Source of the DNA: Sphingobacteriales bacterium
GTDB taxonomy: Bacteria; Bacteroidota; Bacteroidia; Chitinophagales; JADIYW01
Length of the DNA stretch: 64,000 bases
NCBI GenBank assembly: GCA_947460245.1
Contig: CANHGL010000002.1
Coordinates: 3,588 to 67,587 of the forward strand
Reading direction: 5' to 3'
How positions within the stretch are numbered: the stretch's first letter is position 1; each line of letters starts with the position of its first letter. The position numbers were made by a program, and so were the translations under genes. The notes beneath the pieces were generated by a model, which did not search any database, was not told the DNA's origin, and saw only the letters and a list, made by a program, of their open reading frames with translations. Below, one piece after another: positions 1 through 64,000 of the stretch.

Positions 1-34
1 AATTTATAGTAACATTTAAGATTCAAGAAAAAAT

Positions 35-1093
35 ATGAAAACAATACTACTGATTGAAGACAATAAAGAGATTAGGGAAAATACTGCGGAGATATTGGAA
101 ATGTCTGACTATAACGTGGTTGCTGCAAAGGACGGAAAGGAAGGGGTGGCACTTGCTGTAGAACATAAGCCCGATTTAATTATCTGCGATATCATGATGC
201 CGGTTTTAGATGGATATGGTGTGATTAATATTCTTCATAACAATGTAGAGACGAGAAATATTCCATTTATATTTTTATCTGCTAAATCGGAACGTATCGA
301 AGTTAGAAAAGGTATGGAGCTTGGCGCAGATGACTATATCACCAAGCCATTTAATGGTACAGAGTTATTAAACGCTGTTCAGAGTAGATTGCATAAGGCG
401 GAGCTTTTACAAAAAGATTTTCTATCCGGCCTGGAAGGCTTAGATAATTTAGTGCATGTCTCAGGTGGTATGGATGTTTTTAATCGTCTGTCAGAAAACA
501 GAAGCTCGCAGCATTTCAATAAAAAACAGATTGTTTATTCAGAAAACAGACATCCATTGCATTTATACTTTGTAAAGAAAGGATCTGTTAAAGCCTATAG
601 AACGAATGAAGATGGTAAGCAACTCACAACTGCTTTATACAGCGAAGGTGATTTTTTGGGTTATATGGCTTTGCTCGAAAAGACAGCTTATAAGGAGACA
701 GCTGAGGCATTGGAGACAACAGAGCTTGCAGTAATTCCAAAAGAAGAATTTGAACGGCTAATGAATAGCAGCAGAGAAGTGATGCAGAAATTTATTCAAC
801 TTTTGGCAAATAATATTTCTGATAACGAAGATAAGTTATTGGGTATGGCTTATAATTCGCTTCGTAAGAAAGTTGCGGAAACACTCATTGCTATTATGAA
901 GAAATATAAGAAAACAAATACCGGACCATTTTCTATAGATATGAGCAGGGAGAATCTTGCTAATATTGCCGGTACTGCAAAAGAATCTCTCATCCGAACA
1001 CTCAGTGATTTTAAAGACGAGAAATTAATTGATATCAGAGAGGGGAGTATACTTATTCTGAATGAGAAGAAGCTGGAACATCTGGTTAATTAA
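35..1093 (+). CDS. Response regulator: REC domain fused to a Crp/Fnr-type cyclic-nucleotide-binding domain and HTH
   Basis: 352-aa ORF. REC hallmarks are present (LLIEDN, DLIICDIMMPVLDG acceptor Asp, LSAKS, ITKPF). The C-terminal two thirds look like a cNMP-binding barrel plus a Crp-type HTH (RENLANIAGTAKESLIRTLSDF). Confidence 0.85.
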   Translation: MKTILLIEDNKEIRENTAEILEMSDYNVVAAKDGKEGVALAVEHKPDLIICDIMMPVLDGYGVINILHNNVETRNIPFIFLSAKSERIEVRKGMELGADDYITKPFNGTELLNAVQSRLHKAELLQKDFLSGLEGLDNLVHVSGGMDVFNRLSENRSSQHFNKKQIVYSENRHPLHLYFVKKGSVKAYRTNEDGKQLTTALYSEGDFLGYMALLEKTAYKETAEALETTELAVIPKEEFERLMNSSREVMQKFIQLLANNISDNEDKLLGMAYNSLRKKVAETLIAIMKKYKKTNTGPFSIDMSRENLANIAGTAKESLIRTLSDFKDEKLIDIREGSILILNEKKLEHLVN

Positions 1094-1302
1094 CAGCGCT
1101 TACTTAGTCTACCAAAGGCAAAAAATCTGACTTCATTTTTATGAAGATGTCTTCCAATATCAGTATTAACTTATTTTGATAGTTGGAATTTATATATATG
1201 CTATGAATCAGCACCCTTTATAATAAATGGTCTAAGCTAGAATATACGCAATATTTTATGTGTGATTTTGGATAGGTAAGAACGGGATAATGATAATTAT
1301 AT

Positions 1303-3519
1303 TTAAAGGCCATAATGAAAGGCTATAGCCATTCTTAGCTGCCCATATGTGTATTGCTCGCCAAAATATTCTTTTAAGGGTTGTATTTGTGTAGTTTCTA
1401 TTTTTACTGCGGCTATTTTAATAGTAGCGAGGGCTTCATCATTTAAAAAATCGTGAATATCAATCTCTTTAGTGGCTATAAAAGAGCTGAGGTGTCCTTC
1501 AATAGTAGTTTTGGATAAGCATCTTTCTTGCGCAATAGTTGCTAAATCTTTTCCGGCTTTATAGAGCTTCAGTGTTTCCCGGTGTGAGTCGCCTTTTTCT
1601 GGTTTCTTCTGAATACTTTCCTGTAGTTTTAAATCTTCCTGATAAAAAGAATTTCCAGTATAGAATCGGCTGCCACCAAATTGTAATCGTTCAATTTGCT
1701 TTAATTTTGATATCAATGCCTGCTCCAATTCAGCTGATTTTCTTAAAAATCCACGTACTCTTTTTTTGCTTTCAAGCAGGAGGATATGTTGATGTAATGG
1801 TTCAAGGAGTTCTTTGATTATCCTTTCAGAAAAATAGTGTATAGATTTCACCACTCTTTCCTGGAGTATCTCTTGATTTTCTATTTGTTCTATGTTTTTC
1901 AGAACACCTTCTAATTGTCTTGAAAATTTATCGGCAATCTCTTTTTGTTCGAATACATATCGGAGTAATTCTTTCGTCAGTGCAATTGTTTTTTCTTTCT
2001 CCGGTAATTGTTTTTCTTCGGAAAGGTCTGCATATGCTCGGATAAGTTCCACCGCTTTATTCCAGTCGAATGCTTTTATTAGCTGTGTTTTTGCATATTC
2101 AATTTTTTGGAAAGGTAGTTGTGCTGTAAGTTCATTTTCAGCAGATAAATAGTTCTGTGTAAAATCAACAATGCGTTGGTCTGTGGTGATGGCTTGTTGA
2201 GTGATTGCCGTTTGTAAAAATAATCCCTCCATATTGATACACCGACTCAATGCCACATATACCTGACCTGCAGCAAATGCTTGCCCTGCATCTATAACGG
2301 CTTTCTGGAAAGTAAGTCCCTGGCTTTTATGAATGGTAATCGCCCAGGCCAATCTGATGGGATATTGTGTAAAGCTCCCAATCTTTTCTTCTTCAATTTT
2401 ATCTGTTGCTGTATTGTAATTGAATCGAATATTTTCCCAGGTCTCTCGCTCAAGGGTATGCTCTAATTCATCTTCAAAAAACTGAACGGTGATAGAAGTT
2501 TCGGAGATATTTTTTATGATGGCTAATTTGCCATTGTAGTATCTTTTTTCTGGCTTACTGTCATTCTTTATAAATATCACCTGTGCCCCAATTTTAAGTT
2601 GGAGATTCATCTCTGTGGGTAATGTTTTTTCAGAAAAATCACCACTGATTTCAGCAGTATATTCAAAAAGGTCTGCATCAAGGCGCTGTAGTTGCGTCTG
2701 ATTGATTTTGTCGGCCTTCCAATTGTGGGTAGTAAGTGTGATGTAGTCTTCTAAATCCCCTATTAGTTCAGGTTGGTGACGATCATTTAGAGAATAGAAG
2801 TCATCTTCATTCATCTCGTTATTCCGAACTTTATTGAGGAGTCGGATAAATTTCTCTTCATTCTGTCTATATATTTTGTGGAATTCAATATTGAGAATAT
2901 TACACTCCTTGATTACATGAGCACTAAAAAAGAAAGGACTTTCGTAATATTCAGAGAGTATTCTCCATTCATCATCGTTAATCACTGGGGGTAATTGGAA
3001 TAAATCTCCAATGAATAAAACCTGAACACCTCCAAAAGCTTCTTCCTGATTTTTACGAACTGTTCTTAATAGGTTGTCTATACAATCCAGGGTATCACAC
3101 CTCAACATACTCACTTCGTCTATAATAAGCAGTTCCATTTCTTTGAATAGTTCTGTTTTAGCCTTACTTAACTTTAGATTTTCAAACAAAGAGTGCAGGT
3201 TTGTGGTATTTGCAGCAACCCGCTGTTTGGTGGGTAAAAAAGGTCCAAAGGGAAGTTGGAACAAAGAGTGAAGGGTCATTCCTCCGGCATTAATGGCGGC
3301 AACTCCAGTGGGTGCGGCAACTACCGTATTTTTCAGGGTATTTTTACGTACGGAATGCAGAAAGGTAGTTTTACCTGTACCAGCTTTACCTGTAACAAAC
3401 ACATTAGCAAAGGTATGTAATACAAATTCGGTGGCTAAAGTATGTGCATCGTCTTCCGCTTCTAAAATCATCATTCTGCCAAAAATAAGATATTGTTGTT
3501 GATTTAAAGATTTATTCAT
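1303..3519 (-). CDS. Pif1/RecD-family ATP-dependent DNA helicase with C-terminal helix-turn-helix extension
   Basis: 738-aa ORF with Walker A (GKAGTGKTT), Walker B (LIIDEVSM) and the SF1B motif WAITIHKSQGLTF. The C-terminal ~90 aa (GKDLATIAQERCLSKTTIEGHL) is HTH-like. Confidence 0.85.
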   Translation of the reverse strand: MNKSLNQQQYLIFGRMMILEAEDDAHTLATEFVLHTFANVFVTGKAGTGKTTFLHSVRKNTLKNTVVAAPTGVAAINAGGMTLHSLFQLPFGPFLPTKQRVAANTTNLHSLFENLKLSKAKTELFKEMELLIIDEVSMLRCDTLDCIDNLLRTVRKNQEEAFGGVQVLFIGDLFQLPPVINDDEWRILSEYYESPFFFSAHVIKECNILNIEFHKIYRQNEEKFIRLLNKVRNNEMNEDDFYSLNDRHQPELIGDLEDYITLTTHNWKADKINQTQLQRLDADLFEYTAEISGDFSEKTLPTEMNLQLKIGAQVIFIKNDSKPEKRYYNGKLAIIKNISETSITVQFFEDELEHTLERETWENIRFNYNTATDKIEEEKIGSFTQYPIRLAWAITIHKSQGLTFQKAVIDAGQAFAAGQVYVALSRCINMEGLFLQTAITQQAITTDQRIVDFTQNYLSAENELTAQLPFQKIEYAKTQLIKAFDWNKAVELIRAYADLSEEKQLPEKEKTIALTKELLRYVFEQKEIADKFSRQLEGVLKNIEQIENQEILQERVVKSIHYFSERIIKELLEPLHQHILLLESKKRVRGFLRKSAELEQALISKLKQIERLQFGGSRFYTGNSFYQEDLKLQESIQKKPEKGDSHRETLKLYKAGKDLATIAQERCLSKTTIEGHLSSFIATKEIDIHDFLNDEALATIKIAAVKIETTQIQPLKEYFGEQYTYGQLRMAIAFHYGL

Positions 3520-3596
3520 TATTCATGGAGTATGATATATCCACATATATGGATGATTAGGTGATATCTAAACCCTATTTTTTTGAAACATAATAC

Positions 3597-3604
3597 TATC
3601 TTTG
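3597..3604 (+). promoter_or_regulatory. Candidate Bacteroidota -7 promoter box (TAnnTTTG) for the nuo operon
   Basis: TATCTTTG lies 16 nt upstream of the nuoA ATG at 3620. It overlaps the alternative TTG start at 3602. No well-spaced -33 TTTG was found. Confidence 0.35.
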
Positions 3605-3619
3605 TCCGTTCATTATCAT

Positions 3620-3994
3620 ATGCTTCTATCTGTTAGTCAATCATTAGATTATTTGCCCATCGTACTGATGTTTATCGTTGCTTTGGGTTTTGTAGCCCTG
3701 GTTATGGGGGTAACCCACTGGATGGGACCACGTCGTAAAACAAAAGTTAAATTGGAAACCTTTGAGTGCGGTATAGAGGTACAGGGAAACGCAAGAACAC
3801 CCTTCTCTATTAAGTATTTTTTAGTAGCTATCCTTTTTGTGTTATTTGACGTAGAAGTAATCTTTATGTATCCCTGGGCTGTTAATTTCAAATCTTTAGG
3901 GTTATTGGGCATAATAGAAATGTTTTCCTTCATTGCAGTTTTTTTGGTGGGATTCTTCTATATACTCAAGAAAGGAGCATTAAAGTGGGAATAA
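3620..3994 (+). CDS. nuoA: NADH-quinone oxidoreductase subunit A
   Basis: Three-TM small protein with FECGIE and FDVEVIFMYPWA motifs. First gene of the nuo series. The ORF track begins at TTG 3602; the ATG at 3620 is preferred. Confidence 0.9.
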   Translation: MLLSVSQSLDYLPIVLMFIVALGFVALVMGVTHWMGPRRKTKVKLETFECGIEVQGNARTPFSIKYFLVAILFVLFDVEVIFMYPWAVNFKSLGLLGIIEMFSFIAVFLVGFFYILKKGALKWE

Positions 3995-4023
3995 TTTGTA
4001 GTGAACTTTGTAAAGTATATTAA

Positions 4024-4584
4024 ATGAGTACAATTTCAACAGCAATAGACATTCATCCGTCTTACCAACCGGATGGTATAGAGGGGCAGGGTTTCTTCGC
4101 AACATCACTGGATAAGGTTGTTGGTTTAGCCAGGGCTAACTCGCTTTGGCCGTTGCCATTTGCCACTTCTTGTTGTGGCATAGAGTTCATGGCTACTATG
4201 GCCTCTCATTACGATCTTGCGAGATTTGGTTCTGAGCGTTTGAGTTTCTCTCCACGCCAGGCAGACCTTTTAATGGTAATGGGTACTATTTCCAAGAAAA
4301 TGGGACCGGTACTTAGACAGGTGTATGAACAGATGGCAGAGCCTAAATGGGTATTAAGTATGGGTGCCTGTGCAAGTAGCGGTGGTATCTTTGATACTTA
4401 TAGTGTTTTACAAGGAATTGATAGAATTATTCCTGTGGATGTATATATCCCGGGTTGTCCGCCAAGACCAGAGCAGGTATTGGACGGAATATTAAAAATT
4501 CAGCACCTGGCAGAAACAGAGCAACGAAGAAGGAGAGATTCGCCAGAGTATAAGGCAATGTTGGCACAATACGGAATTGAATAA
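4024..4584 (+). CDS. nuoB: NADH-quinone oxidoreductase subunit B
   Basis: N2 cluster motifs [16 protein letters not shown] and GCPPRPE. Confidence 0.95.
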
Positions 4585-4617
4585 TAAGACGGGTGTATCC
4601 ACCTGAAAACTATAGAG

Positions 4618-5124
4618 ATGAGCGAGTTACTTGATTTAGTAAAAAATAAACTGGAACAGAAATTTGGAGCTGCAGTGTTGACTTCAGAAATGCACTACGA
4701 CTTTCCTGTTTTTATTTTGGAGAAGCATATTGTAAAAGAAGCCCTTCAGTTCCTGAAAGAGGATTCAGATTTAAACTTTCATTTTCTAACTACCCTCTGC
4801 GGTACACACTATCCTGATTTAGAAAAGGATAAAGAGTTTGCGTTGATGTATCAGTTGCACAATATGCCTAAAAACTGGCGTATTCGTATAAAGACATTTT
4901 TATCGAGAGAGCATTTGTCGATACCAACGGTTTCAGATATTTGGAAAACCGCTAACTGGATGGAGCGACAAGAGTATGATTTCTTTGGTTTTAATTTTGA
5001 AGGTCATCCCAATTTGAAACGCATTCTTAATATGGATGAAATGAACTATTTCCCGATGCGAAAAGAATACCCGTTAGAAGATATGCAACGTGAAGATAAA
5101 GATGATAAAATGTTTGGAAGATAA
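4618..5124 (+). CDS. nuoC: NADH-quinone oxidoreductase subunit C
   Basis: 168 aa with the 30-kDa subunit signature ERQEYDFFGFNFEGHPNLKRIL. Position between nuoB and nuoD. Confidence 0.9.
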   Translation: MSELLDLVKNKLEQKFGAAVLTSEMHYDFPVFILEKHIVKEALQFLKEDSDLNFHFLTTLCGTHYPDLEKDKEFALMYQLHNMPKNWRIRIKTFLSREHLSIPTVSDIWKTANWMERQEYDFFGFNFEGHPNLKRILNMDEMNYFPMRKEYPLEDMQREDKDDKMFGR

Positions 5125-5160
5125 ACGAGGGATTGAATTGATAAAGTAGATAGATAACAG

Positions 5161-6351
5161 ATGACTGAAAAACAGATATACGACGAAAAACAGTATTCAA
5201 CCCTAAACTTGGGGCCAACGCACCCTGCTACTCATGGTATATTTCAGAATATATTAACGATGGATGGGGAGATGATTGTAGATGCTGTGTCTACTGTGGG
5301 TTATATCCACCGTGCTTTTGAAAAACTATCGGAACATCGTCCATACAATCAGATTACGCCAATTACAGATCGCCTGAATTATTGCTCATCACCTATAAAT
5401 AATATGGGATGGCATATGACGGTTGAGAAGCTTATTGGTGCGGAGATTCCTAAACGTGCCCAATACATGCGCGTTATTATCATGGAGTTGTCCCGAATTG
5501 CAGATCATATCGTTTGTGATACGGTTATAGCCGTTGATACAGGTGCCATGACGGGTTTCTTACATTTATTCCAATACAGAGAATGGATTTATGAAATTTT
5601 TGAAGGTATCTGTGGAGCACGTTTAACTACCAATATTGGTAGAATTGGAGGAATGGAGCGTGACTTCACCCCTGATGTGTGGAATAAAATACACCATTTC
5701 CTAAAAGAGTTTCCTAAAGGCCTTAGAGAGTTTCAGAAATTAGTTGACAGGAACAGAATCTTCATGGACAGAACGGTTAATGTAGGTGGTATATCTCAGG
5801 ATTTAGCATTACAATACGGCTTTACCGGTCCAAACCTTCGTGCAGCAGGCGTAGATTATGATGTTCGTGTAGCTAATCCTTATTCTTCTTATGAAGATTT
5901 TCAATTTGATATCCCTGTGGGTACGAATGGAGATACCTATGATCGTTATATGGTGCGTATGCAGGAAATGTGGGAGAGCATGCGCATTATAGAACAAGCT
6001 ATTAAAGGTATACCGGATGGACCATTCCATGCCGATCTTCCGGAGTTTTACCTCCCTTCAAAGGAAGATGTATACAGCAAGATGGAAGCTTTAATCTATC
6101 ATTTCAAAATAGTGATGGGGGAGATGGATGTCCCTAAGGGCGAAGTATATCATTGTGTGGAAGGAGGAAATGGAGAGTTGGGCTTTTATCTGATCAGTGA
6201 TGGAGGCAGACAGCCATTCAGACTGCATTTCAGAAGACCTTGCTTTATCTACTATCAGGCTTATCCAGAAATGATAAAAGGCTCTATGCTGAGTGATGCT
6301 ATTTTAACTATGAGTAGTATGAATGTAATAGCAGGAGAGTTGGATGCATAG
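5161..6351 (+). CDS. nuoD: NADH-quinone oxidoreductase subunit D
   Basis: 396 aa with LNLGPTHPATHG and the 49-kDa subunit C-terminus (RLHFRRPCFIYY, SMNVIAGELD). Confidence 0.95.
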   Translation: MTEKQIYDEKQYSTLNLGPTHPATHGIFQNILTMDGEMIVDAVSTVGYIHRAFEKLSEHRPYNQITPITDRLNYCSSPINNMGWHMTVEKLIGAEIPKRAQYMRVIIMELSRIADHIVCDTVIAVDTGAMTGFLHLFQYREWIYEIFEGICGARLTTNIGRIGGMERDFTPDVWNKIHHFLKEFPKGLREFQKLVDRNRIFMDRTVNVGGISQDLALQYGFTGPNLRAAGVDYDVRVANPYSSYEDFQFDIPVGTNGDTYDRYMVRMQEMWESMRIIEQAIKGIPDGPFHADLPEFYLPSKEDVYSKMEALIYHFKIVMGEMDVPKGEVYHCVEGGNGELGFYLISDGGRQPFRLHFRRPCFIYYQAYPEMIKGSMLSDAILTMSSMNVIAGELDA

Positions 6352-6387
6352 AATTTAGTAAGTATACTTTTAGATTTTGATTGAACG

Positions 6388-6921
6388 ATGATAACAGAAC
6401 AACCTATAAAATTTTCGCCGGAAGCTTTAGCTAAAGCTCAGGAGATGATGAAACGTTACCCGGAAGGGAAATCAAAATCTGCTTTGATACCGATTTTACA
6501 TTTGGCTCAGGCAGAATTTGATGGATGGCTTAGCGCTCCGGTTATGGATCATGTAGCATCCATTATGGGTATTGAGCCTATTGAAGTTTATGAGGTGGCA
6601 TCTTTCTATTCGATGTTTAACCTTAAACCTGTCGCAAAATATTTAATTGAAGTGTGCCATACCAGCTCTTGTTGGTTGTGCGGTGCAGAAGATATCGTTC
6701 GATATCTGGAAAAAAAGCTGCAGGTAGAAACGGGTCATATTTCTGCGGATGGAATGTTTCAGATAAAACTCGTAGAATGCCTTGGTTCCTGTGGTACAGC
6801 ACCCATGTTCCAGATTGGAGAACAGTATTATGAACATCTGACATTTGAAAAGATAGATACGATTCTGGAAGATTTACGGAAGGAAAACAAACGAAGTAAA
6901 TACGTTCACCTGAACCAATAA
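6388..6921 (+). CDS. nuoE: NADH-quinone oxidoreductase subunit E (2Fe-2S)
   Basis: 177 aa. The Cys pattern (CHTSSCWLCG ... CLGSCGTAP) is typical of the 24-kDa subunit. Confidence 0.9.
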   Translation: MITEQPIKFSPEALAKAQEMMKRYPEGKSKSALIPILHLAQAEFDGWLSAPVMDHVASIMGIEPIEVYEVASFYSMFNLKPVAKYLIEVCHTSSCWLCGAEDIVRYLEKKLQVETGHISADGMFQIKLVECLGSCGTAPMFQIGEQYYEHLTFEKIDTILEDLRKENKRSKYVHLNQ

Positions 6922-6967
6922 AATGTATAATAGTCTGTAGCATTGCTATAAACTGTAAACTGAAAAA

Positions 6968-8317
6968 ATGGAACGCAAATTATTATTAGCTAACGATCAT
7001 ATAGAAGGTATCCACACACTGGATGTCTACAGAAAACATAATGGGTATACCTCATTAGAGAAGGCTTTTAAAACCATGAAGCCGGACGACGTATTAGAGG
7101 AAGTTAAAAAATCAGGACTTAGAGGTCGTGGTGGTGCAGGCTTTCCTACCGGAATGAAATGGAGCTTTCTGGCGAAGCCGGAAGGAGTTCCTCGTTATCT
7201 CGTTTGTAATGCGGATGAGTCTGAGCCGGGTACCTTCAAGGACAGATATTTGATTGAACATTTGCCCCATCTGTTGATTGAGGGGATGATTATCTCCAGC
7301 TATGCTCTTGGAGCTAATATATCATACATATATGTAAGAGGAGAGTATTACTACCTCATTACTATATTGGAGAAAGCCATCAAAGAAGCTTATGCTGCAG
7401 GATTGCTTGGAAAGAATATTTTAGGATCAGGTTTTGACCATGATATGTATGTGCAGCCTGGTGCAGGCGCATATATCTGTGGGGAAGAAACAGCACTGCT
7501 TGAATCTTTGGAAGGAAAACGCGGAAATCCGCGTATCAAACCTCCTTTCCCGGCAGTAGCCGGTTTGTGGGGATGCCCAACAGTAGTAAACAATGTAGAA
7601 ACTATCGCAGCTGTAGTCCCTATCATTAAAGATGGTGGTGATGCTTATGCTAAAATAGGTATCGGAAAAAGTACAGGAACGAAATTGGTTTCAGCATCCG
7701 GACATATCAATAAACCGGGTGTTTATGAAATTGAAATGGGTATTACCGTGGAGGATTTTATATACGCTGATGCATTCTGTGGAGGAATTCGAAATGGCAA
7801 AAAGCTAAAGGCAGTAGTTGCCGGAGGTTCTTCTGTTCCCATTCTTCCAGCTGAGTTAATCTTAAAAACGGCTGCTGGCGAACCGCGCCTTATGAGCTAT
7901 GAGTCATTGTCTGACGGGGGATTTGCTACAGGAACGATGATGGGTTCCGGAGGTTTTATCGTTATGGATGAAGATACTTCCGTGGTAAAGAATCTATTTA
8001 CTTTTGCTCGCTTCTATCATCATGAATCTTGTGGACAGTGCTCACCGTGCAGAGAAGGTACGGGGTGGATGGAAAAGATATTAAAGAAATTTATTTCAGG
8101 AAAAGCAACGATGGCAGATATTGATTTGCTATGGGATATACAAAGTAAGATAGAAGGTAAAACGATTTGTCCGCTGGGCGACGCAGCAGCATGGCCGGTG
8201 GCTAGCGCTATTCGTCATTTCAGAAGCGAATTTGAAGAGTATGTGAAACATCCGGAATCTATTCACGATGTAAAACACTATTTCAGATTGAATAATCTGG
8301 AAATACAAAATGCATAA
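6968..8317 (+). CDS. nuoF: NADH-quinone oxidoreductase subunit F (FMN/NADH-binding)
   Basis: GLRGRGGAGFPTGMKW, the acidic ADESEPGTFKDR motif and 4Fe-4S CGQCSPCREG ... CPLGD. Confidence 0.95.
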   Translation: MERKLLLANDHIEGIHTLDVYRKHNGYTSLEKAFKTMKPDDVLEEVKKSGLRGRGGAGFPTGMKWSFLAKPEGVPRYLVCNADESEPGTFKDRYLIEHLPHLLIEGMIISSYALGANISYIYVRGEYYYLITILEKAIKEAYAAGLLGKNILGSGFDHDMYVQPGAGAYICGEETALLESLEGKRGNPRIKPPFPAVAGLWGCPTVVNNVETIAAVVPIIKDGGDAYAKIGIGKSTGTKLVSASGHINKPGVYEIEMGITVEDFIYADAFCGGIRNGKKLKAVVAGGSSVPILPAELILKTAAGEPRLMSYESLSDGGFATGTMMGSGGFIVMDEDTSVVKNLFTFARFYHHESCGQCSPCREGTGWMEKILKKFISGKATMADIDLLWDIQSKIEGKTICPLGDAAAWPVASAIRHFRSEFEEYVKHPESIHDVKHYFRLNNLEIQNA

Positions 8318-8331
8318 TTCAAAGAATAAAA

Positions 8332-9351
8332 ATGGCTAAAGTTACCATAGACGATATTACGATTGAAGTTCCGGATGGAACTTCAATTTTGCAGGCTGCA
8401 AGAATGATTGATGAGCAGCATGGTACGCATATTGCTCCGCCTACCATGTGTTATTACTCTAAACTGGAAACTTCAGGTGGATATTGCAGAACCTGTATCG
8501 TTAGTGTAACGCAAGGTTCCGAAAAAGATCCTCGCCCAATGCCTAAACCTGTTGCCAGTTGCAGAACGAATGTAATGGATGGTATGGTGGTGAAGAATAC
8601 AACTTCCCCGGAACTACTGGAAGCTCGTGCAGGTGTAGTAGAGTTTTTATTGGCTAATCACCCACTGGATTGCCCTATCTGTGATCAGGCAGGGGAGTGT
8701 CATCTTCAGGATCTTTCTTACGAAAATGGCAAGGAAGAAACCCGCTATGAATTTAATAGAAGAAGATTTGATCCTATTGATATTGGACCATATGTGAAGT
8801 TGCATATGAATCGATGTATTCTTTGTTATCGTTGCGTAAAAGTATGCGATCAGTTAACAGATAAACGTGTTCATGGGGTTATTAATCGCGGAGATCATTC
8901 AGAAATTTCTACCTATATAGAGAAGGCAATAGATAATGATTTCTCTGGTAATATAATAGATGTTTGCCCTGTTGGCGCTCTTACAGACAGAACGTTCCGA
9001 TTTAAGAGTCGCGTATGGTATACCAATCCGGTAGATGCACACAGAGGCTGTGAAAAATGCTCCGGTAAAGTACGTTTGTGGATGAAAGGCGACGAAGTAT
9101 TGAGGGTTACAGCAAGAAAAGATCAGTGGGGAGAGGCAGAGCAGTTTATTTGTAACACTTGCAGATTCGATAAAAAGAAAACTTCAGATTGGACAATTGA
9201 AGGTCCGACGAAAGTGAATCATCATTCAGTAATTGCCCAGAATCATGATGATCTCAGAAAATTACAAGTAGGGGTTAAAAAACAAATTCATCAATTAGAT
9301 GGAGTAAAATCGGAATTAGGCAAAGGGCCTTTGGATCCGAATAATATTTAA
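8332..9351 (+). CDS. nuoG: NADH-quinone oxidoreductase subunit G, short form (Fe-S N-terminal part only)
   Basis: 339 aa with a 2Fe-2S ferredoxin-like N-terminus (CYYS...CRTCIV), HPLDCPICDQAGECHLQD and CILCYRCVKVCD...CPVGAL. No molybdopterin-like C-terminal domain. Confidence 0.85.
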   Translation: MAKVTIDDITIEVPDGTSILQAARMIDEQHGTHIAPPTMCYYSKLETSGGYCRTCIVSVTQGSEKDPRPMPKPVASCRTNVMDGMVVKNTTSPELLEARAGVVEFLLANHPLDCPICDQAGECHLQDLSYENGKEETRYEFNRRRFDPIDIGPYVKLHMNRCILCYRCVKVCDQLTDKRVHGVINRGDHSEISTYIEKAIDNDFSGNIIDVCPVGALTDRTFRFKSRVWYTNPVDAHRGCEKCSGKVRLWMKGDEVLRVTARKDQWGEAEQFICNTCRFDKKKTSDWTIEGPTKVNHHSVIAQNHDDLRKLQVGVKKQIHQLDGVKSELGKGPLDPNNI

Positions 9352-9403
9352 TAAAAAACAAATGCATTTGTCAACTACATTGTCAATTGTAAACTAACGA
9401 AAA

Positions 9404-10432
9404 ATGATTGCATTCATAATATATAAATCCATTTTAGTATTTGTGGTCTTCCTGGTTTCTTTGGGAATTGCAGCTTATTCTACCTATGCCGAAAGGAAGG
9501 TGGCCGCTTTCATGCAGGATCGCGTAGGACCGGATAGAGCGGGACCTTTTGGTATCTTACAGCCTATAGCGGATGGGATAAAAATGTTTATGAAGGAAGA
9601 AATCATTCCAACGGTTTCTAATAAATTCTTATTTGTACTTGGCCCAAGTTTAGCGATGCTAACCGCATTAATGACAGGAGTAGTTATTCCATGGGGAGGA
9701 GATTTATCTTTTGGTGGTCAAGTTTATCCTCTGCAGATTACAGATATCAATATTGGTATTCTTTATGTATTTGGTGTAGTATCCATAGGGGTATATGGAA
9801 TTATGATTGGAGGTTGGGCATCCAATAATAAATATTCTATGTTAGGCGCACTGCGCGCATCTTCTCAGATGATTAGTTATGAGATTGCGATGGGCTTGGC
9901 AATTGTGGCATTGGTAATGAAGACAGGTACGTTAAGCTTAGGAGAAATTGTAAATCAACAGAATGGTGACTGGTGGAACATATGTTATCAGCCTCTGGGT
10001 TTTCTTATTTTCTTAATCTGTGCATTTGCAGAAACCAATAGAGCACCTTTTGATTTACCGGAGTGTGAAACAGAGCTGGTGGGTGGTTATCACACGGAAT
10101 ATTCTTCCATGAAATTGGGATTCTATCTATTCGCAGAATATATCAATATATTTATTTCGGCTGCGATTATGTCGTCGTTGTATTTTGGAGGATATAATAT
10201 TCCTTTCCAGCATCTTATTCCTGTTGGTCCTAATATATTAGCTTTTCTCCAAGTTGGATTCTTCTTTTCAAAAATAATTTTCTTTATTTTCTTCTTCATG
10301 TGGGTGCGTTGGACAATTCCGAGGTTCAGATATGATCAGCTAATGAATTTGGGTTGGAAGATTATGATACCCCTGGCCATCTTTAATATTTTAGCTACCG
10401 GCATCATGATGTTTGCATTAGGAAAAGTATAG
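9404..10432 (+). CDS. nuoH: NADH-quinone oxidoreductase subunit H
   Basis: 342-aa polytopic membrane protein with ERKVAAFMQDRVGPDR and ETNRAPFDLPECETELVGGYHTEYS. Confidence 0.95.
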   Translation: MIAFIIYKSILVFVVFLVSLGIAAYSTYAERKVAAFMQDRVGPDRAGPFGILQPIADGIKMFMKEEIIPTVSNKFLFVLGPSLAMLTALMTGVVIPWGGDLSFGGQVYPLQITDINIGILYVFGVVSIGVYGIMIGGWASNNKYSMLGALRASSQMISYEIAMGLAIVALVMKTGTLSLGEIVNQQNGDWWNICYQPLGFLIFLICAFAETNRAPFDLPECETELVGGYHTEYSSMKLGFYLFAEYINIFISAAIMSSLYFGGYNIPFQHLIPVGPNILAFLQVGFFFSKIIFFIFFFMWVRWTIPRFRYDQLMNLGWKIMIPLAIFNILATGIMMFALGKV

Positions 10433-10456
10433 AATACATAAGTAAAGTAAAATTGT

Positions 10457-11065
10457 ATGCAGTTAACAGATAGGAAAAAAGTAGTTGTAAAAAAAGAAAT
10501 GTCTTTCATGGAGAAGTTATATCTCCCTGCTATACTCAATGGTATGTCAATAACGATTAAACACCTTTTTAAACGTTCATCTACCATTAAATATCCTGAA
10601 CAAAAGAGAGAGATTGCAGAGGTTTATCGTGGACAACATGTATTGAAACGGGATGAAAATGGTGCTGAGCGTTGTACAGCATGTGGCTTATGCGCTGTAG
10701 CTTGTCCGGCGGAAGCTATTACCATGCGTTCTGAAGAGCGTAGGCAAGGAGAGGAAAATTTATATAGAGAAGAGAAATATGCTGCTACCTATGAGATAAA
10801 TATGTTGCGTTGTATTTTTTGTGGTTTATGTGAGGAGGCTTGTCCAAAAGAAGCCATATTCCTTACGGATAGAATTGTGCCAACGGAATTCAAACGCAAT
10901 GAGTTTATTTATGGAAAGGATAAATTAGTTGAACCTGTTGGCCAGCCTGTTGATGTAACTTGCCGTCAAACTAAGGAGGTTTTATCGTTTAAAAAAGACA
11001 AGACAAAATATCATAATCAAACATTTAAGGATCAGCAGCTACTGGAGGGTAGTCAGAATCATTAA
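10457..11065 (+). CDS. nuoI: NADH-quinone oxidoreductase subunit I (2x 4Fe-4S)
   Basis: Two ferredoxin motifs, CTACGLCAVACP and CIFCGLCEEACP. Confidence 0.9.
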   Translation: MQLTDRKKVVVKKEMSFMEKLYLPAILNGMSITIKHLFKRSSTIKYPEQKREIAEVYRGQHVLKRDENGAERCTACGLCAVACPAEAITMRSEERRQGEENLYREEKYAATYEINMLRCIFCGLCEEACPKEAIFLTDRIVPTEFKRNEFIYGKDKLVEPVGQPVDVTCRQTKEVLSFKKDKTKYHNQTFKDQQLLEGSQNH

Positions 11066-11107
11066 ATAATAGAAGATGATTGAATTATAAAAATTAATAA
11101 GAAACCA

Positions 11108-11608
11108 ATGCTGTCGCAATATCTATTCTTCTTTTTATCCTTTGTAGCTGTATTCAGTGCACTCTTGGTGATCATAGATAAAAATCCGGTGCACTCCGTT
11201 TTATATCTTATTGTCACCTTCTTTTCTATTGCAGGCCATTATTTTTTACTTAATGCGCAGTTTTTGGCTGCGGTTCATATTATTGTTTATGCTGGTGCTA
11301 TTATGGTATTATTTCTATATGTAATTATGATGTTGAACCTTAATAAAGAAATTGAGCCTCATAAAAAGAATATACCCAAAGTGATAGCGGTGGTATCTGC
11401 TTGTTTGCTGATGATGGTTTTTGTGGCTACGCTTAAAGGGGCAGAAACAACAATGCTGACGTCTGCTAAAAATAGCAATGTTGGTCTTGTAGAAAATTTA
11501 GGAAAAGTTTTATTCAATGAATACATGTTGCCTTTCGAACTTTCATCGGTATTGTTCCTTGCAGGTATGGTGGGTGCTGTATTCTTAAGTAAAAAAGAAA
11601 TTCATTAG
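11108..11608 (+). CDS. nuoJ: NADH-quinone oxidoreductase subunit J
   Basis: 166-aa hydrophobic protein with HIIVYAGAIMVLFLYVIMML. Operon position. Confidence 0.85.
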   Translation: MLSQYLFFFLSFVAVFSALLVIIDKNPVHSVLYLIVTFFSIAGHYFLLNAQFLAAVHIIVYAGAIMVLFLYVIMMLNLNKEIEPHKKNIPKVIAVVSACLLMMVFVATLKGAETTMLTSAKNSNVGLVENLGKVLFNEYMLPFELSSVLFLAGMVGAVFLSKKEIH

Positions 11609-11640
11609 TTTTTAAGGTTTAAAAACTACAAACTTAAATT

Positions 11641-11961
11641 ATGAAAGACGTTATAATAGGCATTCCGATACAGTGGTATATTTATCTAAGTGTTACACTT
11701 TTTTGCATTGGGGTAATGGGAGTTTTATACAGAAGAAACGCCATTATTATATTTATGTGTGTAGAGATGATGTTGAATGCAGTTAATTTACTGATGGTTG
11801 CTTTTTCCCGTTACTTGGGAGATAGCAGTGGTCAGGTATTTGTATTTTTTGTAATGGTTGTTGCAGCTGCTGAGGTGGCAGTTGGACTTGCCATTTTAAT
11901 GATGATATTCAGAAATACTAAGTCTACAGATATTGATGCATTGAATAAATTAAAATGGTAA
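11641..11961 (+). CDS. nuoK: NADH-quinone oxidoreductase subunit K
   Basis: 106-aa three-TM protein with [11 protein letters not shown] and [12 protein letters not shown]. Confidence 0.9.
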
Positions 11962-11984
11962 AGTTGAAATTAAATTATAGAATT

Positions 11985-12866
11985 ATGAGAAAGATTGGGA
12001 TTTATGTTTTGGTATTATTTGTTTTAACATCCTGTGTAACCAAGAAGAAATTTCAGGCTACCCAAACAGAGAAAGATAAGGTAGAGCAGGCATTACGTCA
12101 AACTACATCGGATCTGGCTGAATGTGAAAAAAAGTTTGGCGTAAAATCATCGGAGTATGATGCATTGTCCGATGAGTTAGTTAAAGCTAAAGCTAAAATA
12201 GAGGAGCTTATAAAAGAAGTAGAGTACCAAAAGTCCGCTAATGGAAAGTTATTGGATCAGCTTTCTGCACTTTCCGTAATCAGTAAGGAAGGAGCAGAGA
12301 GTATTAGAAAGTCTTTGGAAACTATAGATAAGCAGTCAAGAGAATTATCAGAACTAAATGCCCAAATCAGATCTAAAGATTCATTGAATTTAGTTTTAGT
12401 ACTCAATCTTAAGCGCTCTTTGACAGATGTTAATGATACTGATGTAAACGTGAAGGTAGAAAAAGGAGTGGTATTGATTTCTTTATCAGACAATATGTTA
12501 TATAGATCAGGCAGTGCAGAAATCTCATCTAAAGCTGGTGGTGTATTGGAGAAAATTTCAAAAGTTATAAATGACTACAAGTCATTTGACGTATTGATTG
12601 AAGGGAATACAGACAATGTTAAAATTTCTTCTTCTTGTGTTGCAGACAATTGGGATTTGAGTGTAAAACGCGCTACGGCTATTGCTCGTGTATTACAATC
12701 CCGATATGGTGTTGATCCTTCAAGAATGATTGCTGGTGGACGTTCTGAATTTAATCCTAAAGTCGCAAATGATTCGCCTGCAAATAGATCGGTTAACAGA
12801 AGAACAGAAATTATTATTATGCCGAAGTTGGATGAGTTTTTTAAACTTTTAGAAATCAAAAAATAA
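11985..12866 (+). CDS. OmpA/MotB-family peptidoglycan-binding lipoprotein with coiled-coil region
   Basis: Lipoprotein signal MRKIGIYVLVLFVLTSC, then a Lys/Glu-rich coiled-coil. The C-terminal OmpA-like domain reads GNTDNV...NWDLSVKRATAIARVL...NRRTEIII. The ORF-track start at 11955 overlaps the nuoK stop; the ATG at 11985 is preferred. Confidence 0.8.
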   Translation: MRKIGIYVLVLFVLTSCVTKKKFQATQTEKDKVEQALRQTTSDLAECEKKFGVKSSEYDALSDELVKAKAKIEELIKEVEYQKSANGKLLDQLSALSVISKEGAESIRKSLETIDKQSRELSELNAQIRSKDSLNLVLVLNLKRSLTDVNDTDVNVKVEKGVVLISLSDNMLYRSGSAEISSKAGGVLEKISKVINDYKSFDVLIEGNTDNVKISSSCVADNWDLSVKRATAIARVLQSRYGVDPSRMIAGGRSEFNPKVANDSPANRSVNRRTEIIIMPKLDEFFKLLEIKK

Positions 12867-12868
12867 AA

Positions 12869-14770
12869 ATGCTGATGCAAAAGTTAGTGTATCTTATTCC
12901 ATTATTTCCCCTAGTAAGTTTTGCTATCATAGCATTATTTGGAAGTCGCTTATCTAAGTCGGTAGTCAGTTATCTGGCACCTTCCAGCATATTAGCATCA
13001 TTTGTGGTAGCCTTAGTAATATTCACTACACAGGTTTCTAATAACCACGCTATTACTGTCCCCTTAATGTCGTGGATACATGTAGGAGGGTTTAATGCTG
13101 AATTCTCTTTTCTGGTAGATGCACTTTCTATCTTATTTACCCTAGTGATTACGGGAGTGGGTTTTCTCATTCATGTTTATTCCACGGGATATATGCACGA
13201 CGAGAAGGATTATAACAGGTACTTTGCTTACCTGAATCTATTTGTCTTCTTTATGTTATTGTTGGTGTTAGGCGATAATTTCTTACTGATGTTTGTTGGC
13301 TGGGAAGGAGTTGGTTTATGTTCTTACTTATTGATTGGTTTCTGGTTTAAAAATATAAACTATAGTAATGCAGCCAACAAAGCCTTTATCATGAATCGTA
13401 TAGGAGATTTAGGTTTCTTATTAGGTATCATCTTAACCTTTGGCGTTTTTGGAAGTATCAATTATCATGAAGTATTCGCTCAGGTGGGTACGTTAGTAAT
13501 AGATGGTAAACTAATTACCTATATAACGATGTTATTATTCATTGGTGCTATGGGTAAATCGGCACAGATACCTTTGTATACTTGGTTGCCGGATGCTATG
13601 GCCGGTCCAACGCCAGTTTCTGCATTAATCCACGCTGCTACCATGGTAACTGCAGGTATTTATATGGTTGCACGTTGCAGTACTTTATTCTCTGCTGCTC
13701 CGGATACAATGTTATTTATTTCAATTATTGGAATTGCAACGGCATTGCTGTCTGCTACAATTGCTTTATTTCAAAATGATATTAAGAAGGTACTTGCTTA
13801 CTCAACAGTGAGTCAGTTAGGTTTGATATTTTGCGCTTTGGGTGTAGGTGCCTTTTCTGCAGGCGTATTCCACGTGGTTACCCATGCTTTTTTCAAGGCT
13901 TTATTGTTCCTCGGTGCAGGAAGTGTTATTCATGGGATGAGCGGGGATCAGGATATCAGAAATATGGGTGGGTTAAAGCGTAAAATGCCGGTAACCTTCA
14001 TCACCTTTTTGATAGGTACTATCGCTATTGCCGGTATTCCTCCGTTTGCCGGTTTCTTCTCTAAAGATCAAATGCTGGCAGAAATCTATCTGCACAATAA
14101 AGTACTTTTCGTGTTGGCGTTAGTAGTTTCGCTAATGACGGCATTCTATATGTTCCGACTTTTCTTCCTCACTTTTACCGGAGATTTCAGAGGCAGTAAT
14201 GCGCAGTTGGGTCACTTGCACGAATCTCCTAAAAGCATGACGATACCATTGATGGTATTAGCTGTATTATCTGTAGTTGGTGGTTTTATTGGATTTCCTC
14301 ACGAACTAGGTCATGTTTTAAATATACACCACTGGTTGGATGGCTTTCTGGCTTCAACTTTAAAGATGGATACACTTGAAATGTCATTTAATACCGAAAT
14401 GGTATTAATGGCTGTAACAGTCATGTTAATTGCATTGGTAATAATTATTGCAAGTATACTTTTTGTTTCTAAGAAGCAGATTCCCGCCGAGGATGAGGCT
14501 CCTATGTCATTAATCAAGGAAGTTATCTACCATAAATATTATATAGACGAGTTGTATGATGCATTGATTGTAAAGCCAATGGATAAAATAGCTGTTTTAT
14601 TCTACGGTTCGATGGAGCGTTTGGGTATTGATGCTTTTGTAAATAATATAGGTACATCAGTGATTAATTGGAGTCAGCTGTTGCGTTTATCGCAGACCGG
14701 AGGTTTAGGGTTTTATGTAATGGCTATGGTGATTAGTATTGTCTTGTTAATGCTGATGTTTTTCGTTTAA
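12869..14770 (+). CDS. nuoL: NADH-quinone oxidoreductase subunit L
   Basis: 633-aa antiporter-like subunit with WEGVGLCSYLLIGFW, GKSAQIPLYTWLPDAMAGPTPVSALIHAATMV and a C-terminal lateral-helix extension. Confidence 0.95.
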   Translation: MLMQKLVYLIPLFPLVSFAIIALFGSRLSKSVVSYLAPSSILASFVVALVIFTTQVSNNHAITVPLMSWIHVGGFNAEFSFLVDALSILFTLVITGVGFLIHVYSTGYMHDEKDYNRYFAYLNLFVFFMLLLVLGDNFLLMFVGWEGVGLCSYLLIGFWFKNINYSNAANKAFIMNRIGDLGFLLGIILTFGVFGSINYHEVFAQVGTLVIDGKLITYITMLLFIGAMGKSAQIPLYTWLPDAMAGPTPVSALIHAATMVTAGIYMVARCSTLFSAAPDTMLFISIIGIATALLSATIALFQNDIKKVLAYSTVSQLGLIFCALGVGAFSAGVFHVVTHAFFKALLFLGAGSVIHGMSGDQDIRNMGGLKRKMPVTFITFLIGTIAIAGIPPFAGFFSKDQMLAEIYLHNKVLFVLALVVSLMTAFYMFRLFFLTFTGDFRGSNAQLGHLHESPKSMTIPLMVLAVLSVVGGFIGFPHELGHVLNIHHWLDGFLASTLKMDTLEMSFNTEMVLMAVTVMLIALVIIIASILFVSKKQIPAEDEAPMSLIKEVIYHKYYIDELYDALIVKPMDKIAVLFYGSMERLGIDAFVNNIGTSVINWSQLLRLSQTGGLGFYVMAMVISIVLLMLMFFV

Positions 14771-14845
14771 GATTTAAAAAATATGGTGTTTACCTTTTTT
14801 GTAGCTTTTGAAAATTATTTTAATTTGTCGATTTAGTATATAAAT

Positions 14846-16315
14846 ATGTTAGTACTACTTATAGTTATATTACCCGTCTTATTTGCTTCTTTGCTGGTGT
14901 TGTTCCAGGATAAGCATGCAAAGAATATTGCGCTTCTCGGTGCCCTGGCTAATTTAGGTTTAGGGCTCTATGCGTTTTTTGCTTTTAAAAAAACGCCCGG
15001 CTGTTCTTGCTTTTACTGGCATACTGACTGGGTTCAATCTTTAGGTGCTGATTTTTATATTAAAGCAGATGGTATAAACCTGATATTAATATTGCTAACT
15101 ACATTATTGGTTCCATTCATTATACAGTCTGCTACAGGCAGAACAATTCAGCATCCTAAAGCTTATTTCGGTCTGATCTTATTGATGCAAAGTGCATTGT
15201 TAGGACTGTTCCTTGCTAAGGATGCATTGCTGTTTTATTTATTCTGGGAGCTCGCTTTAATTCCAATTTACCTGATATGTTTAGTTTGGGGTGGAGAGGG
15301 TCGTCAGCGTATTACCTTTAAGTTCTTTTTATATACGCTTACGGGAAGTTTGTTTATGCTACTGGCAATTATTTTTCTCTGGCTACACAACCCTGCAAAG
15401 AATTTTATGTTGAGTGATTTCTATACAGTTGGAGCACATCTGCCTGTAAAAGAACAACTGCTTGTTTTTGTAGCATTCTATCTGGCCTTTGCTATCAAGA
15501 TGCCGATATTTCCTTTGCATACCTGGCAGCCGGATACCTATGTGAATGCACCTACTCAAGGCACTATGTTATTGTCTGGTATCATGCTCAAAATGGGAAC
15601 TTTTGCAGTAGTAGTTTGGCTGATACCCATGGTTCCCATGGGCTGGCAAATAGCCTCAAAATATGTAGTTCTGTTAAGTGTTGTGAGTGTGGTATATGGT
15701 TCATTCATGGCATTGGCTCAGAAAGATTTCAAACGTATGCTGGCATACTCTTCTCTTGGTCACGTAGGTTTAATTGCTGCAGGTATATTTTCCTGGAACT
15801 TACAAGGTGTGCAGGGTGCCCTGTATCAGATGTTATCTCATGGTATAAATGTTGTGGCGCTGTTCTATGTGGCGGATATTATTTTAAATAGAATGCAAAC
15901 AGATAAGATGCAGCAATTGGGTGGTATTAGAAGTATATCTAAGGTATTTAGTGTTTTATTTTTAATCGTCTTATTGGGAAGTATAGCATTACCGCTTACC
16001 AACGGGTTTGTGGGGGAATTTCTATTGATTCATGGCGTATTTCAATTTAATACCGTAAGTGCTGTTTTTGCGGGGCTTACAGTGATACTGGGTGCAGTAT
16101 ATATGTTAAGAGCGTATCAATTGATGATGCATGGAGAGACCAATACGCTTACTGCATCATTTGGTTTGCTTACGCTCAATGAAAAAGTGTTGTTGTCTTG
16201 TTTTGCAGTATTGATTATTGCTTTCGGTTGCTTTCCCAATATTGTGTTAAGCATATCGGAAGAACCGGTAAAACAATTGTTATTACAGGTACATCATATA
16301 TCAAATATTAAATAA
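14846..16315 (+). CDS. nuoM: NADH-quinone oxidoreductase subunit M
   Basis: 489-aa antiporter-like subunit with FWELALIPIYLI and FAIKMPIFPLHTWQPDTYVNAPT. Confidence 0.95.
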   Translation: MLVLLIVILPVLFASLLVLFQDKHAKNIALLGALANLGLGLYAFFAFKKTPGCSCFYWHTDWVQSLGADFYIKADGINLILILLTTLLVPFIIQSATGRTIQHPKAYFGLILLMQSALLGLFLAKDALLFYLFWELALIPIYLICLVWGGEGRQRITFKFFLYTLTGSLFMLLAIIFLWLHNPAKNFMLSDFYTVGAHLPVKEQLLVFVAFYLAFAIKMPIFPLHTWQPDTYVNAPTQGTMLLSGIMLKMGTFAVVVWLIPMVPMGWQIASKYVVLLSVVSVVYGSFMALAQKDFKRMLAYSSLGHVGLIAAGIFSWNLQGVQGALYQMLSHGINVVALFYVADIILNRMQTDKMQQLGGIRSISKVFSVLFLIVLLGSIALPLTNGFVGEFLLIHGVFQFNTVSAVFAGLTVILGAVYMLRAYQLMMHGETNTLTASFGLLTLNEKVLLSCFAVLIIAFGCFPNIVLSISEEPVKQLLLQVHHISNIK

Positions 16316-16347
16316 TTTAAAAATAGAACCCCAGGGTTCACGGCATT

Positions 16348-17724
16348 ATGAAAGAATTACTATTACTATCCTCTTTAGGTATTATTTCGCTGATTGCTGA
16401 AATATTAAATCTTAGAAAGTTAATCTATCCAATAGTGATCTTGGGCTTGCTCTTAAATATTGGATTTTGTATAAATGATTTAGGTAAAAATGAGAATATC
16501 TATGATATGCTCGTCTTAGATAAGGTTTCGTTGGTATTTATTATTCTGACATCCTTTATTTCTATTCTTTGGTTTACTATGGCTCGTAGCTTCTTTACGG
16601 ATGAAACCAATCTGTCTGATCATTTCTCACTGGTTTTATTTTCTCTGGTTGGAGTATTTATCCTTATCTCTTACAAACACATGGCTATGTTATTTTTGGG
16701 AGTGGAAATTTTATCTATTCCAGTGTATGTTTTAGCGGGGAGTAATAAAAGAAGTTTATTTTCTAATGAGTCTGCATTCAAGTATTTTTTATTGGGTTCC
16801 TTCGCTAGTGGGTTTCTTTTATTAGGGATTACTTTCGTTTATGGTGCAGTAGGTAGTTTTAGTATTCTTCAATTAGCGTCTTCTTCTTTATTACAGGTGG
16901 GAGTTAGCAAGCAGCTACTAATGGTAGGGGTATTGCTGATACTATTTGCAATGGCCTTTAAGATGTCTGCTGTGCCTTTTCATTTCTGGGCACCGGATGT
17001 TTATACAGGAGCTCCTACAGTAGTTACTTCCTATATGGCTACCATCGTTAAAATTGGTGCAGTGGCAGGTTTCTACCGATTGTTTGGAATTGTATTAGCA
17101 TTTTACAAAGAGTATACTCTAGTGTTATTGGTTATTTCGGTATTAACTATTCTGATAGGTAATGTTATAGCAGCATCACAAACCAATGTGAAGCGTATGC
17201 TGGCCTATTCAAGTATTGGGCATGCTGGCTTTTTAATTCTTGGAATTACTATGTTGTCGGTATCTACACCATTTATCACCTGGTATTATTTATTGTCTTA
17301 TACCTTATCGAGTATTGCCGCTTTTTGGGTATTGTTACTATTGGCTCCTCAGGAAGAAGAAGAGGATATCGCTATTTTTAAAGGCTTGGTTAAAAGAAGT
17401 CCGGTTCTGGCTTTTACCATGACGATTGCATTGCTTTCTATGGCAGGTATTCCTCCGCTTTCAGGTTTCTTTGCAAAGTATTTTGTTTTGGTAAATGTGA
17501 TTTACAATAATCAGATGGCGATAGCTGTTGTTGCAATCTTAGCATCACTGGTGGGCGTTTACTATTACTTTAAAATTATTATAGCCATGTTTAATACAGC
17601 AGATGATACAGGTCCTGTATTGGCTATTTCTACCTTCCATAAGGTATTTTTAATGTCCTTATCCATCTTGATCATATTCATTGGTATTGTACCTGATTTT
17701 ATTTTACGTATCTTTTTTAAATAA
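16348..17724 (+). CDS. nuoN: NADH-quinone oxidoreductase subunit N
   Basis: 458-aa antiporter-like subunit with FKMSAVPFHFWAPDVYTGAPT and KRMLAYSSIGHAGF. Confidence 0.9.
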   Translation: MKELLLLSSLGIISLIAEILNLRKLIYPIVILGLLLNIGFCINDLGKNENIYDMLVLDKVSLVFIILTSFISILWFTMARSFFTDETNLSDHFSLVLFSLVGVFILISYKHMAMLFLGVEILSIPVYVLAGSNKRSLFSNESAFKYFLLGSFASGFLLLGITFVYGAVGSFSILQLASSSLLQVGVSKQLLMVGVLLILFAMAFKMSAVPFHFWAPDVYTGAPTVVTSYMATIVKIGAVAGFYRLFGIVLAFYKEYTLVLLVISVLTILIGNVIAASQTNVKRMLAYSSIGHAGFLILGITMLSVSTPFITWYYLLSYTLSSIAAFWVLLLLAPQEEEEDIAIFKGLVKRSPVLAFTMTIALLSMAGIPPLSGFFAKYFVLVNVIYNNQMAIAVVAILASLVGVYYYFKIIIAMFNTADDTGPVLAISTFHKVFLMSLSILIIFIGIVPDFILRIFFK

Positions 17725-17732
17725 AGTTTATT

Positions 17733-18515
17733 ATGGTTTTTGAAAATTTACTTTGGGAAATCACGGAGGATATTCTCACTATAACTATAAACAGAGCAGA
17801 TAAATTAAATGCACTCAATAGTGCAACTATTCTGGATATTAAAAAAGCATTTGAAGAAGCCAGGAAAATAGAACAGCTGAAAGGTGTCATTATCACTGGT
17901 GCAGGGGAGAAGGCTTTTGTTGCTGGTGCAGATATTGCTGAGTTTAAAGAACTTAATATACAACAGGCTAAGACACTAGCTCAGCGCGGACATGATATTT
18001 TCTTTTATATAGAGCATATGCCTGTTCCGGTTATTGCAGTAGTGAATGGTTTTGCCTTAGGTGGCGGTTGTGAATTGTCGATGGCATGCCACATGCGTAT
18101 TGCGACGGCAAATGCAAAGTTTGGACAGCCAGAAGTGAATCTGGGTATTATCGCCGGATATGGAGGTACACAACGTTTGATTCAATACATAGGTAAGGCA
18201 AAAGCATTAGAGTTACATCTTACGGCAGATATTATAGATGCAGCAACAGCACTTCAACTCGGTTTGGTGAATTATGTGGAAGTTGATAAAACAGCTGCAC
18301 TGGATAAAGCTAAATCCATACTGCAAAAGATAAGTACGAAAGGACCTGTGGCTGTTGCTAAAGTGATTGAATGTACCAATGCCTATTTTAAGGAAGGTGT
18401 AGATGGATTTGCCTATGAAGTAAATGCCTTTGCTGAATTATTTCATACAGAAGATGTAAAGGAAGGAGTAGCTGCTTTTTTAGAAAAACGCAAACCTGCT
18501 TTTAAAGGAAAATAA
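17733..18515 (+). CDS. Enoyl-CoA hydratase/isomerase (crotonase) family protein
   Basis: 260 aa with ITINRADKLNAL, GAGEKAFVAGADI and ALGGGCELSMACHMRIA (oxyanion hole and catalytic Glu region). Confidence 0.85.
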   Translation: MVFENLLWEITEDILTITINRADKLNALNSATILDIKKAFEEARKIEQLKGVIITGAGEKAFVAGADIAEFKELNIQQAKTLAQRGHDIFFYIEHMPVPVIAVVNGFALGGGCELSMACHMRIATANAKFGQPEVNLGIIAGYGGTQRLIQYIGKAKALELHLTADIIDAATALQLGLVNYVEVDKTAALDKAKSILQKISTKGPVAVAKVIECTNAYFKEGVDGFAYEVNAFAELFHTEDVKEGVAAFLEKRKPAFKGK

Positions 18516-18588
18516 ATAAAGTTGAATTAGTCAATGGTAGATAGTCCATGGTTAATCCTCAATAGCTAAATATTAAATACGCACTATT

Positions 18589-19989
18589 ATGGAATATAGA
18601 ATAGAAAAAGATACGATGGGAAAGGTGCAGGTACCTGCTCATGTTTACTGGGGTGCACAAACGCAACGCTCTATTGAGAATTTTCAAATAGCGCAGGATA
18701 TCAATAAAATGCCGAAAGAAATTATCCGTGCATTTGCCTATCTGAAAAAAGCAGCAGCAATTACCAACTTTAAAGCAAAGGTGCTGGATAAACAGAAATG
18801 CCTTACTATTGGTCAGGTATGCGATGAAATACTGGCTGGTAAACTGGATGATCAGTTTCCATTGGTGGTTTGGCAAACCGGTTCGGGTACGCAATCCAAT
18901 ATGAATATGAATGAAGTGATTGCTTATCGCGGACATGTGTTATTGGGTGGTCAGCTGACTGATGAAAAGAAACTGATCAATCCGAATGATGATGTAAACA
19001 AGTCACAGTCTTCTAATGATACGTTTCCTACAGCAATGCATATTGCAGCGTATGCTATACTGATAGAGAAAACGATTCCGGGAATAAAGAAACTCAGAAA
19101 TACACTTGCCAAAAAATCTAAGGCATTTAAAAATGTGGTAAAAATTGGACGTACACATTTCATGGATGCTACTCCGCTTACCCTAGGACAGGAGTTCTCC
19201 GGTTATGTGTCGCAATTGGATCATGGATTAAAAGCCATCGAAAATACTTTAGCCCATCTATCTGAACTGGCATTGGGTGGTACTGCCGTTGGAACAGGTA
19301 TCAATACGCCAAAAGGATATTCTAAAAATGTAGCCAAAGAAATAGCTACGCTAACTGGGATACCTTTTGTTACGGCAGATAATAAATTTGAATCACTGGC
19401 AGCACACGATGCCATTGTAGAAGCCCATGGTGCATTGAAAACCGTAGCAGTGTCTTTGATGAAAATTGGTAATGACATTCGTATGTTGTCTTCCGGACCG
19501 CGTTGTGGTATTGGAGAAATTCATATTCCGGATAATGAGCCGGGTAGTTCTATCATGCCGGGCAAGGTAAACCCAACGCAATGTGAGGCCATGACTATGG
19601 TAGCCGCACAAGTGTTGGGTAATGATGTAGCCATCAATATTGGCGGCAGCAATGGACATTTTGAACTGAATGTATTTAAGCCGTTGATGATTTATAATTT
19701 CTTACACAGTGCGAGATTGATAGGAGATGTGTGCGTATCGTTCAATGATAAATGTGCGGCAGGTATTGAGCCTTTACACGATAATATCAAAAAGAATTTA
19801 GATAATTCTCTGATGCTGGTTACGGCATTAAATACCAAGATTGGCTATTACAAAGCGGCAGAGATTGCGCAGACAGCCCATAAGAAAAATCAAACGTTAA
19901 AGCAGACCGCTATTCAGTTAGGCTATGTAACTGCAAAGCAATTTGATGAGTGGGTGAAACCCGAAGATATGATTGGTGGGTTGAAGTGA
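18589..19989 (+). CDS. fumC: Class II fumarate hydratase
   Basis: 466 aa with the fumarate lyase signature [16 protein letters not shown], plus [13 protein letters not shown] and [10 protein letters not shown]. Confidence 0.95.
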
Positions 19990-20157
19990 TTTGGTTTTTA
20001 GTTGATGGTTAATAGTAAATTGGTCCATTGTTAATCGTAAAATACTATCGGCCATGGACCATCAACCAGCTCTCTTTATTTTGTCGTTGCATGTCTAGCT
20101 GTATGCTAAGAGTACAGGTTGTTCTTTGGAAGACCTGAATAAGTGAGTGGTAGATTT

Positions 20158-21045
20158 TCAATAATATTCAAAATTGTACGTAAAAAATTTAAACGTGGGT
20201 GTTCTAAAATGTACATCAAAAGTTTTAAGTTGATTGCTGCTGTTAAACTGATAATCCATGTAAACAATAGTAGTACTATCATGATATGAATGAATGTAGT
20301 TTACTAAATTTTTATTGGGTTCATAAAACGAATAACCTTCCAAGCCGAGGAAATAAACTAGGTCATAAAACACTTCGCCAGGAGATCCAAGATTAAACAA
20401 GGTATTGGCACTATACATGTTTTGCATAGGTGCATAAGGTGTATAAGGCAAATTCGTATAGTCAATTTTAGCAGAATCTAAAACATGTACACTGCCGGCA
20501 CCAATTGTGCTCCAGTCATATTCAAATGTAAAGCCTGTATAATTGTATCCATTAAACTGATAATTATAACATTGTCTGTTGAAAGCTGTTGGCCAGTATT
20601 GTTTTTCATAAAATGAATCTAATTTGTTATTCTGCAGAATACAAGTTATGTATGGATTTTCTGTGTTGAAATTAACATCAATTGTGTTAAATGCATCGAT
20701 ATGTTTATTGTTGTTAAAATGAACTTTATATTGATGATAGATATAAACATTATCTAACCCTATTTCATCAATCGTTATTGTGTTGTTGCTGTACCTAAAT
20801 ATATATTCAGCATCTAGACCAAAAGAGTCAGCGTATGGAGGTTTTATAAAAAGTTTTATATTGGTAACTTTTGCAGATAAGGTATCATAAGTATAATAGA
20901 TGTTATACCTAGATGAATCTGATAAATCTATACTTATCAATTTTACTTTTCCTTTTAAGGAACTATAAGGATTGGTGCAATCCTTTTTACAGGAACTCAA
21001 TAGGATAATTGATATTATAAAGAAGAAGAGGATATTTGTCTTCAT
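20158..21045 (-). CDS. Hypothetical lipoprotein
   Basis: 295-aa ORF with a lipoprotein signal (MKTNILFFFIISIILLSSC). Asn/Tyr-rich, beta-rich composition. No recognisable catalytic motif. Confidence 0.6.
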   Translation of the reverse strand: MKTNILFFFIISIILLSSCKKDCTNPYSSLKGKVKLISIDLSDSSRYNIYYTYDTLSAKVTNIKLFIKPPYADSFGLDAEYIFRYSNNTITIDEIGLDNVYIYHQYKVHFNNNKHIDAFNTIDVNFNTENPYITCILQNNKLDSFYEKQYWPTAFNRQCYNYQFNGYNYTGFTFEYDWSTIGAGSVHVLDSAKIDYTNLPYTPYAPMQNMYSANTLFNLGSPGEVFYDLVYFLGLEGYSFYEPNKNLVNYIHSYHDSTTIVYMDYQFNSSNQLKTFDVHFRTPTFKFFTYNFEYY

Positions 21046-21202
21046 TAAATAAATATAATTATTTATTTAATGAGTTTGTTAAATTTTATTATTCTTTGTT
21101 TTATATCTTAATTTATACCAACCGTCTCCGACCGTATTTGGTCCATTAGTCATTAGACATTGGTCATTGTTAATTGTCCATTTTTCATCGAACATTAAAC
21201 CA

Positions 21203-22402
21203 TCACTCTTCCAGCAGTTTCATGTCAATATTCTCCATGCCGGCGATGCCTTCAATAGAGCCAGAGATATGCGAAGCGTTCAGCAGAATTTTTTCCAGTT
21301 GCTTTTCTCTTGCCTTCCATAGTTTTTCCATAGCATTGCGCTCGGTATCTATAGAGTGTTTCATCGCTAGAAATCCTTCCCGTATAGCTTTCCATTGTTC
21401 ACCAAATTCATTACTAGTCAGGTAGTCATAGAGCAAGTGCATTTTATCGCCTCTGTTCTCTTGAGATTTCGTAACTGAAAATACTTTTAAAATGGAACTG
21501 CGCAGAACATGTGCTAATGCGCCCACCTCCTGGTAGGTGCAGATCCAAATACCGCTCTTCTCTCCAAATTTTTCCATATCCTTCGGCATCGTCTGTGTTA
21601 CAATTACAGCGATATCTGCATTCTGCGCACGCATATCTGCTTTTAATTTTTCTATCCACTCGTTAGAGAAGGCTTGTGTGCGTTTGCTTTCATAAATAAT
21701 CTTACCACAGGGTTGTCCGAAGTTATTTCGTACCGTTTGTACGCAATCTGCACCACGCACACCTTTACCTACTTCTTCAATAATATCAAATGGAAATGCT
21801 TCCTTTAATAAGGCTTCCAATGCTAGTTCTTGCACTTCACCTTGTAATTGCATGCTGCCCTGACTAGCCTTGCGTTGTGCTTCTTCCAGGGCTCTCTGCG
21901 TTTGCTCTATCTTTTTCTCATACTCCCGGAATCGAAGTTCGTTTTTATCTTGCTCTTGTTTTACAATCTTTTCTTCTATAATTTCTCGTTCCTCGCTGAG
22001 TTTGCGCTGAAGTTGCAATTCCAGTTCCTGTTCTTTCTCTCTCAGGTATTCTTCTCGTTTTAAAAAGGCTAGTTCTTTTTCTTTCAACTCCGCATTTTCA
22101 AGTTTTCGCTTCTCCAGTTCTTGCTGTTGCTGTTCGAGCTTCAGTTGAAATTCTTCGTTAGCCTTCAGTGTGGCTTTATCTGCTTCCTCTAGTGCAATTT
22201 TTTGTCGGTCTGCTTCCAGTTTTTGCTTATAATCTTCATTGGCTCTTACTCTCTTTTCTTCAAAATCTCTCTCCCTGGCCTGCAACTCCTGCTCCTTAAG
22301 CTTCATTTTTTCGTTCATGCGTTCCTCCGCCTGATGATTGAGTACTTCATCAATATCTATCATAGTCCCACAGGATGGACATTTTATCTTACTCTCGCTC
22401 AT
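21203..22402 (-). CDS. DUF2130-like protein: zinc ribbon, long coiled-coil and a C-terminal PD-(D/E)xK-like module
   Basis: The N-terminus MSESKIKCPSCGTMIDIDEVL carries a single visible CxxC. About 170 aa of E/K/Q heptad-rich sequence follow. The C-terminal globular part has GADCVQTV...IIYESKRT. The ATG at 22402 is preferred over the ORF-track start at 22441. Confidence 0.7.
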   Translation of the reverse strand: MSESKIKCPSCGTMIDIDEVLNHQAEERMNEKMKLKEQELQARERDFEEKRVRANEDYKQKLEADRQKIALEEADKATLKANEEFQLKLEQQQQELEKRKLENAELKEKELAFLKREEYLREKEQELELQLQRKLSEEREIIEEKIVKQEQDKNELRFREYEKKIEQTQRALEEAQRKASQGSMQLQGEVQELALEALLKEAFPFDIIEEVGKGVRGADCVQTVRNNFGQPCGKIIYESKRTQAFSNEWIEKLKADMRAQNADIAVIVTQTMPKDMEKFGEKSGIWICTYQEVGALAHVLRSSILKVFSVTKSQENRGDKMHLLYDYLTSNEFGEQWKAIREGFLAMKHSIDTERNAMEKLWKAREKQLEKILLNASHISGSIEGIAGMENIDMKLLEE

Positions 22403-22611
22403 GATAATCGTGTGTTTATCCAAAAATACAATAAATTTCAAGCGAAATCAGATCCTTATTCATCTCTTTGGGATTCATCCTAAGGTTTTGACCTGAATTG
22501 TCATAAAATCTTATACAAGTTATTGAATATCAATTTTGAAGCTATTGTGCTAAATTTTAGAGAAATATGTTTAGTGCCTTTTTCTTAATAATAAACAATC
22601 ACTATTTACTT

Positions 22612-22619
22612 TAAATTTG
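22612..22619 (+). promoter_or_regulatory. Candidate -7 box (TAAATTTG) upstream of kup
   Basis: Matches TAnnTTTG about 107 nt upstream of the kup ATG, in the divergent intergenic region. Confidence 0.3.
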
Positions 22620-22725
22620 CAAGGCTAAATATTCCTTATAACTAATGTCTTATCTTCTTTTTAATCTTAGTTTTGTGAAGTATTTTTTTAAGGTATATAC
22701 TTTTACCAAACAATAATCCTCAATT

Positions 22726-24684
22726 ATGGCTGATAATAAACATGGTATTCATAAGCTCTCAGCAGCTGGAGTTCTAATTTCCCTGGGTATCATTTTTGGC
22801 GACATCGGTACATCGCCGATATACGTGCTACGCGCAATAATGACCATGGCGATGGAAGGACATCATGCCATTACAGATGAGCTGGTATTAGGAGGGTTAT
22901 CGTGCATATTCTGGACCCTAACCTTTATTACTACGGTTAAGTATGTTATACTGGCACTTAATGCAGATAATAACGGGGAAGGTGGAATATTTTCTTTGTA
23001 TGCCTTAGTGCGCCGTTACAAGGCTAAATGGACAATAATACCTGCGCTTATAGGATGTGCTACCCTAATTTCTGATGGTTTTATCACTCCTCCAATTTCT
23101 ATATCTTCTGCTATTGAGGGGTTAACTATTATTTATCCTAATCTTCAGACTGTGCCTATTGTTCTGGCAATTTTATTAGCCTTGTTTCTTTTCCAACAGT
23201 TTGGTACCAATACTATTGGTGTTGCCTTTGGACCTATCATGTTAGTATGGTTTTCTATGATAGGGGTATTGGGTGCTTTGCAGTTAGTGCAAAATCCATC
23301 TGTATTAGCTGCTTTGAATCCTATTCATGCATTCAATTTAGTTTTGTATTACCCCGGTGGTATTTGGTTTTTGGGTGCTGTATTTTTATGTACTACAGGT
23401 GGAGAGGCATTGTATTCAGACTTAGGGCATTGTGGTAAACAAAATATTCGAGTGAGTTGGGGTTTTGTAAAGTTGTCATTATTGTTGAGTTATTTTGGTC
23501 AGGCTGCATTTATTCTTGGACATAAGGAACTAAACTGGAAGGAAGTTTCTCCGTTCTATTCATTAATGCCAAGCTGGTTTTTGTATATAGGGATAGGTGT
23601 TGCAACCATTGCCACAACTATAGCTTCTCAGGCATTAATAAGCGGTTGTTTTACCTTAGTGAATGAAGCCATGAAATTAAAATTATGGCCCAATCAAAAG
23701 ATTATTTATCCTACCATTTCTCAAGGACAGATATATATACCATTTATAAACTGGCTACTATTTCTTGGATGTACGGCTGTAGTATTGATCTTCAGAGAAT
23801 CTAGTAGGATGGAAGCGGCTTATGGTTTAGCAATAACAATAGATATGCTTATGACGACAAGTTTACTAACTTACTATTTTACAGTAAAACGTAAACCAGC
23901 TTACTTTATTTATGTTTTCTTGTTCTTTTTTTTATGGGTAGAAATTACTTTCCTTGCCGCTAATCTCAATAAGTTTACACACGGGGGTTGGTTTGCATTG
24001 ATAATTGCAAGTTTCATATTTGTCACTATGTATCTGTTTTATCTGGGTAAAAAGATGCGCAAGCGTCACCTGGAATATGTTGAGATAAGCGATTATATTG
24101 ATGACCTTACTGATCTTCAGAATGACACGTCTATTGTTAAAGAAGCTACGAATCTGGTATTCATGTGTAACTCCAGCGATAAAAAATTAATAGACTCCAA
24201 TATTATTTATTCCATCTTTAGGAAAAAACCAAAGCGTGCAGATACCTATTGGTTTGTGCACGTAGATATCACCAGCAATCCTTATGGTGCGTCTTATACT
24301 GTAGAAAATATAATACCAGGAAAGTGCTTTTTCATAAAACTTAAATTCGGGTTTAAGGTGGAGCATAAAGTCCATTTGATGTTTAATAAGATTGTAGAAG
24401 ATATGGAGCAAAGAGGGGAGGTAGATTTATTAAGTCATTACCCTTCTTTGAGAAAACATGGCTATCCTGCTGATTTTAAATTTGTGATTCTGAATTCTAT
24501 GGTTTCTATCGATAATCAACTAAAGCCTTGGGAACAGTTCCTGATTAAATCCTATAATGTGATTAAGGGATTGAGTTTGCCTACAGAAGAGGATTTTGGT
24601 TTGGAAAAGACGAACTGTAGGGTGGAGAATATTCCCATCCGTATTGCTCAGAAGAGTCATATCAATATAGAAAGGCTCGATTAG
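22726..24684 (+). CDS. kup: KUP-family potassium uptake transporter
   Basis: 652 aa with GVLISLGIIFGDIGTSPIYVLR and FLCTTGGEALYSDLGHCG. Twelve TM segments plus a cytoplasmic C-domain. Confidence 0.95.
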   Translation: MADNKHGIHKLSAAGVLISLGIIFGDIGTSPIYVLRAIMTMAMEGHHAITDELVLGGLSCIFWTLTFITTVKYVILALNADNNGEGGIFSLYALVRRYKAKWTIIPALIGCATLISDGFITPPISISSAIEGLTIIYPNLQTVPIVLAILLALFLFQQFGTNTIGVAFGPIMLVWFSMIGVLGALQLVQNPSVLAALNPIHAFNLVLYYPGGIWFLGAVFLCTTGGEALYSDLGHCGKQNIRVSWGFVKLSLLLSYFGQAAFILGHKELNWKEVSPFYSLMPSWFLYIGIGVATIATTIASQALISGCFTLVNEAMKLKLWPNQKIIYPTISQGQIYIPFINWLLFLGCTAVVLIFRESSRMEAAYGLAITIDMLMTTSLLTYYFTVKRKPAYFIYVFLFFFLWVEITFLAANLNKFTHGGWFALIIASFIFVTMYLFYLGKKMRKRHLEYVEISDYIDDLTDLQNDTSIVKEATNLVFMCNSSDKKLIDSNIIYSIFRKKPKRADTYWFVHVDITSNPYGASYTVENIIPGKCFFIKLKFGFKVEHKVHLMFNKIVEDMEQRGEVDLLSHYPSLRKHGYPADFKFVILNSMVSIDNQLKPWEQFLIKSYNVIKGLSLPTEEDFGLEKTNCRVENIPIRIAQKSHINIERLD

Positions 24685-24771
24685 TTTGCAGATAGAATAA
24701 AAAAGCAGTTTATCGGTATTATTTTAAACAATAACATCGATTTGTGCTTTTATATGTATACTATACCGTAT

Positions 24772-27165
24772 ATGAGAAATTTTCTGCTTATTTTTTTATT
24801 TTCCCCTCTTTTTATGCTTGGTCAAACCGGTGTAATTGAGGGTCGAGTTTTTGATGAAATTAATAACGAGCCCGTAATTGGAGCTAATGTTGTTTTATTA
24901 GGAACGCCATCAGGTGCTACTACAGATTTGGAAGGAAATTATCGAATTGATGGGCTGGTTGCCGGTTTATACAATATAGAGGTTTCTTATGTAGGCTATC
25001 AGGTACAAACTCGCTTTGAGATTCAGGTAAGTAATACCAAGTCTGTCCGTGCGGATTTCGCTATGAAGCAATCTGCTCAGATGATAGACTCCGTAGTAAT
25101 TAAAGCTAACCCCTTTGATAAAAAATTAGAGTCGCCAATTTCTATTACTTCTATTGGCGTAAATGAAATCCAGCGTAACCCTGGAGGCAACAGAGATATC
25201 TCAAGAGCAATAAAAAATTTACCAGGTGTTTCATCCGGTTTTGGATTTAGAAATGATTTGCTTGTGAGAGGTGGATCTCCTAACGAGAATCGTTTCTATT
25301 TAGATGATATTGAAATTCCAACGATTAATCACTTCTCTACGCAGGGAGCGAGCGGAGGAAGTAACGGCTTACTAAATGTAGATTTTATAAGTAATGCAGA
25401 TTTTTATACAGGAGCTTTCCCGGCTAACAGGGGTAATGCATTGAGTTCTGTATTACAACTTACCCAAAGAGAAGGCCGAAAAGATAGAGTAGGTTTTACT
25501 TTTACGCTCGGAGCGAGCGAAGCTGGACTAACATTGGAAGGTCCTTTTACAAAAAAGAAGAAAACGACTTTCTTATTTAATGCGAGATATTCTTATCTCC
25601 AGTTTTTATTTAAAGCGTTTAAATTACCTTTCCTTCCTACATATTCGGATATACAATACAAAGTAGTTCATAAATTCAATAACAAACACGATATCACTTT
25701 TATTGGGGTAGGTGCTTACGACTACCTTCGATTGAATCTAAAGCAAAATGAAACAGATGCGCAAAAGTTTTTATTGAGAAATATTCCATATCAGGATCAG
25801 TGGAATTATACAGTTGGAGCTCGCTATCGTTATTTTATGAAGAATAGTTATATGCTCTTCGTAGTAAGTAGAAGTTATTTTAATAATAATATTTACAAGA
25901 ATAAAGATAATGATGTTAACCAGCCCAGGCTATTTGATTTGAAGTCTACGGAAGCAGAAAATAAACTCAGATTTGAGCATGTGATACGTGCTAAAGAATA
26001 CAAGATAAATTATACAGCAAATTACGAATACGCACGTTATACAACAGCTACTGCCAATAAGATTACAATTGGTGATACAGTTCTGAGTATAGCCTACAAC
26101 AGCAAACTGAATTTACAGAAATATGGATTTTCAGCACAAGTCAGTAAGGCCTATTTAAATGAGCGCTTAAGCCTTTCTTTAGGCCTTCGTGCGGATGGTA
26201 ATAATTATAACAAGAAAATGGCAAATCCATTCAGGCAACTCTCTCCAAGATTCTCTGCTTCTTATGCATTCACCAATTACTTAAGTCTGAATTTTAATAC
26301 GGGATTGTATTATCAATTACCGCCTTATACTACATTGGGTTTTAAAGATAATGCAGGGGTATTGGTGAATAAGGATAATCTGGATTATATACGTAATGTT
26401 CAGGTAGTAGGAGGTATTTCATCTACTATCAATTCCAGTAATACCAAATTCTCTTTAGAAGGTTTTTATAAGCGCTATTATAATTATCCAATGCTTTTGA
26501 ATAAAGGTATTTCATTAGCCAATTTAGGCGGTGATTTTGGATGGGTAGGTGATGAGCCTGCTACTTCTACCAGCAATGGTAAAACCTATGGAGTAGAGTT
26601 TTCTGTTCAGCAGAAATTATGGAAAGGAGTATTTGGGATAGTTTCTTACACGTGGTACAGAAGTTTATTTACGGATATCAGAGGAGTGTACAACTCCAGC
26701 AGCTGGGATAGCAGGCATGTAGCCAATATAACCGTAGGATATAAGTTCAAGCGTAATTGGGAAATTGGTGTTAAATGGAGTATTCAGGGAGGTCTGCCTT
26801 ATACTCCGGATGATTCTACTGCCTTTGCTTATGTTAGCGTATTTAATGCCAATGGAGGTATTCCGGTAAAAGATTATTCTAAGCTAAATAGTTTGCGTAC
26901 CAAAGTGCAGCATGGGATGAACTTACGCGTTGATAAAAAGTGGTATCTCAAGAAAATTAATATCAATCTATATTTAGATGTAACGAATGTATACAACGCC
27001 AAGGATGTAACACCTGCTAATTTAGATGTAGTAAGGGATGATGCGGGTATTCCGGTTATCAGTAATCCTGGTGCTCCGGCCAACGAACAGCGCTATCAAT
27101 TGCAATACCTTAAATCTAATGGATCTAATGTATTGCCTACTGTAGGGTTGATACTGGAATTATAG
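24772..27165 (+). CDS. TonB-dependent receptor with N-terminal CarboxypepD_reg-like domain
   Basis: Signal peptide MRNFLLIFLFSPLFMLGQ, then CarboxypepD_reg (GRVFDEINNEPVIGANVVLLGT..GATTDLEGNYRI). A plug region follows (PISITSIGVNEIQRNPG) and the protein has a beta-barrel-like aromatic C-terminus. The ORF track begins at TTG 24742. Confidence 0.85.
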   Translation: MRNFLLIFLFSPLFMLGQTGVIEGRVFDEINNEPVIGANVVLLGTPSGATTDLEGNYRIDGLVAGLYNIEVSYVGYQVQTRFEIQVSNTKSVRADFAMKQSAQMIDSVVIKANPFDKKLESPISITSIGVNEIQRNPGGNRDISRAIKNLPGVSSGFGFRNDLLVRGGSPNENRFYLDDIEIPTINHFSTQGASGGSNGLLNVDFISNADFYTGAFPANRGNALSSVLQLTQREGRKDRVGFTFTLGASEAGLTLEGPFTKKKKTTFLFNARYSYLQFLFKAFKLPFLPTYSDIQYKVVHKFNNKHDITFIGVGAYDYLRLNLKQNETDAQKFLLRNIPYQDQWNYTVGARYRYFMKNSYMLFVVSRSYFNNNIYKNKDNDVNQPRLFDLKSTEAENKLRFEHVIRAKEYKINYTANYEYARYTTATANKITIGDTVLSIAYNSKLNLQKYGFSAQVSKAYLNERLSLSLGLRADGNNYNKKMANPFRQLSPRFSASYAFTNYLSLNFNTGLYYQLPPYTTLGFKDNAGVLVNKDNLDYIRNVQVVGGISSTINSSNTKFSLEGFYKRYYNYPMLLNKGISLANLGGDFGWVGDEPATSTSNGKTYGVEFSVQQKLWKGVFGIVSYTWYRSLFTDIRGVYNSSSWDSRHVANITVGYKFKRNWEIGVKWSIQGGLPYTPDDSTAFAYVSVFNANGGIPVKDYSKLNSLRTKVQHGMNLRVDKKWYLKKININLYLDVTNVYNAKDVTPANLDVVRDDAGIPVISNPGAPANEQRYQLQYLKSNGSNVLPTVGLILEL

Positions 27166-27849
27166 CGTCAATGGATTTGGTGTACCGGTTTTATAGGTGC
27201 TTACATAAATCACGAGCAGAAGAAATACAAGTACTACACTGGAAGTGAAGATTTCATTTATAATTCCGTGTTGGAAGAATGCAGCGCAGCATAGTCCAAA
27301 ACACATTAAGCAGCATAGTCCAATAATTTTACTCCATACTTTCCCTTTTAAGAAATAAGGAGAGAAAAGTAAAAATACAGATGCAATAGCGCCCCACTTA
27401 AGCCATGTAAAAATATTCAGTAAATAAAGGGGTTCCTGAAGATCTGCGGATTTATGTTGATTAATCAACTGATGTATTTGTATGTTTTCTAGGGCATCTC
27501 CCAATAGTGCTGTAAAACACAGAAATATTGCTAACCACATTGCATTTACTCCAGATATTTTTTGAATTCCGATGGCTACAGCCAAAAGAAAAATAGTATA
27601 TAAAACCATAAATCCATAGTCTACATAGTTACCAGTTTGCATGGATGTTTCATATAGGGCAACATTACTTACCTTAAAAAATTGTGACACCTCGGCATTA
27701 GTTTGTATAAATTCAAAAGCAATTACAGGAGTAAAAAAGCCTTTTGGTAGATTGCCTTGTGCTTTTGGATTTACAATCAGCAGAACAATGGATACGATAA
27801 GTAAAAATATACCTAATACTGTTGCTAATTTAAAAGCAGTGGGCTTCAT
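27160..27849 (-). CDS. Hypothetical integral membrane protein
   Basis: 229-aa ORF with about 7 hydrophobic segments. Its stop overlaps the receptor stop (convergent TTATAG). No family recognised. Confidence 0.6.
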   Translation of the reverse strand: MKPTAFKLATVLGIFLLIVSIVLLIVNPKAQGNLPKGFFTPVIAFEFIQTNAEVSQFFKVSNVALYETSMQTGNYVDYGFMVLYTIFLLAVAIGIQKISGVNAMWLAIFLCFTALLGDALENIQIHQLINQHKSADLQEPLYLLNIFTWLKWGAIASVFLLFSPYFLKGKVWSKIIGLCCLMCFGLCCAAFFQHGIINEIFTSSVVLVFLLLVIYVSTYKTGTPNPLTL

Positions 27850-27892
27850 AAGGATTGGTTAAAATAAGAACTGCTTAGTGGGCAGCTGTTTG

Positions 27893-28516
27893 TTATTTCT
27901 CACGTTTATTTAATTCATCTCTGATTTGCGCTGCCTTTTCGTAGTCCTCATTCGTAAGGGAGTCATTCAGTAACTTTTCAAGTTCTTTAAACGTGTATAT
28001 AGAATAATCTTCCGTCTTTTCTGTTTTTGCTTTTTTCGTTTTTTGGGATGCAGGCTTTTCTTCTTGCTCCTCTTCAAGTCTTTCTTCTTGCTCTTCGAGG
28101 TCTTCTTCTATTAAAACAATTCCAGACGTTTCCAGAATTGAACCATAGATATAGATAGGGCAACTAAAACGTATGGCTAATGCAATGGCATCAGATGTTC
28201 TGGAGTCAATCTCATGCTCTTCCCCATTAAAAATGCAGATTAGCTTGGAGTAAAAAACACCATCCATTAGATTGGTGATTACAACTTCACTTAATATGAT
28301 GCTGAAGGTATCCATCATCGTCTTAAACAAATCATGTGTTAAGGGACGTGCTGCAGGCATGTTTTCCAAAGCAATGGCAATCGCCTGAGCTTCTGCTGCA
28401 CCAATAACTATTGGCAGCCTACGCTTTCCACCAACTTCACCTAAAACAACGGCATAAGAATGATGCTGAGTGAATCCCTGCGTAATATTGATTATTTCCA
28501 ATTCGATCTTATCCAT
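27893..28516 (-). CDS. Bifunctional nuclease (DUF151/BFN) family protein with C-terminal UVR motif
   Basis: 207 aa. The N-terminal part (YAVVLGEVGGKRRLPIVIGAAEAQAIAIAL...RPLTHDL) is typical of the BFN domain. An acidic linker follows. The C-terminal EDYEKAAQIRDEL is a UvrB/UvrC-type motif. Confidence 0.75.
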   Translation of the reverse strand: MDKIELEIINITQGFTQHHSYAVVLGEVGGKRRLPIVIGAAEAQAIAIALENMPAARPLTHDLFKTMMDTFSIILSEVVITNLMDGVFYSKLICIFNGEEHEIDSRTSDAIALAIRFSCPIYIYGSILETSGIVLIEEDLEEQEERLEEEQEEKPASQKTKKAKTEKTEDYSIYTFKELEKLLNDSLTNEDYEKAAQIRDELNKREK

Positions 28517-28596
28517 CGCTGTAAATATAAAAAAAATACAGAAGATATGGGGTGACTTTTTACATCTTCAATTAGGATGCTCTTTGGGTATATTAT

Positions 28597-28626
28597 AAAA
28601 AAAGCTACCGTTAGGGTAGCTTTTTT
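28597..28626 (-). terminator. Rho-independent (bidirectional-looking) terminator after etfA
   Basis: A7-AGCTACC-GTTAG-GGTAGCT-T6. On the minus strand this is a 7-bp GC-containing stem followed by U7, 18 nt after the etfA stop. Confidence 0.8.
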
Positions 28627-28643
28627 ATAGTATGAGTAATGTA

Positions 28644-29612
28644 TTAGTGTTGACTGGCTTTAAAGGCCTTAACTGCTGCGGTTAATTTAGGTACCACTTC
28701 AAAAGCGTCTCCAACTATACCATAATCAGCAGCCTTAAAGAAAGGAGCTTCGGGATCTTTATTTACAACTACTATTACCTTCGATTGGTTAACACCTGCT
28801 AAGTGCTGTATAGCTCCGGAAATACCGATAGCGATATACAGGTTTGGACGGATAGCTACTCCTGTTTGTCCAACGTGCTCATGGTGAGGTCTCCAGTGAA
28901 CGTCTGCTACAGGTCTTGAGCATGCTGTTGTAGCTCCAAGTGCTGTAGCTAAGTCTTCTATTATGCCCCAGTTTTCCGGTCCTTTCATACCTCGTCCTGC
29001 TGACACTACTAATTCTGCTTCGGGAAGTGGAGCTATATCTCCACTTTGGCGGGTTACTTCCTTTACGGTAATCCTGCTTGAGGCAGGGGTTATATTTACT
29101 GCTTCTATGCCTGCACTTCCGCTGCCTTTTTTCGCTCCGAAAGAGTTAGGTACAACAGAGATAACCTTAACAGCGGTGTCTACTTTTACATATGCAAATG
29201 CTTTTCCGGAGAATACACCTTTCTTCACTACTAAGTTTGCATCCGGCAATCCAACTGCCCCGGCAACTAAACCGGCTTTTAAACGAGCCGAGATACTCGG
29301 TGCAATAGCCTTTCCTGCTAAAGTTTGAGAAATAACTATAGTATCCGCATTAACCTGTGTAGCAACTTCTGCAATTGCTTTGGCGAACTGGTTGGCATCG
29401 AAATTATCGAAAGCAGTATTATTGGAATGCAATATTTTCTTTGCTCCGTAATTACCCAAATCACTTAGTTGTTGGTCATCAATAGTACCCAAAGCTATAC
29501 CGATAGCCTCTTTTCCTGTACTGGATGCAAATTCTGAGGCATAAGATGCAGCTTCAAAGCTTGCTTTCTTTACTTTTCCTTCTGCTAGTTCTACAAAAAA
29601 TAATATTGCCAT
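28644..29612 (-). CDS. etfA: Electron transfer flavoprotein subunit alpha
   Basis: 322 aa with the FAD-binding C-terminal motif (PNLYIAIGISGAIQHLAGV, VVVNKDPEAPFF). Adjacent to etfB. Confidence 0.95.
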   Translation of the reverse strand: MAILFFVELAEGKVKKASFEAASYASEFASSTGKEAIGIALGTIDDQQLSDLGNYGAKKILHSNNTAFDNFDANQFAKAIAEVATQVNADTIVISQTLAGKAIAPSISARLKAGLVAGAVGLPDANLVVKKGVFSGKAFAYVKVDTAVKVISVVPNSFGAKKGSGSAGIEAVNITPASSRITVKEVTRQSGDIAPLPEAELVVSAGRGMKGPENWGIIEDLATALGATTACSRPVADVHWRPHHEHVGQTGVAIRPNLYIAIGISGAIQHLAGVNQSKVIVVVNKDPEAPFFKAADYGIVGDAFEVVPKLTAAVKAFKASQH

Positions 29613-29613
29613 G

Positions 29614-30357
29614 TTATATAATTTTAGCTTCGTTGTGTAATAATTCTATTAATTGTTCAGCATTTTCTGCAGCGATCATCTTGCAGGCTGATTTAGCTGG
29701 AGGAAGCTCATACTTCACTACAGTAGTTAAAGGTGCTATTCCTTTTGGAGTTACCACATTTAAGGGTTTTGTTTTGGCGCCCATAATTCCTTTCATGTTT
29801 GGAATTCTAGCCTCTGCCATTCCCTTTGCGCAAGAGATAACAAACGGAGTGTCAACTTCAAGGATTTCTTTGCCACCTTCAATATCACGCTCAAGATGTG
29901 CTGTGCTGCCATTCATATCTAATTTGGATGCATAGGATACAAATGGTAAGTCTGTTAACTCTGCAATCATACCTCCAACATTTGAGCTGTTATAGCTGAT
30001 AGTTTCTTTTCCTAATAAAATCATATCATATCCGCCACTTTTTACTACTTCTGCTATCTCCGCTGCTATAGCAAAAGAATCAAGCTCTCCAGTTGCATCA
30101 ATGCGGATAGCATCGTCTGCACCAATAGCCAGTGCTTTTCGGATTACTTGATCATTTTCTGCGCTACCAACATTGATTACGGTAACGGTGCCTCCATTGG
30201 CTTCCTTTAGCTCCAGTGCACGAACTAAGGCATACCACTCATCATAAGGATTTAGGATCCACTGTACTTTATCGTTATTGAATTTTGTGTCGTTGTCAAT
30301 AAACGAAATTTTAGTAGTGGTGTCCGGAACTAAACTGATACATACTAGGAATTTCAT
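29614..30357 (-). CDS. etfB: Electron transfer flavoprotein subunit beta
   Basis: 247 aa with MKFLVCISLVPDTTTKI, NPYDEWYALVRALEL and the C-terminal recognition-loop region. There is a 1-nt gap to etfA. Confidence 0.95.
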   Translation of the reverse strand: MKFLVCISLVPDTTTKISFIDNDTKFNNDKVQWILNPYDEWYALVRALELKEANGGTVTVINVGSAENDQVIRKALAIGADDAIRIDATGELDSFAIAAEIAEVVKSGGYDMILLGKETISYNSSNVGGMIAELTDLPFVSYASKLDMNGSTAHLERDIEGGKEILEVDTPFVISCAKGMAEARIPNMKGIMGAKTKPLNVVTPKGIAPLTTVVKYELPPAKSACKMIAAENAEQLIELLHNEAKII

Positions 30358-30411
30358 AACTTTGGTTTGATTTTGAAGTGCTAAAATAATTTATTTTACT
30401 AACTTGTAAGA

Positions 30412-30735
30412 ATGGCGGATTCCCGTATACAACGTCTGGAACAGATTATTGTTGATAATCCTAGTGATACCTTCGCTTTATTTGCTTTGGCAAAGGAATA
30501 CGAAAAAATGTGTGAGTTCGATAAATCTTCACAACTGCTTGAAAGGCTGATTGTTATAGATGTTAATTATATTGGAGCATATTATCATTTGGCTAAAGTT
30601 TATGAACAATTGGAGGAGGTTAAAAAAGCATTAAATATTTACGAAGCTGGAATTGCTATTGCTGAAAAGCTAAAGGATATGCATGCACGGAGCGAGCTTA
30701 AAAATGCGAAACTGAATCTCGAGTTGGGCGAATAA
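30412..30735 (+). CDS. Small tetratricopeptide-repeat protein
   Basis: 107 aa with two or three TPR-like helical hairpins (FALFALAKEYEKMCEFDKS..., GAYYHLAKVYEQLEEVKKAL). Confidence 0.6.
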   Translation: MADSRIQRLEQIIVDNPSDTFALFALAKEYEKMCEFDKSSQLLERLIVIDVNYIGAYYHLAKVYEQLEEVKKALNIYEAGIAIAEKLKDMHARSELKNAKLNLELGE

Positions 30736-30856
30736 ATCTTTACCTTTTTTCACCGGTATATTATAGCTGTATCCTTCTGTATATTTTGGATATCAGTCGT
30801 TAAATTAAGATTTTAGAACGTAAATTAGCACCTTCAACATTTAGTATTTATTCTAC

Positions 30857-32227
30857 ATGATAAATAAATTCCAAGCCTTTATACAAAAGCATCAGCTATT
30901 CAATCAAGGTACTCCGGTTTTGGTGGCTTGTAGCGGTGGATTGGATTCTATGGTGCTGCTGGATGTTTTATGTGCTCTTAAATATCCTGTGGCTATTGCT
31001 CATTGCAACTTCCAGTTGCGTGGAATTGAATCGGAAGGAGATGAGGAATTCATCAGAGTATATGCTTCCCAAAAGAATATTCCATTTTATGCCACAAGAT
31101 TCGATACTACGCAGATTAAACAAGAGCTTAATCTCTCCACTCAAATGGCAGCAAGGGTACTCCGTTATGATTGGTTTGAGAAAGTAAGGAAAGAAATAGG
31201 TGCTCATGTTATCGTTACTGCTCATCATTTAGATGATCAACTGGAAACTGTTTTGTTAAATCTTACACGGGGCACCGGACTTAAAGGGTTGTCGGCAATG
31301 CAGCCTACAAATGGAAATATTACTCGACCGCTTCTGGAGTTTACAAAAGAAGATCTAATGCGTTATGCTCAATCGAATAATATAGAATTCAGAGAAGACT
31401 CCAGCAATGCCACTGATGACTACCAACGCAATCTGATTCGACATCAGGTGGTTACTGCGTTAAAGCAAATAAATCCTTCCCTGCAAAATACATTTGGAGA
31501 TTTCGTAGGATACATGCGTGATTATAATGAACTTCTTAAATCATACATCGAACTTTTGAAAAAGAAATGCTATTCTGAAAAAAAAGGGATAGTAGAAATT
31601 AAGTTTGGATTTATCAAGAGCCATAATGCAGGCAGAACTATCTTATTCCATCTCTTGGATGATTTTGGATTTAACAATACACAGAGTGATTTAATTTTTG
31701 ATACGTTTATTCAAGCAAAGGAATCTGGACAGCAGTTTTATTCTGCTTCACATCGATTGGTAATTGATCGAAAAAGTTTGTTTATTATCCAAAAAGATAT
31801 AAAGCGGAATGATTATCTGAGCATAGAAAAGATTTCCAATCAGATAACTTTCAATAACTATAAAATCCAGTGCTCTATTGTGCCTATTCATGAGTTAAAT
31901 GCTAAAACTTCTCCGAGATATGCCTATTTGGACATGGATCTTCTTGAGTTCCCATTAATGCTTAGATATTATAAGGAAGGAGATTATTTTTATCCTTTTG
32001 GCATGAGCAAGCCTAAAACACCGGACAAGGTGGGCAAGAAGAAGATCTCCAAGTTTTTTAAGGATGAGAAATTCCATCAGTTTGATAAAGAAAATACAGC
32101 AATGCTTTTCTCCGGCGAGCGCTTGGTATGGTTGGTGGGTTATCGTATTGATGATCGTTTAAAGGTTAGCTCCAAAACAAAACGGGTATTGAAAATGGTA
32201 TTGCTGGATGAGGAGTCAGCTTCTTAA
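30857..32227 (+). CDS. tilS: tRNA(Ile)-lysidine synthase
   Basis: 456 aa with the PP-loop VACSGGLDSMVLL, TAHHLDDQLETVLLNLTRGTG and the TilS C-terminal domain. Confidence 0.9.
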   Translation: MINKFQAFIQKHQLFNQGTPVLVACSGGLDSMVLLDVLCALKYPVAIAHCNFQLRGIESEGDEEFIRVYASQKNIPFYATRFDTTQIKQELNLSTQMAARVLRYDWFEKVRKEIGAHVIVTAHHLDDQLETVLLNLTRGTGLKGLSAMQPTNGNITRPLLEFTKEDLMRYAQSNNIEFREDSSNATDDYQRNLIRHQVVTALKQINPSLQNTFGDFVGYMRDYNELLKSYIELLKKKCYSEKKGIVEIKFGFIKSHNAGRTILFHLLDDFGFNNTQSDLIFDTFIQAKESGQQFYSASHRLVIDRKSLFIIQKDIKRNDYLSIEKISNQITFNNYKIQCSIVPIHELNAKTSPRYAYLDMDLLEFPLMLRYYKEGDYFYPFGMSKPKTPDKVGKKKISKFFKDEKFHQFDKENTAMLFSGERLVWLVGYRIDDRLKVSSKTKRVLKMVLLDEESAS

Positions 32228-32252
32228 TAAAGATTAATTGTAATTTTAATTT

Positions 32253-33815
32253 ATGGTATCAGTTTTTAAATTTGGAATAGATCATCTTACCGTAGAAATT
32301 TGTATCGGTTTATTAAATAAAAAGATAAGCGGTATTTTAGATGGTGAGGCAAGAAGTAATATTCTCCGTTCACAAGATTATGTAAATGCAATAGTAGAAA
32401 AGGATAAAACGGTATATGGTATAAATACAGGTTTTGGGATTCTATCTAATAAAAAGATTTCGAAAGAAGATACAAAAACGCTTCAGTATAAGATTCTACA
32501 AAGCCATAGTGTAGGAGTGGGCCAGCCTGTGCCTTTAGATATTACCCGCTTAATGCTAATTACTAAATTACATGCCTTGGCAAAAGGTTATTCCGGTGTC
32601 CAGTTGCCTACCTTAGAACGTTTGTTATGGCATTTTGAAAATGATGTAATTCCCGTTGTTCCGGAAAAAGGTTCAGTGGGCGCTTCAGGTGATCTGGCTC
32701 CTTTGGCACATCTCTGTTTGCCACTAATTGGTTTGGGAGAAGTCTATTACAAAGGGGAGCGTATATCCACAGACATAGTTTTCCAAAAAGAAAACCTAAA
32801 GCCTGTTGCTTTAGGAAACAAGGAAGGTTTAGCGTTGATAAATGGTACTCAGTTTATTTTATCTTATGCAGTAAAGAATGTTCAGCGTTTGCATAACTGT
32901 ATGGATGCTGCTGATATTATTGGTGCTATGACTTTAGAATCTTTACAGGGCACCAAGGCTCCATTTGATGCCAGGTTGCATGACCTAAGGCCATTTGATG
33001 GGAACAAATTAGTTGCACAACGTTTGCGATTATTGTTAGAAGATTCTGAAATTATGCATAGTCATGTAGATTGCGATAGAGTGCAAGATCCCTACAGTTT
33101 GCGATGTATGCCCCAAGTTCATGGTGCTACCCGAAATGCATGGTTGCATTTAAATCAGCTTACTGAAATTGAATTGAATTCAGTTACTGATAATCCTGTA
33201 ATCTTTGGTGAGGATGATACTATAAGTGGTGGTAATTTTCATGGACAGCCATTAGCACTCCCGCTAGATTATTGTTGTTTTGCTGCAGCGGAGTTGGGAA
33301 ATATTTCTGATAGAAGATGTTATTTATTGCTGGAAGGTAAGTATGGACTTCCGATGCTACTGATGAATGATGTTGGACTAAACAGCGGGTTTATGCTTCC
33401 GCAGTATACTACGGCTGCTTTAGTTACAGAAAATAAAACCTTATGCTTTCCGGCAAGCGCAGATAGTATTCCAACTTCTCTGGGACAAGAAGATCATGTA
33501 TCAATGGGAAGTATCAGCGGAAGGAAGTTATTTACGGTATTGGATAACTTAGAATATATTTTAGCCATTGAATTGATGGCGGCTGCCCAGGCGATTGAAT
33601 TTAGAAAGCCATTAAAAAGTTCCAGCGTGCTTGAGGCAGCGCATAGTTTTGTTAGAGAGAAGGTTTCCTTTGCAAGTGAAGACAGGATTTTTTCTGAAGA
33701 TATTAATCTGATTAAGCAAATGGTTACAGAGGGCGCATTCGTAGATGCTGTTACTCAATTTACCATTCAAAATGGCATATCATTAAATAAAGATTTTAAA
33801 GAATTTGAGTTATAA
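32253..33815 (+). CDS. hutH: Histidine ammonia-lyase
   Basis: 520 aa with the MIO-forming [15 protein letters not shown], plus YGINTGFG and QEDHVSMG. Confidence 0.95.
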
Positions 33816-33826
33816 AAAATAGAATT

Positions 33827-35494
33827 ATGTTACAAAGTTTTTTAGACAAATATGCTGCACATCCTAGCTACAGCGCACCTAGGGGGAATACGTTAAATGC
33901 TAAGTCTTGGCAAACAGAAGCACCACTGAGAATGTTATTGAATAATCTGGATGCTGAGGTTGCAGAAAATCCTGAGGAATTGGTGGTGTATGGTGGTATA
34001 GGACAGGCTGCACGCAATAAGGAATCCCTTCAAAAGATTATTAAACTTTTATTGGAGCTAGATGAAGATCACTCTTTATTAGTTCAAAGTGGTAAGCCGG
34101 TTGGTATTGTTCGCACACATCCACAGGCTCCTAGAGTATTGATTGCAAACTCCAATCTGGTGCCTAAATGGGCAACGTGGGATCATTTTTATGAGCTCAG
34201 AGAAAAGGGTTTAATGATGTATGGTCAGATGACAGCAGGCTCGTGGATATACATAGGCTCCCAGGGTATCGTTCAAGGCACCTACGAAACCTTCATGGAG
34301 TGTGGAAGACAGCATTTTAATGGAAGCCTGGAAGCTAAATTGGTAGTCACTGCAGGGTTAGGCGGTATGGGTGGTGCTCAGCCGCTTGCAGCTACAATGG
34401 CAGGGGCTACTTTTCTTGCAGCTGATATCAACCCTGTGAGTATACAAAAACGTATAGATACGAAGTACTTGGATAAAATGACCTATTCCTATGAAGAAGC
34501 TGTAAAGTGGGCATTGGACGCTAAATCTAAAGGTGAAGCTATTTCGATAGGTGTAGTGATGGATGCAGGGGATATGTTAGAGCGTTTACTACAAGATAAT
34601 ATAATTCCGGATGTGTTAACTGATCAAACGTCTGCTCATGATCCTATTAATGGTTATGTTCCTCATGGTATGTCTTTTCAGGCTGCATTAGCATTACGAA
34701 AAGCTGATCCAAATACATACAAAGAGAAGTCAATTATAAGCATGGGTAGGCATGTTCGTTTTATGCTGGAACTTATGAGTCGGGGTGCTGTAACCTTTGA
34801 TTATGGAAATAATATCCGTGCTTATGCCAAGGAGGCGGGTGTAGAAAATGCATTTGATTTCCCGGGGTTTACGCCGGCTTATATACGCTCTTTATTTTGT
34901 GAAGGAAAGGGTCCATTCCGTTGGGTAGCATTAAGTGGAGATCCTAATGATATTTATGAAACGGATAAGGCACTGATGGAATTGTTTCCTGAAAATGAAG
35001 GGATGATTAATTGGTTGCAACAGGCACAAAAAAGAATTGCATTTCAAGGACTACCTGCAAGAATTTGCTGGTTGGGATTGGGAGAGCGCGAAAAAGCTGG
35101 ATTGTTTTTTAATGAGTTGGTGCGCTCCGGAAGGGTGAAGGCTCCAATTGTTATTGGTCGTGATCATCTGGATTGTGGCAGTGTGGCAAGTCCTAACCGC
35201 GAAACCGAAGCTATGAAAGATGGGAGTGATGCCGTAAGTGATTGGACACTGTTGAATTTATTAAGTAATGCCAGTGGTGGTGCTACATGGGTGAGTTTTC
35301 ACCATGGCGGTGGTGTGGGTATGGGATATTCTCAGCATGCTGGAATGGTAGTATTAGCAGACGGCACAGATCGTGCAGCTGCATGCTTAAGCAGAGTTTT
35401 ATTTAATGATCCTGCAATGGGAGTTTTCCGTCATGCAGATGCCGGTTATGAAAAGGCAATAGCCGTAGGAAATTCATTTGGAATAAATATTTAA
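33827..35494 (+). CDS. hutU: Urocanate hydratase
   Basis: 555 aa with [25 protein letters not shown] and [18 protein letters not shown]. Confidence 0.95.
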
Positions 35495-35511
35495 TCCTGT
35501 ATTGATTAGCT

Positions 35512-36744
35512 ATGCTTATTACCAACATCCGCTATTTAGTAAATGTAAGAGAAGAAAATAATTTACTTCGGGGTAAGGCTTTGGCTGATCTTCCGATATT
35601 AGAGAATGCATGGTTGAAAATTGAAAATAATTCTATCGTAGATTATGGCTTGATCTCTTCCTTACAAGAAGCTGATTTTAAACAGAAAGTATTTGATGCC
35701 AAGCAAGCAGTTGTTTTGCCCTCTTGGTGTGATAGTCATACGCACCTTGTGTTCGCAGGCAGTAGAGAAGGAGAGTTTGTAGATAAAATCAGAGGCCTTA
35801 CTTATGAGGCCATAGCAGCAAAGGGTGGTGGTATATTAAATTCTGCAAAGTTACTGAAGGAGACTTCTGAGGAGGTGTTATTGGAGCTGGCTCAGCAAAG
35901 AATAGACCATCTGATACAATTAGGAACGGGGGCGTTGGAGATTAAAAGCGGATATGGATTATCTGTGGATGGGGAGTTGAAGATGTTGCGGGTAATTCAA
36001 CAACTTAAACACCAAAATAATATTCCTATAAAGTCAACTTTCCTTGGAGCACATGCATTTCCTGAAAGCTATAAGTCTAATCGAAAAGGATATATTGAAT
36101 TACTAAAACTTGAAATGTTGCCTAAGATTGCCAGTGAACATCTTGCGGATTATATAGATGTATTTTGTGAGGAAGGTTTCTTTACACAGCAGGAAACAGA
36201 GGAGTTGTGCGAACTGGGTAAGTCATTTGGAATAACCCCAAAAATACACGCCAATCAGTTACATATTTCCGGTGGGGTTCAGGCGGGATGTAAGGTAAGG
36301 GCATTGTCTGTAGATCATTTAGAGACTATAGGAGAAGAAGAAATTCGTTTGCTTGGAGAAGCTAATGCGCCAATTGCTACCTTATTACCAGGTGCTGCTT
36401 TCTTTTTGAGAATGCAATATCCTCCAGTAAAAAAACTAATAGAAAATAATGCGGCTATAGCTATTGCCAGCGATTATAATCCTGGTTCATCTCCATCGGG
36501 AAATATGAATTTTATGATAGCATTGGCTTGCACACAGATGCGTATGTTGCCGGAGGAAGCTATTAATGCTGCTACTATTAACGGTGCTTATGCTATGGGC
36601 GTAGAATCGCTCGTTGGTAGTATTACTCGTGGAAAACGGGCAAACCTTATTTTTACTCAAGCGATTCCTTCCATAGCCTATCTGCCTTATAGTTATGCAT
36701 CTAACCTTATCGATAAGGTGATGATTAACGGACAGTTTCAGTAA
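35512..36744 (+). CDS. hutI: Imidazolonepropionase
   Basis: 410-aa amidohydrolase with metal ligands (CDSHTHLVF, KIHANQL, ASDYNPGSSP). Confidence 0.95.
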   Translation: MLITNIRYLVNVREENNLLRGKALADLPILENAWLKIENNSIVDYGLISSLQEADFKQKVFDAKQAVVLPSWCDSHTHLVFAGSREGEFVDKIRGLTYEAIAAKGGGILNSAKLLKETSEEVLLELAQQRIDHLIQLGTGALEIKSGYGLSVDGELKMLRVIQQLKHQNNIPIKSTFLGAHAFPESYKSNRKGYIELLKLEMLPKIASEHLADYIDVFCEEGFFTQQETEELCELGKSFGITPKIHANQLHISGGVQAGCKVRALSVDHLETIGEEEIRLLGEANAPIATLLPGAAFFLRMQYPPVKKLIENNAAIAIASDYNPGSSPSGNMNFMIALACTQMRMLPEEAINAATINGAYAMGVESLVGSITRGKRANLIFTQAIPSIAYLPYSYASNLIDKVMINGQFQ

Positions 36745-36747
36745 TTT

Positions 36748-36882
36748 TTACCATTCTACTTGTATGCCACCACCATCAGGCGTAGTATGAACCGACCAAT
36801 CTAGTTTCATTTCTAGACGTTGTTCGAGTTCCTCGATGTTAAATGCTTCGTGTAGTTGTTCTTCTTTTTCTTGTGTTTTCAT
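36748..36882 (-). CDS. Candidate RiPP-type precursor peptide A (44 aa): MKTQEKEEQLHEAFNIEELEQRLEMKLDWSVHTTPDGGGIQVEW
   Basis: ATG-initiated ORF 2 nt downstream of the 652-aa gene stop, on the same strand. It is below the ORF-track size cutoff. It shares the block EELEQRLEMKLDW with the 51-aa ORF at 41198-41353; the 39-nt block differs only at 4 synonymous third positions. Confidence 0.7.
   Translation of the reverse strand: MKTQEKEEQLHEAFNIEELEQRLEMKLDWSVHTTPDGGGIQVEW
36796..36834 (-). repeat. Conserved 39-nt leader block, copy A (encodes EELEQRLEMKLDW)
   Basis: 35 of 39 nt are identical to 41261-41299. The differences are gaa/gag, cgt/cgc, cta/ctg and cta/ctg, all synonymous. Confidence 0.9.
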
Positions 36883-36884
36883 AA

Positions 36885-38843
36885 TTAATGTTTTAAGGTT
36901 AAAAATCTATTTAGTGCACTTATTACAGTGCTTGTGGTGATTATTCTGTGCAAATCTTCTATCAGTACATTTTCACCAATATCTGTTTTCTTCCATTCTG
37001 TTATGTCTTCAGGGTTTATGCAATCAGAGGCTGGAATTCTTAGCGCATAACTGGAGTCCCAGGATCCATCTGTGTTTTGTCTGTTTATTAATGCTATTGC
37101 TGATTTTTTCAGTAGGTGATACTGATCAGATGACCATTCTTTGTAATGAGATAAAGCTTTTAAGGTCATTGCAGTATATAGGATATGTTCATTACTGAAT
37201 GCATCTTTACATAAACCATTGTCCTGGATTTGTTCAAATAATAATTCAGCAGTTGATTGACATATTCTTTGCAATTCAGGATGTTGTAAGTTTTTATTGG
37301 CTTCCAAGAGGAGTGTACTGCTATATATCGGACTGGTCCACCAATAGGACTCAAATAACTGATTTGCTTTGTATTTTTTTAGGAAATAGGCTATTAATTT
37401 ATTTTTCTCTTGGGTATAGCCATCAAACTTAGATAACAACAAGAGTGTACCTGCACTTACACACAGGTGACTTTGTGTCCATCCATTAATGTTTTTTTTT
37501 TTAGGATCGTTAAGGTGATTGAGGAGTATCGTCCTATTGTTATATGTGGTAATTCCTCCATCATTTTGTTGGTAGCTTAGCACTGCATTTATTACTTCTT
37601 CTGATTTATATTGCGAGATTAAACCAAGTAGGCTGAAATTACTTGAGTCCGCATCTTCTACCCATCCTTCTATGTAGGGCCATAATATATTTTTTTTCTG
37701 ATGGAGATATTCGATTGCCTTTGGAATTATATTATTTGTTCTATGATTTTCAAACTCCTCCAGTTGATAGAGTACATATCCTGTTGTCCAGTAACCACTA
37801 AGCCATCCATTTACTGGGGAGTCTCTCCATGCACCATTACGCTCTTGTTCTTTTTGGATAAAGTTCAATCCCGATTTTATTTGCTGTAGAATACTTTTTT
37901 TTGCTGTTGGCTCATCTGCTATTTTTATTTTTTCAATAGAGCGTTTGTTTTTTATTTTTATTGATTCCAGATAAAATTCAACCTGAGTTAATACTTGTCT
38001 TATCTCTGTGATTTTCATTTCTATTACTAATTTCCATAAAGTACAGTTAATCTCTGAGCAAATCTCTGCTGCCTGAGCAAGATAGCTGATAGATTGGTTT
38101 AGTAATTTTACAGCATATCCATTTACAAACATTTTTTTCTGCAGATGCTCAATGGGTTTATTGATTAAGAGTTTATTCTTTTTTAGAAGCGTACTTAATG
38201 CAAAATTTGTCTGTTTGTTATTGTAATCTACATTCAAATCAAACAGGTCGTCATAGCATTGTAGCCCACATGAAAACAGTCTATGGGATTTTAGCAATTT
38301 TTGGTGATTATTTAAGCTGATTTTATTGAGCGTGAATAGGGAGTCTATTGCAATTTTTCCAAATGCTGATTTCCGATCAGCCAAGTTCTCAAATTCACTT
38401 TTTTTGAGGTCAAGAATAAATTGCTTGTCCGTGTAGTAAGCACTCAAATACGCTTTTTTTCTTTCTTGCCAGTATCCCCAGAATCTTTGATTATCCTGAA
38501 AAATAGAGGAGAGTATCTTTATACTTTCTTCATGATACCAATTGGATAAAATTATTTCATGTATCCTGTCTGGGTTGTCATTCTTAGTATCTAATTTTTT
38601 ATCAAGAATTAGTAAGTATTTGAAATAGAAGTATCCGGAAATATTTATTTGATTAATTTCTTTATCTCTTTTCTCAGTAAATAAAGATCCATAGCAAAAG
38701 TAAAATAGATTAGGTTCACTATTGATTTCTTTAAAGAGTAATTCTTTAATATTGCAATCTATATTTTGCTTCTTTATGTACGTTAACAGAATCTGTCGCG
38801 ATGCTTCTATATGTTTGTAGATATTATCTTTTAACATTTCCAT
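36885..38843 (-). CDS. Two-domain isoprenoid-type enzyme: N-terminal polyprenyl-synthase/ComQ-like helical region fused to a prenyltransferase/squalene-cyclase-repeat (alpha/alpha toroid) domain
   Basis: 652 aa. The N-terminal half is all-helical and carries Asp-rich motifs YLLILDKKLDTKND and FSCGLQCYDDLFD (compare the FPPS SARM GxxFQxxDDxxD). The C-terminal half has four repeats of the Q-x-x-D-G-x-W type: ERNGAWRD, QQNDGGIT, QDNGLCKD and QNTDGSWD. The function is inferred from motifs only. Confidence 0.55.
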   Translation of the reverse strand: MEMLKDNIYKHIEASRQILLTYIKKQNIDCNIKELLFKEINSEPNLFYFCYGSLFTEKRDKEINQINISGYFYFKYLLILDKKLDTKNDNPDRIHEIILSNWYHEESIKILSSIFQDNQRFWGYWQERKKAYLSAYYTDKQFILDLKKSEFENLADRKSAFGKIAIDSLFTLNKISLNNHQKLLKSHRLFSCGLQCYDDLFDLNVDYNNKQTNFALSTLLKKNKLLINKPIEHLQKKMFVNGYAVKLLNQSISYLAQAAEICSEINCTLWKLVIEMKITEIRQVLTQVEFYLESIKIKNKRSIEKIKIADEPTAKKSILQQIKSGLNFIQKEQERNGAWRDSPVNGWLSGYWTTGYVLYQLEEFENHRTNNIIPKAIEYLHQKKNILWPYIEGWVEDADSSNFSLLGLISQYKSEEVINAVLSYQQNDGGITTYNNRTILLNHLNDPKKKNINGWTQSHLCVSAGTLLLLSKFDGYTQEKNKLIAYFLKKYKANQLFESYWWTSPIYSSTLLLEANKNLQHPELQRICQSTAELLFEQIQDNGLCKDAFSNEHILYTAMTLKALSHYKEWSSDQYHLLKKSAIALINRQNTDGSWDSSYALRIPASDCINPEDITEWKKTDIGENVLIEDLHRIITTSTVISALNRFLTLKH

Positions 38844-39990
38844 ATCGTTTATTCTTTATCAGTTTTATTAATATATGAATAGTGTATCTTGCTAAAACGA
38901 TGCATAGCAATATTGTCTTTATTATATCTTGAATATTTAGAGCTGTACATTTGTCTAGTGTACCAGTGCCATAGGCTATGATATTATATAGTAATAGATT
39001 TTTGTGAATTAATAGGAAATACAAGAGATATACTAAAGCTCCTTTATTAAGTATATAATAAGCGCTTAATAATGTATTTTTTGTACTCCTCAGTTTCTTG
39101 CTAAAAAATTGAATTAAAGCCTCTTCAGAACTATTATGTAAGTTTCGATAGGAACATAAGTCATTTAATATCCAATATCCATCAGATTTGAATATTGGGA
39201 TGAGATTAAAAGTGCATTTCAATAACAGTAGTAATGCGATTGAATATGTATCGTTAAGAGATAAAAAACATCCTGTGCAGTAAGTGGAGCATAAAAACAA
39301 CGCTTCAAAATATACACCTGATATATTGACTATAATTCTTTCTCTTTTATTTAATAACCAAATTCCGGAAACATCTGAGAATGCTACTGGTATAATACCC
39401 ATGTATATTCCTATTCCTATTCCTTTGCTTTTTATACAGTAATTCCGACAAGCAGTGATATGTCCAATTTCATGTAGTAAAGTTGATCCAGTAATTAAGC
39501 AGAAATAAATCGGAATTTGATGGATGTTTATTGGGTGTATGGTCTTAGGGATGTGTAATAAATAAAATAATGTTAAAATCAAAAGTATTAGAAATACAGA
39601 TATTCCATTTCTTTTATAAAATATGGTTAAGTGTTGTATGAGAAAATTAATTTTTTCTGAGGGTATAAGGGTTGTTGCCTTCTTAATATAATTAGTTTGT
39701 GTATTTTGCTTAGTTGATTGGTCTTTATCGTTTAGTATCTTATTACCTAATTGGTTGTAAATGATATGCTTTACTTTTTCGATGCTAATATTGCGTTGGT
39801 GAATGCTGTTATAAGTATCTCGTATAGTTTTAATGCTGTTATTCCCATTAATTAAATTTATGAGAGGTAATACATTTTCAGATATACTAAGATGAAAGCT
39901 GTGCCTATTATCGAATACAATAGCTCCGTATTCCTTGTGTTGTTGGATTTTTATATCCGATCTTAGTATAGGTATCATATCTTCATACAT
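38824..39990 (-). CDS. Peptidase M50 (site-2-protease-like) membrane metalloprotease with N-terminal PqqD/RRE-like domain
   Basis: 388 aa. It has HExxH inside a TM segment (STLLHEIGHITA) and the downstream M50 motif NLIPIFKSDGYWILNDL. The N-terminal ~70 aa (IPILRSDIKIQQHKEYGAIVFDNRHSFHLSISENVLPLINLINGNNSIKTIRDTY) fits the PqqD-like peptide-binding pattern. It overlaps the next gene by 20 nt. Confidence 0.7.
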   Translation of the reverse strand: MYEDMIPILRSDIKIQQHKEYGAIVFDNRHSFHLSISENVLPLINLINGNNSIKTIRDTYNSIHQRNISIEKVKHIIYNQLGNKILNDKDQSTKQNTQTNYIKKATTLIPSEKINFLIQHLTIFYKRNGISVFLILLILTLFYLLHIPKTIHPINIHQIPIYFCLITGSTLLHEIGHITACRNYCIKSKGIGIGIYMGIIPVAFSDVSGIWLLNKRERIIVNISGVYFEALFLCSTYCTGCFLSLNDTYSIALLLLLKCTFNLIPIFKSDGYWILNDLCSYRNLHNSSEEALIQFFSKKLRSTKNTLLSAYYILNKGALVYLLYFLLIHKNLLLYNIIAYGTGTLDKCTALNIQDIIKTILLCIVLARYTIHILIKLIKNKRYGNVKR

Positions 39991-40004
39991 ATAGATAGTT
40001 TAGC

Positions 40005-41144
40005 TTATTTATAAAAATCGATAGAAGGTGTTTCTGGTATTTCGGGTTGGGAATTAATCGTTATTGATTTAAATTTTTTAAGTTGATTGTATATTGGCTG
40101 ACTCAGATCTGCGTATGCTGTTTTAGGTATTTTTAGCTTATTATCCTCTGAAATAGAGCTGGACTGAAAGATAGATTTGGCTTCAAAAGCAATTTTCTCA
40201 TTTTGAGTAGAATATTCTATTTCCATGCTGGACTTTATAGCATGTAAATACCACTTTCCTTTATAAGGCCTGAAGGATATATAAGTATTAGAAGAGATTC
40301 TTTTTTTGCTGATGAATCCACAAGTGTCATTTTTTAATAGCGTAGGCGTTTCGTTGTATTTGTTTTCGCGGAATAAACCTATAACAGCTTTTGATTGCTG
40401 GTCAATAAATAAAATAGTTTTTTGTTTGCCTTCGAGGTATAATTTATAAATCTTATAATTTCCAATGATGCTTTCAGATATATTGTATTCTTTTACCTGA
40501 TCTATGTTTTCGAGTAGAGTGCATAAAGAAGGATATAAATTACTATAGTTAAAAAGAGTATAATAAGATACATATTGTCGGTTGCTATATTTTCCATGGT
40601 TTGAATATTTTATAATATTTTTTGGAATGAATTTATTTTGTTTTCCTGAGATTGATTTTAGTGTAAAGTAATTACAGAGTTCGCCTTCACTCAGTGTTGC
40701 GCTAATAATTTGATTTTGATGTAAAATATACTCATTATAGATGCAGTTTATTTTTAATGGAGTAATACTATAATTGTTAGAGTAATTTTCTATTATTTGT
40801 TTTAAAAGTTCTTTAGGTGTTATGGATAGTATTTTTATTTCATTCAATTCATAAGCATAGGGTATTAGTTCTATATTTTTCATATCTAAGAGTTGAGTAG
40901 TAGTTATTTTTCTTGACTCGTATCCAATACTGCTAAAGACTATTGTGTCATTTGGATCGCAATCATCTATTTTAAACCTGCCATCTTTATCTGTTGTAGT
41001 TCCTGTGTTTTTTTTAACAGCGTAAATATTTACTTCAGAGAGTTTACTGTTATTTTTAGTTTGTATTACAATACCAGATATGGTAAGTGTATAGCTGTAT
41101 ATAGTTATTAGCAAAGCAATAGCTGCTAGCATAGATTTTTTCAT
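40005..41144 (-). CDS. Secreted CarboxypepD_reg-like domain protein of unknown function
   Basis: Signal or anchor MKKSMLAAIALLITIYS, then a CarboxypepD_reg-like fold signature (GIVIQTKNNSKLSEVNIYAVKKNTGTTTDKDGRFKI...IVFSSIGYESRKI). About 270 aa of beta-rich sequence with no recognised motif follow. The ORF-track N-terminal extension to 41264 overlaps precursor B and is not signal-like. Confidence 0.7.
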   Translation of the reverse strand: MKKSMLAAIALLITIYSYTLTISGIVIQTKNNSKLSEVNIYAVKKNTGTTTDKDGRFKIDDCDPNDTIVFSSIGYESRKITTTQLLDMKNIELIPYAYELNEIKILSITPKELLKQIIENYSNNYSITPLKINCIYNEYILHQNQIISATLSEGELCNYFTLKSISGKQNKFIPKNIIKYSNHGKYSNRQYVSYYTLFNYSNLYPSLCTLLENIDQVKEYNISESIIGNYKIYKLYLEGKQKTILFIDQQSKAVIGLFRENKYNETPTLLKNDTCGFISKKRISSNTYISFRPYKGKWYLHAIKSSMEIEYSTQNEKIAFEAKSIFQSSSISEDNKLKIPKTAYADLSQPIYNQLKKFKSITINSQPEIPETPSIDFYK

Positions 41145-41197
41145 AGTAAATACATTAAATAGGGCACACCGAGATTGACGGTGTGCCCATTGAGAAA

Positions 41198-41353
41198 TTA
41201 AGGATAGATGGGAACATTGTAGTTGCCATCTGTCAGAATAATCTGAGGCTGACTGGGCGCCCAATCCAGTTTCATTTCCAGGCGTTGCTCGAGTTCCTCT
41301 ACATGGAACTCATCCAGAAGATAGTCTTCCGGTCTTTCGGTTTTTTCTTTCAT
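41198..41353 (-). CDS. Candidate RiPP-type precursor peptide B (51 aa): MKEKTERPEDYLLDEFHVEELEQRLEMKLDWAPSQPQIILTDGNYNVPIYP
   Basis: ATG-initiated ORF 53 nt upstream of the CarboxypepD_reg-like gene, on the same strand. It shares the leader block with peptide A and has a divergent Cys-free C-terminal region. Confidence 0.7.
   Translation of the reverse strand: MKEKTERPEDYLLDEFHVEELEQRLEMKLDWAPSQPQIILTDGNYNVPIYP
41261..41299 (-). repeat. Conserved 39-nt leader block, copy B (encodes EELEQRLEMKLDW)
   Basis: See 36796-36834. Only synonymous differences separate the copies. Confidence 0.9.
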
Positions 41354-41442
41354 TGCATAATAGTTTTAATAAGCTTACTCTGTTTGTACTTATTTTGTAT
41401 ATTTGCAATACAACAAAACAATGGTTACCAAATCCGTTTTGT

Positions 41443-41471
41443 AAGCCGTCATTTTTAATGATGGCTTTTTT
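41443..41471 (+). terminator. Plus-strand intrinsic-terminator-like hairpin in the upstream region of the peptide operon
   Basis: AAGCCGTCAT-TTTTA-ATGATGGCTT forms a 10-bp stem with one G-U pair, followed by a T-run. On the minus strand the wobble becomes an A-C mismatch and no U-run follows. Confidence 0.45.
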
Positions 41472-41810
41472 GCTGTAATGCATTCTATACCTAATATTAT
41501 AGGTTTTTCAGCATTCACCTAATTCAAGTTAAAAAATTCGGTCCGGACCTACTTTTGCAGAAACTTGAACTAAACTGCAATTCAAACTTAGGGAGGTATT
41601 TAGACAATTCAATTTCAGTTAAACGGATTTTATAACTTAATAAAGCATAATAATTATTTTTGTATAATTATAAATTAAACAAAATCAATATTTTATATTT
41701 TAAATAAAGTGTTATAAAGTAACAATTATTTTATTCATTTATATATTCTTTAACGTAATGTTTATTCTATTTTAAGTGTTTAATAATTAATATTTTAATT
41801 ATTATATACT

Positions 41811-41835
41811 TAAAATATTGTGATTCAATATTTTA
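41811..41835. promoter_or_regulatory. Perfect 10-bp inverted repeat, candidate operator (TAAAATATTG-TGATT-CAATATTTTA)
   Basis: Seen directly in the AT-rich divergent intergenic region. A third CAATATTTTA half-site lies at 41686-41695 and an AATATTTTA at 41789-41797. Confidence 0.35.
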
Positions 41836-41913
41836 ATATAATATTTTGGACATATTCTAATATTATTATTTGTACAAATTGTGTTTTTCGGATGTACTTA
41901 GTGCATAATAAAC

Positions 41914-41921
41914 TAATTTTG
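41914..41921 (+). promoter_or_regulatory. Candidate -7 box (TAATTTTG) upstream of the CDP-alcohol phosphatidyltransferase gene
   Basis: Matches TAnnTTTG 9 nt before the ATG at 41930, which would imply a very short or absent leader. Confidence 0.3.
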
Positions 41922-41929
41922 CGTTGCCT

Positions 41930-42622
41930 ATGGAAAATATCACTACAGAAGAAAAGAAGGTTTTTACAGATAGGAAACGAACTAACATACTAAGAAATTT
42001 AGAACAACCCGTTCTTGTTTTTTTATGTAGAATTTTACCTCGTTTCATAACTCCGGATATGCTTACAGCAACTGGTATATTGGGTTCTTTCATGGTTTTA
42101 TTAGGATTCCTAATAGCTCGTACACCTGAATTAAAAGGATTTCTTTTTTTATCAATTTTTGGATTTGCAGTGAACTGGTTCGGAGATTCTATGGATGGAC
42201 GCATTGCATACTTTAGAGAAACTCCAAGAAAATGGTATGGTTTTGCCTTGGATTGTATGATGGATTGGATGTCATTGGTGACTATAGGTATTGGCTACTA
42301 TTTTTATGTTCAGGGAGACTTTAGAATTTATGTATTTACCTTTTGTTGTGCGTATGCTTGGGCTATGCTCGTGGCTCAGATTAGGTATAAGATTACCAAT
42401 GTATATTCTATAGATTCCGGACTATTGGGCCCAACAGAGGTAAGAGTAATTATTTGTTTAGTTATCCTATCTGAATATCTATGGAGTGGTTCTATGGAGC
42501 TGTTTTCTATAGTGGTGAACATAATACTCATATTAACAAATACTATTGATACGGTTAAGTTGATAAAACTTGGTGATGAACGCGATATAAGCGAACGAAA
42601 ACAGAAGGAGGCAAGTCTGTAA
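41930..42622 (+). CDS. CDP-alcohol phosphatidyltransferase family membrane protein
   Basis: About 230 aa, polytopic. Motif region DSMDGRIAYFRETPRKWYGFALDCMMD resembles D-G-x2-A-R-x8-G-x3-D-x3-D with one extra residue. The ORF track begins at TTG 41924. Confidence 0.75.
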   Translation: MENITTEEKKVFTDRKRTNILRNLEQPVLVFLCRILPRFITPDMLTATGILGSFMVLLGFLIARTPELKGFLFLSIFGFAVNWFGDSMDGRIAYFRETPRKWYGFALDCMMDWMSLVTIGIGYYFYVQGDFRIYVFTFCCAYAWAMLVAQIRYKITNVYSIDSGLLGPTEVRVIICLVILSEYLWSGSMELFSIVVNIILILTNTIDTVKLIKLGDERDISERKQKEASL

Positions 42623-43035
42623 TGAAATTTAATCTAGAATTTAATACATTGGTTAAGGCACAGATTTCTGCATTTATTGGGGGAGTCTTTGATTATGCAG
42701 TTATGATTGCTTGTACTGAGTTACTTGCCATCTATTATGCCCGATCAATTGTAATAAGTGGTCTTCTAGGAGCCTTGGTTAACTTTACTATTAATCGCTA
42801 TTGGACATATAATTCCAATGAGCGGGGGCTCTCAGCTCAACTTACTAAGTTTTACCTGGTTGTCTTAGGGAGTATTTTACTTAAGTCTTACGGCACATAC
42901 TATGTTACAGAGGCCTTTTCTATGGATTATAGAATAACACGTTTGCTAGTTGATCTTTTTGTTTCGATTGGATTCAACTTTGTACTTCAGAAGTATTGGG
43001 TATTTCGAAAGGAGGATGTTTTACAAGCTGATTAG
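42622..43035 (+). CDS. GtrA-like family membrane protein
   Basis: 137 aa with four TM segments and GtrA-type termini (FIGGVFDYAVM..., FNFVLQKYWVFRK). Its start overlaps the upstream stop (TAATG). Confidence 0.8.
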   Translation: MKFNLEFNTLVKAQISAFIGGVFDYAVMIACTELLAIYYARSIVISGLLGALVNFTINRYWTYNSNERGLSAQLTKFYLVVLGSILLKSYGTYYVTEAFSMDYRITRLLVDLFVSIGFNFVLQKYWVFRKEDVLQAD

Positions 43036-43097
43036 CTGCTATATTTTCAGTTGTTATTTTCTTGCTTCTTTTTTGTGCTATTTAATATCTTTACTCC

Positions 43098-44126
43098 ATG
43101 CAAAATTTCATTTTTTATCAAAAGGAAAACTTTCTAGCCTTCACTAAAACAAGACAAGGTGAAAATAAATTAGGGCAGACCATACAGGCTGTTTCTAATG
43201 TTAAAAAATGGAAACAAGAGTTAAAGAGTTCTTCATCTAAGTTTGTTTTAGTAGGTATTCCAGAAGATATAGGTGTTAAGGCTAATTATGGGGTAGGAGG
43301 TGCGCATACCGCCTGGCCTTCTTTTCTTAATGCTTTTTTCAATATTCAGCAAAATCGTTTTTTGGATGGGAAAAGTATAATGCTCTTAGGTTATTTTGAT
43401 TTTTCTTCTCTGCACCTCAAGGCACAGAATAAATCAATAGAATATGTCAGAGATTTAGTGAGCGAAATAGATAAAGAGGTTACAGCTATTGTCCAGGAAA
43501 TTGTTGCGTGTGGTAAAGTTCCAATTATTATTGGGGGAGGCCATAATAACGCATATGGTAATATAAAAGGTGCAGCCCTTGGTTTGCACAGTCTGGGCAA
43601 AGTAAAAGCTAAATCTATAAATGTATTGAACCTTGATGCGCATGCAGATTTGCGTGCGCTGGAAGGTAGGCATTCAGGCAATGCTTTTTCTTACGCTATG
43701 GAGGATGGTTTTCTCAAGAAGTATGGAATGTTAGGTCTGCATGAAAGTTATATTACCGCTGAGATGGATAAGAAGATTTCTCAAAATAAACAGTTAAAAG
43801 CTATATTTTTTGAAGATATTTTTATTCGAAAAATTACTGGATATGAAGAGGCTATAGAGCAGTTATTGACTTTTACTAAGGATACCTATACGGGTATAGA
43901 GGTAGATTTAGATGTAATTGAACAAGTCTTGAGCAGCGCGCTTAGTCCTACAGGCTTGCAAACAATAGATGCAAGAAGATTTATCCATTTGGCGGCAAAA
44001 AGAGGTAAGGTTGCTTATCTACACATATGTGAAGGCGCTGCACAGTTGGACAACGGAATATCCTCCAGCACGACAGGTAAGCTGATAGCTTATTTAGTAA
44101 GTGATTTTATTAAGGCGATAAAGTAA
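43098..44126 (+). CDS. hutG: Formimidoylglutamase (arginase/ureohydrolase fold)
   Basis: 342 aa with Mn-ligand motifs IIGGGHNNAYG, LNLDAHADLR and GIEVDLDV. The assignment to the hut pathway comes from proximity to hutHUI. The family call is firmer than the substrate call. Confidence 0.65.
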   Translation: MQNFIFYQKENFLAFTKTRQGENKLGQTIQAVSNVKKWKQELKSSSSKFVLVGIPEDIGVKANYGVGGAHTAWPSFLNAFFNIQQNRFLDGKSIMLLGYFDFSSLHLKAQNKSIEYVRDLVSEIDKEVTAIVQEIVACGKVPIIIGGGHNNAYGNIKGAALGLHSLGKVKAKSINVLNLDAHADLRALEGRHSGNAFSYAMEDGFLKKYGMLGLHESYITAEMDKKISQNKQLKAIFFEDIFIRKITGYEEAIEQLLTFTKDTYTGIEVDLDVIEQVLSSALSPTGLQTIDARRFIHLAAKRGKVAYLHICEGAAQLDNGISSSTTGKLIAYLVSDFIKAIK

Positions 44127-44129
44127 AGA

Positions 44130-44480
44130 CTACTTTCCTAATACTTGATTTACGATAGCCTCGAATGCTTTTGGGTCATTCATAGCTATATCAGCCAATA
44201 CTTTTCTATTGATATCAATTTTAGCATCAGCCAATTTCTTGATAAATACAGAATAAGATAATCCAAATGGACGAACAGCAGCATTAATACGAACGATCCA
44301 CATGCTTCTGTAATCTCTCTTCTTTAGTTTTCTTCCTACGAAAGCATAAGCCAAACCTTTTTCTACAGCATTCTTAGTTACGGTCCAGACATTTTTTCTT
44401 CTTCCGTAATATCCTTTGGCAAGTTTATATACTTTCTTCTTTCTATCTTTTGCTGCTACTGAATTGACCGAACGTGGCAT
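44130..44480 (-). CDS. rplT: 50S ribosomal protein L20
   Basis: 116 aa with [30 protein letters not shown]. Confidence 0.97.
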
Positions 44481-44533
44481 GGCTTATAATTTTTAAGTTG
44501 ATGTTTATAGTTATTTTTCTTTTCTGGTGCTGA

Positions 44534-44731
44534 CTAGCTTAAGCACAATAAGCTCTTAATATTACCTTCATCACATTTCTTAACGATAGTGGTACCTGTA
44601 AGGTTTCTCTTTTGCTTAGTCGTCTTCTTAGTTAAGATGTGACGTTTGTACGCCATCGCTCTCTTTATCTTGCCGCTTCCGGTTACTTTGAAGCGCTTCT
44701 TCGCACTTGAATTGGTTTTCATCTTTGGCAT
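44534..44731 (-). CDS. rpmI: 50S ribosomal protein L35
   Basis: 65 aa with [24 protein letters not shown]. Confidence 0.95.
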
Positions 44732-44872
44732 AAAATCTATTTAAGTATCTTAAAATCTGTATTTAGCCTTGCTTTAGGCTAAAATAGGGTGCGAAGATAG
44801 CATATTTTTTATAAAAGTCTACTATTCGAGGTATAAATTCAAGCTGAAAAACACCATAAAATGCAAAAAGAA

Positions 44873-45418
44873 CTATTTCTTCTTAGGTGCGATATAGGCA
44901 ATCATCTTTTTACCTTCTAAGTTGGGCATTGCCTCCAATTGTCCGAATTCCTCTAAAGCCTGTGCAAACTGTAATAATACTAACTCACCACGTTCTTTAA
45001 ACTGAATAGCTCTTCCTTTAAATTGAACGTAAATCTTAACTTTTGAGCCATCTTGCAAGAATTTCTGTGCATGTTTCTTCTTAAAGTCTAAGTCGTGGTC
45101 ATCAGTATTTGGTGTAAAGCGTATTTCCTTTACTTCCGTTTTCTTTTGTTTGGCCTTTATTTCTTTTTCCTTCTTTTTCTTGTCATAAAGGAATTTATTA
45201 TAGTCTACCAGTCTGCAAACAGGAGGATCTGCCTTGGGGGAGATTTCTACCAGGTCTACTTCCTGCTCTATTGCCATACGCAGCGCTTCATCAGTGGGAT
45301 AAATACCTACTTCTATGTTTTCACCAACTAACCGCACCTGTGGTACGCGTATATCTCTGTTGAGGCGGTGCTCCGTTTCTTTCTTTTTAGGTATAAAAGG
45401 TCTTCTCTTAGGTATCAA
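44873..45418 (-). CDS. infC: Translation initiation factor IF-3
   Basis: 181 aa with RLNRDIRVPQVRLVGENIE and a C-domain KEIRF...KVKIYVQFKGR. There is no usable ATG; the ORF opens with TTG-ATA. Confidence 0.95.
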   Translation of the reverse strand: MIPKRRPFIPKKKETEHRLNRDIRVPQVRLVGENIEVGIYPTDEALRMAIEQEVDLVEISPKADPPVCRLVDYNKFLYDKKKKEKEIKAKQKKTEVKEIRFTPNTDDHDLDFKKKHAQKFLQDGSKVKIYVQFKGRAIQFKERGELVLLQFAQALEEFGQLEAMPNLEGKKMIAYIAPKKK

Positions 45419-45467
45419 ATTGATAAGTTAAATGTTATTTCTAAATGATTAAGCTTAAAGTTAGCGT

Positions 45468-47393
45468 TTATCTTTTGTTTTCTTCCTGCAATAATACGGC
45501 AAAGTCTTCAATACTAAAAGAGCCGATATCGCCTTTTCCATGTTTTCTTACAGAAATCTGTCCGTTTAGCTCTTCTTTTTCGCCAATTACAGTCATATAT
45601 GGGATTTTCATTACTTCTGCATCTCTTATCTTTTTTCCAATCTTCTCTGCTCGTTCATCCATCTTCACCCGGAATCCTTTCTCTTTAAGCTTAGATGCTA
45701 CACCTTCTGCGTAGGTCATGAACTTATCGCTTATAGGTAATATGGCAATTTGTTTTGGAGCGAGCCAAAGCGGGAAATTTCCTGCATAGTGTTCTAATAA
45801 GAACCCAATAAATCTTTCATGTGTACTTAAAGGGGCGCGGTGAATGATAATTGGAAATTCTTCCTGATTGTCCTTATTGATATATTTTAAGTTGAAACGT
45901 TTGCCTTGAGCAAAATCAACTTGATTAGTAGCAAGCGTAAACTCTCTGCCAATTGCAGAATAGATTTGAATGTCGATTTTTGGGCCATAAAACGCAGCTT
46001 CATCCTGTACTTCTTCAAACGGAATACCGGAATTGATTAGAACATTTCTGACCATCTCTTCCGTTTCTATCCATAATTCCGGTTCATTAATATATTTCTG
46101 ACCTAATTTAGATGGATCGTGCTTACTCAAGCGCATTTTGTATTTCTCAATCCCGAATATTTTGAAGTATTTCAGGTACATGGCATTTACTGCTCTGAAT
46201 TCTGATTCAAACTGTTCTTTTGTACAGTAAATATGCGCATCATTCATTTGTAGGGAGCGAACGCGCATCAACCCAAACAAGCTACCTGAATCTTCATAGC
46301 GATAACAAGTGCCATATTCTGCGAGTCGGATAGGTAAATCTTTATAAGATTTTGGCATTGCGCCAAATATCTTATGGTGATGCGGACAGTTCATTGCCTT
46401 CAGGTAATACTTTACATTATCCAGTTCCATTGGTGGAAACATGCTTTCCTTGTAGTAGGGCAGATGTCCGCTTCTGATGTATAAGGCCTCTTTTGCAATA
46501 TGAGGGGTTCGAACTCTGGAATAACCTACTTCATCTTCTGTCTGTTTGGCTAGTTCCTCAATTTTCTCAATTAGAAAGCCTCCATTGGGTAGCCACAAGG
46601 GCAGACCAGGTCCAACTTCCTCGTCAAAGGTGTATATCTCTAATTGCTGTCCTAGCTTTCTATGGTCTCGTTTCTCTGCTTCCTCCAGCATCTTTAAATA
46701 GTCATCCAATTCCTGTTGATTAGGGAAGGTAACTCCATAAATACGGGTAAGTTGTTTCCGTTTTTCATCTCCTCTCCAATAAGCACCGGCTAGTTTCATC
46801 AGCTTAATAGCTTTGATATGTCCGGTATTTGGAATATGTGGCCCCCTGCACAAATCGGTAAAACCGCCCTGTTCATAAAAGGTAATATGTCCATCTTCCA
46901 ATCCTTCTAATAATTCGAGCTTATATTCATCGCCCTTTTCAGTAAAATAGGCTATGGCATCCCCTTTGGAAATCGCTTTACGCTTGAATTCACTTTTCTG
47001 ATTAGCAAGTTCAAGCATTTTTTTCTCAATCTTCTCTAAATCATTTATTGTGAGTGTATTATGTCCAGTGTCTATATCATAGTAGAATCCATTTTCTATA
47101 GGGGGACCTATACCAAATTTGATACCCTTATATAATGATTCAATAGCCTCAGCCATCAAGTGGGCGGAAGAATGCCAGAATGTAGATTTCCCTCCATTAT
47201 CATTCCAGGTCAGAAGTTTTAAAGTAGCGTCACCAGTAATTGGTCTGGTTGCATCCTGAATTTCGCCGTTTATTTCAGCCGCCAGTACTTTTTTAGGCAG
47301 GCTATTGCTTAATTGACCCGCAATTTCCAATGCAGTAATTCCTGATTGAAATTCTTTTATCGCTCCGTCCGGAAATGTAATTTTTACACTCAT
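45468..47393 (-). CDS. thrS: Threonine--tRNA ligase
   Basis: 641 aa with the TGS domain, the editing-domain motif HSSAHLMA, class II motifs (FRAE-like YRYEDSG, GRFYGPKID-like AAFYGPKIDI) and an anticodon-binding C-terminus. Confidence 0.97.
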   Translation of the reverse strand: MSVKITFPDGAIKEFQSGITALEIAGQLSNSLPKKVLAAEINGEIQDATRPITGDATLKLLTWNDNGGKSTFWHSSAHLMAEAIESLYKGIKFGIGPPIENGFYYDIDTGHNTLTINDLEKIEKKMLELANQKSEFKRKAISKGDAIAYFTEKGDEYKLELLEGLEDGHITFYEQGGFTDLCRGPHIPNTGHIKAIKLMKLAGAYWRGDEKRKQLTRIYGVTFPNQQELDDYLKMLEEAEKRDHRKLGQQLEIYTFDEEVGPGLPLWLPNGGFLIEKIEELAKQTEDEVGYSRVRTPHIAKEALYIRSGHLPYYKESMFPPMELDNVKYYLKAMNCPHHHKIFGAMPKSYKDLPIRLAEYGTCYRYEDSGSLFGLMRVRSLQMNDAHIYCTKEQFESEFRAVNAMYLKYFKIFGIEKYKMRLSKHDPSKLGQKYINEPELWIETEEMVRNVLINSGIPFEEVQDEAAFYGPKIDIQIYSAIGREFTLATNQVDFAQGKRFNLKYINKDNQEEFPIIIHRAPLSTHERFIGFLLEHYAGNFPLWLAPKQIAILPISDKFMTYAEGVASKLKEKGFRVKMDERAEKIGKKIRDAEVMKIPYMTVIGEKEELNGQISVRKHGKGDIGSFSIEDFAVLLQEENKR

Positions 47394-47487
47394 AGTATTT
47401 ATATACTACAAATTTAGAAAAATGAAATTACAATTAGGACTTGCTTGCCAACAATTGACAATTTAATGAAGAAAGGTAGCGTTTAGC

Positions 47488-48219
47488 TTATGGGATAAAT
47501 TTATAGCCGATACCTCTTACGGTCTCAATATGTTGTTTGCCGAGTTTTTTTCTCAGTTTTTTGATATGAGTGTCAATATTGCGATCCCCTACAATAATAT
47601 CATCTCCCCATACTTTCAAAAGTATGAAGTTGCGTTTGAAAACTTTTCCCGGTCTGGAACACAATAGCACCACCAACTGAAACTCCTTTTTGGATAACTT
47701 AAGCGGTTCTCCCTTTTTGAATATCATAAATTGCTCTTCATCAATCTCAATATTGCCAAACTTCTTAATTTCCTTGGTTTCTTCTGTTTTTTCATAACAT
47801 CTGCGAAGAAGTGCTTTTATACGGTGTGAAAAGAGTCTGGATTTGGATGTTTTAGCAATAAATTCATCAGCGCCTGCTTCAAATGCAGTAATCTGAATGA
47901 AATCATCTGAACGGTTAGAGAGGAATACAATCGGTAGTTTTAATAGACTGTTGTCTGCTCTAAGATCCCAACATACTTCTATGCCATCCCCATCATTTAA
48001 GTCTACTTCGAGGATAACAAGGTCGGGCTTTTCTTTTTTTATGGTAGCCACTAGATCTTTGGTTTTGGTGACTTCAGTGAATCGATACAATTCCGTTTTG
48101 AAGCACTTAATAGTATGTTCTATACTCGATTTGTCTTTATCAGCAATGAGTATATGATATTTCTTATCCTGAGGATTTTTAATTTCCATAAATTCTTTAT
48201 CACTACTAATATATTTCAT
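47488..48219 (-). CDS. OmpR/PhoB-type response regulator (REC plus winged-helix)
   Basis: 243 aa. The REC domain has PDLVILEVDLNDGDG. The C-terminal trans_reg_C part reads LSKKEFQLVVLL...NIDTHIKKLRKKL...IETVRGIGYKF. There is no adjacent histidine kinase. Confidence 0.85.
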   Translation of the reverse strand: MKYISSDKEFMEIKNPQDKKYHILIADKDKSSIEHTIKCFKTELYRFTEVTKTKDLVATIKKEKPDLVILEVDLNDGDGIEVCWDLRADNSLLKLPIVFLSNRSDDFIQITAFEAGADEFIAKTSKSRLFSHRIKALLRRCYEKTEETKEIKKFGNIEIDEEQFMIFKKGEPLKLSKKEFQLVVLLCSRPGKVFKRNFILLKVWGDDIIVGDRNIDTHIKKLRKKLGKQHIETVRGIGYKFIP

Positions 48220-48429
48220 ATTAATTGCAAGTTACTATAATCTGTAAAAAACTACTTGAAAAATACACACAAATAACATTAATCTTATAGATAATAGATT
48301 GATTACAAGCGTTTTTTTGTTTTTTTGAGTTTAGGAACGATTATTGTCGTTAAATGTCCGAAGGTGGGCTGAATTTTTAGTTTATCTTTGAACTATATCT
48401 TAAGTTTCATTGTTACAATAAAAAATATT

Positions 48430-49020
48430 ATGAAAAACAAATCTATTAGTTTCCTTTTGTTGTCTTTAACCTTCTCTCTGTTTACAATAGGATGTAACGC
48501 TAAGTCTAACAATACTGAGGTAACAGGCTCTGGAAAAACAGTTTATGATTTTACCATGAAGGACATAGACGGAAACAGTATTCCGCTTTCAAAATATAAG
48601 GGAAAGGTACTGGTTATTGTTAATACGGCTAGTCAATGTGGTTTAGTAGGTCAGTTTGAAGAGATAGAAAATTTCTATAAAAAATACAAAGATAAAGGGG
48701 TAGTGGTTTTAGGATTTCCTGCTAATAATTTTTTAGGTCAGGAGCCACTTTCTAATACTGAGATAAAATCTTTTTGTACGAAAAATTATGGAGTTACTTT
48801 TCCTATGTTTTCCAAGATTTCAGTTAAAGGAAATGATATAGATCCTTTATACAAATACCTTACCAATAAATCTGAGAATGGTGTTTTAGATGCTCCCATA
48901 AAATGGAACTATCAAAAATTTATTATAGATAAAAATGGTAATGTTGCTGTTTCACTTAGTCCTCGAACCAGTGTGAATGATCAGGATTTTTTACAAAGTT
49001 TAGAAGATGTACTTAAATAA
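48430..49020 (+). CDS. Glutathione peroxidase family protein with lipoprotein-type signal
   Basis: NTASQCGLVGQF (Cys-type active site), GFPANNFLGQEP and WNYQKFIIDKNG. The signal is MKNKSISFLLLSLTFSLFTIGC. The ATG at 48430 is preferred to TTG 48388. Confidence 0.9.
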   Translation: MKNKSISFLLLSLTFSLFTIGCNAKSNNTEVTGSGKTVYDFTMKDIDGNSIPLSKYKGKVLVIVNTASQCGLVGQFEEIENFYKKYKDKGVVVLGFPANNFLGQEPLSNTEIKSFCTKNYGVTFPMFSKISVKGNDIDPLYKYLTNKSENGVLDAPIKWNYQKFIIDKNGNVAVSLSPRTSVNDQDFLQSLEDVLK

Positions 49021-49042
49021 GTAGTTTTCTTCTTAATACATT

Positions 49043-49071
49043 AAGACCCGGAAGTGTTTGGGTCTTTTTTT
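49043..49071 (+). terminator. Rho-independent terminator after the glutathione peroxidase gene
   Basis: AAGACCC-(10 nt)-GGGTCTT followed by a T-run, 22 nt after the stop. Confidence 0.75.
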
Positions 49072-49083
49072 ATTTCCATAGAA

Positions 49084-49818
49084 ATGTTATTGCAGCGATC
49101 CATTATTTTTCGTCCTAAACGTTTACCTGAAGAGCATATCTTTCAAGGGAAATACCCTTTGGTTGAATATTTTTTTGACTTCGAAGTTGAAGGAAATAAA
49201 TTTTTGATTAATGCAGTTCATATTAAAGCCCTTCACTCCAAGGGGCTTGTTTTCTTTTTGCATGGAACTGTAAATCATATACAATATCATCTCCCTAAGG
49301 CAGATTTTTTCATAGAATTAGGATATGATGTTGTGATGATAGATTACCCGAAGTATGGTAAGAGCAAGGGTAATCTTACAGAAAGATTACTGCATATAGT
49401 AGTGGAACTTTCGTATCAAAAAACATTAGAGAAAATTGGTTATCCAAAATCTGTTGTTTTATATGGCAGATCTTTAGGTACCGCATTGGCAAGTAATTTG
49501 GCAACAAAGGTTCATCCTGATAAACTTATTCTTGTCTCTCCTTATTTTAGTATGCCGGATTTATTTAATCATAAATTAAAACTGTTGTCTTTTAAGAGAC
49601 TGAAATTTAAGTTAGAAAATTTCACTTATCTGCCTTTAGTGAAATGTGATACCTATATTTTTCATGGAATTAATGATAGACTGATACCGATTGAACTGGC
49701 CTGTAAATTAATTCCATTTTTAAATTCTCCGGAATATTTTTTTTCTGTTCCTGGTGCCGATCATTTTAATGTGCATGAAATGTCTTTATACAAAAACACA
49801 TTGAAAGTAATACTCTAG
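49084..49818 (+). CDS. Alpha/beta-fold hydrolase
   Basis: Nucleophile elbow YGRSLGTA (GxSxG), FFLHGTVNH and a C-terminal GADHF. The ATG at 49084 is preferred because GTG 49054 lies inside the upstream terminator hairpin. Confidence 0.7.
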   Translation: MLLQRSIIFRPKRLPEEHIFQGKYPLVEYFFDFEVEGNKFLINAVHIKALHSKGLVFFLHGTVNHIQYHLPKADFFIELGYDVVMIDYPKYGKSKGNLTERLLHIVVELSYQKTLEKIGYPKSVVLYGRSLGTALASNLATKVHPDKLILVSPYFSMPDLFNHKLKLLSFKRLKFKLENFTYLPLVKCDTYIFHGINDRLIPIELACKLIPFLNSPEYFFSVPGADHFNVHEMSLYKNTLKVIL

Positions 49819-49960
49819 TTTTTCTATTTATTTAAAGATTTTTTGGTTCTGTTATGGAATCCTGTCTATTGTTGTCTCTCAATGGTGAAACTCGGGATAA
49901 AGTGAATTATAATTTTAGTCCTGAAGATTAAAATAATTGTTTACCACTTAAATTAAAATT

Positions 49961-50299
49961 ATGTCAACCATTAGAAATCAGGTTCAGTTGATCGGCAACT
50001 TAGGAAAAAAACCGGAAATCAAAATTTTTGGAGAGGACAAAAAGATGGCCATCTTCAGTATCGCAACATCAGACTATTATTATGATGCGAAAGGCGAACG
50101 TCAGCAGCAAACGCAATGGCACAATGTAGTAGCTTGGGGTAAGACTGCTCAGTTAGCAGAATCCTATCTGGATAAAGGCGTGGAGGTTGCTTTGTTGGGT
50201 AAAATAGTTTACCGGCAGTACGACGACAAGGAGGGGAGTAAAAAATATATTACAGAGGTTGTCGCCAATGAAATATTGCTTTTGAACAAGAAAAATTAA
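49961..50299 (+). CDS. ssb: Single-stranded DNA-binding protein (short, no acidic tail)
   Basis: 112-aa OB fold with NQVQLIGNLGKKPEI, WHNVVAWGKTAE-like WHNVVAWGKTAQLAE. It ends ...EILLLNKKN without a DDDIPF-type tip. Confidence 0.85.
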   Translation: MSTIRNQVQLIGNLGKKPEIKIFGEDKKMAIFSIATSDYYYDAKGERQQQTQWHNVVAWGKTAQLAESYLDKGVEVALLGKIVYRQYDDKEGSKKYITEVVANEILLLNKKN

Positions 50300-50316
50300 G
50301 GGTTTAGTTGGTAAAT

Positions 50317-50355
50317 GGCCCTGCACTATTTATTTGGTGTGGGGTCATTGCTTTT
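50317..50355 (+). terminator. Possible terminator after ssb
   Basis: GGCCCTGCAC-(10 nt)-GTGTGGGGTC forms a 10-bp stem with three G-U pairs, followed by ATTGCTTTTA. The U-tract is weak. Confidence 0.35.
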
Positions 50356-50439
50356 ATAGGTTTGCTTATCTGTTATTAAAAAGGGTTTTCAGAACAAAAA
50401 TCACTTTTAGATGTTTTTATTTTTTTATACCTTTAAAAA

Positions 50440-51039
50440 ATGGACGACATGTTAAACAACAATGGAAAGGTCATGGAGACGAATGCAGACCTGGAAAATC
50501 ATTATAGAGAAATTCTTAATCTCTTAGGGCAAGATGCTACTCGTGAGGGTTTGATAAAGACTCCACAAAGAGTTGCGAAGGCGATGCAATACATCACCTC
50601 TGGTTATTCTATAGATCCGATTGAAATTATAAAATCTGCTATTTTTAATGAAGATCATAAAGAGATGGTTATAGTTAAGGATATTGAATTATATTCTATG
50701 TGTGAGCACCATATGCTACCTTTCTTTGGGAAAGCACATGTCGCTTATATTCCAGATGGTAAGATTACGGGTTTAAGTAAAATTGCGCGGGTGGTAGATG
50801 CATTTGCGCGCAGATTACAGGTTCAGGAGAGACTCACTATACAGATTAGGGATTGTATTCAAGATGCTTTAAACCCATTAGGGGTAGCTGTTGTAATAGA
50901 AGCTAAGCATATGTGTATGATGATGAGAGGGGTTCAGAAACAGAATTCTACAACTACAACATCAGCATTTACCGGAGAGTTTGAAAAACAAGCTACCCGC
51001 TCTGAATTTGTTAAGCTCATAAGTTCAAGATTGTCATAG
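50440..51039 (+). CDS. folE: GTP cyclohydrolase I (FolE type 1)
   Basis: 199 aa with [30 protein letters not shown] and [11 protein letters not shown]. Confidence 0.95.
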
Positions 51040-51145
51040 TCTTATTTCTTTTTCAAATTGGCTCTAGGAGATTAATATTTATTAATCTTTATCCTTCTAT
51101 TTTTTAGTTTATCTATAGTACTTTTGGGCTAACAAATCATTTAAG

Positions 51146-51550
51146 ATGAAGCGCACACATATAATTGCCTTGGTTTTTGTTGCAGTATTAGTTGCTAGCC
51201 TGACTGTAATGTTAGGTAAGGGATTTAGCAGGTATGAAGATTTTGAATCTGCATATGCTAAAGAAGGTAAAGAATTTACCGTTGTTGGTGTCTTAAACAA
51301 AGAAAAGGGAATAGACTATAATCCAACAGCTGATCCTAATAAGTTTTTTATGTATGTTTTGGATAGCAGGAATATTGAAAAGAAAGTTATTGTTTTTAAA
51401 GCTAAACCAAGAGATATTGAGAAATCGGAGAAAATAGTAATTACAGGTAAGATGAACGATGATGTTTTTGAGGCTACAGATATATTACTTAAATGTCCGT
51501 CCAAATATAAGAACAGAGAGCAACAAGCTAATAGTGGCAGAACGGTATAA
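51146..51550 (+). CDS. ccmE: CcmE-like cytochrome c maturation heme chaperone, CxxxY variant
   Basis: 134 aa with an N-terminal membrane anchor and an OB-like body. The C-terminal DILLKCPSKYK aligns with E. coli VLAKHDENY, with Cys replacing the heme-binding His. It lies directly upstream of a CcmF-like gene. Confidence 0.7.
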   Translation: MKRTHIIALVFVAVLVASLTVMLGKGFSRYEDFESAYAKEGKEFTVVGVLNKEKGIDYNPTADPNKFFMYVLDSRNIEKKVIVFKAKPRDIEKSEKIVITGKMNDDVFEATDILLKCPSKYKNREQQANSGRTV

Positions 51551-51567
51551 ATAAACTTTAATAATTA

Positions 51568-53973
51568 ATGGATATTCACTCATTAGGTCAGCATGTCTTG
51601 TTTGGTAAGCTTGGTCACTTTTTAATTATTCTTTCTTTTGTTACTTCTTTAGCTGCGGCTATTTCTTTTTTTTTAGCAACGAGATTACAGCATACTATTG
51701 ATGTTTCTAATTCCTGGATAAGTTTTGGAAGAAAATTATTTATCCTGCATGCTGTTGCTGTATTGGGAATCCTGATTTGTCTGCTTACTATTATTCACGG
51801 TCACTATTTTGAATATAAATATGTTTGGGAACATACTTCTAAATCTTTACCAATTTACTATCAGTTCTCGGCCATGTGGAGTGGTCAGGAGGGGAGTACA
51901 TTACTGTGGATGTTTTGGCATGCAGTTTTGGGTTGTATTTTAATTTTTAAAGCTAAAGAATGGGAAGGACCAGTCTTAAGTATTGTTGCTCTTGCTCAGG
52001 TTTTATTGGGATCAATGTTGTTAGGAGTTTATATTCTTGACTACAGACTTGGTTCAAATCCATTTGCCCTGATGAAGGATGTGATGAATATCCCGATATA
52101 CAGGATGAATCCTGATTGGGTTGCGGAAGATGGTACCGGATTGAATCCATCCTTACAGAATTATTGGATGGTAATACATCCACCTACCTTATTTCTTGGA
52201 TTCGCAGCATGTACTATACCAGCTGCTTTTGCGATTGCTTCTCTTTGGCAAAGAAAATTTACAGAGTGGGTGAAGCCAGTTCTTCCATGGAGTCTTTTTG
52301 CGCTTATGGTTTTGGGAACGGGCGTATTGATGGGAGGTGCGTGGGCTTATGAGGCATTGAGTTTTGGAGGTTTTTGGGCATGGGATCCGGTAGAAAATGC
52401 TTCCTTGGTGCCATGGTTAGTATTGGCAGCAGGTATTCATACGCTATTAGCTTATAAGCACACTGGTTATTCTTTACATGCTACCTATATTTTCTTTATC
52501 GGAGCATTTTTATTGGTATTATATTCCTCCTTCTTAACGAAGAGTGGCATCTTGGGAGATGCTTCTGTGCACTCTTTTACAGATATGGGAATGAGCGGAC
52601 AGTTAATAGTTACCGTTTTGGTCTTTTTAATTCCTTCTATTTATTTGTTTGCCGATAGAACGTTCAGAAAAGAAATCCCTGCAAAGCGGGAGGAGGAACA
52701 GCTTTCCTCTCGTGAATTTTGGTTATTTATCGGCTCTTTAATTTTTGTATTTTCAGCTATACATATTATTGTTCTTACATCCTTTCCTGTTATTAATAAA
52801 ATTTTCCAATCTAAATTAGCTCCGCCATCAGATATTAAAAGCCATTACAATAATGTTCAGGTTTGGATGGCCTTGCTGGTTGCTTTGGGGTCAGCAATTA
52901 CTCAGTTTTTTAGCTATAAAAATTCTTCAATAGCAAAAGTGCTACGGCAGTTATTATTCTCTTTTGTAGCAGCAGTGATTTTTGGAGGAATAGCAGTAGT
53001 ATATTTTAAGTTTTACAGAGTGGATTATATTCTGCTTATTGTCTTTAGCTTCTTTTCAGTATTTTCTAATTTACAATATGTATTTAGTGCTTTAAAAGGA
53101 AAATTACTGAAATCAGGGGGTTCGATTTCCCATGTGGGTTTTGCAATTTTGCTGATAGGGATTCTGATTTCTCAGGGTAGACAGGAAGTCCTGTCTGTTA
53201 ATCAGTATGGAATTGATTACGGAAAAGGTTTTACATCTAAAGAGAGCGCAGAGAATGTATTGCTCTATCAGAATGAACCTGCCAATATGGGTAAATATCG
53301 GGTTACTTATTTGGGTGATTCCTTTACTATTAGAAATATTTACTTTAATGTTCGTTATGATGAGTTGGATAAGAAAGGTAATGTGTCAAATTCCTTTACA
53401 CTTCATCCAAATATATTGTTGAATAGTAAGATGGGAAACAACCCAGTTCCTTCAACTCGTAAAACATTATTCAGTGACTTGTATACGCACATAACGTCTG
53501 CTCCATTGAAAGAGGATGGAACGGAAGCAGATTCTATTGTACAAGATACTTATACGATTAGCGTTGGAGATACTATTTCTGCTTCACGTTGTATAGTAGT
53601 TCTGGAGAGTATAGATCCTGATGCACCTATACCTGGATTTCAGAAGAAACCTAGAGATATCGCTATAGGTGCAAGGTTAAAGTTTATAGCTCTGGATACT
53701 ACTTATTATATAGAACCGGTTTATTTTGTTCGGGAAGTTGTAGCCACCAGTATACCAGCTAAAGCTGAAAAGAATAAAGTAAGCTTTTCTGTGATAAAGA
53801 TTTTACCAGAAGAAAATAAACTTCAGATTCTTGTAGAACAACGACTTAACAAGTTCATTATTATGAAGGCGATTCGTTTTCCCTTTATAAATGTTTTATG
53901 GTTGGGTTGTTTTGTTATGATTTTTGGTATTCTGATAAGTATTTTCAAGCGTAAAAAAGATAATCTGCGTTGA
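51568..53973 (+). CDS. ccmF: Cytochrome c biogenesis heme lyase/heme-handling protein (CcmF/CcsA family)
   Basis: 801-aa polytopic protein with the Trp-rich heme-handling motif GGFWAWDPVENASLVPWL and conserved flanking His residues. Confidence 0.8.
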   Translation: MDIHSLGQHVLFGKLGHFLIILSFVTSLAAAISFFLATRLQHTIDVSNSWISFGRKLFILHAVAVLGILICLLTIIHGHYFEYKYVWEHTSKSLPIYYQFSAMWSGQEGSTLLWMFWHAVLGCILIFKAKEWEGPVLSIVALAQVLLGSMLLGVYILDYRLGSNPFALMKDVMNIPIYRMNPDWVAEDGTGLNPSLQNYWMVIHPPTLFLGFAACTIPAAFAIASLWQRKFTEWVKPVLPWSLFALMVLGTGVLMGGAWAYEALSFGGFWAWDPVENASLVPWLVLAAGIHTLLAYKHTGYSLHATYIFFIGAFLLVLYSSFLTKSGILGDASVHSFTDMGMSGQLIVTVLVFLIPSIYLFADRTFRKEIPAKREEEQLSSREFWLFIGSLIFVFSAIHIIVLTSFPVINKIFQSKLAPPSDIKSHYNNVQVWMALLVALGSAITQFFSYKNSSIAKVLRQLLFSFVAAVIFGGIAVVYFKFYRVDYILLIVFSFFSVFSNLQYVFSALKGKLLKSGGSISHVGFAILLIGILISQGRQEVLSVNQYGIDYGKGFTSKESAENVLLYQNEPANMGKYRVTYLGDSFTIRNIYFNVRYDELDKKGNVSNSFTLHPNILLNSKMGNNPVPSTRKTLFSDLYTHITSAPLKEDGTEADSIVQDTYTISVGDTISASRCIVVLESIDPDAPIPGFQKKPRDIAIGARLKFIALDTTYYIEPVYFVREVVATSIPAKAEKNKVSFSVIKILPEENKLQILVEQRLNKFIIMKAIRFPFINVLWLGCFVMIFGILISIFKRKKDNLR

Positions 53974-54764
53974 CTTCTTCCATTCAAAAGATATCATTTA
54001 TAGGTAGTGGTAATGTGGCTACACATTTAGCACAGGCATTTTACAAAGCAGGGATACAGATACATCAAGTATATAGCATGAGTTGTTCAAATGCAGAACA
54101 ACTTTCCAGTAAGATATCAGCCGAATATATTTGTGATATTGAGCGCTTAGATACAAATGTTGATTTAATTGTATTTGCTGTAAAAGATGAGGTTATAAAA
54201 GATCTTTCTGAGTATGTAATTCGTAAGAATCCATTAGTAAAGATGGTACATACTTCCGGTTCAATAGGGTTAGATGTGTTTGAAGGAGCATTAAATGCAG
54301 GCATTTTTTATCCGCTACAGTCATTTTCTAAATCAAAAGAGATGGATATCTCTAAAGTCCCTTTTTTAATAACGACACAAAATACTCTCCTTAGAAATGA
54401 CTTAATAGTATTGGCAGAAACTATAAGTTCAAAGGTTTATGTTTATTCTGAAGATCAGTTGAAGCACTTACATATTGCTGCCGTATTGGTTAATAATTTT
54501 TCTAATCATTTGTTTGCGTTAGCCCAGGATTATTGTAATAAACATCAGTTAGATTATCAATTGTTATTGCCATTGATTCAGGAAACTATTCATAAAATAG
54601 AACAATTTGCTCCTATAGATGCGCAAACCGGTCCGGCCAGAAGGGGTGATTATACAATTATTGAAAATCATTTAAAGACTTTAAGCGAAGAAGAGGAGTC
54701 TTTACATAAGATTTATAAATTATTTTCAGATTCTATACTGAACATGTATCAATTGAAATCCTGA
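53970..54764 (+). CDS. Rossmann-fold/DUF2520-like oxidoreductase-family protein
   Basis: 264 aa with the N-terminal dinucleotide fold ISFIGSGNVATHLAQAF and a C-terminal helical domain with GPARRGD. The TTG start overlaps the ccmF stop by 4 nt. Confidence 0.6.
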   Translation: MTSSIQKISFIGSGNVATHLAQAFYKAGIQIHQVYSMSCSNAEQLSSKISAEYICDIERLDTNVDLIVFAVKDEVIKDLSEYVIRKNPLVKMVHTSGSIGLDVFEGALNAGIFYPLQSFSKSKEMDISKVPFLITTQNTLLRNDLIVLAETISSKVYVYSEDQLKHLHIAAVLVNNFSNHLFALAQDYCNKHQLDYQLLLPLIQETIHKIEQFAPIDAQTGPARRGDYTIIENHLKTLSEEEESLHKIYKLFSDSILNMYQLKS

Positions 54765-54775
54765 TATTTTAGATT

Positions 54776-57157
54776 ATGAATATCTTTCCTAAGAATGTTC
54801 CCGATAAATTAGATTTCCCTTTTATTTTAAAAGAGTTGGAGCATCTCTGTGTTGGATCTTTAGGAAGACAGTTGCTTTTCCGTCATACTTTTATTTCAGA
54901 TAGAGAGGAGCTTCAGCGTCAGCTGAGTTATGTAAAAGAGTTTAAGGAGATTATTGTAAATGATAAGCAGCTGCCTCAATATGGATTTGATGAAATGCCT
55001 TTTCTCAGTAAACTTCATATAGAGAATTACTATCTGGATACCAGAGAATTATTGTCACTTTTTCATACTTTGAGTTCAGTTTTAGAAGTTGCTCGTTATT
55101 TTTCAAATAAATCGAGACAAGCTTTGTATCCCTATCTTACAAATATGATAGGTCGTTACAATTTTGAATTTGCTATTGTTGAGCAAATAGCTGCAGTACT
55201 TGATATTGATAAAGAACAGATAAAAGAGCATGCAACGCCTGAATTGTCTAAAATCAGAAAGCAAATCAGAGAACAAATACAGGAAATTAATGCTGTGTTC
55301 AGAAGAGTAATCCAAGAATACAAGCAGAATAATATACTGGCTGAAACTGAAGAAACCATCCGTGATGGAAGACGTGTATTGTCAGTACGGTCTGAGTTTA
55401 AAAGAACAATTAAGGGACTGATCGTTGATGAAAGTGAAAATGGAAATATTACTTATATAGAACCGGAGCAGACTGTTTTTTTAAATAATAAACTCACAGA
55501 GCTATACCTGGATGAACGGAGGGAGATCCAAAAAATATTAATTGACCTTACAAATAAAATAAGGCCTCACAAGGAGAATATTGAATCTTTTCAGGTTTTA
55601 ATGGCGGAGCTGGATGTTATTAGATCTAAAGCATATTTTGCGGTTAACTACAATTGTAATATGCCTTTATTATCCAAAGACAGAAAGCTATATCTGCGTG
55701 ATTTTATTCACCCGGTTCTTTATCATCATCACCAGAAAGCAAAAAAGCCAATTGTCGAAAATTCTATTCTATTGGATGAGAAGAATAGGATATTGGTTAT
55801 TTCAGGTCCAAATGCAGGAGGTAAATCAATTGTTTTAAAGTCGGTAGGTCTATTGCAGTTGATGTTGCAATTTGGTATGCTAATTCCAGCAAAGGAAAAT
55901 TCAGAAATGTCTTTGTTTGACAATCTATTTGTAGATATTGGCGATGAGCAGTCTATCGAAAACGACTTAAGTACATACAGTTCTCATTTGTCAAACATGC
56001 AGTACTTTACTTCTAAAGCTAATTCAAGCACCTTGGTATTAATCGATGAGATGGGCATGGGAACTGATCCTGCATTAGGAGGTCCAATGGCGGAAGCTGT
56101 TTTGGAGTGTTTGCATCAGAAGAGTGTATTGGGTGTTGTGACTACACATTTTAATAATCTGAAGATATATGCTACAGAAACATCCAACATGCAGAGTGGA
56201 GCAATGGCATTCGATATAAAAAATTTAAAACCTTTATTTCAACTTCAGGTAGGACAGCCTGGTAGTTCCTTTACATTTGAGATCGCCCTAAAAAGTGGCC
56301 TACAGGAGTCAATTGTAAAAAAAGCAGAATTGATGGTAGGGGATAAAAAAGTTTTAGATGATGTGTTAGGTGATATTCAGGTGGAGCGTCAATATATAAA
56401 AGGGCTAAGAAAGAATGTTCAAGTAAAGGAGGCTCAATTAGACGGGCTAACAAAAAGCTACGAGCAACTGAATAAGGAATTAGAAAAAGAAAAGAAACGT
56501 CTGCTTAAGCAGTTTGAGTCAAGGCTATTGGAACGATTTAATGAAGAAAGCAGAAATCTGGAAAATGAGATGCGCGCATGGAAAGAAGAGAAGGCAGATA
56601 AAGATAAGTTTTTGAAGACCCGTCATTATATAGATAAAAATAGAAATGAAATAGAGCAGAAGTTGGATGATCAGTCGCAAGTCGTTGTCCCATCCGGGCT
56701 ATCCGAAATTACTGTTGGTTCAAGAGTTAGATTAGATGAGGGCAGCGAGGTAGGTGTAGTTGCAGAGCTGAAAAATAAAATGGCTGTCATTGCTTTTGGC
56801 AATATACAAACGAAGGTTAATATCCAGCATCTAGTTCATATTGCATCGGCACCAAAAGTAGATTTATCTCCCGTTAAATCGTTTGCCTCTAAAATAATTA
56901 TAGAGAAAAGTCAATTCGACTATAATTTAGATATAAGGGGTTTAATGAAGGATGAAGCGCTTATTGCTTTAGATAATTTTATGGACAGGGCGGTGATGTA
57001 TGGCATACATCAATTGAAGATTATTCATGGCCGTGGCACGGGCGCTCTTAGGCAGGCAGTGCAGTTTTATCTTAAGGGATATCCGCATGTTAAATCCTTC
57101 CATTATGAAAGTGACCAATTTGGAGGTGATGGCATAACGATTGTGGAAATGAAATGA
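54776..57157 (+). CDS. mutS2: Endonuclease MutS2 (MutS ATPase plus C-terminal Smr domain)
   Basis: 793 aa with Walker A ISGPNAGGKS, LIDEMGMGTDP, a coiled-coil region and a C-terminal Smr domain (LDIRGLMKDEAL...IIHGRGTGALR). Confidence 0.95.
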   Translation: MNIFPKNVPDKLDFPFILKELEHLCVGSLGRQLLFRHTFISDREELQRQLSYVKEFKEIIVNDKQLPQYGFDEMPFLSKLHIENYYLDTRELLSLFHTLSSVLEVARYFSNKSRQALYPYLTNMIGRYNFEFAIVEQIAAVLDIDKEQIKEHATPELSKIRKQIREQIQEINAVFRRVIQEYKQNNILAETEETIRDGRRVLSVRSEFKRTIKGLIVDESENGNITYIEPEQTVFLNNKLTELYLDERREIQKILIDLTNKIRPHKENIESFQVLMAELDVIRSKAYFAVNYNCNMPLLSKDRKLYLRDFIHPVLYHHHQKAKKPIVENSILLDEKNRILVISGPNAGGKSIVLKSVGLLQLMLQFGMLIPAKENSEMSLFDNLFVDIGDEQSIENDLSTYSSHLSNMQYFTSKANSSTLVLIDEMGMGTDPALGGPMAEAVLECLHQKSVLGVVTTHFNNLKIYATETSNMQSGAMAFDIKNLKPLFQLQVGQPGSSFTFEIALKSGLQESIVKKAELMVGDKKVLDDVLGDIQVERQYIKGLRKNVQVKEAQLDGLTKSYEQLNKELEKEKKRLLKQFESRLLERFNEESRNLENEMRAWKEEKADKDKFLKTRHYIDKNRNEIEQKLDDQSQVVVPSGLSEITVGSRVRLDEGSEVGVVAELKNKMAVIAFGNIQTKVNIQHLVHIASAPKVDLSPVKSFASKIIIEKSQFDYNLDIRGLMKDEALIALDNFMDRAVMYGIHQLKIIHGRGTGALRQAVQFYLKGYPHVKSFHYESDQFGGDGITIVEMK

Positions 57158-57205
57158 TGAATTTTTTCTACTAAAATCCTATATTTATACTAAATCTGAC
57201 CCTTT

Positions 57206-60200
57206 ATGGTAAGGCATTTTTATTCTTTCTTAGTTTTGTTGACTAGCACACTTTTATCTTTCTCAGGAAATGGGATAAAGACAGTGGATTTAGTTAATTC
57301 AGATCTTGATCTTTCTAAAGGGAATAAGAATGCTGCTTATTTCAGATTTGATGGACTAGACTATCTAGTGATAAAGTCAGTACAAGGGGATTTAGCTTCA
57401 TTTGATGGGTCCGGTTTTAAGGTGCAAGCCTATTTGGGAGATGGTCAGTTTCTGGTAGCTGTTAAATCGGAGGATGTTTTAGCCGCTTTAAAAACTATAA
57501 AATATGAAAGGCTTGCTTATTTAGCTCCGAATGCTAAAATTGATGCTTCATTAGATGGACTTACATCCGCTGTTCCTGTTACGGTAGTTTATGGAGCTGC
57601 TGTTAATCAGGAATCAATAGCAGTAATTTGCAGAAAGGAGGGTATTCAATTAATATCTAACGACAAAAAGAATTATCATTTTAACACCTTATTAAATGCC
57701 GGGCAGTTGTCCAGGTTAGCATCTTATCCATTTATCTTTTATATTTCTAAATTCTACGAAAAGAAGAATCCACTCTGTTATGAATCTTCTTTGATGATGG
57801 GTGTCAATCAAATCCAGGAGACAAATCCTTATGGGTATCAACTAAAAGGTGAGGGAATTAATGTTGGGGTTTGGGATGAAGGTGCCTATGGAACGCATAT
57901 CGATTTACCGGTAAATAAGAATTTTGTAATTGATAAGTTGTATAGTTATTCTGCCGTACTAACTCATGCTACCTATGTAGCTGGTTGCTTGGGTGGAGCT
58001 GGTAATATTTCTCCTAATTCAAAAGGGATGGCACCAAGGTGCACCATGTATTATTGGGATTTACTGGATGACTTAATTGGAGAGATACAAACTGGTAAAA
58101 CAGCTTATGATATTGATATATCCAATCACTCCTATAATTTCGCTGCTACTAACTGTAACTCATCCGGATCCTATATTCCAGAGGTCGCTGATTTAGATAA
58201 ATTAGTGTATGACTATCCCAGTTTATTGCCCGTAGTTGCGGTAGGTAATTCCGGTGCTGTTGCTTGTGCTTCTATAACCGATACATTCAGGTCTGTCGAT
58301 ATTGGATTTCAGGGATGTAAAAATGCCATCACTGTGGGATGGTTGTTTGGTAATAAAACTATAGCCACTAATAGTGGAAGAGGGCCGACCTCTGATGGTC
58401 GATTAAAACCTGAATTGGTAGCCAAAGGATGGGGTGTTACTACTACATCGCCCAATAATGGATTCATCACTGCTTATGGATCTTCATTTTCTGCACCTAT
58501 GGTGTCGGGTTTGGCGGCATTGTTGTATGAAAAATACAAACAGCAATTTAGCACTTTGCCTAATGGCGCACTTATTAAATCTATACTTTGTAATACTGCG
58601 AGGGATTTAGGTAGGACTGGTCCGGATTATACTTATGGTTTTGGAATACCGGATGCAAAGTCCGCTGTATCTAGTTTAGTGAATAATTTATTTTATGAGG
58701 GCGATGTATCTCAAGGAGCCTTGGATATTCATGCGGTAACTATTCCTTCTAATACCGCTAAGTTTAAAGTTACACTTTCATGGATAGATAAAGAAGGAAG
58801 TCCAGCTGCCACTACATCTCTGGTCAATAATTTAGATCTAAAGCTTGTAACGCCCACAGGAGATACTGTATTGCCTTGGAAGTTGAACCCTAATGCATAT
58901 AAAAATATAGCTGTAAGGGGAGTGGATAATATCAATAATATTGAACAGCTTACTTTAGATAATCCAATTGCCGGCAATTATACAATAGTTGTAAAAGGAA
59001 GTGCTATACCTTTTGGTCCACAACATTTTGCGGTTGCTTTTATTTCACTAGATAGAAAAGTAGAATTAACCCATCCCAATGGAGGTGAAATTATTGATGC
59101 CGCTAGTTCAAGTGCTATCAGATGGTATGCCAATGGAATCGATACGCTGGCAAAAATAGAATTTTCATCAGATAGTGGCCAGTCATGGCAGACTATTATC
59201 AATAACCAACCAATTTCTACGGAAATATATACATGGTCAGTTCCTGTTGTAGCGAGTAATAAGTGTTTAGTGAAAATTTCATACGGCAACAGTTCTGCTG
59301 TTTCTGCTAAGCCATTTACGGTGGCACCTCAATTAAACTATGCGCAAATAAGTCATGCTGCTTGTGACAGGACAGTTAAAATTAATTGGTCTGCAGTTAA
59401 TAGTGCCTCAGGATATAAAATATATTTGTTTGTAGATTCTGTTTGGACATATATCGGACAGACAAATCTACTTACTTATACTATAAGTAATCTTACAAAT
59501 GGTAAGGCATATTCCTATGCTATTTCTACAATAGTAAATGGAGTAGAAAGTAATCACAGTTATGCAAATTCCTTTACGCCAACATCGAAGGCTTGTTCTA
59601 CGGTAAATGATGTGGGGGTGTATGTTATAAACCGGCCTTTGGGAGGAAGAGTTTTTACATCTTCTGCATTAACAGCTACTCAAAAAATTTCTCTTATTGT
59701 AAAAAACTATGGCACGGCTTCACAGAATTCAATACCGGTTTATTATACCATTAATAACGGGCCTGTCAGAAATCTTCTTTCCACAGATTTGGTTACTACC
59801 AATGACACTTCTATAGTGAGTTTTCAGGTAGATGAAGACTTAAGTGCAGTGGGTAATTATATACTTAAAGCTTGGACAAGTCTTCCAGCAGATGAAAATA
59901 TTTTGAATGATACATTGATTGCTACCATACGTCAATTGCCGAATAGTCCACTTCTTTTACCATTTAAAGATTCTTATGAAACTTTGAATGGTAACTATTC
60001 TTTACCGGTTTTTGGATTAAATGGGCTGGAGTATGCGGACTATAATCCACAACAAGGTGCTCGTTTAAGAAGTAATGAGGGAAATACATTCGCTCTTTCC
60101 GGAAACAGGTGTATTGCTTTAGATAATTTTTCAGGCACTTCTACCCGAAATGAGTTATTCTTTACATTTAATCTTTCTGCATATAAGGATTCAGTTGTGT

Positions 60201-62443
60201 TTTTAGATTTTAATTATCTAAACAGAGGTGAGCAGGATGGAAATGATTCGCTTTTTATCAGAGGTGATGATAATAGTCCTTGGGTATTTTTATATAATCT
60301 TTACTCCAGCAGAGGGGCTGCTGGTTTCTATAAATTAGTTTCAGAACAAAATTTATATCAAAAGTTAAAAGTGGAGAATGGGCAGGACTTTTCTTCTAGT
60401 ACACAGTTTAGGATCGTTCAAACAGGCTCAAAATCTTCTACATCTCCATATAATGATGGCGGGTATTCTTTTGATGATTTTGCACTGTATGTCGGTGGCA
60501 GAGATGTTTCGGTATCAAATGCATTTGTTAAGAAAGTACATTGTAGTAACTCTTTTTCTCCTCAGCGAATTACGCTAACGGTAAGAAATAATTCAGCCCA
60601 ATCAGTTGTTGGGTTGCCTATCTTTTATCAAGTAAATAATTATCCCATAGTATCTCAAGTTATAGCGGATACTATTTATGCTTTGAGTTCATCGACCTAT
60701 TCTTTTGATTCATTATTTAATTATGCTGCTCCCGGGAAATATGCTATTAAAGTATGGGCGGAAAATCAGGGAGATAATTATAAGGTGAATGACTCTGTAA
60801 ATACCCTTTCCGTCTTGATAATGAAAACTATAGACACTTTTCCTTATTATAATGATTTTGAGTCTAATGATGGAGGTTTTTTTGCAGAGGGTATAAATAA
60901 TTCTTGGCTTTGGACATCCCCTCAGAAATATTTTATGAATGATGCTGCTCAGGATTCTAAAGTATGGACTACAGGAGTAAACAGAGGGTATAATTTTAAT
61001 GAGAATTCTTATTTGTATATGGGGTGTTATGATTTTTCATCTTTTAATAAGGATCCTTTAATTTCTTTTGATTTCCTATCTATTATGCAAACTCAATCTG
61101 ATTCTGCCTTCATGGAGTATTCAACAGATGGAAATAACTGGCAGAGATTAGGGTGTTATAATTGTGGTTTAAACTGGTACAATGGATATCAGAATAAGTC
61201 TTATTGGGACGGTATTGTATATCCTTGGCAGGTTGCACAAATTAAAGTTCCGTTAAATACTTTAGCAGACAATACGAATTTCATGTATCGAATACATCTG
61301 ATTTCGGATAACTATATTGTTAGTGAAGGTTTAGGTATTGATGATATACATGTGCTTAAAGATTATGATGTTATTCGTGATAAGGATTCTGCGTATGTCT
61401 CCCAGGTTTCAAATGGAAGTGGATGGATTCCGTTTTACAGAAATGGAAAAATAGTTGCTGAACTTTTTGATGACTATAAGAATCTTGGTGCTGTAACAAT
61501 AGGTTTTGAGGTAGATTCTTCAAAACAAAAGATATTTGATAATAAGAATATCTTTCCTCGAAATTGGGTAATTAAAGCACAGCATCAGATGATTGGTAAT
61601 TATAAACTCAGACTGTATTTGCTAAATAATGAGTATGTGAATTTTGTATCTAATGAGGATTCTATCAACAGAATGGGAGATATAAAAGTGCTCAGATATA
61701 TAGGATTAAATACCAATTTGGAAATAGCAGATAACTATGTCAATGCATATTACAAATATTACAGTCCACAGGAGATCCAATTTTATCCCTATCTGAATGG
61801 TTACTATGTAGAGTTCACTACAGATACTTTGGGTGAGTTTTATCTATTAAGCACTAAGAAGGATGCAGACGCTTTGCAAAATATAAATCTCATTGATTTC
61901 TCTGCACGTAAAGTTAATGATGATGTTTATCTGGAGTGGAAGACTACACGAGAAATTAATAGTAATTCATTTGTTATTCAGTATTCTTTCGATGCATCAA
62001 ATTTTATAGACATAGATACGGTTCCGGCTGGTGGTACATCATCTAATACCACAATGTATAATTATCTGCATCAGTTGAATGCCACTATAGGGGTTTATTA
62101 TTACAGAATTAAAATTTTAGACAACCAAAATAAAACAACTTATAGTTTGATAGATTCTGTCTATTTCTCTCCAAATCTTGGTATTGTAAATAACATAGCT
62201 TCTGTAAAGTCATATATTTCTGGAAGTGATATCATTGTTGAAATGCATAGGAAGACTTCTGGTCCTTATTCCATTAAGATATATAATGCTTTAGGTCAGC
62301 AACTCTTTAATACTCGTATCAAGCTATCAGATGGCATAAATCCATTAGGTATTTCTAATTTTGCACAATGGCCTAATGGTGCATATTTTATTAGAATGAG
62401 TTCAGATGCCTATAATTACTATTCAAAATTATTAAAACAATAA
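57206..62443 (+). CDS. Very large secreted subtilisin-like (S8) serine protease with P-domain, Ig/FN3-like and MAM-like modules and a T9SS C-terminal sorting domain
   Basis: 1745 aa with a signal peptide. The catalytic triad contexts are GVWDEG (Asp), THATYVAGCLGG (His) and GSSFSAPMVSGLAALL (Ser). A P-domain-like segment follows (KVTLSWIDKEG...NNLDLKLVTPTGD). The C-terminal ~80 aa (IKIYNALGQQLFN...NGAYFIRMSS) is typical of T9SS type A CTDs. Confidence 0.85.
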   Translation: MVRHFYSFLVLLTSTLLSFSGNGIKTVDLVNSDLDLSKGNKNAAYFRFDGLDYLVIKSVQGDLASFDGSGFKVQAYLGDGQFLVAVKSEDVLAALKTIKYERLAYLAPNAKIDASLDGLTSAVPVTVVYGAAVNQESIAVICRKEGIQLISNDKKNYHFNTLLNAGQLSRLASYPFIFYISKFYEKKNPLCYESSLMMGVNQIQETNPYGYQLKGEGINVGVWDEGAYGTHIDLPVNKNFVIDKLYSYSAVLTHATYVAGCLGGAGNISPNSKGMAPRCTMYYWDLLDDLIGEIQTGKTAYDIDISNHSYNFAATNCNSSGSYIPEVADLDKLVYDYPSLLPVVAVGNSGAVACASITDTFRSVDIGFQGCKNAITVGWLFGNKTIATNSGRGPTSDGRLKPELVAKGWGVTTTSPNNGFITAYGSSFSAPMVSGLAALLYEKYKQQFSTLPNGALIKSILCNTARDLGRTGPDYTYGFGIPDAKSAVSSLVNNLFYEGDVSQGALDIHAVTIPSNTAKFKVTLSWIDKEGSPAATTSLVNNLDLKLVTPTGDTVLPWKLNPNAYKNIAVRGVDNINNIEQLTLDNPIAGNYTIVVKGSAIPFGPQHFAVAFISLDRKVELTHPNGGEIIDAASSSAIRWYANGIDTLAKIEFSSDSGQSWQTIINNQPISTEIYTWSVPVVASNKCLVKISYGNSSAVSAKPFTVAPQLNYAQISHAACDRTVKINWSAVNSASGYKIYLFVDSVWTYIGQTNLLTYTISNLTNGKAYSYAISTIVNGVESNHSYANSFTPTSKACSTVNDVGVYVINRPLGGRVFTSSALTATQKISLIVKNYGTASQNSIPVYYTINNGPVRNLLSTDLVTTNDTSIVSFQVDEDLSAVGNYILKAWTSLPADENILNDTLIATIRQLPNSPLLLPFKDSYETLNGNYSLPVFGLNGLEYADYNPQQGARLRSNEGNTFALSGNRCIALDNFSGTSTRNELFFTFNLSAYKDSVVFLDFNYLNRGEQDGNDSLFIRGDDNSPWVFLYNLYSSRGAAGFYKLVSEQNLYQKLKVENGQDFSSSTQFRIVQTGSKSSTSPYNDGGYSFDDFALYVGGRDVSVSNAFVKKVHCSNSFSPQRITLTVRNNSAQSVVGLPIFYQVNNYPIVSQVIADTIYALSSSTYSFDSLFNYAAPGKYAIKVWAENQGDNYKVNDSVNTLSVLIMKTIDTFPYYNDFESNDGGFFAEGINNSWLWTSPQKYFMNDAAQDSKVWTTGVNRGYNFNENSYLYMGCYDFSSFNKDPLISFDFLSIMQTQSDSAFMEYSTDGNNWQRLGCYNCGLNWYNGYQNKSYWDGIVYPWQVAQIKVPLNTLADNTNFMYRIHLISDNYIVSEGLGIDDIHVLKDYDVIRDKDSAYVSQVSNGSGWIPFYRNGKIVAELFDDYKNLGAVTIGFEVDSSKQKIFDNKNIFPRNWVIKAQHQMIGNYKLRLYLLNNEYVNFVSNEDSINRMGDIKVLRYIGLNTNLEIADNYVNAYYKYYSPQEIQFYPYLNGYYVEFTTDTLGEFYLLSTKKDADALQNINLIDFSARKVNDDVYLEWKTTREINSNSFVIQYSFDASNFIDIDTVPAGGTSSNTTMYNYLHQLNATIGVYYYRIKILDNQNKTTYSLIDSVYFSPNLGIVNNIASVKSYISGSDIIVEMHRKTSGPYSIKIYNALGQQLFNTRIKLSDGINPLGISNFAQWPNGAYFIRMSSDAYNYYSKLLKQ

Positions 62444-63108
62444 TGGGTCTGGATATAGTGATTACCGAAGATGGTAGCAGCTCTATTTTCAATAAAGATC
62501 TTGATGAGCACTATCATTCTATACATGGTGCTTTACAAGAGTCTCGTCATGTATTTATTCAGGCAGGTTTGCATTTAAAAATAAAATCAAACACCCCAAT
62601 TTCTATTTTAGAAATCGGCCTTGGCACATCATTAAATGCATTATTAACTGCTTTAGAAGCTGGTTATTCTAAGCAATCTATATTCTATACTGGTATAGAA
62701 AAATTTCCTTTAAATGTTAGCTTCTATAATCACTTAAACTATGCTGCTATAATTGATGATGTTCATGCGGCAGCTATATTTAAGTCTTTATTTGATGCAA
62801 GTTGGGAAGCTGAGGTGCAGATTACTGATTATTTCAGTTTGCTTAAACTAAAAATGGATATTGCATCTATTTCATATGCAGATAAGTTTGATCTTATTTA
62901 TTTTGATGCTTTTGCACCTTCTGCGCAACCGGAATTATGGACAGAAGATATTTTCAGGTTAATGTATTTAGCACTTAAACCTGGGGGGGTACTGGTAACC
63001 TATTGTGCCAAAGGCATTGTGAAAAGAACTATGAAATCTGTAGGCTTCACGATAGAATCCTTGCCTGGACCTAAAGGTAAGAGAGAAATGACCAGAGCAA
63101 TTAAATAA
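62443..63108 (+). CDS. mnmD: tRNA (mnm5s2U34) methyltransferase, stand-alone MnmC methyltransferase domain
   Basis: 221 aa with TEDGSSSIFNKDLDEHYHSIHGALQESRHVFI, SAM motif ILEIGLGTSLN and LIYFDAFAP. The start overlaps the protease stop (TAATG). Confidence 0.75.
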   Translation: MGLDIVITEDGSSSIFNKDLDEHYHSIHGALQESRHVFIQAGLHLKIKSNTPISILEIGLGTSLNALLTALEAGYSKQSIFYTGIEKFPLNVSFYNHLNYAAIIDDVHAAAIFKSLFDASWEAEVQITDYFSLLKLKMDIASISYADKFDLIYFDAFAPSAQPELWTEDIFRLMYLALKPGGVLVTYCAKGIVKRTMKSVGFTIESLPGPKGKREMTRAIK

Positions 63109-63109
63109 T

Positions 63110-64000
63110 ATGCGTTTAGATTATCTTATAATTGGGCAAGGTATTGCAGGTAGCATGATGGCACATTTCCTTATTCAGGAAAATAAGAAGGTATTAGTCA
63201 TTGATCAACATAATCCGAACAGTGCTTCTAACATTGCTATTGGTGCGGTCAATCCTGTAACAGGAAGAAGGATGGCTAAATCTTGGATGATTGATGAGCT
63301 TTTACCTTTCGCTAAGGATACCTATAGGGAATTGGAAATCCTTTTAAAGAGTTCTTTTTTTTTTGAAGAAGAAATCTACAAGATCTTTTCTTGTAAAGAA
63401 GATGTAGAAGTCTGGAATAAGAAGTGTGTTATAGAGGAATACAAGAATTATCTTGGTCCTATCCTGAATTCATTTGACGATAATATATCCACGCCTTTTG
63501 GTTGTGGAATTATTAAAAACGGATGCTGGATGGATGTGCCTGTTTTTATTAAGTTATACAGGACGTATTTAAAAGAGCAATCCTGTCTTATAGAGGATCA
63601 GTTCATTTTTGAAGATTTAGAAGTTAGAGCTGATTGCATTACATACAAGAGTATAGAGGCAACTCATATTATTTTCTGTGATGGATTTAATGCATATAAA
63701 AATCCTTTTTTTGATTTTATTCCATTTTCAATAGCAAAAGGTGAGCAATTTCTCATTCGTTCGGAATTGCTTAAATCAACTAAAATTATAAATAAAAATA
63801 TTTTTTTAATACCTAAAGGTGAAGACTTATATCATGTAGGTTCAACATTTGTATGGGATGATTTGGAAGAAACCATTACAAGTACTGGCAGGATTGAAAT
63901 TGAATCAAAGCTTTCTAAAATGCTATTATGTCCATATACTATTGTAGAAGAAAAGGCTGGAATTCGACCAACTATCATTGATAGGAGGCCGGTTGTAGGT
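63110..64000 (+). CDS. FAD-dependent oxidoreductase (DAO family; probable MnmC oxidase-domain equivalent), 3' end outside the window
   Basis: My own translation from ATG 63110 stays open to the window end (297 codons). The N-terminus is MRLDYLIIGQGIAGSMMAHFL...VLVIDQ (GxGxxG dinucleotide fold). It begins 1 nt after the mnmD stop. Confidence 0.7.
   Translation, partial: MRLDYLIIGQGIAGSMMAHFLIQENKKVLVIDQHNPNSASNIAIGAVNPVTGRRMAKSWMIDELLPFAKDTYRELEILLKSSFFFEEEIYKIFSCKEDVEVWNKKCVIEEYKNYLGPILNSFDDNISTPFGCGIIKNGCWMDVPVFIKLYRTYLKEQSCLIEDQFIFEDLEVRADCITYKSIEATHIIFCDGFNAYKNPFFDFIPFSIAKGEQFLIRSELLKSTKIINKNIFLIPKGEDLYHVGSTFVWDDLEETITSTGRIEIESKLSKMLLCPYTIVEEKAGIRPTIIDRRPVVG

Follow-up and report, generated by a model that had tools for sequence, protein, structure and literature searches.

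A five-gene cluster of a Sphingobacteriales bacterium probably directs the biosynthesis of ribosomal peptides with a cyclised isoprenoid on tryptophan

What is produced by two short peptide genes that enclose an isoprenoid-type enzyme, a protease and a secreted protein? These five genes are located in the window, the whole 64-kb stretch of DNA that was analysed. We concluded that the five-gene cluster is real and that its product is most likely small ribosomal peptides with a cyclised terpene on tryptophan. Its more exact assignment, to biosynthesis by the "PC" (prenyltransferase-cyclase) maturase type as in ChrPC, is considered probable.

Organization of the gene cluster

All five genes were located on the minus strand in the order pepB, secreted CarboxypepD_reg-like protein, M50 protease, 652-aa enzyme and pepA. 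From pepB onwards, the first two gaps measured 53 and 14 nt; the M50 gene and the start of the enzyme gene then share 20 nt, and pepA starts 2 nt past the enzyme stop codon. Coordinates and spacings were the same as in the sequence-only reading, which had described five co-directional ORFs. The Pfam domains recognised in the cluster were CarbopepD_reg_2, Peptidase_M50 and SQHop_cyclase_C, and the Pfam search revealed no radical-SAM, YcaO, Lan, ATP-grasp or ABBA domain, in agreement with the absences listed in that reading. None of the curated HMM profiles covers any of the four components. No prenyl-diphosphate synthase gene was found in the cluster or elsewhere in the 64-kb window.

Precursor peptides

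The genes pepA (36748-36882, minus strand) and pepB (41198-41353, minus strand) are ORFs encoding precursors of 44 and 51 aa, both called as genes in NCBI/ENA and matched by the family profile (E 9e-13 and 6.5e-12, respectively). The leader of pepA ends in FNIEELEQRLEMKLD and is followed by the junction Trp29 and the core SVHTTPDGGGIQVEW, including a second, C-terminal Trp; the modification site of pepA is therefore ambiguous between its two Trp residues. In pepB the leader ends in FHVEELEQRLEMKLD, followed by the junction Trp31 and the core APSQPQIILTDGNYNVPIYP. F-[NH]-[IV]-EELEQRLEMKLDW is common to both peptides, and the sequences diverge beyond it, so the shared leader noticed earlier as F-x-[IV]-EELEQRLEMKLDW was found again, together with cores that contain no Cys.

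The 16 leader codons common to pepA and pepB contain 4 differences, 4 of them synonymous and 0 non-synonymous. Through six-frame translation of the whole window, only pepA and pepB matched the family profile (next E 0.52). Near-identical orthologues of both peptides with conserved cores exist in other metagenomes: P0053, an orthologue of pepA, differs by one residue in the core, and P0052, an orthologue of pepB, comes from another metagenome. Because of the synonymous-only differences, the unique profile matches, the metagenome orthologues and the public gene calls, the likeness of pepA and pepB is not due to chance. The synonymous-only leader differences and the conserved orthologous cores suggest, at the level of sequence, selection on the peptides.

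Precursors of the family follow the pattern F-x-V-EELE-x-R-L-E, then Trp, then a hypervariable core, and the conserved-leader, variable-core layout of RiPPs (ribosomally synthesised, post-translationally modified peptides) proposed from the two peptides was seen across 74 loci. The Trp proposed as acceptor was present in every motif-bearing precursor checked (114/114); it stood 2-3 residues after R-L-E in 102 precursors, and 95 contained exactly one Trp.

Between pepB and the secreted-protein gene we found a GC-rich hairpin (41162-41188, minus strand) with a 10-bp stem including 8 G-C pairs (dG -21.1 kcal/mol, z -5.9; 0 of 200 shuffles equally stable). In related loci, structures of -15 kcal/mol or lower were located within 70 nt downstream of 65% of precursor genes vs 16% of other ORFs (Mann-Whitney p 7e-16). 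This hairpin is probably an attenuator or stabiliser of the precursor mRNA.

Fusion enzyme

The 652-aa enzyme (36885-38843, minus strand) is a prenyltransferase-cyclase fusion, and its whole AF2 model was of high quality (pLDDT 90, pTM 0.84). Fold, motifs and sequence bear out the two-domain isoprenoid-type fusion of the sequence-only reading, in which a domain resembling polyprenyl synthases is joined to one of the class II terpene-cyclase type.

By AF2 and Foldseek, the P domain (residues 1 to about 305; 37929-38843, minus strand) is all-alpha and trans-isoprenyl-diphosphate-synthase-like. It matched E. coli octaprenyl-PP synthase (3wjk/3wjn/3wjo, TM 0.70-0.72), and further matches were 4jyx, hexaprenyl-PP synthase and MoeN5. 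Since sequence similarity to solved prenyl synthases was marginal (E 0.42), the assignment is based on fold and motifs. In the profile alignment to FPPS, both Asp motifs of the P domain fall on the FPPS FARM and SARM. The FARM-like motif D81-K-K-L-D85 (38589-38603, minus strand) is DxxxD, degenerate compared with the canonical DDxxD; the SARM is Q195-C-Y-D-D-L-F-D202 (38238-38261, minus strand). D81, D85, Q195, D198, D199 and D202 were invariant in 24 homologues with 26-50% identity. The DDxxD noticed earlier corresponds to the SARM, but for enzymes of this class its role is thought to be binding of the Trp acceptor, not of the diphosphate donor. The SARM and its upstream Gln serve Trp recognition in ComQ/PalQ-type enzymes (PMC13290415). 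The indole prenyltransferase Ord1 has the reported PDB neighbours 3WJO and protein PATL_3739 (PMC12510300), and the P domain has these same neighbours.

The C domain (residues about 315-652; 36885-37901, minus strand) is an MstE-type single-domain class II terpene cyclase. It matched MstE by phmmer against PDB (E 4e-13, residues 320-645) and by Foldseek (E 8e-16, TM 0.83-0.86, rmsd 2.5 A); 6ij1 gave TM 0.88. Its acid motif E-D397-A-D399-S (37644-37658, minus strand) aligned with GDADT of MstE, and the counterpart of MstE D109 is D397 or D399.

It is conceivable, though unlikely, that the junction Trp is only linearly prenylated as by ComQ, the C domain being a lipid-binding or scaffolding module or acting on another substrate. 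P-only relatives (L071, 294 aa; L066, 322 aa) occur in otherwise identical modules, which therefore work without the cyclase, and homologue P0009 has EDCNS where the others have EDADS. However, D397 did not vary among the 24 homologues and D399 was kept in at least 90% of them, and the MstE-like fold is kept at the TM values given above. A second subgroup of enzyme relatives has a different C domain that retains the canonical acid motif DIDD, and catalysis is therefore regarded as selected for. The C domains of ChrPC and NctPC are also reported to cyclise (PMC13290415). Cyclisation by the C domain is accordingly kept in the preferred reading.

M50 protease and secreted protein

The M50 protease (388 aa; 38824-39990, minus strand) is an intramembrane M50-type zinc metalloprotease (Pfam Peptidase_M50). 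The metal-binding motifs HEIGH (39460-39474, minus strand) and N-x-x-P-x-x-x-x-D-G (39178-39207, minus strand) belong to the HExxH and NxxPxxxxDG patterns that were invariant in 36 homologues. The closest NCBIfam models were daptide metalloprotease (E 1e-21) and YydH/LiaK epipeptide metalloprotease (E 3e-18), both below the cut-off, and we regard the protein as a separate family tied to PC enzymes, without its own curated model.

Residues 1-85 (39736-39990, minus strand) form an RRE-like domain according to the AF2 model and Foldseek. The model, of moderate confidence (pLDDT 72), contained three strands and then three helices at the N-terminus, and Foldseek matched the protease to SpoIVFB and to RRE domains, among them lasso B1 and TbiB1, the RRE matches at E 0.1-4. 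A PDB profile search of the M50 family gave no RRE match. The RRE-M50 protease of the sequence-only reading thus holds at the fold level, with weak support from sequence (Pfam PqqD matches 2 of 36 family members). The protease is presumed to be the leader peptidase of the cluster.

The secreted CarboxypepD_reg-like protein (375-379 aa; 40005-41144 from ATG, minus strand; Pfam PF13715, E 2e-14) contains a Sec-type signal peptide read from the sequence (MKKSMLAAIALLITIYSYTLTISG). Its mechanical ORF reaches TTG at 41264 and overlaps pepB, and the gene called in the database encodes 375 aa. Residues about 21-105 form a CarboxypepD_reg-like domain resembling the SusC N-terminal extension (NTE), and the family profile matched only the NTE of SusC structures (8aa4, E 2e-20). 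The C-terminal region of about 270 aa matched no known family. Within the module, the protein is the fourth component, and it is conserved.

Co-occurrence in related loci

We compared 81 loci, consisting of 80 related Bacteroidota loci and the window. The enzyme was present in 81/81, the M50 protease in 78/81 (adjacent to the enzyme) and the secreted protein in 59/81, and 116 precursor-like small ORFs were spread over 74/81 loci. The co-occurrence check suggested with the sequence-only reading thus gave leader-bearing ORFs beside most of the enzymes. Any other gene family occurred in at most 14 of the 81 loci, and no transporter was conserved with the module among them. The linkage of enzyme, precursor and protease spans Flavobacteriia, Cytophagia, Sphingobacteriia and Chitinophagia despite changed gene order. 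The gene order of the window differs from that of the 80 fetched genome loci and is shared only with the closest metagenomic relative.

Unmodified-bacteriocin loci can also hold M50 and CPBP-type membrane proteases. We might therefore suppose that pepA and pepB are unmodified secreted bacteriocins or signals which the M50 protease only cleaves, the fusion enzyme having another cellular function. This is very improbable, as it explains neither why every precursor has a Trp at the leader/core junction nor why a Trp-prenyltransferase-like domain is so strictly linked to the precursors in all four classes.

We gave equally little weight to a free small-molecule terpenoid, made by a bifunctional prenyl-PP synthase and class II cyclase beside unrelated small ORFs and protease, such as a bacteriocin system. 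Many bacteria and fungi have bifunctional terpene synthases of the prenyltransferase-cyclase kind (bioRxiv 10.64898/2026.08.29.748031), and the P domain retains both Asp-rich motifs of chain-elongating synthases. However, its FARM is degenerate, Trp-bearing precursors and the RRE-like M50 protease accompany nearly all enzymes at the frequencies above, and the enzyme gene is only 2 nt from pepA and overlaps the M50 gene. Moreover, MstE-type cyclases use prenylated arenes, not diphosphates, as far as the titles of PDB 6sbc, 6sbd and 6sbg indicate. Prenylation and cyclisation on the precursor Trp remain the preferred reading.

Proposed pathway

pepA and pepB are translated with an acidic helical leader followed by Trp at the leader/core junction, as seen from genes, motif and conservation. 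In the cytoplasm, the P domain would move a polyprenyl group (C10-C20, from housekeeping pools) onto this Trp, the FARM-like aspartates gripping the Mg-diphosphate donor and Gln-x-x-DDxxD placing the indole; we infer this step from fold, motifs and the published chemistry of ChrPC, ComQ, PalQ and Ord1. By analogy with MstE on a prenylated arene, the EDAD acid motif of the C domain may then protonate the terminal double bond, and the chain would be cyclised to a polycyclic terpene. The lipidated precursor would enter the inner membrane, where the RRE-like cytoplasmic domain of the M50 protease is predicted to bind the leader and the protease to remove it. Speculatively, given its strong co-occurrence alone, the signal-peptide-bearing secreted protein might meet the mature lipopeptide extracytoplasmically as carrier, export/anchoring factor or immunity protein. 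If this reading is true, a membrane-active antimicrobial and a signal are both candidates for the role of the product.

Comparison with known systems

The N-terminal ~85 residues of the secreted protein are of the same CarboxypepD_reg-like type as the NTE of SusC/RagA and BamP, but it contains no plug or beta-barrel, and its remaining ~270 residues match no family. The daptide (NF041824) and YydH/LiaK epipeptide (NF058609) proteases, the best NCBIfam matches over M50 residues 16-304, have the same zinc-site motifs and RiPP operon setting, whereas the M50 protease of the window scores 77.6 against a cut-off of 300 and 66.4 against 225.

Both by sequence and by structure, residues 320-646 were best matched by MstE (merosterolic acid cyclase, PDB 6sbb-6sbg), which shares the D-A-D-[ST]-[ST] acid motif and cyclises a polyprenyl chain already on an aromatic ring. 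MstE, with about 21% identity, is however a cyanobacterial enzyme that stands alone and uses a small-molecule prenyl-benzoate, whereas the C domain forms part of a fusion with a prenyltransferase and its presumed substrate is peptide-bound prenyl-Trp.

The ComQ/ComX analogy drawn earlier is the right mechanistic one for the first step. In ComQ/ComX (Bacillus) and PalQ/PalX (Paenibacillus), a trans-IDS-like enzyme prenylates Trp of a ribosomal peptide, and the window enzyme has P-only relatives; but those enzymes are stand-alone without cyclase domain and belong to Bacillota instead of Bacteroidota. ComX is encoded together with a sensor kinase in the quorum-sensing operon comQXPA, and neither the kinase nor an M50 or secreted partner is common to both systems.

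NctPC, composed of an ABBA-fold prenyltransferase and an MstE-like cyclase, performs geranylgeranylation and then cyclisation on a cyanobacterial proteusin (PMC13290415). It shares the MstE-like C domain and the Trp acceptor, but the window enzyme is all-alpha, without ABBA domain.

ChrPC, described in the same paper as NctPC, joins a trans-IDS-like P domain to a C domain resembling MstE; an internal RiPP Trp is prenylated with C10-C20 donors and the prenyl group is then cyclised (Hubrich et al., Chem 10:3224, 2024; PMC13290415). The claim that the cluster matches no recognised RiPP class is therefore outdated, as maturases of this fused type that modify RiPP Trp residues, including ChrPC, were already published in 2024; terpene-on-Trp RiPP chemistry is known since then, and the cluster is a further example, not a new RiPP class. 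The mechanism suggested together with that claim was essentially right, since the architecture of the window enzyme matches the published description of ChrPC, by which the two were compared: a trans-IDS-like prenyltransferase at the N-terminus and a class II cyclase of the MstE type at the C-terminus of one polypeptide, an adjacent gene for a ribosomal precursor with Trp, and predicted Trp prenylation followed by chain cyclisation.

Organization of the cluster and its surroundings

The cluster consists of five co-directional genes on the minus strand, and the ORF list for 34.0-44.5 kb of the window agreed exactly with the genes and gaps in the sequence-only reading. These are pepB (41198-41353, an ORF of 51 aa), the gene of a secreted CarboxypepD_reg-like protein (40005-41144 from its ATG), the gene of an M50-type protease (38824-39990, an ORF of 388 aa), a single ORF for the 652-aa PC enzyme (36885-38843), and pepA (36748-36882, an ORF of 44 aa), where pepA and pepB are the candidate precursors at the two ends. 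From pepB to pepA the genes are separated by 53 nt, 14 nt, a 20-nt overlap and 2 nt. The secreted protein has 375 aa in the public gene call (379 aa is also given), and its mechanical ORF extends to a TTG at 41264, overlapping pepB.

A histidine-utilisation locus (32253-44126), read from the opposite strand, surrounds the cluster. One flank contains hutH (32253-33815), hutU (33827-35494) and hutI (35512-36744); the other contains a CDP-alcohol phosphatidyltransferase-like gene (41924-42622), a GtrA-like gene (42622-43035) and an arginase-family hutG-like gene (43098-44126). The G+C content is 0.28-0.29 across 38-42 kb, where the cluster is located, versus about 0.36 in the surroundings. In the closest metagenomic relative (48% enzyme identity), gene order, insertion site and flanking genes are those of the window, indicating that the cluster is an old resident instead of a fresh insertion.

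Neither a prenyl-diphosphate synthase gene nor a transporter gene was found in the 64-kb window. A sigma-70 promoter scan performed no better than shuffles, and such a scan does not suit Bacteroidota. A GC-rich hairpin was found directly 3' of pepB (41162-41188, minus strand; dG -21.1, z -5.9), and no significant hairpin was found downstream of pepA (z -1.3). Across the related loci (L001-L080), strong hairpins followed 65% of the precursor genes versus 16% of other ORFs (p 7e-16), which is consistent with a higher transcript dose of precursor than of enzyme.

Elsewhere in the window, on the plus strand, we found a fusion of response-regulator receiver, cNMP-binding domain and Crp-type HTH (35-1093), and a subtilase-family protein of 1745 aa (57206-62443) of which only residues 215-480 were assigned. 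The NADH dehydrogenase (nuo) operon contains an OmpA-family gene (11955-12866, plus strand), which separates the genes of chain 6 (11108-11608) and chain 5 (12869-14770).

The 652-aa enzyme

Pfam recognised SQHop_cyclase_C alone, in the C-terminal half of the enzyme. In a phmmer search of PDB sequences, residues 320-646 matched MstE (E 4e-13), a single-domain class II terpene cyclase making merosterolic acid; E-D397-A-D399-S of the enzyme was aligned to G-D-A-D-T of MstE, and the counterpart of MstE D109 is D397 or D399. In an alignment of 24 enzyme homologues (26-50% identity), D397 was invariant and D399 was conserved in at least 90%, and W455, the SYWW block and Q589/D592-G-S were also invariant in the C-terminal half. 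The AlphaFold2 model built from this alignment reached pLDDT 90 and a whole-protein pTM of 0.84, and its C (cyclase) domain matched MstE (E 8e-16, TM 0.83-0.86, rmsd 2.5 A) and the related 6ij1 through Foldseek comparison with the PDB.

The N-terminal P (prenyltransferase) domain is all-alpha and matched E. coli octaprenyl-PP synthase in Foldseek (3wjk/3wjn/3wjo, TM 0.70-0.72), with other matches to 4jyx, hexaprenyl-PP synthase and the prenyltransferase MoeN5; by sequence its match to solved synthases was marginal (E 0.42). For Ord1, an indole prenyltransferase of all-alpha fold, 3WJO and the same protein PATL_3739 are reported as the closest structures (PMC12510300). Through profile alignment, the family sequences l-D-s-l-i-D-k and F-Q-i-y-D-D-v-k-D fell on the two aspartate-rich motifs of FPPS, the first and the second, respectively (FARM, H-D-D-V-I-D-K; SARM, F-Q-I-I-D-D-V-L-D). 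The FARM of the enzyme is D81-x-x-x-D85, without the second Asp, and Q195 is placed just upstream of the SARM within F/L-Q-x-x-D-D-x-x-D. Invariant residues of the N-terminal half were D81, D85, Q195, D198, D199, D202, D206, Q211 and N213 in the 24 homologues.

Taken together, the MstE matches, the trans-synthase fold and the FARM/SARM register indicate that in this enzyme a trans-IDS-like prenyltransferase is fused to an MstE-like class II cyclase. The two domains first proposed from the sequence, polyprenyl-synthase-like and terpene-cyclase-type, were thus upheld by fold, motifs and the MstE match, and about 70 full-length homologues have the same architecture.

Enzyme variants were found in related loci. 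Two otherwise identical modules contained P-domain-only proteins of 294-322 aa (L071:5968-6852 and L066:517-1485), and fusions to a different C domain with the canonical D-I-D-D class II motif were found in Capnocytophaga bilenii and others; L077:5959-7788, L065, L073, L076 and L079 are also listed as variant loci. One locus (L012) contained two full-length enzymes in tandem, and another (L014) two complete modules side by side. These natural P-only and alternative-cyclase variants provide material for comparing the chemistry. The P-only relatives in L071 and L066 would fit an enzyme that only attaches a linear prenyl group without cyclisation, but the acid motif and the cyclase fold are conserved, and we consider linear prenylation unlikely for the window enzyme.

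Precursor peptides

The peptides pepA and pepB have a common stretch, F-[NH]-[IV]-EELEQRLEMKLDW, beyond which they part into SVHTTPDGGGIQVEW and APSQPQIILTDGNYNVPIYP. The shared leader with divergent cores noticed in the sequence is present in both ORFs and recurs across related loci, and both cores of the window indeed contain no Cys. Among the 16 shared leader codons, four positions differ and all four differences are synonymous, the pattern expected of purifying selection on a translated sequence. Both peptides are already called as genes in the public annotation. When the window was scanned in six frames (stop-to-stop segments) with the peptide-family profile, only pepA and pepB were found (E 9e-13 and 6.5e-12), and the next match was at E 0.52.

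Starting from pepA and pepB, an iterative profile search of the 80 loci and the window gave 107 precursor-like small ORFs after one pass and 116 once it had converged, spread over 74 of the 81 loci. They share the consensus F-x-V-EELE-x-R-[LYM]-E-[MFN]-x(1-2)-W, after which comes a hypervariable core rich in G/T/S/V, with a median of 21 residues. Trp was present in all 114 motif-bearing precursors (exactly one Trp in 95), and it was located 2-3 residues past R-L-E in 102 of the 114 and 4 residues past it in the window peptides. That the peptides act unmodified is very improbable, as this would leave the ever-present Trp unexplained.

A HMMER search of the protein library with both window peptides revealed 18 further small peptides, with near-orthologues of pepA and of pepB among them (...SVHTTPNGGGIQVEW and ...SPSGAQIGVTDGNSYVPIYP). 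In the window lineage (the metagenomic homologues P0052-P0058 compared with pepA and pepB), two core types recur, one ending in a C-terminal Trp (V-E-W, V-Q-W or G-E-W) and the other in Y-P or V-P, and all carry the unusual junction M-K-x-D-W. This recurrence indicates that the cores are also under selection, and the window is predicted from its two precursors to yield two products. Four long proteins, P0051 (2657 aa), P0057, P0064 and P0065, also scored against the two-peptide profile, one of them at E 6e-20 without a reported matched stretch; these matches are probably E/L-rich repeats or composition artefacts.

The M50 protease

By its zinc-site motifs the protein belongs to the M50/site-2 protease superfamily. 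HEIGH (HExxH) occupies residues 173-177 and the NxxPxxxxDG motif reads N262...P265...D270-G271, and in 36 homologues these residues are invariant or almost so. The Pfam M50 score was 26.3, just below the cut-off of 27.2. The best NCBIfam matches were the daptide intramembrane metalloprotease (NF041824, E 1e-21) and the YydH/LiaK epipeptide protease (NF058609, E 3e-18); membership of these families was rejected, since their cut-offs are 300 and 225 and the protease scored 77.6 and 66.4 bits, respectively. The AF2 model (pLDDT 72) had the site-2 protease SpoIVFB as its top Foldseek match.

The N-terminus had been read as a PqqD-like RRE. Its model contains strands 13-18, 22-27 and 32-36, followed by helices 41-45, 53-64 and 70-81 (pLDDT 57-86), and the small-domain Foldseek matches were nearly all RREs at weak E values of 0.1-4. 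They comprised lasso B1 with leader (6jx3_B, prob 1.00, rmsd 2.7 A), TbiB1 with leader, TruD/LynD, SuiB, SkfB and TigE. The reading gained support at the level of the fold and was not supported by sequence comparison: Pfam PqqD was found in only 2 of the 36 family members, and the N-terminal profile gave only noise (EF-hand, Lon) against the PDB. Judged by the model, this domain is likely an RRE. An RRE of the protease is not discussed in the daptide preprint.

A second M50-family gene often follows the secreted-protein gene in Cytophagia-type loci, giving two proteases per module (L034, L036, L039, L050, L051, L053, L054 and L078).

The secreted protein

A Sec-type signal peptide was read from the sequence at the N-terminus of the CarboxypepD_reg-like protein. 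The N-terminal domain of about 85 residues (about 21-105) is of the SusC N-terminal-extension (NTE) type, the family profile matching 8aa4 (E 2e-20). The remaining 270 or so C-terminal residues had no match in Pfam, NCBIfam or PDB by profile search. A SusC/RagA TonB-dependent transporter was rejected, since only the NTE-type domain matched, without the plug or the 22-strand beta-barrel. A TonB-dependent receptor 13 kb away (24742-27165, plus strand) has the same CarboxypepD_reg-like type of N-terminal domain.

Distribution in Bacteroidota

When one genome was scanned for each GTDB species, 88 relatives of the enzyme came to light, and 80 loci were taken for comparison. They were mostly from Bacteroidota, with a few metagenomic bins labelled otherwise (such as L017, L040, L057 and L072), and the genera included Flavobacterium, Tenacibaculum, Kordia, Aquimarina, Pedobacter, Hymenobacter, Chitinophaga, Spirosoma, Chryseolinea (C. 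serpens, locus L062), Marivirga and Capnocytophaga; Chryseobacterium was not found among the 80 loci.

ORF clustering of these loci and the window gave 81 for the enzyme, 78 for the M50 protease and 59 for the secreted protein, and no other protein family was found in more than 14 of the 81. The proposed check, that small ORFs with this leader accompany the enzyme and M50 genes elsewhere, was run and bore out the association, with precursors in 74 and M50 genes in 78 of the 81 loci. The order was precursor(s), secreted protein, enzyme and M50 in Flavobacteriia, and enzyme, M50, precursor(s) and secreted protein in Cytophagia and Sphingobacteriia, whereas the window order (peptide, secreted protein, M50, enzyme, peptide) was unlike that of all 80 loci. 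That the genes stay linked despite this shuffling speaks strongly for a functional module. A free-terpenoid pathway, in which the enzyme would serve no peptide, is contradicted by the linkage of precursor and protease and by the tight packing (2-nt gap, 20-nt overlap), and we give it hardly any weight.

The four module components are the precursors, the PC enzyme, the M50 protease and the secreted protein, and none of them is covered by a curated model of Pfam or NCBIfam. The enzyme is encoded in no fewer than 88 species-representative genomes, and the 80 examined loci hold more than 100 different cores, for which the leader motif followed by Trp is a handle in genome mining. Cultured carriers include Flavobacterium hydatis DSM 2063, Tenacibaculum ovolyticum DSM 18103, Chryseolinea serpens DSM 24574, Marivirga tractuosa and Spirosoma panaciterrae DSM 21099.

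Proposed maturation pathway

In the pathway that we propose, the P domain would move a polyprenyl group from the housekeeping diphosphate pool onto the junction Trp, and the C domain would protonate the chain and cyclise it, like MstE acting on a prenylated arene. The lipidated precursor would then go into the inner membrane, where the M50 protease may grip the leader via its RRE-like domain, placed in the cytoplasm by the positive-inside rule, and remove it. The secreted protein might, more speculatively, handle the lipopeptide outside the cytoplasm. The module flags two conserved accessory proteins in the processing or handling of a presumed terpenoid lipopeptide.

We tentatively raise the possibility, which we think rather less probable than not, that this Bacteroidota-wide four-gene module is a distinct, undescribed terpene-RiPP branch with its own maturation and export logic. 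If so, the junction Trp would be lipidated and intramembrane cleavage by the M50 protease would follow, and the secreted protein could be a periplasmic carrier, an outer-membrane targeting factor or an immunity factor for the terpenoid lipopeptide.

Comparison with known systems

From its sequences, structural models and likeness to published systems, the cluster is a real and well-supported candidate RiPP cluster, its enzyme putatively a PC maturase of the ChrPC subtype. Hubrich et al. in 2024 reportedly used genome data to predict that several RiPP families bear cyclic isoprenoid units. The isoprenylated Trp first suggested for this operon comes close to the published PC mechanism, and the view that it matched no recognised RiPP class has to be abandoned, PC maturases acting on RiPPs having been published in 2024. 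In the accessible literature, cyclised-isoprenoid RiPPs were found only in 2024 and two maturases have been characterised. A 2026 review describes both of these bifunctional PC maturases, which were reported by Hubrich et al. (Chem 10:3224, 2024); there NctPC combines an ABBA-fold prenyltransferase with an MstE-like cyclase, and recognition of Trp by the SARM and a conserved upstream Gln is proposed for the ChrPC-type group (PMC13290415).

Other RiPP classes were rejected. A lanthipeptide does not agree with cores free of Cys, the lack of a Lan domain and a toroid that matches terpene cyclases and not LanC; the defining domains of sactipeptide, YcaO and ABBA-prenyltransferase readings are absent. 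In the ComQ/ComX system, ComQ is a stand-alone protein (about 300 aa) whose gene shares the comQXPA operon with those of the kinase ComP and the regulator ComA. This quorum-sensing system was also rejected, as the window enzyme is a 652-aa fusion whose conserved neighbours are the M50 protease and the secreted protein, with no two-component system. With ChrPC, as the review describes it, the window enzyme shares every architectural feature that was compared, with a trans-IDS-like domain and an MstE-like domain in one polypeptide and the upstream Gln (Q195 in the window); an adjacent Trp-bearing precursor is also present.

Follow-up and report, generated by a model that had tools for sequence, protein, structure and literature searches.

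A candidate five-gene operon for ribosomal peptides with cyclised isoprenoids, with two precursor genes, in a Sphingobacteriales bacterium

The window, the whole 64,000-nt stretch of a Sphingobacteriales bacterium contig that was analysed, carries on its minus strand a five-gene operon with the order A1, CR, RRE/M50 protease, PC and A2 (Table 1). The operon has a GC content of 0.28-0.30, compared with 0.36-0.42 in its flanks, and is bordered on one side by hutH-hutU-hutI and on the other by CDP-alcohol phosphatidyltransferase, GtrA-like and arginase-family genes. The start of CR is likelier to be the ATG at 41144, since the 419-aa TTG-start ORF (to 41264) overlaps both A1 and the hairpin that follows it. 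A CR homologue was found in 45 related loci, and in the same position in locus L002 and on a JGI contig.

Table 1. Features of the operon, listed in the direction of transcription.
Feature	Coordinates	Strand	Description
Precursor gene A1	41198..41353	-	51 aa; in the ORF list and an exact public protein entry; peptide MKEKTERPEDYLLDEFHVEELEQRLEMKLDWAPSQPQIILTDGNYNVPIYP, in split form MKEKTERPEDYLLDEFHVEELEQRLEMKLDW and APSQPQIILTDGNYNVPIYP; its predicted prenyl acceptor is Trp31
A1 conserved leader block	41261..41299	-	Paralogous to 36796-36834
Hairpin	41162..41188	-	GC-rich, 10 bp, 8 of them G-C; lies 10 nt downstream of the stop of A1
CR	40005..41144	-	379 aa, secreted/lipoprotein-like, N-terminal CarboxypepD_reg-like domain
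RRE-fused M50-type (site-2-protease-like) membrane metalloprotease	38824..39990	-	388 aa; shares 20 nt with the start of PC
PC bifunctional maturase	36885..38843	-	652 aa; Pfam PF13243
PC P domain	38843-37914 (about aa 1-310)		Trans-isoprenyl-diphosphate-synthase-like, all-helical
PC P-domain motifs			D81xxxD85; Q195-x-x-D198-D199-x-x-D202-x-x-x-D206
PC C domain	about aa 315-651		MstE-like class II terpene cyclase, E-D397-A-D399
Precursor gene A2	36748..36882	-	44 aa, ATG start; in the ORF list and an exact public protein entry; peptide MKTQEKEEQLHEAFNIEELEQRLEMKLDWSVHTTPDGGGIQVEW, split at the conserved Trp into MKTQEKEEQLHEAFNIEELEQRLEMKLDW and SVHTTPDGGGIQVEW, a division that does not imply a cleavage site
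A2 conserved leader block	36796..36834	-	EELEQRLEMKLDW; ends with the codon of Trp29 (36798-36796), which is predicted to accept the prenyl group

The hairpin downstream of A1 had a dG of -21.1 kcal/mol (z -6.75), and none of 200 shuffled sequences was equally stable. Hairpins were also present after the precursor genes of loci L163, L002, L021 and L046, where the position was kept and the sequences were different. From what is generally known of RiPP operons, the A1 hairpin is predicted to be a partial terminator or an mRNA stabiliser that sets the precursor:enzyme ratio, and a fixed position with a free sequence would be expected of such an element. A terminator after A2 was also considered and was rejected; the structure at that position was weak (dG -10.5, z -2.3) and was not conserved in locus L162.

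A2 had been proposed in an earlier note on this DNA, from a hand translation of the minus strand, and both its coordinates and its translation matched the ORF list and the sequence exactly. The A2 ATG is located 2 nt past the PC stop, which makes translational coupling of A2 to PC probable, and the end of the ORF falls 3 nt short of the convergent hutI stop; as had been claimed, A2 nearly fills the PC-hutI gap. The ORF had also been described as unlisted, which was correct for the list that the earlier reader had used but not beyond it, since both peptides are already in the NCBI/ENA protein collections. A public gene caller also predicts the A2 ORF after the PC gene.

The leader common to A2 and A1 has the form F-x-V/I-E-E-L-E-x-R-L-E-M and is followed 2-3 residues on by a near-invariant Trp and then by a variable core. 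The conserved blocks of the two genes are paired in register within one 87-nt direct repeat (36793-36879 and 41258-41344, 70% identity). Codon comparison of the blocks reproduced the reported match at 35 of 39 nt and the four differences between them (GAA/GAG, CGT/CGC, CTA/CTG and CTA/CTG), every one of which was synonymous. Nei-Gojobori analysis gave four changes over 7.0 synonymous sites and none over 32.0 non-synonymous sites, with a dS of ~1.1 that is near saturation; under neutrality, the probability that all four changes would be synonymous was ~0.001. Chance matches to the block with three or fewer mismatches were not found in 100 shuffles. The divergence that had been reported beyond the block was confirmed and was strong, with a dN of 0.57 in the N-terminal leader and saturation in the core.

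The distribution of the peptides was determined in a family search in which the PC enzyme was the sole bait. The 160 loci that were fetched were nearly all from the Bacteroidota, from genera that include Flavobacterium, Tenacibaculum, Kordia, Aquimarina, Pedobacter, Hymenobacter, Chitinophaga, Spirosoma, Aquirufa, Marivirga, Chryseolinea and Capnocytophaga; the closest relatives were Bacteroidia/Bacteroidota MAGs. Cultured strains among the carriers are Flavobacterium hydatis DSM 2063 (L011), Tenacibaculum ovolyticum DSM 18103 (L015) and Chryseolinea serpens DSM 24574 (L062). Small ORFs were detected with a regular expression and then with a profile HMM, which yielded a family of 184 small ORFs, 173 of them unique. 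Members were present in 129 of the 161 sources, and the sources that lacked one were short contigs for the most part. All 182 small ORFs in oriented loci were located on the enzyme strand, with one to six per locus. The commonest gene orders among the loci were A-(CR)-PC-M50 and PC-M50-A.

The family consensus comprised an acidic leader of 20-35 residues that ends in F-x-(V/I)-E-E-L-E-x-R-(L/Y)-E-(M/F/N). A Trp followed the R-x-E motif after 2-6 residues in 176 of the 184 peptides, and after 2-3 residues in 167; the other eight had no Trp within six residues of the motif. No earlier Trp was present within any of the 165 unique leaders. From the Trp onwards the core was Gly/Ser/Thr-rich and hypervariable, with a median of 24 residues, and no Pfam or NCBIfam model matched the precursor peptides. 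These data provide a usable precursor definition, F-x-V-E-E-L-E-x-R-[LY]-E with Trp at +2/+3, drawn from 184 peptides in more than 120 Bacteroidota loci, and such a leader definition could aid genome mining and the engineering of substrate scope in peptide terpenylation.

Constraint on the block was observed at the level of the protein. Among the 158 different nucleotide versions of the block that were compared, both codon families were used for the invariant Leu and Arg residues (CTN/TTR and CGN/AGR), and the corresponding columns had a third-position entropy of 1.85-1.95 bits and a second-position entropy of 0. When the six frames of the 161 sources were searched for the motif, 103 of 106 occurrences belonged to short ORFs that begin with Met and share the strand of the enzyme gene; of the others, one was cut by a contig end and two were chance matches in long ORFs. 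Copies that retain the nucleotide block despite a frameshift or a stop, which the earlier note had named as the sign of an RNA or DNA element, were not seen among the 106 occurrences in the 161 sources.

The dN/dS values were in agreement with this result. Over 16 independent orthologous pairs of the small ORFs, the leader had a dN/dS of 0.18 and the core one of 0.32, which supplied the comparison of homologous loci that had been suggested as a check. Locus L162 carries a direct A2 orthologue (80% identical, with 82% nt identity), which has the PC C-terminus upstream and a convergent hutI downstream. For A2 against this orthologue dN/dS was 0.165 overall and 0.03 in the core, where six synonymous changes and one non-synonymous change were observed. 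The corresponding value for A1 and its orthologue in locus L163 was 0.147, and the A1 orthologues P0044 and P0045 had the ...PIYP C-terminus in common. The codon-family switching, the in-frame ORFs and the low dN/dS (0.17 for A2 and its L162 orthologue) upheld the earlier proposal of purifying selection on a translated peptide and, as judged from sequence, strongly support the view that A2 is a real translated gene. On the same grounds A2 and A1 have the general features of RiPP precursors, as small, translated, maturase-adjacent ORFs with a conserved leader and a variable core under purifying selection.

The PC enzyme was modelled with AF2 (pLDDT 90, pTM 0.84). In Foldseek comparisons the C domain matched MstE with TM values of 0.83-0.86 (E 8e-16), and phmmer gave a sequence match to the same protein (E 4e-13). 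The catalytic D109 of MstE, the second Asp of GDAD, was aligned to the E-D397-A-D399 motif; among PC homologues D397 was invariant and D399 was at least 90% conserved. Counterparts of MstE Y157 and R337 were not conserved in PC in this alignment. The lack of a counterpart of R337, the substrate-binding residue changed in the MstE R337A mutant structure, fits a different substrate, and this residue is plausibly substrate-specific. The P domain (over residues ~1-300) matched octaprenyl-PP synthase (3wjk, TM ~0.71) and also MoeN5. No Pfam or NCBIfam family was found for this domain, and its profile gave a single weak match in the PDB, to 8hdl, a 'trans-prenyltransferase' (E 0.038), which fell exactly at FQLxDDxxD. 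Residues D81, D85, Q195, D198, D199, D202 and D206 were invariant in 24 PC homologues and in a second PC subfamily.

The PC family was found to be large. A word-indexed search gave only 29 matches, whereas an exhaustive profile search at E<=1e-30 returned 708 representatives (clusters at 50% identity). The 60 loci with a seemingly stand-alone P domain were mostly P-C fusions with a divergent cyclase half; 31 of the 51 seemingly P-only ORFs that were uncut at the 3' end were 447-677 aa long, and the PC-like ORF of locus L077 (609 aa) had a divergent SQHop_cyclase_C half. Four loci with ORFs of about 280-320 aa (L066, L071, L075 and L070, the last of which carries a stop) might encode P alone or be frameshifted.

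The 388-aa protease is the predicted leader peptidase. Its H173-E-x-x-H177 motif was invariant (H173, E174 and H177), and its Pfam M50 score of 26.3 bits was slightly below the cutoff of 27.2. Partial NCBIfam matches were obtained to daptide_HExxH (77.6 bits against a cutoff of 300, E 1e-21) and to YydH/LiaK (66.4 bits against 225, E 3e-18); since these scores are far under the equivalog cutoffs, the protease represents a distinct family that is related to the daptide and YydH/LiaK proteases. Like them, it is an M50-like HExxH membrane protease in a RiPP operon, but it differs from them in its fusion to an N-terminal RRE-like domain. In Foldseek comparisons the membrane part matched site-2 proteases (3b4r, SpoIVFB). 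A homologue of the protease was found on the PC strand in all 112 loci that were scored.

The N-terminal region had been called a PqqD-like domain in the earlier note, a description that agreed with the predicted fold but was not supported by Pfam, since PqqD (PF05402) gave no match in residues 1-112 at E values up to 10. The AF2 model had an overall pLDDT of 73, with only 67-88 in the RRE-like region, and in it residues 13-85 adopted a beta3-alpha3 arrangement (E13-18, E22-27, E32-36, H41-44, H53-64 and H70-85). This region matched a lasso B1 protein with bound leader (6jx3_B, TM 0.66), TbiB1 (0.65) and PqqD (0.60), as well as the RREs of SuiB, SkfB, TigE and LynD; the probabilities of the Foldseek matches to RREs were 0.93-1.0 but their E-values were weak. 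It had also been suggested, as a check and not as part of the claim, that the leader block might dock on this domain as an amphipathic helix, and this suggestion was not supported. The helical moment (Eisenberg) was 0.28 for A2 and 0.17 for A1, no higher than the shuffle means of 0.27-0.28 (0.28 for A2). The beta-periodic moment of the block was higher (0.48-0.53), which would be compatible with docking on the RRE as a strand.

The first ribosomal peptides with cyclised terpenes were described in 2024, and the only fusion maturases named in a review of the field (PMC13290415) are ChrPC and NctPC, bifunctional 'PC' enzymes described by Hubrich et al. (Chem 10:3224, 2024) and considered here as they are summarised in that review. 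By this account, ChrPC has a trans-IDS-like P domain, as have ComQ, PalQ and Ord1, which uses C10-C20 donors to prenylate an internal Trp, and an MstE-like C domain that cyclises the prenyl group; NctPC has a cyanobactin-type P domain of the ABBA fold and carries out Trp geranylgeranylation followed by cyclisation. The hallmark of Trp recognition in the trans-IDS-like group is given as a Gln that closely precedes the second Asp-rich motif (PMC13290415). As far as the two enzymes are described in that summary, the window PC resembles NctPC in that a P domain and an MstE-like cyclase are joined in one bifunctional protein, and differs from it in its all-helical, trans-IDS-like P domain, where NctPC has an ABBA barrel. 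It resembles ChrPC, on the same description, in the fusion of a trans-IDS-like P domain to an MstE-like C domain, in the internal Trp acceptor and in the Gln before the second Asp-rich motif. The P-C fusion, the Asp-rich motifs with the upstream Gln and the catalytic acid of the cyclase were all found in the window, and the internal-Trp precursor was found at the level of its sequence only. By architecture and hallmark residues, rather than by alignment to ChrPC, the window cluster is best interpreted as a putative, uncharacterised member of the ChrPC-type class. It would add to this young natural-product class a cluster with two different, well-conserved substrates, and it would extend a known class without opening a new category of biology.

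In ComQ/ComX of Bacillus and PalQ/PalX of Paenibacillus, as is proposed here for the window cluster, a small ribosomal peptide is prenylated on Trp by a trans-IDS-like enzyme, with recognition of the Trp by a Gln and a pseudo-SARM; these Firmicutes systems differ from the window cluster in having no cyclase domain, no RRE-M50 protease and another leader. PalQ also requires a terminal Trp, whereas the acceptor Trp in the window is predicted to be internal. To our knowledge, of ComX and PalX only ComX is a pheromone, which is sensed by ComP. The window cluster did not correspond to a ComQ/ComX quorum-sensing system, since its enzyme is fused to a cyclase and is not stand-alone, and the annotated genes in the ~6 kb to each side of the cluster included no two-component genes. 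MstE, the merosterolic acid synthase of Scytonema (PDB 6sbb-6sbg), has a single-domain class II fold like that of the window C domain (~21% identity); in contrast to PC, it is a stand-alone enzyme that cyclises a prenylated benzoate.

It is very probable that A1 and A2 are the precursors of a five-gene operon that makes ribosomal peptides with a cyclised isoprenoid on tryptophan. Translation of the two ORFs under purifying selection, their co-occurrence with PC, and the domain folds and catalytic motifs were established from the sequence data. We infer Trp prenylation, the length of the donor, cyclisation, the cleavage site, the order of the steps and the biological role. In the proposed pathway A1 and A2 are both translated, A2 probably by coupling to PC. 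The shared leader motif would act as a recognition sequence that places the Trp 2-3 residues downstream of it into the active site of the P domain. In this domain, which is of the ComQ/PalQ/ChrPC type, the Asp-rich motifs would bind a C10-C20 prenyl diphosphate and the Trp indole would be alkylated, with Q195, which closely precedes the second of these motifs, aiding indole recognition. The conserved E-D-A-D acid of the MstE-like C domain would then protonate the distal double bond, so that the prenyl chain is cyclised. Finally, the N-terminal RRE of the M50-type membrane protease would bind the leader, and removal of the leader would probably be coupled to release at the membrane.

With regard to domain placement, the only recognisable RRE sits on the membrane protease, whereas PC is soluble, an arrangement that counts against this mechanism.

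The cyclisation step bears on an improbable alternative, namely that PC only prenylates the Trp to give a linear ComX-type product, its cyclase-like domain being a binding or scaffolding module or acting on another substrate. It is favoured by the unconserved Y157 and R337 positions of MstE, by the second PC subfamily with its very divergent C domain and by the few loci that may encode P alone, and characterised trans-IDS-like peptide prenyltransferases, save for ChrPC, have no cyclase (PMC13290415). It is difficult to reconcile with the family-wide conservation of the catalytic Asp motif EDAD and with the closeness of the fold match to MstE (TM 0.83-0.86), and ChrPC, the characterised fusion, does cyclise according to the summary in the same review.

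It is also conceivable, and very improbable, that the RRE-M50 protease alone acts on the peptides, which would be, for example, a cleaved signal or a bacteriocin-like product, and that PC makes an unrelated meroterpenoid. The retrieval of precursors in 129 of 161 sources with PC alone as bait argues for a link between the peptides and PC, as do the near-invariant Trp after the leader and the invariance of the Trp-recognition Gln in the P domain; moreover, the operon has no genes for aromatic-acid biosynthesis. These observations outweigh the two points in favour of a protease-only role, which are that the substrate of MstE is a prenylated benzoate and no peptide (PDB titles) and that the sole recognisable leader-binding domain is on the protease.

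As a rule, RiPP precursors are divided into leader and core, form multi-copy arrays and are linked to an RRE-protease. The conserved leader and hypervariable core of the small ORFs, their tandem arrays of up to six per locus and their linkage to the RRE-protease make it highly improbable that their products are small proteins without modification, for example regulators or antitoxins, and that their linkage to the operon is a coincidence; small conserved ORFs can have such roles, and nothing more specific spoke for them here. Lastly, although the block recurs as a direct repeat at either end of the operon, as a boundary or regulatory repeat might, its reading as a nucleotide-level element (for instance a site of protein binding, an RNA motif or a remnant of recombination) with incidental ORFs has a practically negligible probability and was ruled out by the codon analysis, in which all four differences were synonymous while synonymous sites were near saturation, the amino acids were invariant while codons switched family across the 158 nucleotide versions, and the copies were in frame within short Met-initiated ORFs with a dN/dS far below 1.

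The arrangement of the operon recurs on the JGI contig. The PC encoded on this contig is only 48% identical to that of the window; the contig has the order A1-CR-M50-PC-A2, both sets of flanking genes and a small ORF in the PC-hutI gap. This repetition of the gene order indicates that it is a stable trait of the lineage rather than an artefact of assembly. Both core types were also found on the JGI contig and on other fragments, as WSVHTTP(D/N)GGGIQVEW for A2 and ...DG...PIYP for A1. Since both are conserved across the lineage, one PC enzyme appears to serve two distinct substrates.

We know of no established peptide pheromone system in the Bacteroidota. The conservation of each of the two core types despite the divergence of PC to 48% identity allows the tentative suggestion, which is considered unlikely, that the products are ComX-like terpenylated signals or membrane-anchored effectors in this phylum. 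The cores of antimicrobial RiPPs are typically diversifying, in contrast to the A2 core. A ligand with a specific receptor would fit the A2 peptide, because purifying selection on its core is very strong (dN/dS 0.03).

The window operon is itself a low-GC island (GC 0.28-0.30, compared to 0.36-0.42 in its flanks), with hutHUI on one side and CDP-OH-PT, GtrA and arginase-family (hutG-like) genes on the other. Because it sits between hutHUI and the arginase-family genes, the operon splits a histidine-utilisation gene set. A matching insertion context was found in JGI contig 3300056388 (12,857 nt), a relative with the same gene order.

Strong hairpins were present immediately 3' of precursor-gene stops in the window and four relatives (dG of -19 to -23 kcal/mol, z of -4.6 to -7.2). 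Their position was retained and their sequence was not; these hairpins probably act as attenuators or as stabilisers of the mRNA, setting the precursor to enzyme ratio. The mechanically listed TTG-start ORF of the CarboxypepD_reg-like protein (CR) overlaps both the window hairpin and the precursor gene A1. The plausible start is the ATG at 41144, which gives the signal-peptide-like N-terminus MKKSMLAAIALLITIYS.... Homologues of CR were found in 45 related loci.

Features of the window operon and related loci (L numbers)
Feature	Location	Strand	Detail
Low-GC island (operon)	window 36748-41353		
Flanks	window 32253-36744, 41924-44126		
Listed CR ORF	window 40005-41264	-	419 aa
Post-precursor hairpins	window 41162-41188	-	
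	L163:599-621; L002:662-700; L021:6219-6263; L046:11287-11325		
Additional A1-type precursor	L163:68-289		
	JGI contig ORF 4276-4422		48 aa
Tandem precursor arrays	L008:6722-7800; L013:7048-7830; L015:7179-7745; L014:11341-11977		
NUDIX-family gene	L001:3705-4217		
MauE/DoxX-like gene	L002:5138-6037		299 aa
Second PC subfamily	L077:7959-9788		Capnocytophaga bilenii
	L065, L073, L112, L118-L135, L142, L145		example loci
Possible stand-alone P-domain genes	L066, L070, L071, L075		278-322 aa
Short P-domain fragments	L150-L160		72-142 aa

Relatives carry an additional A1-type precursor (...EELEQRLEMKMDWQQNGSVILPGGDPYPIVP) upstream of the A1 orthologue; an equivalent third precursor was not found in the window. 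Elsewhere, as in Tenacibaculum and Flavobacterium, three to six near-identical precursor genes form each tandem array, one example (...EKLEERLEMASWQCDVLEPGEVDCNF) having two Cys per core. Among 165 unique precursors family-wide, the core ended in Phe in 53, and many cores appeared, from their sequence, to have a beta-hairpin-like alternating pattern with a Gly or Asp-Gly turn in the middle (e.g. WSVHTT-PDGGG-IQVEW).

In the closest relative's cluster (L001), a NUDIX-family gene (Pfam match) directly follows the M50 protease gene and by eye resembles a type-1 isopentenyl-diphosphate isomerase; if it is one, the cluster would be tied to isoprenoid supply. In L002, a MauE/DoxX-like membrane protein is encoded 3' of the M50 gene. 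The precursor core of this cluster is Cys-rich (WSKDGCTGVAACSYPAK), a hint that some members of the family may undergo an extra step of disulfide or thiol chemistry.

A second subfamily of the two-domain enzyme PC was represented by the C. bilenii locus and approximately 30 others, of which many contigs may be host-associated. Its P domain is ~33% identical to that of the window PC; the C-terminal half of the enzyme resembles SQHop_cyclase_C (PF13243, E 1e-14) and could not be aligned by BLAST with the window C domain. The associated precursors read ...EELEKRYEMGW.... The possible stand-alone P-domain genes, among them that of L070 with its in-frame stop, and the short P-domain fragments may represent genuine P-only enzymes, pseudogenes or frameshifts introduced by assembly. 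In the PC-family representative P0088 (1035 aa, two matched stretches), a PC enzyme may be joined to an additional domain.

Follow-up and report, generated by a model that had tools for sequence, protein, structure and literature searches.

A candidate tryptophan prenyltransferase-terpene cyclase fusion in a five-gene precursor-peptide island of a Chitinophagales bacterium

The locus raises the question of what is done by a single protein in which a helical, Asp-rich N-terminal half is joined to a toroidal C-terminal half. The window (the whole 64,000-nucleotide stretch of DNA that was analysed) contains this protein, hereafter PC, as a single ATG-started open reading frame:

36885-38843, minus strand: PC gene, 652-aa fusion of a predicted prenyltransferase (P) and a class II terpene cyclase (C).

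The fusion of two folds proposed in an earlier note proved real, and every motif string quoted there was located in the translation (LLILDKKLDTKND at residues 77-89 and GLQCYDDLFD at 193-202; in the toroid NGAWRD at 336-341, QNDGGI at 426-431, QDNGLCKD at 540-547 and QNTDGSWD at 589-596). Full-length PC was modelled by AlphaFold2 with a pLDDT of 90 and a pTM of 0.84. The family is large and mostly found in Bacteroidota, with 708 cluster representatives at E<=1e-30 and 29 word-indexed homologues, and a search for contigs encoding the PC protein returned only one 2.2-kb duplicate contig. Direct observations were made of the two folds, of the conservation of catalytic motifs and of conserved operon partners; by analogy with characterised enzymes, PC is probably a bifunctional RiPP maturase, which would prenylate a precursor Trp with a long isoprenoid and then cyclise the chain.

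The N-terminal half was delimited as follows:

37914-38843, minus strand: P domain, residues 1-310, all-alpha and trans-isoprenyl-diphosphate-synthase-like, a predicted Trp prenyltransferase (AlphaFold2 pLDDT 91.4 and Foldseek).
38589-38603, minus strand: first Asp-rich motif D81-K-K-L-D85, predicted Mg2+/diphosphate site (family alignments and motif census).
38226-38261, minus strand: second Asp-rich motif Q195-C-Y-D198-D199-L-F-D202-L-N-V-D206 (family alignments and motif census).

As had been proposed, this half is all-helical (residues 1-309 of the AlphaFold2 model) and adopts an isoprenoid-synthase fold, for which Foldseek gave 39 PDB matches at E<=1e-3, essentially all of them trans-prenyl diphosphate synthases or prenyltransferases of the same fold. 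The structural neighbours included octaprenyl, heptaprenyl, hexaprenyl and GGPP synthases and MoeN5 (TM 0.65-0.71), with E. coli octaprenyl-PP synthase aligned over ~300 columns at TM 0.68-0.71, and the best of them (3WJO, 4JXY and 3OYR) are those reported for the Trp prenyltransferase Ord1. Searches with the sequence gave no usable match (no Pfam or NCBIfam match at E<=1, PF00348 polyprenyl_synt also being absent, and only 8hdl at E 0.2 in a PDB profile search with the N-terminal half), so that the fold was settled only by structure prediction.

The two Asp-rich motifs, previously placed about 115 residues apart, are separated by 117 residues (D81 to D198). They are nearly invariant over about 120 homologues: D81, D85, Q195, D198, D199, D202 and D206 did not vary in a 24-sequence family alignment, both motifs were likewise invariant in a second alignment, and the complete set was present in 122 of 143 family matches in the motif census. 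The first motif is a DDxxD lacking its second Asp, which is absent throughout the family; the i/i+4 spacing of D81 and D85 is that of D89 and D93 in PalQ, and the loop following the motif was modelled with lower confidence. The motif residues of PalQ are D89/D93 and Q197/D200/D204 (PMC10853753), and the Gln upstream of the SARM (PalQ Q197, Ord1 Q216) has been implicated in recognition of the indole N-H. P shares the all-alpha IDS fold with PalQ, ComQ and Ord1, all three Trp-specific, and shares with PalQ both the DxxxD first motif and the Gln-x-x-Asp at the second motif. These three, however, are stand-alone proteins of ~300 aa without a cyclase domain; in place of the full DDxxD that PC retains, ComQ and Ord1 have a pseudo-SARM, and PalQ requires a terminal Trp whereas the conserved Trp of the precursors in the window is internal. 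Membership in the ComQ family (IPR033965; features according to PMC10853753) was rejected, PC being fused to a cyclase and having a full DDxxD second motif, and no comX/comP-like neighbours of PC were found in the open reading frame list of the window. Assignment as a canonical chain-elongating IDS (PF00348) was also rejected, there being no DDx(2-4)D first motif and no PF00348 match at E<=1; the fold is all that PC has in common with these synthases.

The C-terminal half was resolved into these features:

36888-37901, minus strand: C domain (residues 315-652), an MstE-like class II terpene cyclase with a single (alpha/alpha)6 domain (Pfam, PDB sequence search and Foldseek).
37641-37655, minus strand: class II cyclase acid motif D397-A-D399-S-S (alignment to MstE and motif census).

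The toroid had been read as belonging to prenyltransferase beta subunits or class II cyclases, of which the cyclase part stood (MstE, TM 0.86) and the beta-subunit part did not (RabGGT beta, TM 0.50). Pfam SQHop_cyclase_C (PF13243) scored 36.3 bits (gathering cut-off 26.1), and phmmer against the PDB matched MstE at E 4e-13 (PC residues 320-645) and 6ij1 at E ~1e-13; with these scores and the invariant motifs, the cyclase signal is well above chance. In Foldseek, MstE was matched with a TMt of 0.83-0.86, an rmsd of 2.5 Å and an E of 1e-15. The C-terminal half is specifically a cyclase and not a protein-prenyltransferase beta subunit, and because of this a division of labour is likely in which prenyl transfer falls to the N-domain and cyclisation to the C-domain. 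Two further toroid assignments were rejected: a glycoside-hydrolase or alpha-macroglobulin toroid (Foldseek only E 1e-4 to 1e-3, TM <= 0.62), and a full squalene-hopene/oxidosqualene cyclase, a two-domain (beta-gamma) DxDD enzyme of ~630 aa (TIGR01787 35.3 bits where 322.7 are required, TIGR01507 17.9 where 431.1 are; the window protein has one toroid and DADSS; Foldseek TM to SHC 0.37-0.38). Four repeats of the QxxDGxW type had been counted, of which two hold as conserved QW-type motifs (Q333-ERNG337-AW339 and Q589-NTD592-G593-S594-W595), those at 426-431 and 540-547 being degenerate and partly conserved.

MstE (PDB 6SBB-6SBG), 6IJ1, 8PAK and 8PAJ resemble C in having a single toroid (TM 0.79-0.88) and a DxD(T/S)(T/S) motif. 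The residue of PC aligned with D109, the catalytic acid of MstE, is D399; in the D109N entry 6sbe the wild-type GDADTT has become GDANTT, and the counterpart in PC is EDADSS. According to the PDB entry titles, the substrate of MstE carries its prenyl chain already on an aromatic ring; MstE is free-standing and works on a small-molecule meroterpenoid, whereas C is part of a fusion and its substrate is presumably a chain bound to a peptide. R337, a residue mutated in MstE, falls in an insertion relative to C. The PC family has two cyclase clades, DxD[S/T], to which the window enzyme belongs, and DxDD, sometimes in tandem. It seems unlikely that PC only prenylates, with P modifying Trp and C being a silent peptide- or lipid-binding scaffold or serving a different substrate. 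Such a reading could draw on the difference between this DxD[S/T] clade and the DxDD clade of Chryseobacterium, and on genomes that have both types in tandem or P and C as separate ORFs, but D397 and D399 are kept in all family sequences covering the motif (DxD[S/T/D] in 123 of 123 in the motif census), MstE, whose catalytic acid is D109, itself works with a DxDTT motif, the cyclase fold is kept (2.5 Å to MstE), and conservation of the fusion over hundreds of cluster representatives argues for function.

The reading of PC as a peptide maturase draws on its neighbours, with which it forms a five-gene minus-strand operon in the order precursor B, CarboxypepD_reg-like protein, M50-like HExxH protease, PC and precursor A:

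41198-41353, minus strand: precursor B, 51 aa, ...FHVEELEQRLEMKLDW31-APSQPQIILTDGNYNVPIYP (open reading frame list, precursor family and Trp census).
41162-41188, minus strand: GC-rich hairpin, 10-bp stem with 8 G-C pairs, between the precursor B stop and the next gene.
40005-41144, minus strand: CarboxypepD_reg-like protein, 379 aa from the ATG at 41144, with a signal-peptide-like N-terminus (Pfam CarbopepD_reg_2, 53 bits).
38824-39990, minus strand: intramembrane M50-like HExxH metalloprotease, 388 aa, predicted leader peptidase (Pfam and NCBIfam matches below cut-off, and motifs).
36748-36882, minus strand: precursor A, 44 aa, MKTQEKEEQLHEAFNIEELEQRLEMKLDW29-SVHTTPDGGGIQVEW44 (jackhmmer precursor family and Trp census).

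The precursors flank the operon; 20 nt at the start of the PC gene overlap the end of the protease gene, and only 2 nt separate the PC stop from precursor A. The predicted modification sites are W29 of A (codon 36796-36798), which has a second Trp (W44) at its C-terminus, and W31 of B (codon 41261-41263). The leader-coding DNA of the two forms a repeat family, being 70% identical over 87 nt, and neither peptide contains Cys. In all, ELExRxE-bearing precursors (leader form EELExRxE) amounted to 117 ORFs, 113 of them unique, from 75 of 82 sequence sources, and a Trp followed ELExRxE by 3-8 residues in 111 of the 113; this leader-plus-Trp element is very uniform while the cores are hypervariable. 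The protease carries HEIGH (173-177) and NLIPIFKSDG (262-271), scored 26.3 bits for Pfam Peptidase_M50, just under the gathering score of 27.2, and stayed below the NCBIfam cut-offs in its matches to daptide_HExxH (77.6 bits) and to YydH/LiaK (66.4 bits). Of 81 PC loci, 75 contained the protease, as a rule immediately downstream of PC, whereas in the window it is upstream. The CarboxypepD_reg-like protein, presumably an envelope or export accessory, was found in 23 PC loci, that of Chryseobacterium ureilyticum among them. As the hairpin has a weak T tail and the promoter-like and terminator-like site counts in the region were not above those of shuffled controls, it is its position that suggests it is possibly an attenuator or RNA-processing element setting the precursor:enzyme ratio.

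These partners also bear on a peptide-independent function, in which the N-terminal half would be a chain-elongating synthase (making, for example, GGPP) and C would cyclise the free diphosphate. The trans-IDS fold and the canonical FQxxDDxxD second motif of P would suit such an enzyme, and fungal prenyltransferase/class II cyclase fusions, of which PvCPS is an example, are on record (PMC12393454); we nevertheless regard this as very improbable, since the first motif lacks both the second Asp and a downstream RRG-type element, the Pfam polyprenyl_synt family was not matched even at E<=1, PC is almost obligately accompanied by Trp-bearing precursors and by a protease of the RiPP type, and the nearest cyclase relative, MstE, uses a prenylated aromatic and not a diphosphate (PDB entry titles). 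Hardly credible is a LanC-like or prenyltransferase-beta-like toroid attaching lipid or forming thioethers, with the N-domain a mere donor carrier, for although (alpha/alpha)6 toroids are common to these families and RabGGT beta was among the Foldseek matches (rank 37), it reached only TM 0.50 and E 3e-4 against TM 0.86 and E 1e-15 for MstE, no Pfam Prenyltrans (PF00432) or LANC_like match was obtained, and the precursors are without Cys.

The operon lies within a distinct segment:

36745-41923, no strand assigned: whole island, 5.2 kb, GC 30.2% against 37-39% in the flanks (GC content and the loci of relatives).

The island is inserted between hutI and a CDP-alcohol phosphatidyltransferase gene. 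In the three nearest relatives HutI, CDPOH, GtrA and HutG are contiguous, with ~100 bp from HutI to CDPOH, and of 80 hutI loci not one had PC or M50. A repeat search around the island gave no direct or inverted repeats at its ends that would point to a mobile element, the leader-coding pair being the sole long repeat, and the flanking hut genes had no match in a plasmid collection (megablast). The island contains no dedicated prenyl-diphosphate synthase gene and no transporter gene.

The maturase reading of PC has a close precedent. The earlier note knew of no described peptide-modifying enzyme joining these two folds; that statement has been overtaken, as ChrPC (Hubrich et al., Chem 2024) has both the architecture and the function. 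According to PMC13290415, ChrPC joins a trans-IDS-like prenyltransferase to a terpene cyclase; it uses C10-C20 donors to prenylate a Trp inside the peptide, and cyclisation of the chain follows; by the same account, cyclised isoprenoid modification of ribosomal peptides had not been described before 2024, and the characterised maturases are only ChrPC and NctPC. This precedent removes most of the novelty, and PC most likely belongs to the ChrPC-type fusions, a type known since 2024, ChrPC having been compared by its description. In that description, ChrPC like PC combines an N-terminal trans-IDS-like P with a C-terminal class II cyclase in one polypeptide, it modifies a ribosomal precursor at an internal Trp, matching the conserved internal Trp that is the predicted acceptor in the window, and its P domain is without an InterPro or Pfam family, in agreement with the null Pfam and NCBIfam searches for P. 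NctPC, from the same study, is a prenyltransferase fused, like PC, to an MstE-like cyclase, and is described in PMC13290415 as geranylgeranylating Trp before cyclisation; set against it, the P domain in the window is all-helical and trans-IDS-like.

Within the family, the P domain of PC aligned with that of the Chryseobacterium ureilyticum protein, the nearest homologue in that genus, at only 32% identity over residues 44-298 (E 2e-30), while BLASTP gave no alignment for the C domain, which in Chryseobacterium carries DxDD and is closer to squalene-hopene cyclase; the profile-profile alignment extended over the full length, though with one sequence common to both alignments. The same components make up the Chryseobacterium locus (precursor, CarboxypepD_reg-like protein, PC and M50). 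PC differs from the Chryseobacterium PCs in its DxDS(S/T), MstE-like C domain, in having M50 upstream and not downstream, and in its Chitinophagales host. ChrPC, which we take to be from Chryseobacterium, would if so belong to the clade with a DxDD, squalene-hopene-cyclase-like C domain.

The steps of the proposed maturation are drawn by analogy with ChrPC, PalQ, Ord1 and MstE. Precursors A and B would be bound through their common leader, F-x-V/I-EELEQRLE, and the N-domain would hold a C10-C20 all-trans prenyl diphosphate by way of D198 and of Mg2+ at D81/D85; FPP or GGPP supplied by primary metabolism is the most likely donor. The N-domain would ionise this donor and pass the prenyl cation on to the indole ring of the conserved Trp just past the leader (W29 of precursor A and W31 of precursor B), with Q195 and D198 orienting the indole N-H. 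The tethered chain would then enter the MstE-like C domain, where D399 of DxDS(S/T) would protonate the terminal double bond, and the ensuing cation cascade would leave Trp with a polycyclic terpenoid fused to it or attached to it. Removal of the leader is assigned to the membrane M50-like HExxH protease, and the CarboxypepD_reg-like protein may help in envelope transit or localisation.

A more far-reaching reading is put forward only tentatively, and we think it doubtful: that PC represents the majority, uncharacterised DxD[S/T] (MstE-like) clade of Bacteroidota and makes a new terpenoid-peptide scaffold, its cluster having been acquired horizontally by an uncultured Chitinophagales bacterium. 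Under it, the DxD[S/T] clade may be distinct from the DxDD clade of Chryseobacterium, the chain length or ring system on Trp could differ from those of the ChrPC and NctPC products, and one enzyme could serve two unrelated cores, with the C-terminal Trp of A also modified. The value of the locus is incremental, as no new category is opened, and lies in a compact five-gene island with exact boundaries that is directly synthesisable and expressible. With its large size, uniform leader-plus-Trp element, hypervariable cores and two cyclase clades, the PC family would be a ready source of peptide-lipidating or peptide-rigidifying enzymes and of new terpenoid-peptide natural products.

The open reading frame at 36885-38843 proved to be genuine, encoding 652 aa from an ATG start on the minus strand. 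Its product (PC) fuses a prenyltransferase (P) domain, residues 1-310, to a class II terpene cyclase (C) domain, residues 315-652, and is encoded by the fourth of five closely packed minus-strand genes:

41353-41198, minus strand: gene 1, precursor B
40005-41144, minus strand: gene 2, CarboxypepD_reg-like protein (CarbReg), start placed at ATG 41144
39990-38824, minus strand: gene 3, M50-like HExxH intramembrane protease
36885-38843, minus strand: gene 4, PC fusion
36882-36748, minus strand: gene 5, precursor A

The two precursors have a common leader (...EELEQRLEMKLDW), diverge completely beyond it and contain no Cys. The mechanical start of the CarbReg gene (TTG 41264) would overlap precursor B; with the start at ATG 41144 the overlap is gone and the protein has a signal-peptide-like N-terminus (MKKSMLAAIALLITIYS), while its approximately 280 C-terminal residues have no family match. 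The protease is remotely akin to the daptide and YydH/LiaK RiPP proteases, with scores under their cut-offs. A strong GC-rich hairpin with a weak T tail (41162-41188, minus strand; GGGCACACCG...CGGTGTGCCC) lies between the precursor B stop codon and the next gene, and could act in read-through attenuation or in stabilisation of the precursor transcript.

All sequence strings quoted in the earlier note were found in PC at the residues given, both the Asp-rich motifs (LLILDKKLDTKND, 77-89; GLQCYDDLFD, 193-202) and the four QW-like strings (336-341, 426-431, 540-547 and 589-596). Of the four repeats claimed, QERNGAW and QNTDGSW are conserved QW motifs and the other two are degenerate. The protein matched Pfam SQHop_cyclase_C (36.3 bits; gathering score 26.1), and residues 1-310 had no Pfam or NCBIfam match, even at E<=1. 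A word-indexed search returned 29 homologues, mostly of 620-665 aa (identity 30-51%), and a profile search run over all 1.84 billion cluster representatives gave 708 at E<=1e-30, the great majority of the best 150 being full-length fusions. One family representative of 1035 aa (P0079) contained two matched stretches, and may be a PC with a further fused domain or a domain duplication. In a 24-sequence alignment, D81, D85, Q195, D198, D199, D202, D206, Q211 and N213 were invariant in the N-terminal half, as were D397 and the last QW motif (Q589, D592, G593, S594) in the C-terminal half, with D399 nearly so. Across 127 fetched loci, the full N-terminal residue set was retained in 122 of 143 family hits, bearing out the conservation of the Asp-rich motifs, and DxD followed by S, T or D occurred in all 123 hits covering the cyclase motif.

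Residues 1-315 were modelled by AlphaFold2 (18-sequence alignment) as all-helical, with a mean pLDDT of 91.4. For the P domain, profile searching of the PDB by sequence alone returned no significant match; Foldseek with the P model gave 39 PDB matches at E<=1e-3, essentially all of them trans-prenyl diphosphate synthases or prenyltransferases of the same fold, in agreement with the isoprenoid-synthase fold proposed earlier. These included E. coli octaprenyl-PP synthase (3WJN/3WJO; TM 0.68-0.71 over approximately 300 columns), PATL_3739 (4JXY/4JYX), 3OYR, hepta-, hexa- and geranylgeranyl-PP synthases, and MoeN5. The same set of neighbours has been reported for Ord1, a Trp prenyltransferase of all-alpha fold, from its crystal structure (PMC12510300). 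The first motif is D-x-x-x-D, that is, the canonical DDxxD minus the second Asp, which is likewise missing in PalQ (D89/D93; PMC10853753). The second, FQxYDDxxD, retains the Gln-x-x-Asp geometry to which indole N-H recognition and diphosphate contact have been assigned in PalQ (Q197/D200; PMC10853753) and Ord1 (Q216/D219; PMC12510300).

With phmmer, residues 320-645 matched the monodomain class II cyclase MstE along their full length (E 4e-13), as they did the 'prenylcyclase' 6IJ1. The full-length model (pLDDT 90, pTM 0.84) matched MstE (TM 0.83-0.86, rmsd 2.5 A), 6IJ1 (TM 0.88) and 8PAK/8PAJ in Foldseek, with squalene-hopene cyclase, drimenyl-PP synthases and copalyl-PP synthases ranking far lower for the C domain. 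A class II terpene cyclase toroid is thereby supported; the glycoside hydrolases GH105/GH76, RabGGT beta and alpha2-macroglobulin reached just E 1e-4 to 1e-3 and TM <= 0.62. In the MstE D109N entry, GDANTT replaces the wild-type GDADTT, and the altered position aligned to D399 of E-D397-A-D399-S-S, so that the catalytic acid is present in the window C domain.

A genome scan yielded 80 PC loci, nearly all from Bacteroidota. A few carry non-Bacteroidota MAG labels (L018, Candidatus Zambryskibacteria; L073, Rhodospirillales; L126, Symbiobacteriaceae, at just 23% identity), which may reflect faulty binning or an occasional transfer beyond the phylum. An iterative search seeded with the two window peptides recovered 117 ORFs resembling precursors, spread over 75 of 82 sources and all with F-x-V-E-E-L-E-x-R-x-E; a Trp lay 3-8 residues past this leader motif in 111 of 113 unique precursors, and the C-terminal parts were hypervariable. 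The M50-like protease was present in 75 of 81 PC loci, mostly immediately downstream of the PC gene, and a CarbReg-like protein in 23. The window places the protease gene upstream of PC, whereas other loci (L002-L081) have it downstream, often overlapping PC. P and C were separate ORFs, adjacent or approximately 1.3 kb apart, in L069 (Chryseolinea sp.), L079, L106, L071/L105 and L102 (Chryseobacterium mucoviscidosis); unless these reflect frameshifts or assembly errors, the fusion is not obligatory. Four loci from Flavobacteriaceae and Tenacibaculum (L009, L014, L016, L019) carried 3-5 near-identical tandem precursor genes each, with Cys in the cores (for example, ...W(Q/E)CxxxxxxxxxCNF), which suggests extra disulfide or other cross-links in some family members.

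What is observed, namely the two folds, their motifs and the operon, supports the earlier proposal of an isoprenoid domain and a cyclising domain acting on a peptide; the activity itself is predicted. The precursor leader would be recognised, the P domain would move a prenyl group onto W29 of precursor A or W31 of precursor B, the C domain would cyclise the tethered chain with D399 as the probable source of the initiating proton, and the M50-like protease would cut off the leader. The main alternatives are a terpene synthase that acts independently of the peptide, prenylation without cyclisation, and a LanC-like or prenyltransferase-beta-like toroid as the catalyst. All are disfavoured by the degenerate first motif, the near-obligate association of PC with precursors, the conservation of the cyclase acid, the ranking of folds and the lack of Cys in the peptides.

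The window ThrRS shares 88-89% identity with its counterpart in uncultured Chitinophagales MAGs. In the three nearest hutI-bearing relatives (L208-L210) the order TilS-HutH-HutU-HutI-CDPOH-GtrA-HutG is contiguous, CDPOH being a CDP-alcohol phosphatidyltransferase gene, with HutI and CDPOH approximately 100 bp apart; PC and M50 were absent from all 80 hutI loci. The segment 36745-41923 (5.2 kb; GC 30.2%, flanks 37-39%) sits exactly in the hutI-CDPOH gap, on the strand opposite its neighbours, and separates hutHUI from hutG. A repeat search found no terminal repeats around it and no integrase was found; the low GC and the uninterrupted gene order in relatives indicate that the RiPP cluster is an acquired island with boundaries near 36745 and 41923.

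The earlier statement that no described peptide-modifying enzyme joins these folds is outdated, as ChrPC (Hubrich et al., Chem 2024), in the account of a 2026 review (PMC13290415), fuses a trans-IDS-like prenyltransferase domain to a cyclase domain, and uses C10-C20 donors to modify an internal Trp in a ribosomal peptide before cyclising the prenyl group. The same account describes NctPC (Hubrich et al., Chem 2024) as an ABBA-fold prenyltransferase with an MstE-like cyclase, and notes that the ChrPC P domain lacks an InterPro entry (PMC13290415), which fits the absent profile matches for window residues 1-310. A second genome scan, seeded with a divergent subgroup, located PC genes in Epilithonimonas, Capnocytophaga, Apibacter and a number of Chryseobacterium species. 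In C. ureilyticum the locus is made up of identical parts (a precursor containing ..EELEQRFEMKAW.. together with CarbReg, PC and M50); its PC is 32% identical to that of the window over residues 44-298 (E 2e-30), and the C-terminal halves gave no BLASTP alignment. The motif in the Chryseobacterium-type clade is DIDD, and this clade is nearer squalene-hopene cyclase (E 1e-23) than MstE. In a profile-profile comparison the two groups aligned over their full length with DxD motifs in register, the score being inflated by one sequence common to both alignments. Among family hits, 87 had the window-type DxD[S/T] and 36 had DxDD. Tandem pairs with one PC of each type occurred in L013/L098 (Tenacibaculum), L109 (Flavobacterium resistens) and L015/L116 (F. 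foetidum), and in L015 at least each PC gene has its own precursor set (RYEF-W type and RLEM-x-W type). ChrPC presumably comes from Chryseobacterium; if so, the window enzyme lies in a sister clade that is so far uncharacterised. The evidence supports the window enzyme as a new, uncharacterised PC-type RiPP maturase of a kind already known from ChrPC, compared by description, and its home is possibly an uncharacterised clade of such maturases.

Follow-up and report, generated by a model that had tools for sequence, protein, structure and literature searches.

To our knowledge, the first report of RiPPs with cyclised terpenoid groups dates only from 2024, and the number of characterised pathways is small. 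In the ChrPC system, as described in a 2026 review (PMC13290415, citing Hubrich et al., Chem 10:3224, 2024), a P domain that looks like trans-IDS enzymes (trans-isoprenyl diphosphate synthases) is fused to an MstE-like C domain; the P domain uses C10-C20 donors to attach a prenyl group to an internal Trp of the ribosomal peptide, and this group is cyclised by the C domain (PMC13290415). In addition, the trans-IDS-like Trp prenyltransferases ComQ, PalQ, the ChrPC P domain and the related Ord1 carry a Gln directly upstream of the second Asp-rich motif (SARM), and this residue has been implicated in indole recognition (PMC13290415).

Here we describe a compact, complete two-precursor locus, probably of this kind, from an uncultured Chitinophagales bacterium, located in the 64,000-nucleotide stretch of DNA that was analysed as a whole (the window). 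The ThrRS encoded in the window shows 88-89% identity to those of two uncultured Chitinophagales MAGs and about 70% to those of the Chitinophagaceae, which places the source among the uncultured Chitinophagales of the phylum Bacteroidota. As in ChrPC, one polypeptide chain makes up the predicted maturase, with a trans-IDS-like domain at its N-terminus and an MstE-like domain at its C-terminus. It is encoded in a minus-strand operon with the order peptide B, hairpin, CarbopepD_reg protein, M50/HExxH protease, 652-aa fusion enzyme and peptide A, flanked by hutI on one side and by a CDP-alcohol phosphatidyltransferase / GtrA / arginase-family block on the other (Table 1). We consider it probable, with good though not full confidence, that peptide B is the first gene of a ChrPC-type RiPP operon, and that it undergoes the Trp prenylation and cyclisation proposed below.

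Table 1. Features of the peptide B locus, with positions in the window
Feature	Position	Strand	Remarks
hutI	35512..36744	+	operon flank
Peptide A, second precursor, 44 aa	36748..36882	-	same leader box and Trp as peptide B; core SVHTTPDGGGIQVEW
Fusion enzyme, 652 aa	36885..38843	-	squalene-hopene-cyclase C-terminal domain match
C domain, residues ~308-652 of the 652-aa enzyme	36885..37922	-	MstE-like monodomain class II terpene cyclase; predicted prenyl-chain cyclisation
P domain, residues ~1-300 of the 652-aa enzyme	37944..38843	-	all-helical trans-isoprenyl diphosphate synthase fold; predicted Trp prenyltransferase
M50-like polytopic intramembrane metalloprotease, 388 aa	38824..39990	-	HExxH (HEIGH); Pfam Peptidase_M50 5.5e-6
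Secreted CarbopepD_reg protein, 379 aa (375 aa from ATG 41132)	40005..41144	-	Pfam PF13715 at 2e-14
419-aa ORF	40005..41264	-	TTG start; other frame, 67 nt overlap with peptide B gene
Stem-loop	41162..41188	-	terminator scan; 10 bp (8 G-C pairs), 7-nt loop, then TATTTAATGT
91-aa ORF	41183..41458	+	GTG start; antisense
Peptide B, 51-aa precursor peptide	41198..41353	-	ATG-started ORF; translation MKEKTERPEDYLLDEFHVEELEQRLEMKLDWAPSQPQIILTDGNYNVPIYP
Terminator-like hairpin	41443..41467	+	coincides with end of antisense ORF
Candidate Bacteroidota-type promoter	41583..41612	-	TTG-N19-TAAGTTTG; consensus match only; ~230 nt upstream of peptide B ATG
CDP-alcohol phosphatidyltransferase / GtrA / arginase-family block	41924..44126	+	operon flank

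The peptide B gene and the competing reading frames

The 51-codon ORF of peptide B is a genuine gene; both the TTG-started extension to 419 aa and the 91-aa ORF on the antisense strand are artefacts of six-frame translation. A sequence-only reading of this DNA had arrived at the small ORF by hand translation, which agrees with the translation in the ORF list; both competitors named at that time are found in the same list. The choice made there of the ATG-started small ORF as the real gene, with the 419-aa extension and the antisense ORF as artefacts, is borne out by a leader that is conserved throughout the family beside homologous enzymes and by a syntenic ortholog of the same length. It is supported further by the distance between start codon and domain signature in the downstream protein, by the stable hairpin within the extension and by the lack of public gene calls or family matches for the two competitors.

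In the CarbopepD_reg protein, the Met at 41144 opens MKKSMLAAIALLITIYSYTLTISG, which, as had been remarked from the letters, looks like a signal peptide, and homologous CarbopepD_reg proteins open directly with their signal peptide. Between start codon and T[ND]xxGxF signature, the homologs have a median of 50 residues (IQR 48-55, maximum 83, n=62). The corresponding distance in the window protein is 50 residues from 41144 and 90 from the TTG at 41264, with the result that the 419-aa form exceeds every CarbopepD_reg homolog in length by this measure. These comparisons point to 41144 or 41132 as the true start of the protein. The remainder of its sequence comprises the CarbopepD_reg domain, which follows the signal peptide, and about 280 residues with no assigned fold; an AF2 model built from a 4-sequence alignment reached a pLDDT of 43.6 and was unusable. 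It was also observed that the N-terminal domain of this signal-peptide-bearing partner resembles those of SusC and BamP.

Public gene calls were then compared with the ORFs of the window. The exact sequences of the 51-aa and the 44-aa peptide are present in a 15-billion-protein collection (NCBI, ENA and Logan assemblies), which consists of predicted proteins and in which depositor annotation and uniform re-prediction are not distinguishable. For a Logan contig whose sequence is identical, the gene caller predicts the 51-aa gene and, after it, a CarbopepD_reg gene of 375 aa with its start at window 41132 (P0035). The expectation that automated annotation would probably miss peptide B was therefore mistaken: its exact sequence is already among the public gene calls, unnamed, so that what public data lack is a name and a function and not the call itself. 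The kind of peptide system involved had not been recognised in the sequence-only reading. The 419-aa form, the antisense 91-aa ORF and two other small ORFs of the upstream spacer were absent from the 15-billion-protein collection and gave no Pfam match.

A profile built from the two peptides retrieved 23 matches among 1.84 billion representative proteins. One of them, P0040 (MENNFQKQEEQMLEQFRIEELEQRLEMKLDWSPSGAQIGVTDGNSYVPIYP, 51 aa), is an ortholog of peptide B with 59% identity and 78% positives in a gapless alignment, and had been called by the JGI pipeline as a 'hypothetical protein'. Its gene lies directly upstream of a CarbopepD_reg gene on a JGI metagenome contig that shares synteny with the window across 11 genes. 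The fusion enzyme encoded there is 48% identical and the CarbopepD_reg protein 43% identical to those of the window. Peptide B and P0040 have kept in common the leader box as well as the core W-x-PS-xx-QI-xx-TDGN-xx-VPIYP, and their N-terminal 15 residues have diverged. Loss of the peptide frame in homologous loci had been named in advance as evidence against the gene; in P0040 the frame is kept, at the same length and in the same position.

That the peptide B ORF might be untranslated, with the real gene being that of the 419-aa protein from TTG 41264 or that of the antisense 91-aa protein, is a reading that draws on the mechanical presence of both ORFs in the ORF list and on the terminator-like plus-strand hairpin at the end of the antisense ORF. 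We give it almost no credence, and it is effectively refuted already. The 40-aa extension of the 419-aa form would precede a signal peptide and would hold a strong hairpin, its signature distance of 90 residues lies beyond the family maximum, gene callers place the start of the CarbopepD_reg protein at 41132, and neither competitor occurs in the protein collection or in Pfam. Furthermore, the peptide B frame is preserved in a locus whose flanking proteins share only 43-48% identity.

The hairpin just mentioned sits between the stop codon of peptide B and the CarbopepD_reg gene, inside the supposed 40-aa extension. It folds with -21.1 kcal/mol (z = -5.25), and none of 200 shuffled sequences was as stable. 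Stable folding at this place is a property of the family: the 60 nt located 3' of the precursors showed a median MFE of -15.3 kcal/mol, vs -6.35 kcal/mol in upstream controls (Mann-Whitney p = 6e-13), and z values below -2 were obtained for 62% of these stretches, as compared with 14% of the controls. The element is likely a partial terminator or an mRNA-stabilising structure, and it may serve to hold the level of precursor mRNA above that of the enzyme mRNAs.

Upstream of peptide B, the candidate promoter is one of only 4 TTG-N19-TAAGTTTG composites in the 128 kb of window strand, and it falls, on the correct strand, within an intergenic region of 570 nt. A sigma-70 promoter scan yielded 27 matches vs 32 expected from shuffles, as expected for Bacteroidota, and no Rfam family exceeded its threshold in the region 36600-42000.

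The leader box and the precursor family

Peptide B is composed of a variable N-terminus (residues 1-15), a leader box (F16-H-V-E-E-L-E-Q-R-L-E-M27), the segment K-L-D-W31, whose W31 is the sole Trp of the peptide, and the core tail APSQPQIILTDGNYNVPIYP. Peptide A, whose ATG lies 2 nt past the stop codon of the fusion enzyme, has 13 consecutive residues in common with it (EELEQRLEMKLDW), an identity far beyond chance which substantiates the earlier suggestion of a leader common to both peptides. When a profile of this leader was run against every six-frame stop-to-stop segment of the window, only peptides B and A were recovered (E = 7e-12 and 2e-10, respectively), the next best segment having E > 4.

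To place these peptides in a wider family, loci were sampled through an alignment of the enzyme family, giving 43 genome and 80 metagenome loci, to which exact-protein look-ups were added. Scanning genome contigs with the single 652-aa sequence had returned nothing, and it was the alignment-based scans that found loci. The leader profile search revealed 151 leader-bearing small ORFs in 103 of the 128 sources, 149 of them on the strand of the enzyme. The leader consensus is F-x-V-E-E-L-E-x-R-(L/F/Y)-E-M, followed by 1-4 residues, a Trp and a hypervariable tail (median 24 aa). These small ORFs thus look like RiPP precursors, lying next to maturase genes in the same orientation and combining a conserved leader with a hypervariable core. 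Two other searches were uninformative: the 51-aa peptide as a single query in a word-indexed homolog search found only itself, the index and the database size being unfavourable to short queries, and a literature search with the leader sequence produced nothing useful.

The Trp is the only residue conserved past the leader box in the otherwise hypervariable tails. It stands 2-3 residues past 'EM' in 119 of the 134 unique peptides, and at most 6 residues beyond the leader box in 124 of them. In peptides A and B it is found 4 residues past 'EM' (MKLDW), a spacing present in only 1 of the 134 unique tails and also in the orthologs of the two peptides (EMK[LHVM]DW). From this conservation, W31 is predicted to be the prenylation acceptor of peptide B.

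Regarding the tail ends, 44 of the 134 terminate in F or W, residues that together make up only about 8% of the tail positions. As a side observation, many of the tails resemble amphipathic beta-strands that terminate in Phe or Trp, in the manner of the beta-signals of outer-membrane proteins. Peptide A ends in ...VEW, resembling many of the Phe/Trp-terminated tails, and has an ortholog (P0041) whose core differs by one residue. Peptide B ends in ...VPIYP, a subtype that occurs also in P0040, P0043 (...VYP) and P0046 (...IVP).

On the same strand as the precursors, the ~630-aa enzyme was found in 95 loci, the M50-like protease in 84 and the CarbopepD_reg protein in 81. Most often the genes are arranged as precursor-CPD-PC-M50 (39 loci, with close variants in addition). 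The order in the window is precursor-CPD-M50-PC-precursor, so that peptide B occupies the canonical precursor position.

These data bear on whether peptide B could be a paralog of peptide A, in decay or serving as a decoy, which has ceased to be processed, as the existence of two precursors within one operon, and a tail (...VPIYP) unlike the F/W-terminated ones common in the family, might suggest. We find this very improbable: it is peptide B, and not peptide A, that takes the canonical position, its leader box and Trp are intact, its core is kept in the ortholog P0040, and the (I/V)(Y/V)P ending recurs in P0043 and P0046.

Altogether, the family provides a signature by which precursors can be recognised, FxVEELExR[LFY]EM-x(1-4)-W with a hairpin after it, together with a conserved four-gene cassette. 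Both could be employed to annotate more than 100 nameless small ORFs and to guide the choice of candidates for heterologous expression.

The fusion enzyme and its predicted action on Trp31

An AlphaFold model of the 652-aa enzyme, based on a 23-sequence alignment, had a mean pLDDT of 89 and a pTM of 0.79, and both halves adopt recognisable folds. The P domain matched octaprenyl and polyprenyl diphosphate synthases in Foldseek with TM of about 0.7; a PDB profile search of this domain against solved prenyltransferases gave no significant sequence match (best E = 0.95). Its motifs are D81-xxx-D85 and Q195-C-Y-D198-D199-L-F-D202-xxx-D206. The residues D81, D85, K158, Q195, D198, D199, D202, D206, N213 and, in the cyclase half, D397 were invariant in all 76 non-redundant homologs. 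The first Asp-rich motif, D81-K-K-L-D85, is at the expected position and, although invariant in 76/76 homologs, has the form DxxxD and not the canonical DDxxD or DDxxxxD that serves the allylic diphosphate and Mg2+.

The C domain is clearly homologous to MstE. Residues 308-643 matched it with E = 2e-41 in the PDB profile search, and with E = 3e-14 and TM 0.83-0.88 on target in Foldseek. The catalytic D109 of MstE aligns with D399 in the segment E-D397-A-D399-S, which lies opposite D-A-D-T of MstE, the residue numbering of MstE having been calibrated by means of the R337A mutant chain in the PDB. Among the 76 homologs, 75 have kept D399, and the fourth position of the cyclase motif is S in 41 and D in 32, the window enzyme carrying DxDS. 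Residue R337 of MstE falls in an insertion that is missing from the window C domain, which implies that substrate binding differs.

A word-indexed search of 5.8 billion clusters identified 29 relatives of the 652-aa enzyme, the nearest of them with 48-51% identity. On this measure, the window enzyme belongs to a rare sub-branch. The same two-domain architecture was found in a homolog from Chryseobacterium defluvii (L045), whose P domain is 31% identical and whose SHC-type cyclase domain carries D-I-D-D; this homolog is flanked by leader-bearing precursors.

The protease encoded in the operon gave its best NCBIfam matches with RiPP maturation proteases (daptide_HExxH, 1e-21; YydH/LiaK, 3e-18), with scores below the curated cut-offs of both families (77.6 bits vs 300 for daptide_HExxH, and 66.4 vs 225 for LiaK). 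These matches suggest that the protein is related to the daptide MpaP-like and YydH/LiaK proteases and is a member of neither equivalog, and it is predicted to act as the leader peptidase.

From these elements we propose the following mechanism. The leader box FxVEELExRLEM would dock peptide B to the 652-aa bifunctional maturase, whose N-terminal trans-IDS-like domain would move a prenyl group, presumably of C10-C20 length, from a prenyl diphosphate to Trp31. The MstE-like C domain would then protonate the distal double bond, with D399 as the general acid, so that the prenyl chain cyclises and becomes a polycyclic terpenoid. Cleavage of the leader, during or before export, would fall to the M50-like intramembrane protease.

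An alternative holds that peptide B is a genuine precursor of another chemistry, in which the enzyme modifies a different residue or makes a free terpenoid that is attached separately, or in which the cyclase domain is an inactive peptide-binding scaffold. The non-canonical form of the FARM-like motif (DxxxD), the altered substrate binding expected from the missing R337 insertion and the addition of radical SAM or other enzymes in some loci speak in its favour. We judge it unlikely, given that the cyclase Asp pair and the Gln-DDxxD signature (PMC13290415) are invariant or nearly so across the 76 homologs, that Trp alone is conserved near the core, and that the identical architecture in ChrPC has been experimentally shown to prenylate Trp and to cyclise the prenyl group (PMC13290415).

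Beyond the prenylation of Trp31 and the cyclisation of its prenyl chain that we favour, it could be speculated that the Bacteroidota cassette of precursor, CarbopepD_reg protein, PC maturase and M50 protease forms a distinct and widespread branch, making terpenoid-capped peptides that act at the outer membrane. The idea draws on the likeness of many tails to beta-signals and on the signal-peptide-bearing partner with its SusC- and BamP-like N-terminal domain, and we attach only a small probability to it. If it were true, one would expect products that are anchored in the membrane and imitate beta-signals, for instance BAM-directed antibiotics, or else self-directed envelope lipopeptides, and peptide B with its ...VPIYP end would represent a separate specificity class.

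Comparison with known systems

Two other types of peptide modification were considered and rejected. A lanthipeptide / LanC reading was discarded because Cys is absent from peptides A and B, and because the matches of the toroid domain are to terpene cyclases and not to LanC. A CaaX-type prenylation of Cys was discarded because there is no Cys in either peptide.

Among systems in which a Trp is prenylated, the ComX/ComQ system, known from the Bacillus quorum-sensing pheromone, and PalQ rely for Trp prenylation in a ribosomal peptide on an all-helical enzyme of the trans-IDS-like type with the Gln before the second Asp-rich motif, as is predicted for the window locus. Unlike the window enzyme, ComQ and PalQ are devoid of a terpene cyclase domain, and the geranyl or farnesyl groups of their products are linear, with a 6/5/5 tricyclic Trp. 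No sequence-level match between the window enzyme and ComQ or PalQ was found in Pfam and NCBIfam.

MstE, which belongs to merosterolic acid biosynthesis (PDB 6sbb-6sbg), is the counterpart of the window C domain, its catalytic Asp D109 corresponding to D399. It differs from the window enzyme in being a stand-alone protein that acts on a prenylated benzoate, whereas the predicted substrate here is a prenylated peptide, and its R337, mutated in the MstE structural study, is without a counterpart in the window enzyme.

The NctPC / steromaze pathway, a cyanobacterial proteusin pathway, likewise employs a fusion of prenyltransferase and cyclase, which adds a geranylgeranyl chain to a Trp of a RiPP and then cyclises it. 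However, the P domain of NctPC is an ABBA barrel and not an all-helical trans-IDS, and its precursor is a large proteusin, vs about 50 aa in the window.

The likeness to ChrPC goes beyond the fused architecture, and includes a ribosomal precursor substrate with an internal Trp and the Gln-SARM signature, present in the window enzyme. The host phylum, Bacteroidota, is plausibly common to both, since the Chryseobacterium homolog has the same architecture. Membership of the window locus in the ChrPC type is thus a prediction from architecture, motifs and substrate signature, made against the published description of ChrPC. The window locus is set apart by the DxDS motif in place of DxDD, the order precursor-CPD-M50-PC-precursor and the MKLDW spacing. 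On this reading, the peptide B locus is an added example of the ChrPC-type terpenoid-RiPP system described in 2024, and not a new biological principle; it overturns nothing, and its value lies in genome mining and annotation.

The upstream region of peptide B

Analysis of the region 5′ of the 51-aa precursor peptide B revealed a terminator-like hairpin on the + strand, located in its putative 5′ UTR at the point where the antisense 91-aa ORF ends. Within the operon, this hairpin is not preceded by any + strand gene. The Rfam search also gave a hit below threshold for the DUF805b cis-regulatory motif, on the same strand as peptide B and ca. 135–170 nt 5′ of its ATG. Its score of 22.5 bits (E = 0.005) lies under the gathering score of 35.6, and this match is probably due to chance.

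Features of the window and of related loci
Feature	Sequence	Coordinates	Strand	Description
Peptide A	window	36748-36882	-	precursor, 44 aa
CarbopepD_reg partner	window	40005-41144	-	secreted protein
Peptide B	window	41198-41353	-	precursor, 51 aa
Terminator-like hairpin	window	41443-41467	+	11 pairs and T-run
DUF805b match	window	41488-41521	-	sub-threshold
Leader-only ORF	L003	6668-6748	+	26 aa, MKQPNEEALLDAFKIEELKARLETVR followed by stop; 5′ of full-length PC gene
Variant cluster	L004	1-11570		gene content around PC gene

Divergence of the PC enzyme and the secreted partner

The 76 homologs of the PC enzyme, a fusion of prenyltransferase (P) and terpene cyclase (C) domains, were divided by the fourth residue of the cyclase motif (residue 400 of the window enzyme, encoded at 36885-38843 on the - strand). 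A DxDS motif with an MstE-like C domain was present in 41 of them, including the window enzyme, and a DxDD motif with an SHC-like C domain in 32, such as that of Chryseobacterium defluvii (L045); the P domains of both groups can still be aligned. Regarding the conserved secreted partner, the ca. 280 residues C-terminal to its CarbopepD_reg domain diverge fast and had no match in Pfam or NCBIfam. Only four relatives were recovered at E ≤ 1e-5 in a search of 5.8 billion clusters, and AF2 modelling gave no usable structure.

Variant clusters

In the L003 locus, which carries the leader-only ORF, neither M50 nor CarbopepD_reg is found among the neighbours, and a gene for an Rce1-like CPBP protease lies upstream; this cluster is possibly decaying or rewired. 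In L004, genes for a TonB-dependent receptor, DUF4249, an M50-like protease, DUF2807 and a radical SAM enzyme precede the PC gene, which is directly followed at its 3′ side by that for DXP synthase, a gene for isoprenoid precursor supply.

Precursor arrays and tail endings

Tandem arrays of four to six precursor genes were observed in some loci (L013, L062, L082, L009 and L045). Leaders within one array are near-identical and cores are different, as in the four precursors of L062 (ending in ...CWITNV, ...CWITDL, ...CWHILD and ...CWEINF); these arrays look like the result of gene duplication that diversified the cores.

Phe is the last residue of 38 of the 134 unique precursor tails from related loci and Trp that of 6, although both residues jointly account for only ca. 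7.7% of tail residues. The peptide B subtype ends in (I/V)(Y/V)P in place of F/W. Many tails resemble amphipathic beta-strands with a terminal F or W (e.g., ...GTVRVEF and ...VGASHKF), peptide A being one W-terminated example (...GIQVEW). Such strand-like tails are reminiscent of the beta-signals of outer-membrane proteins.
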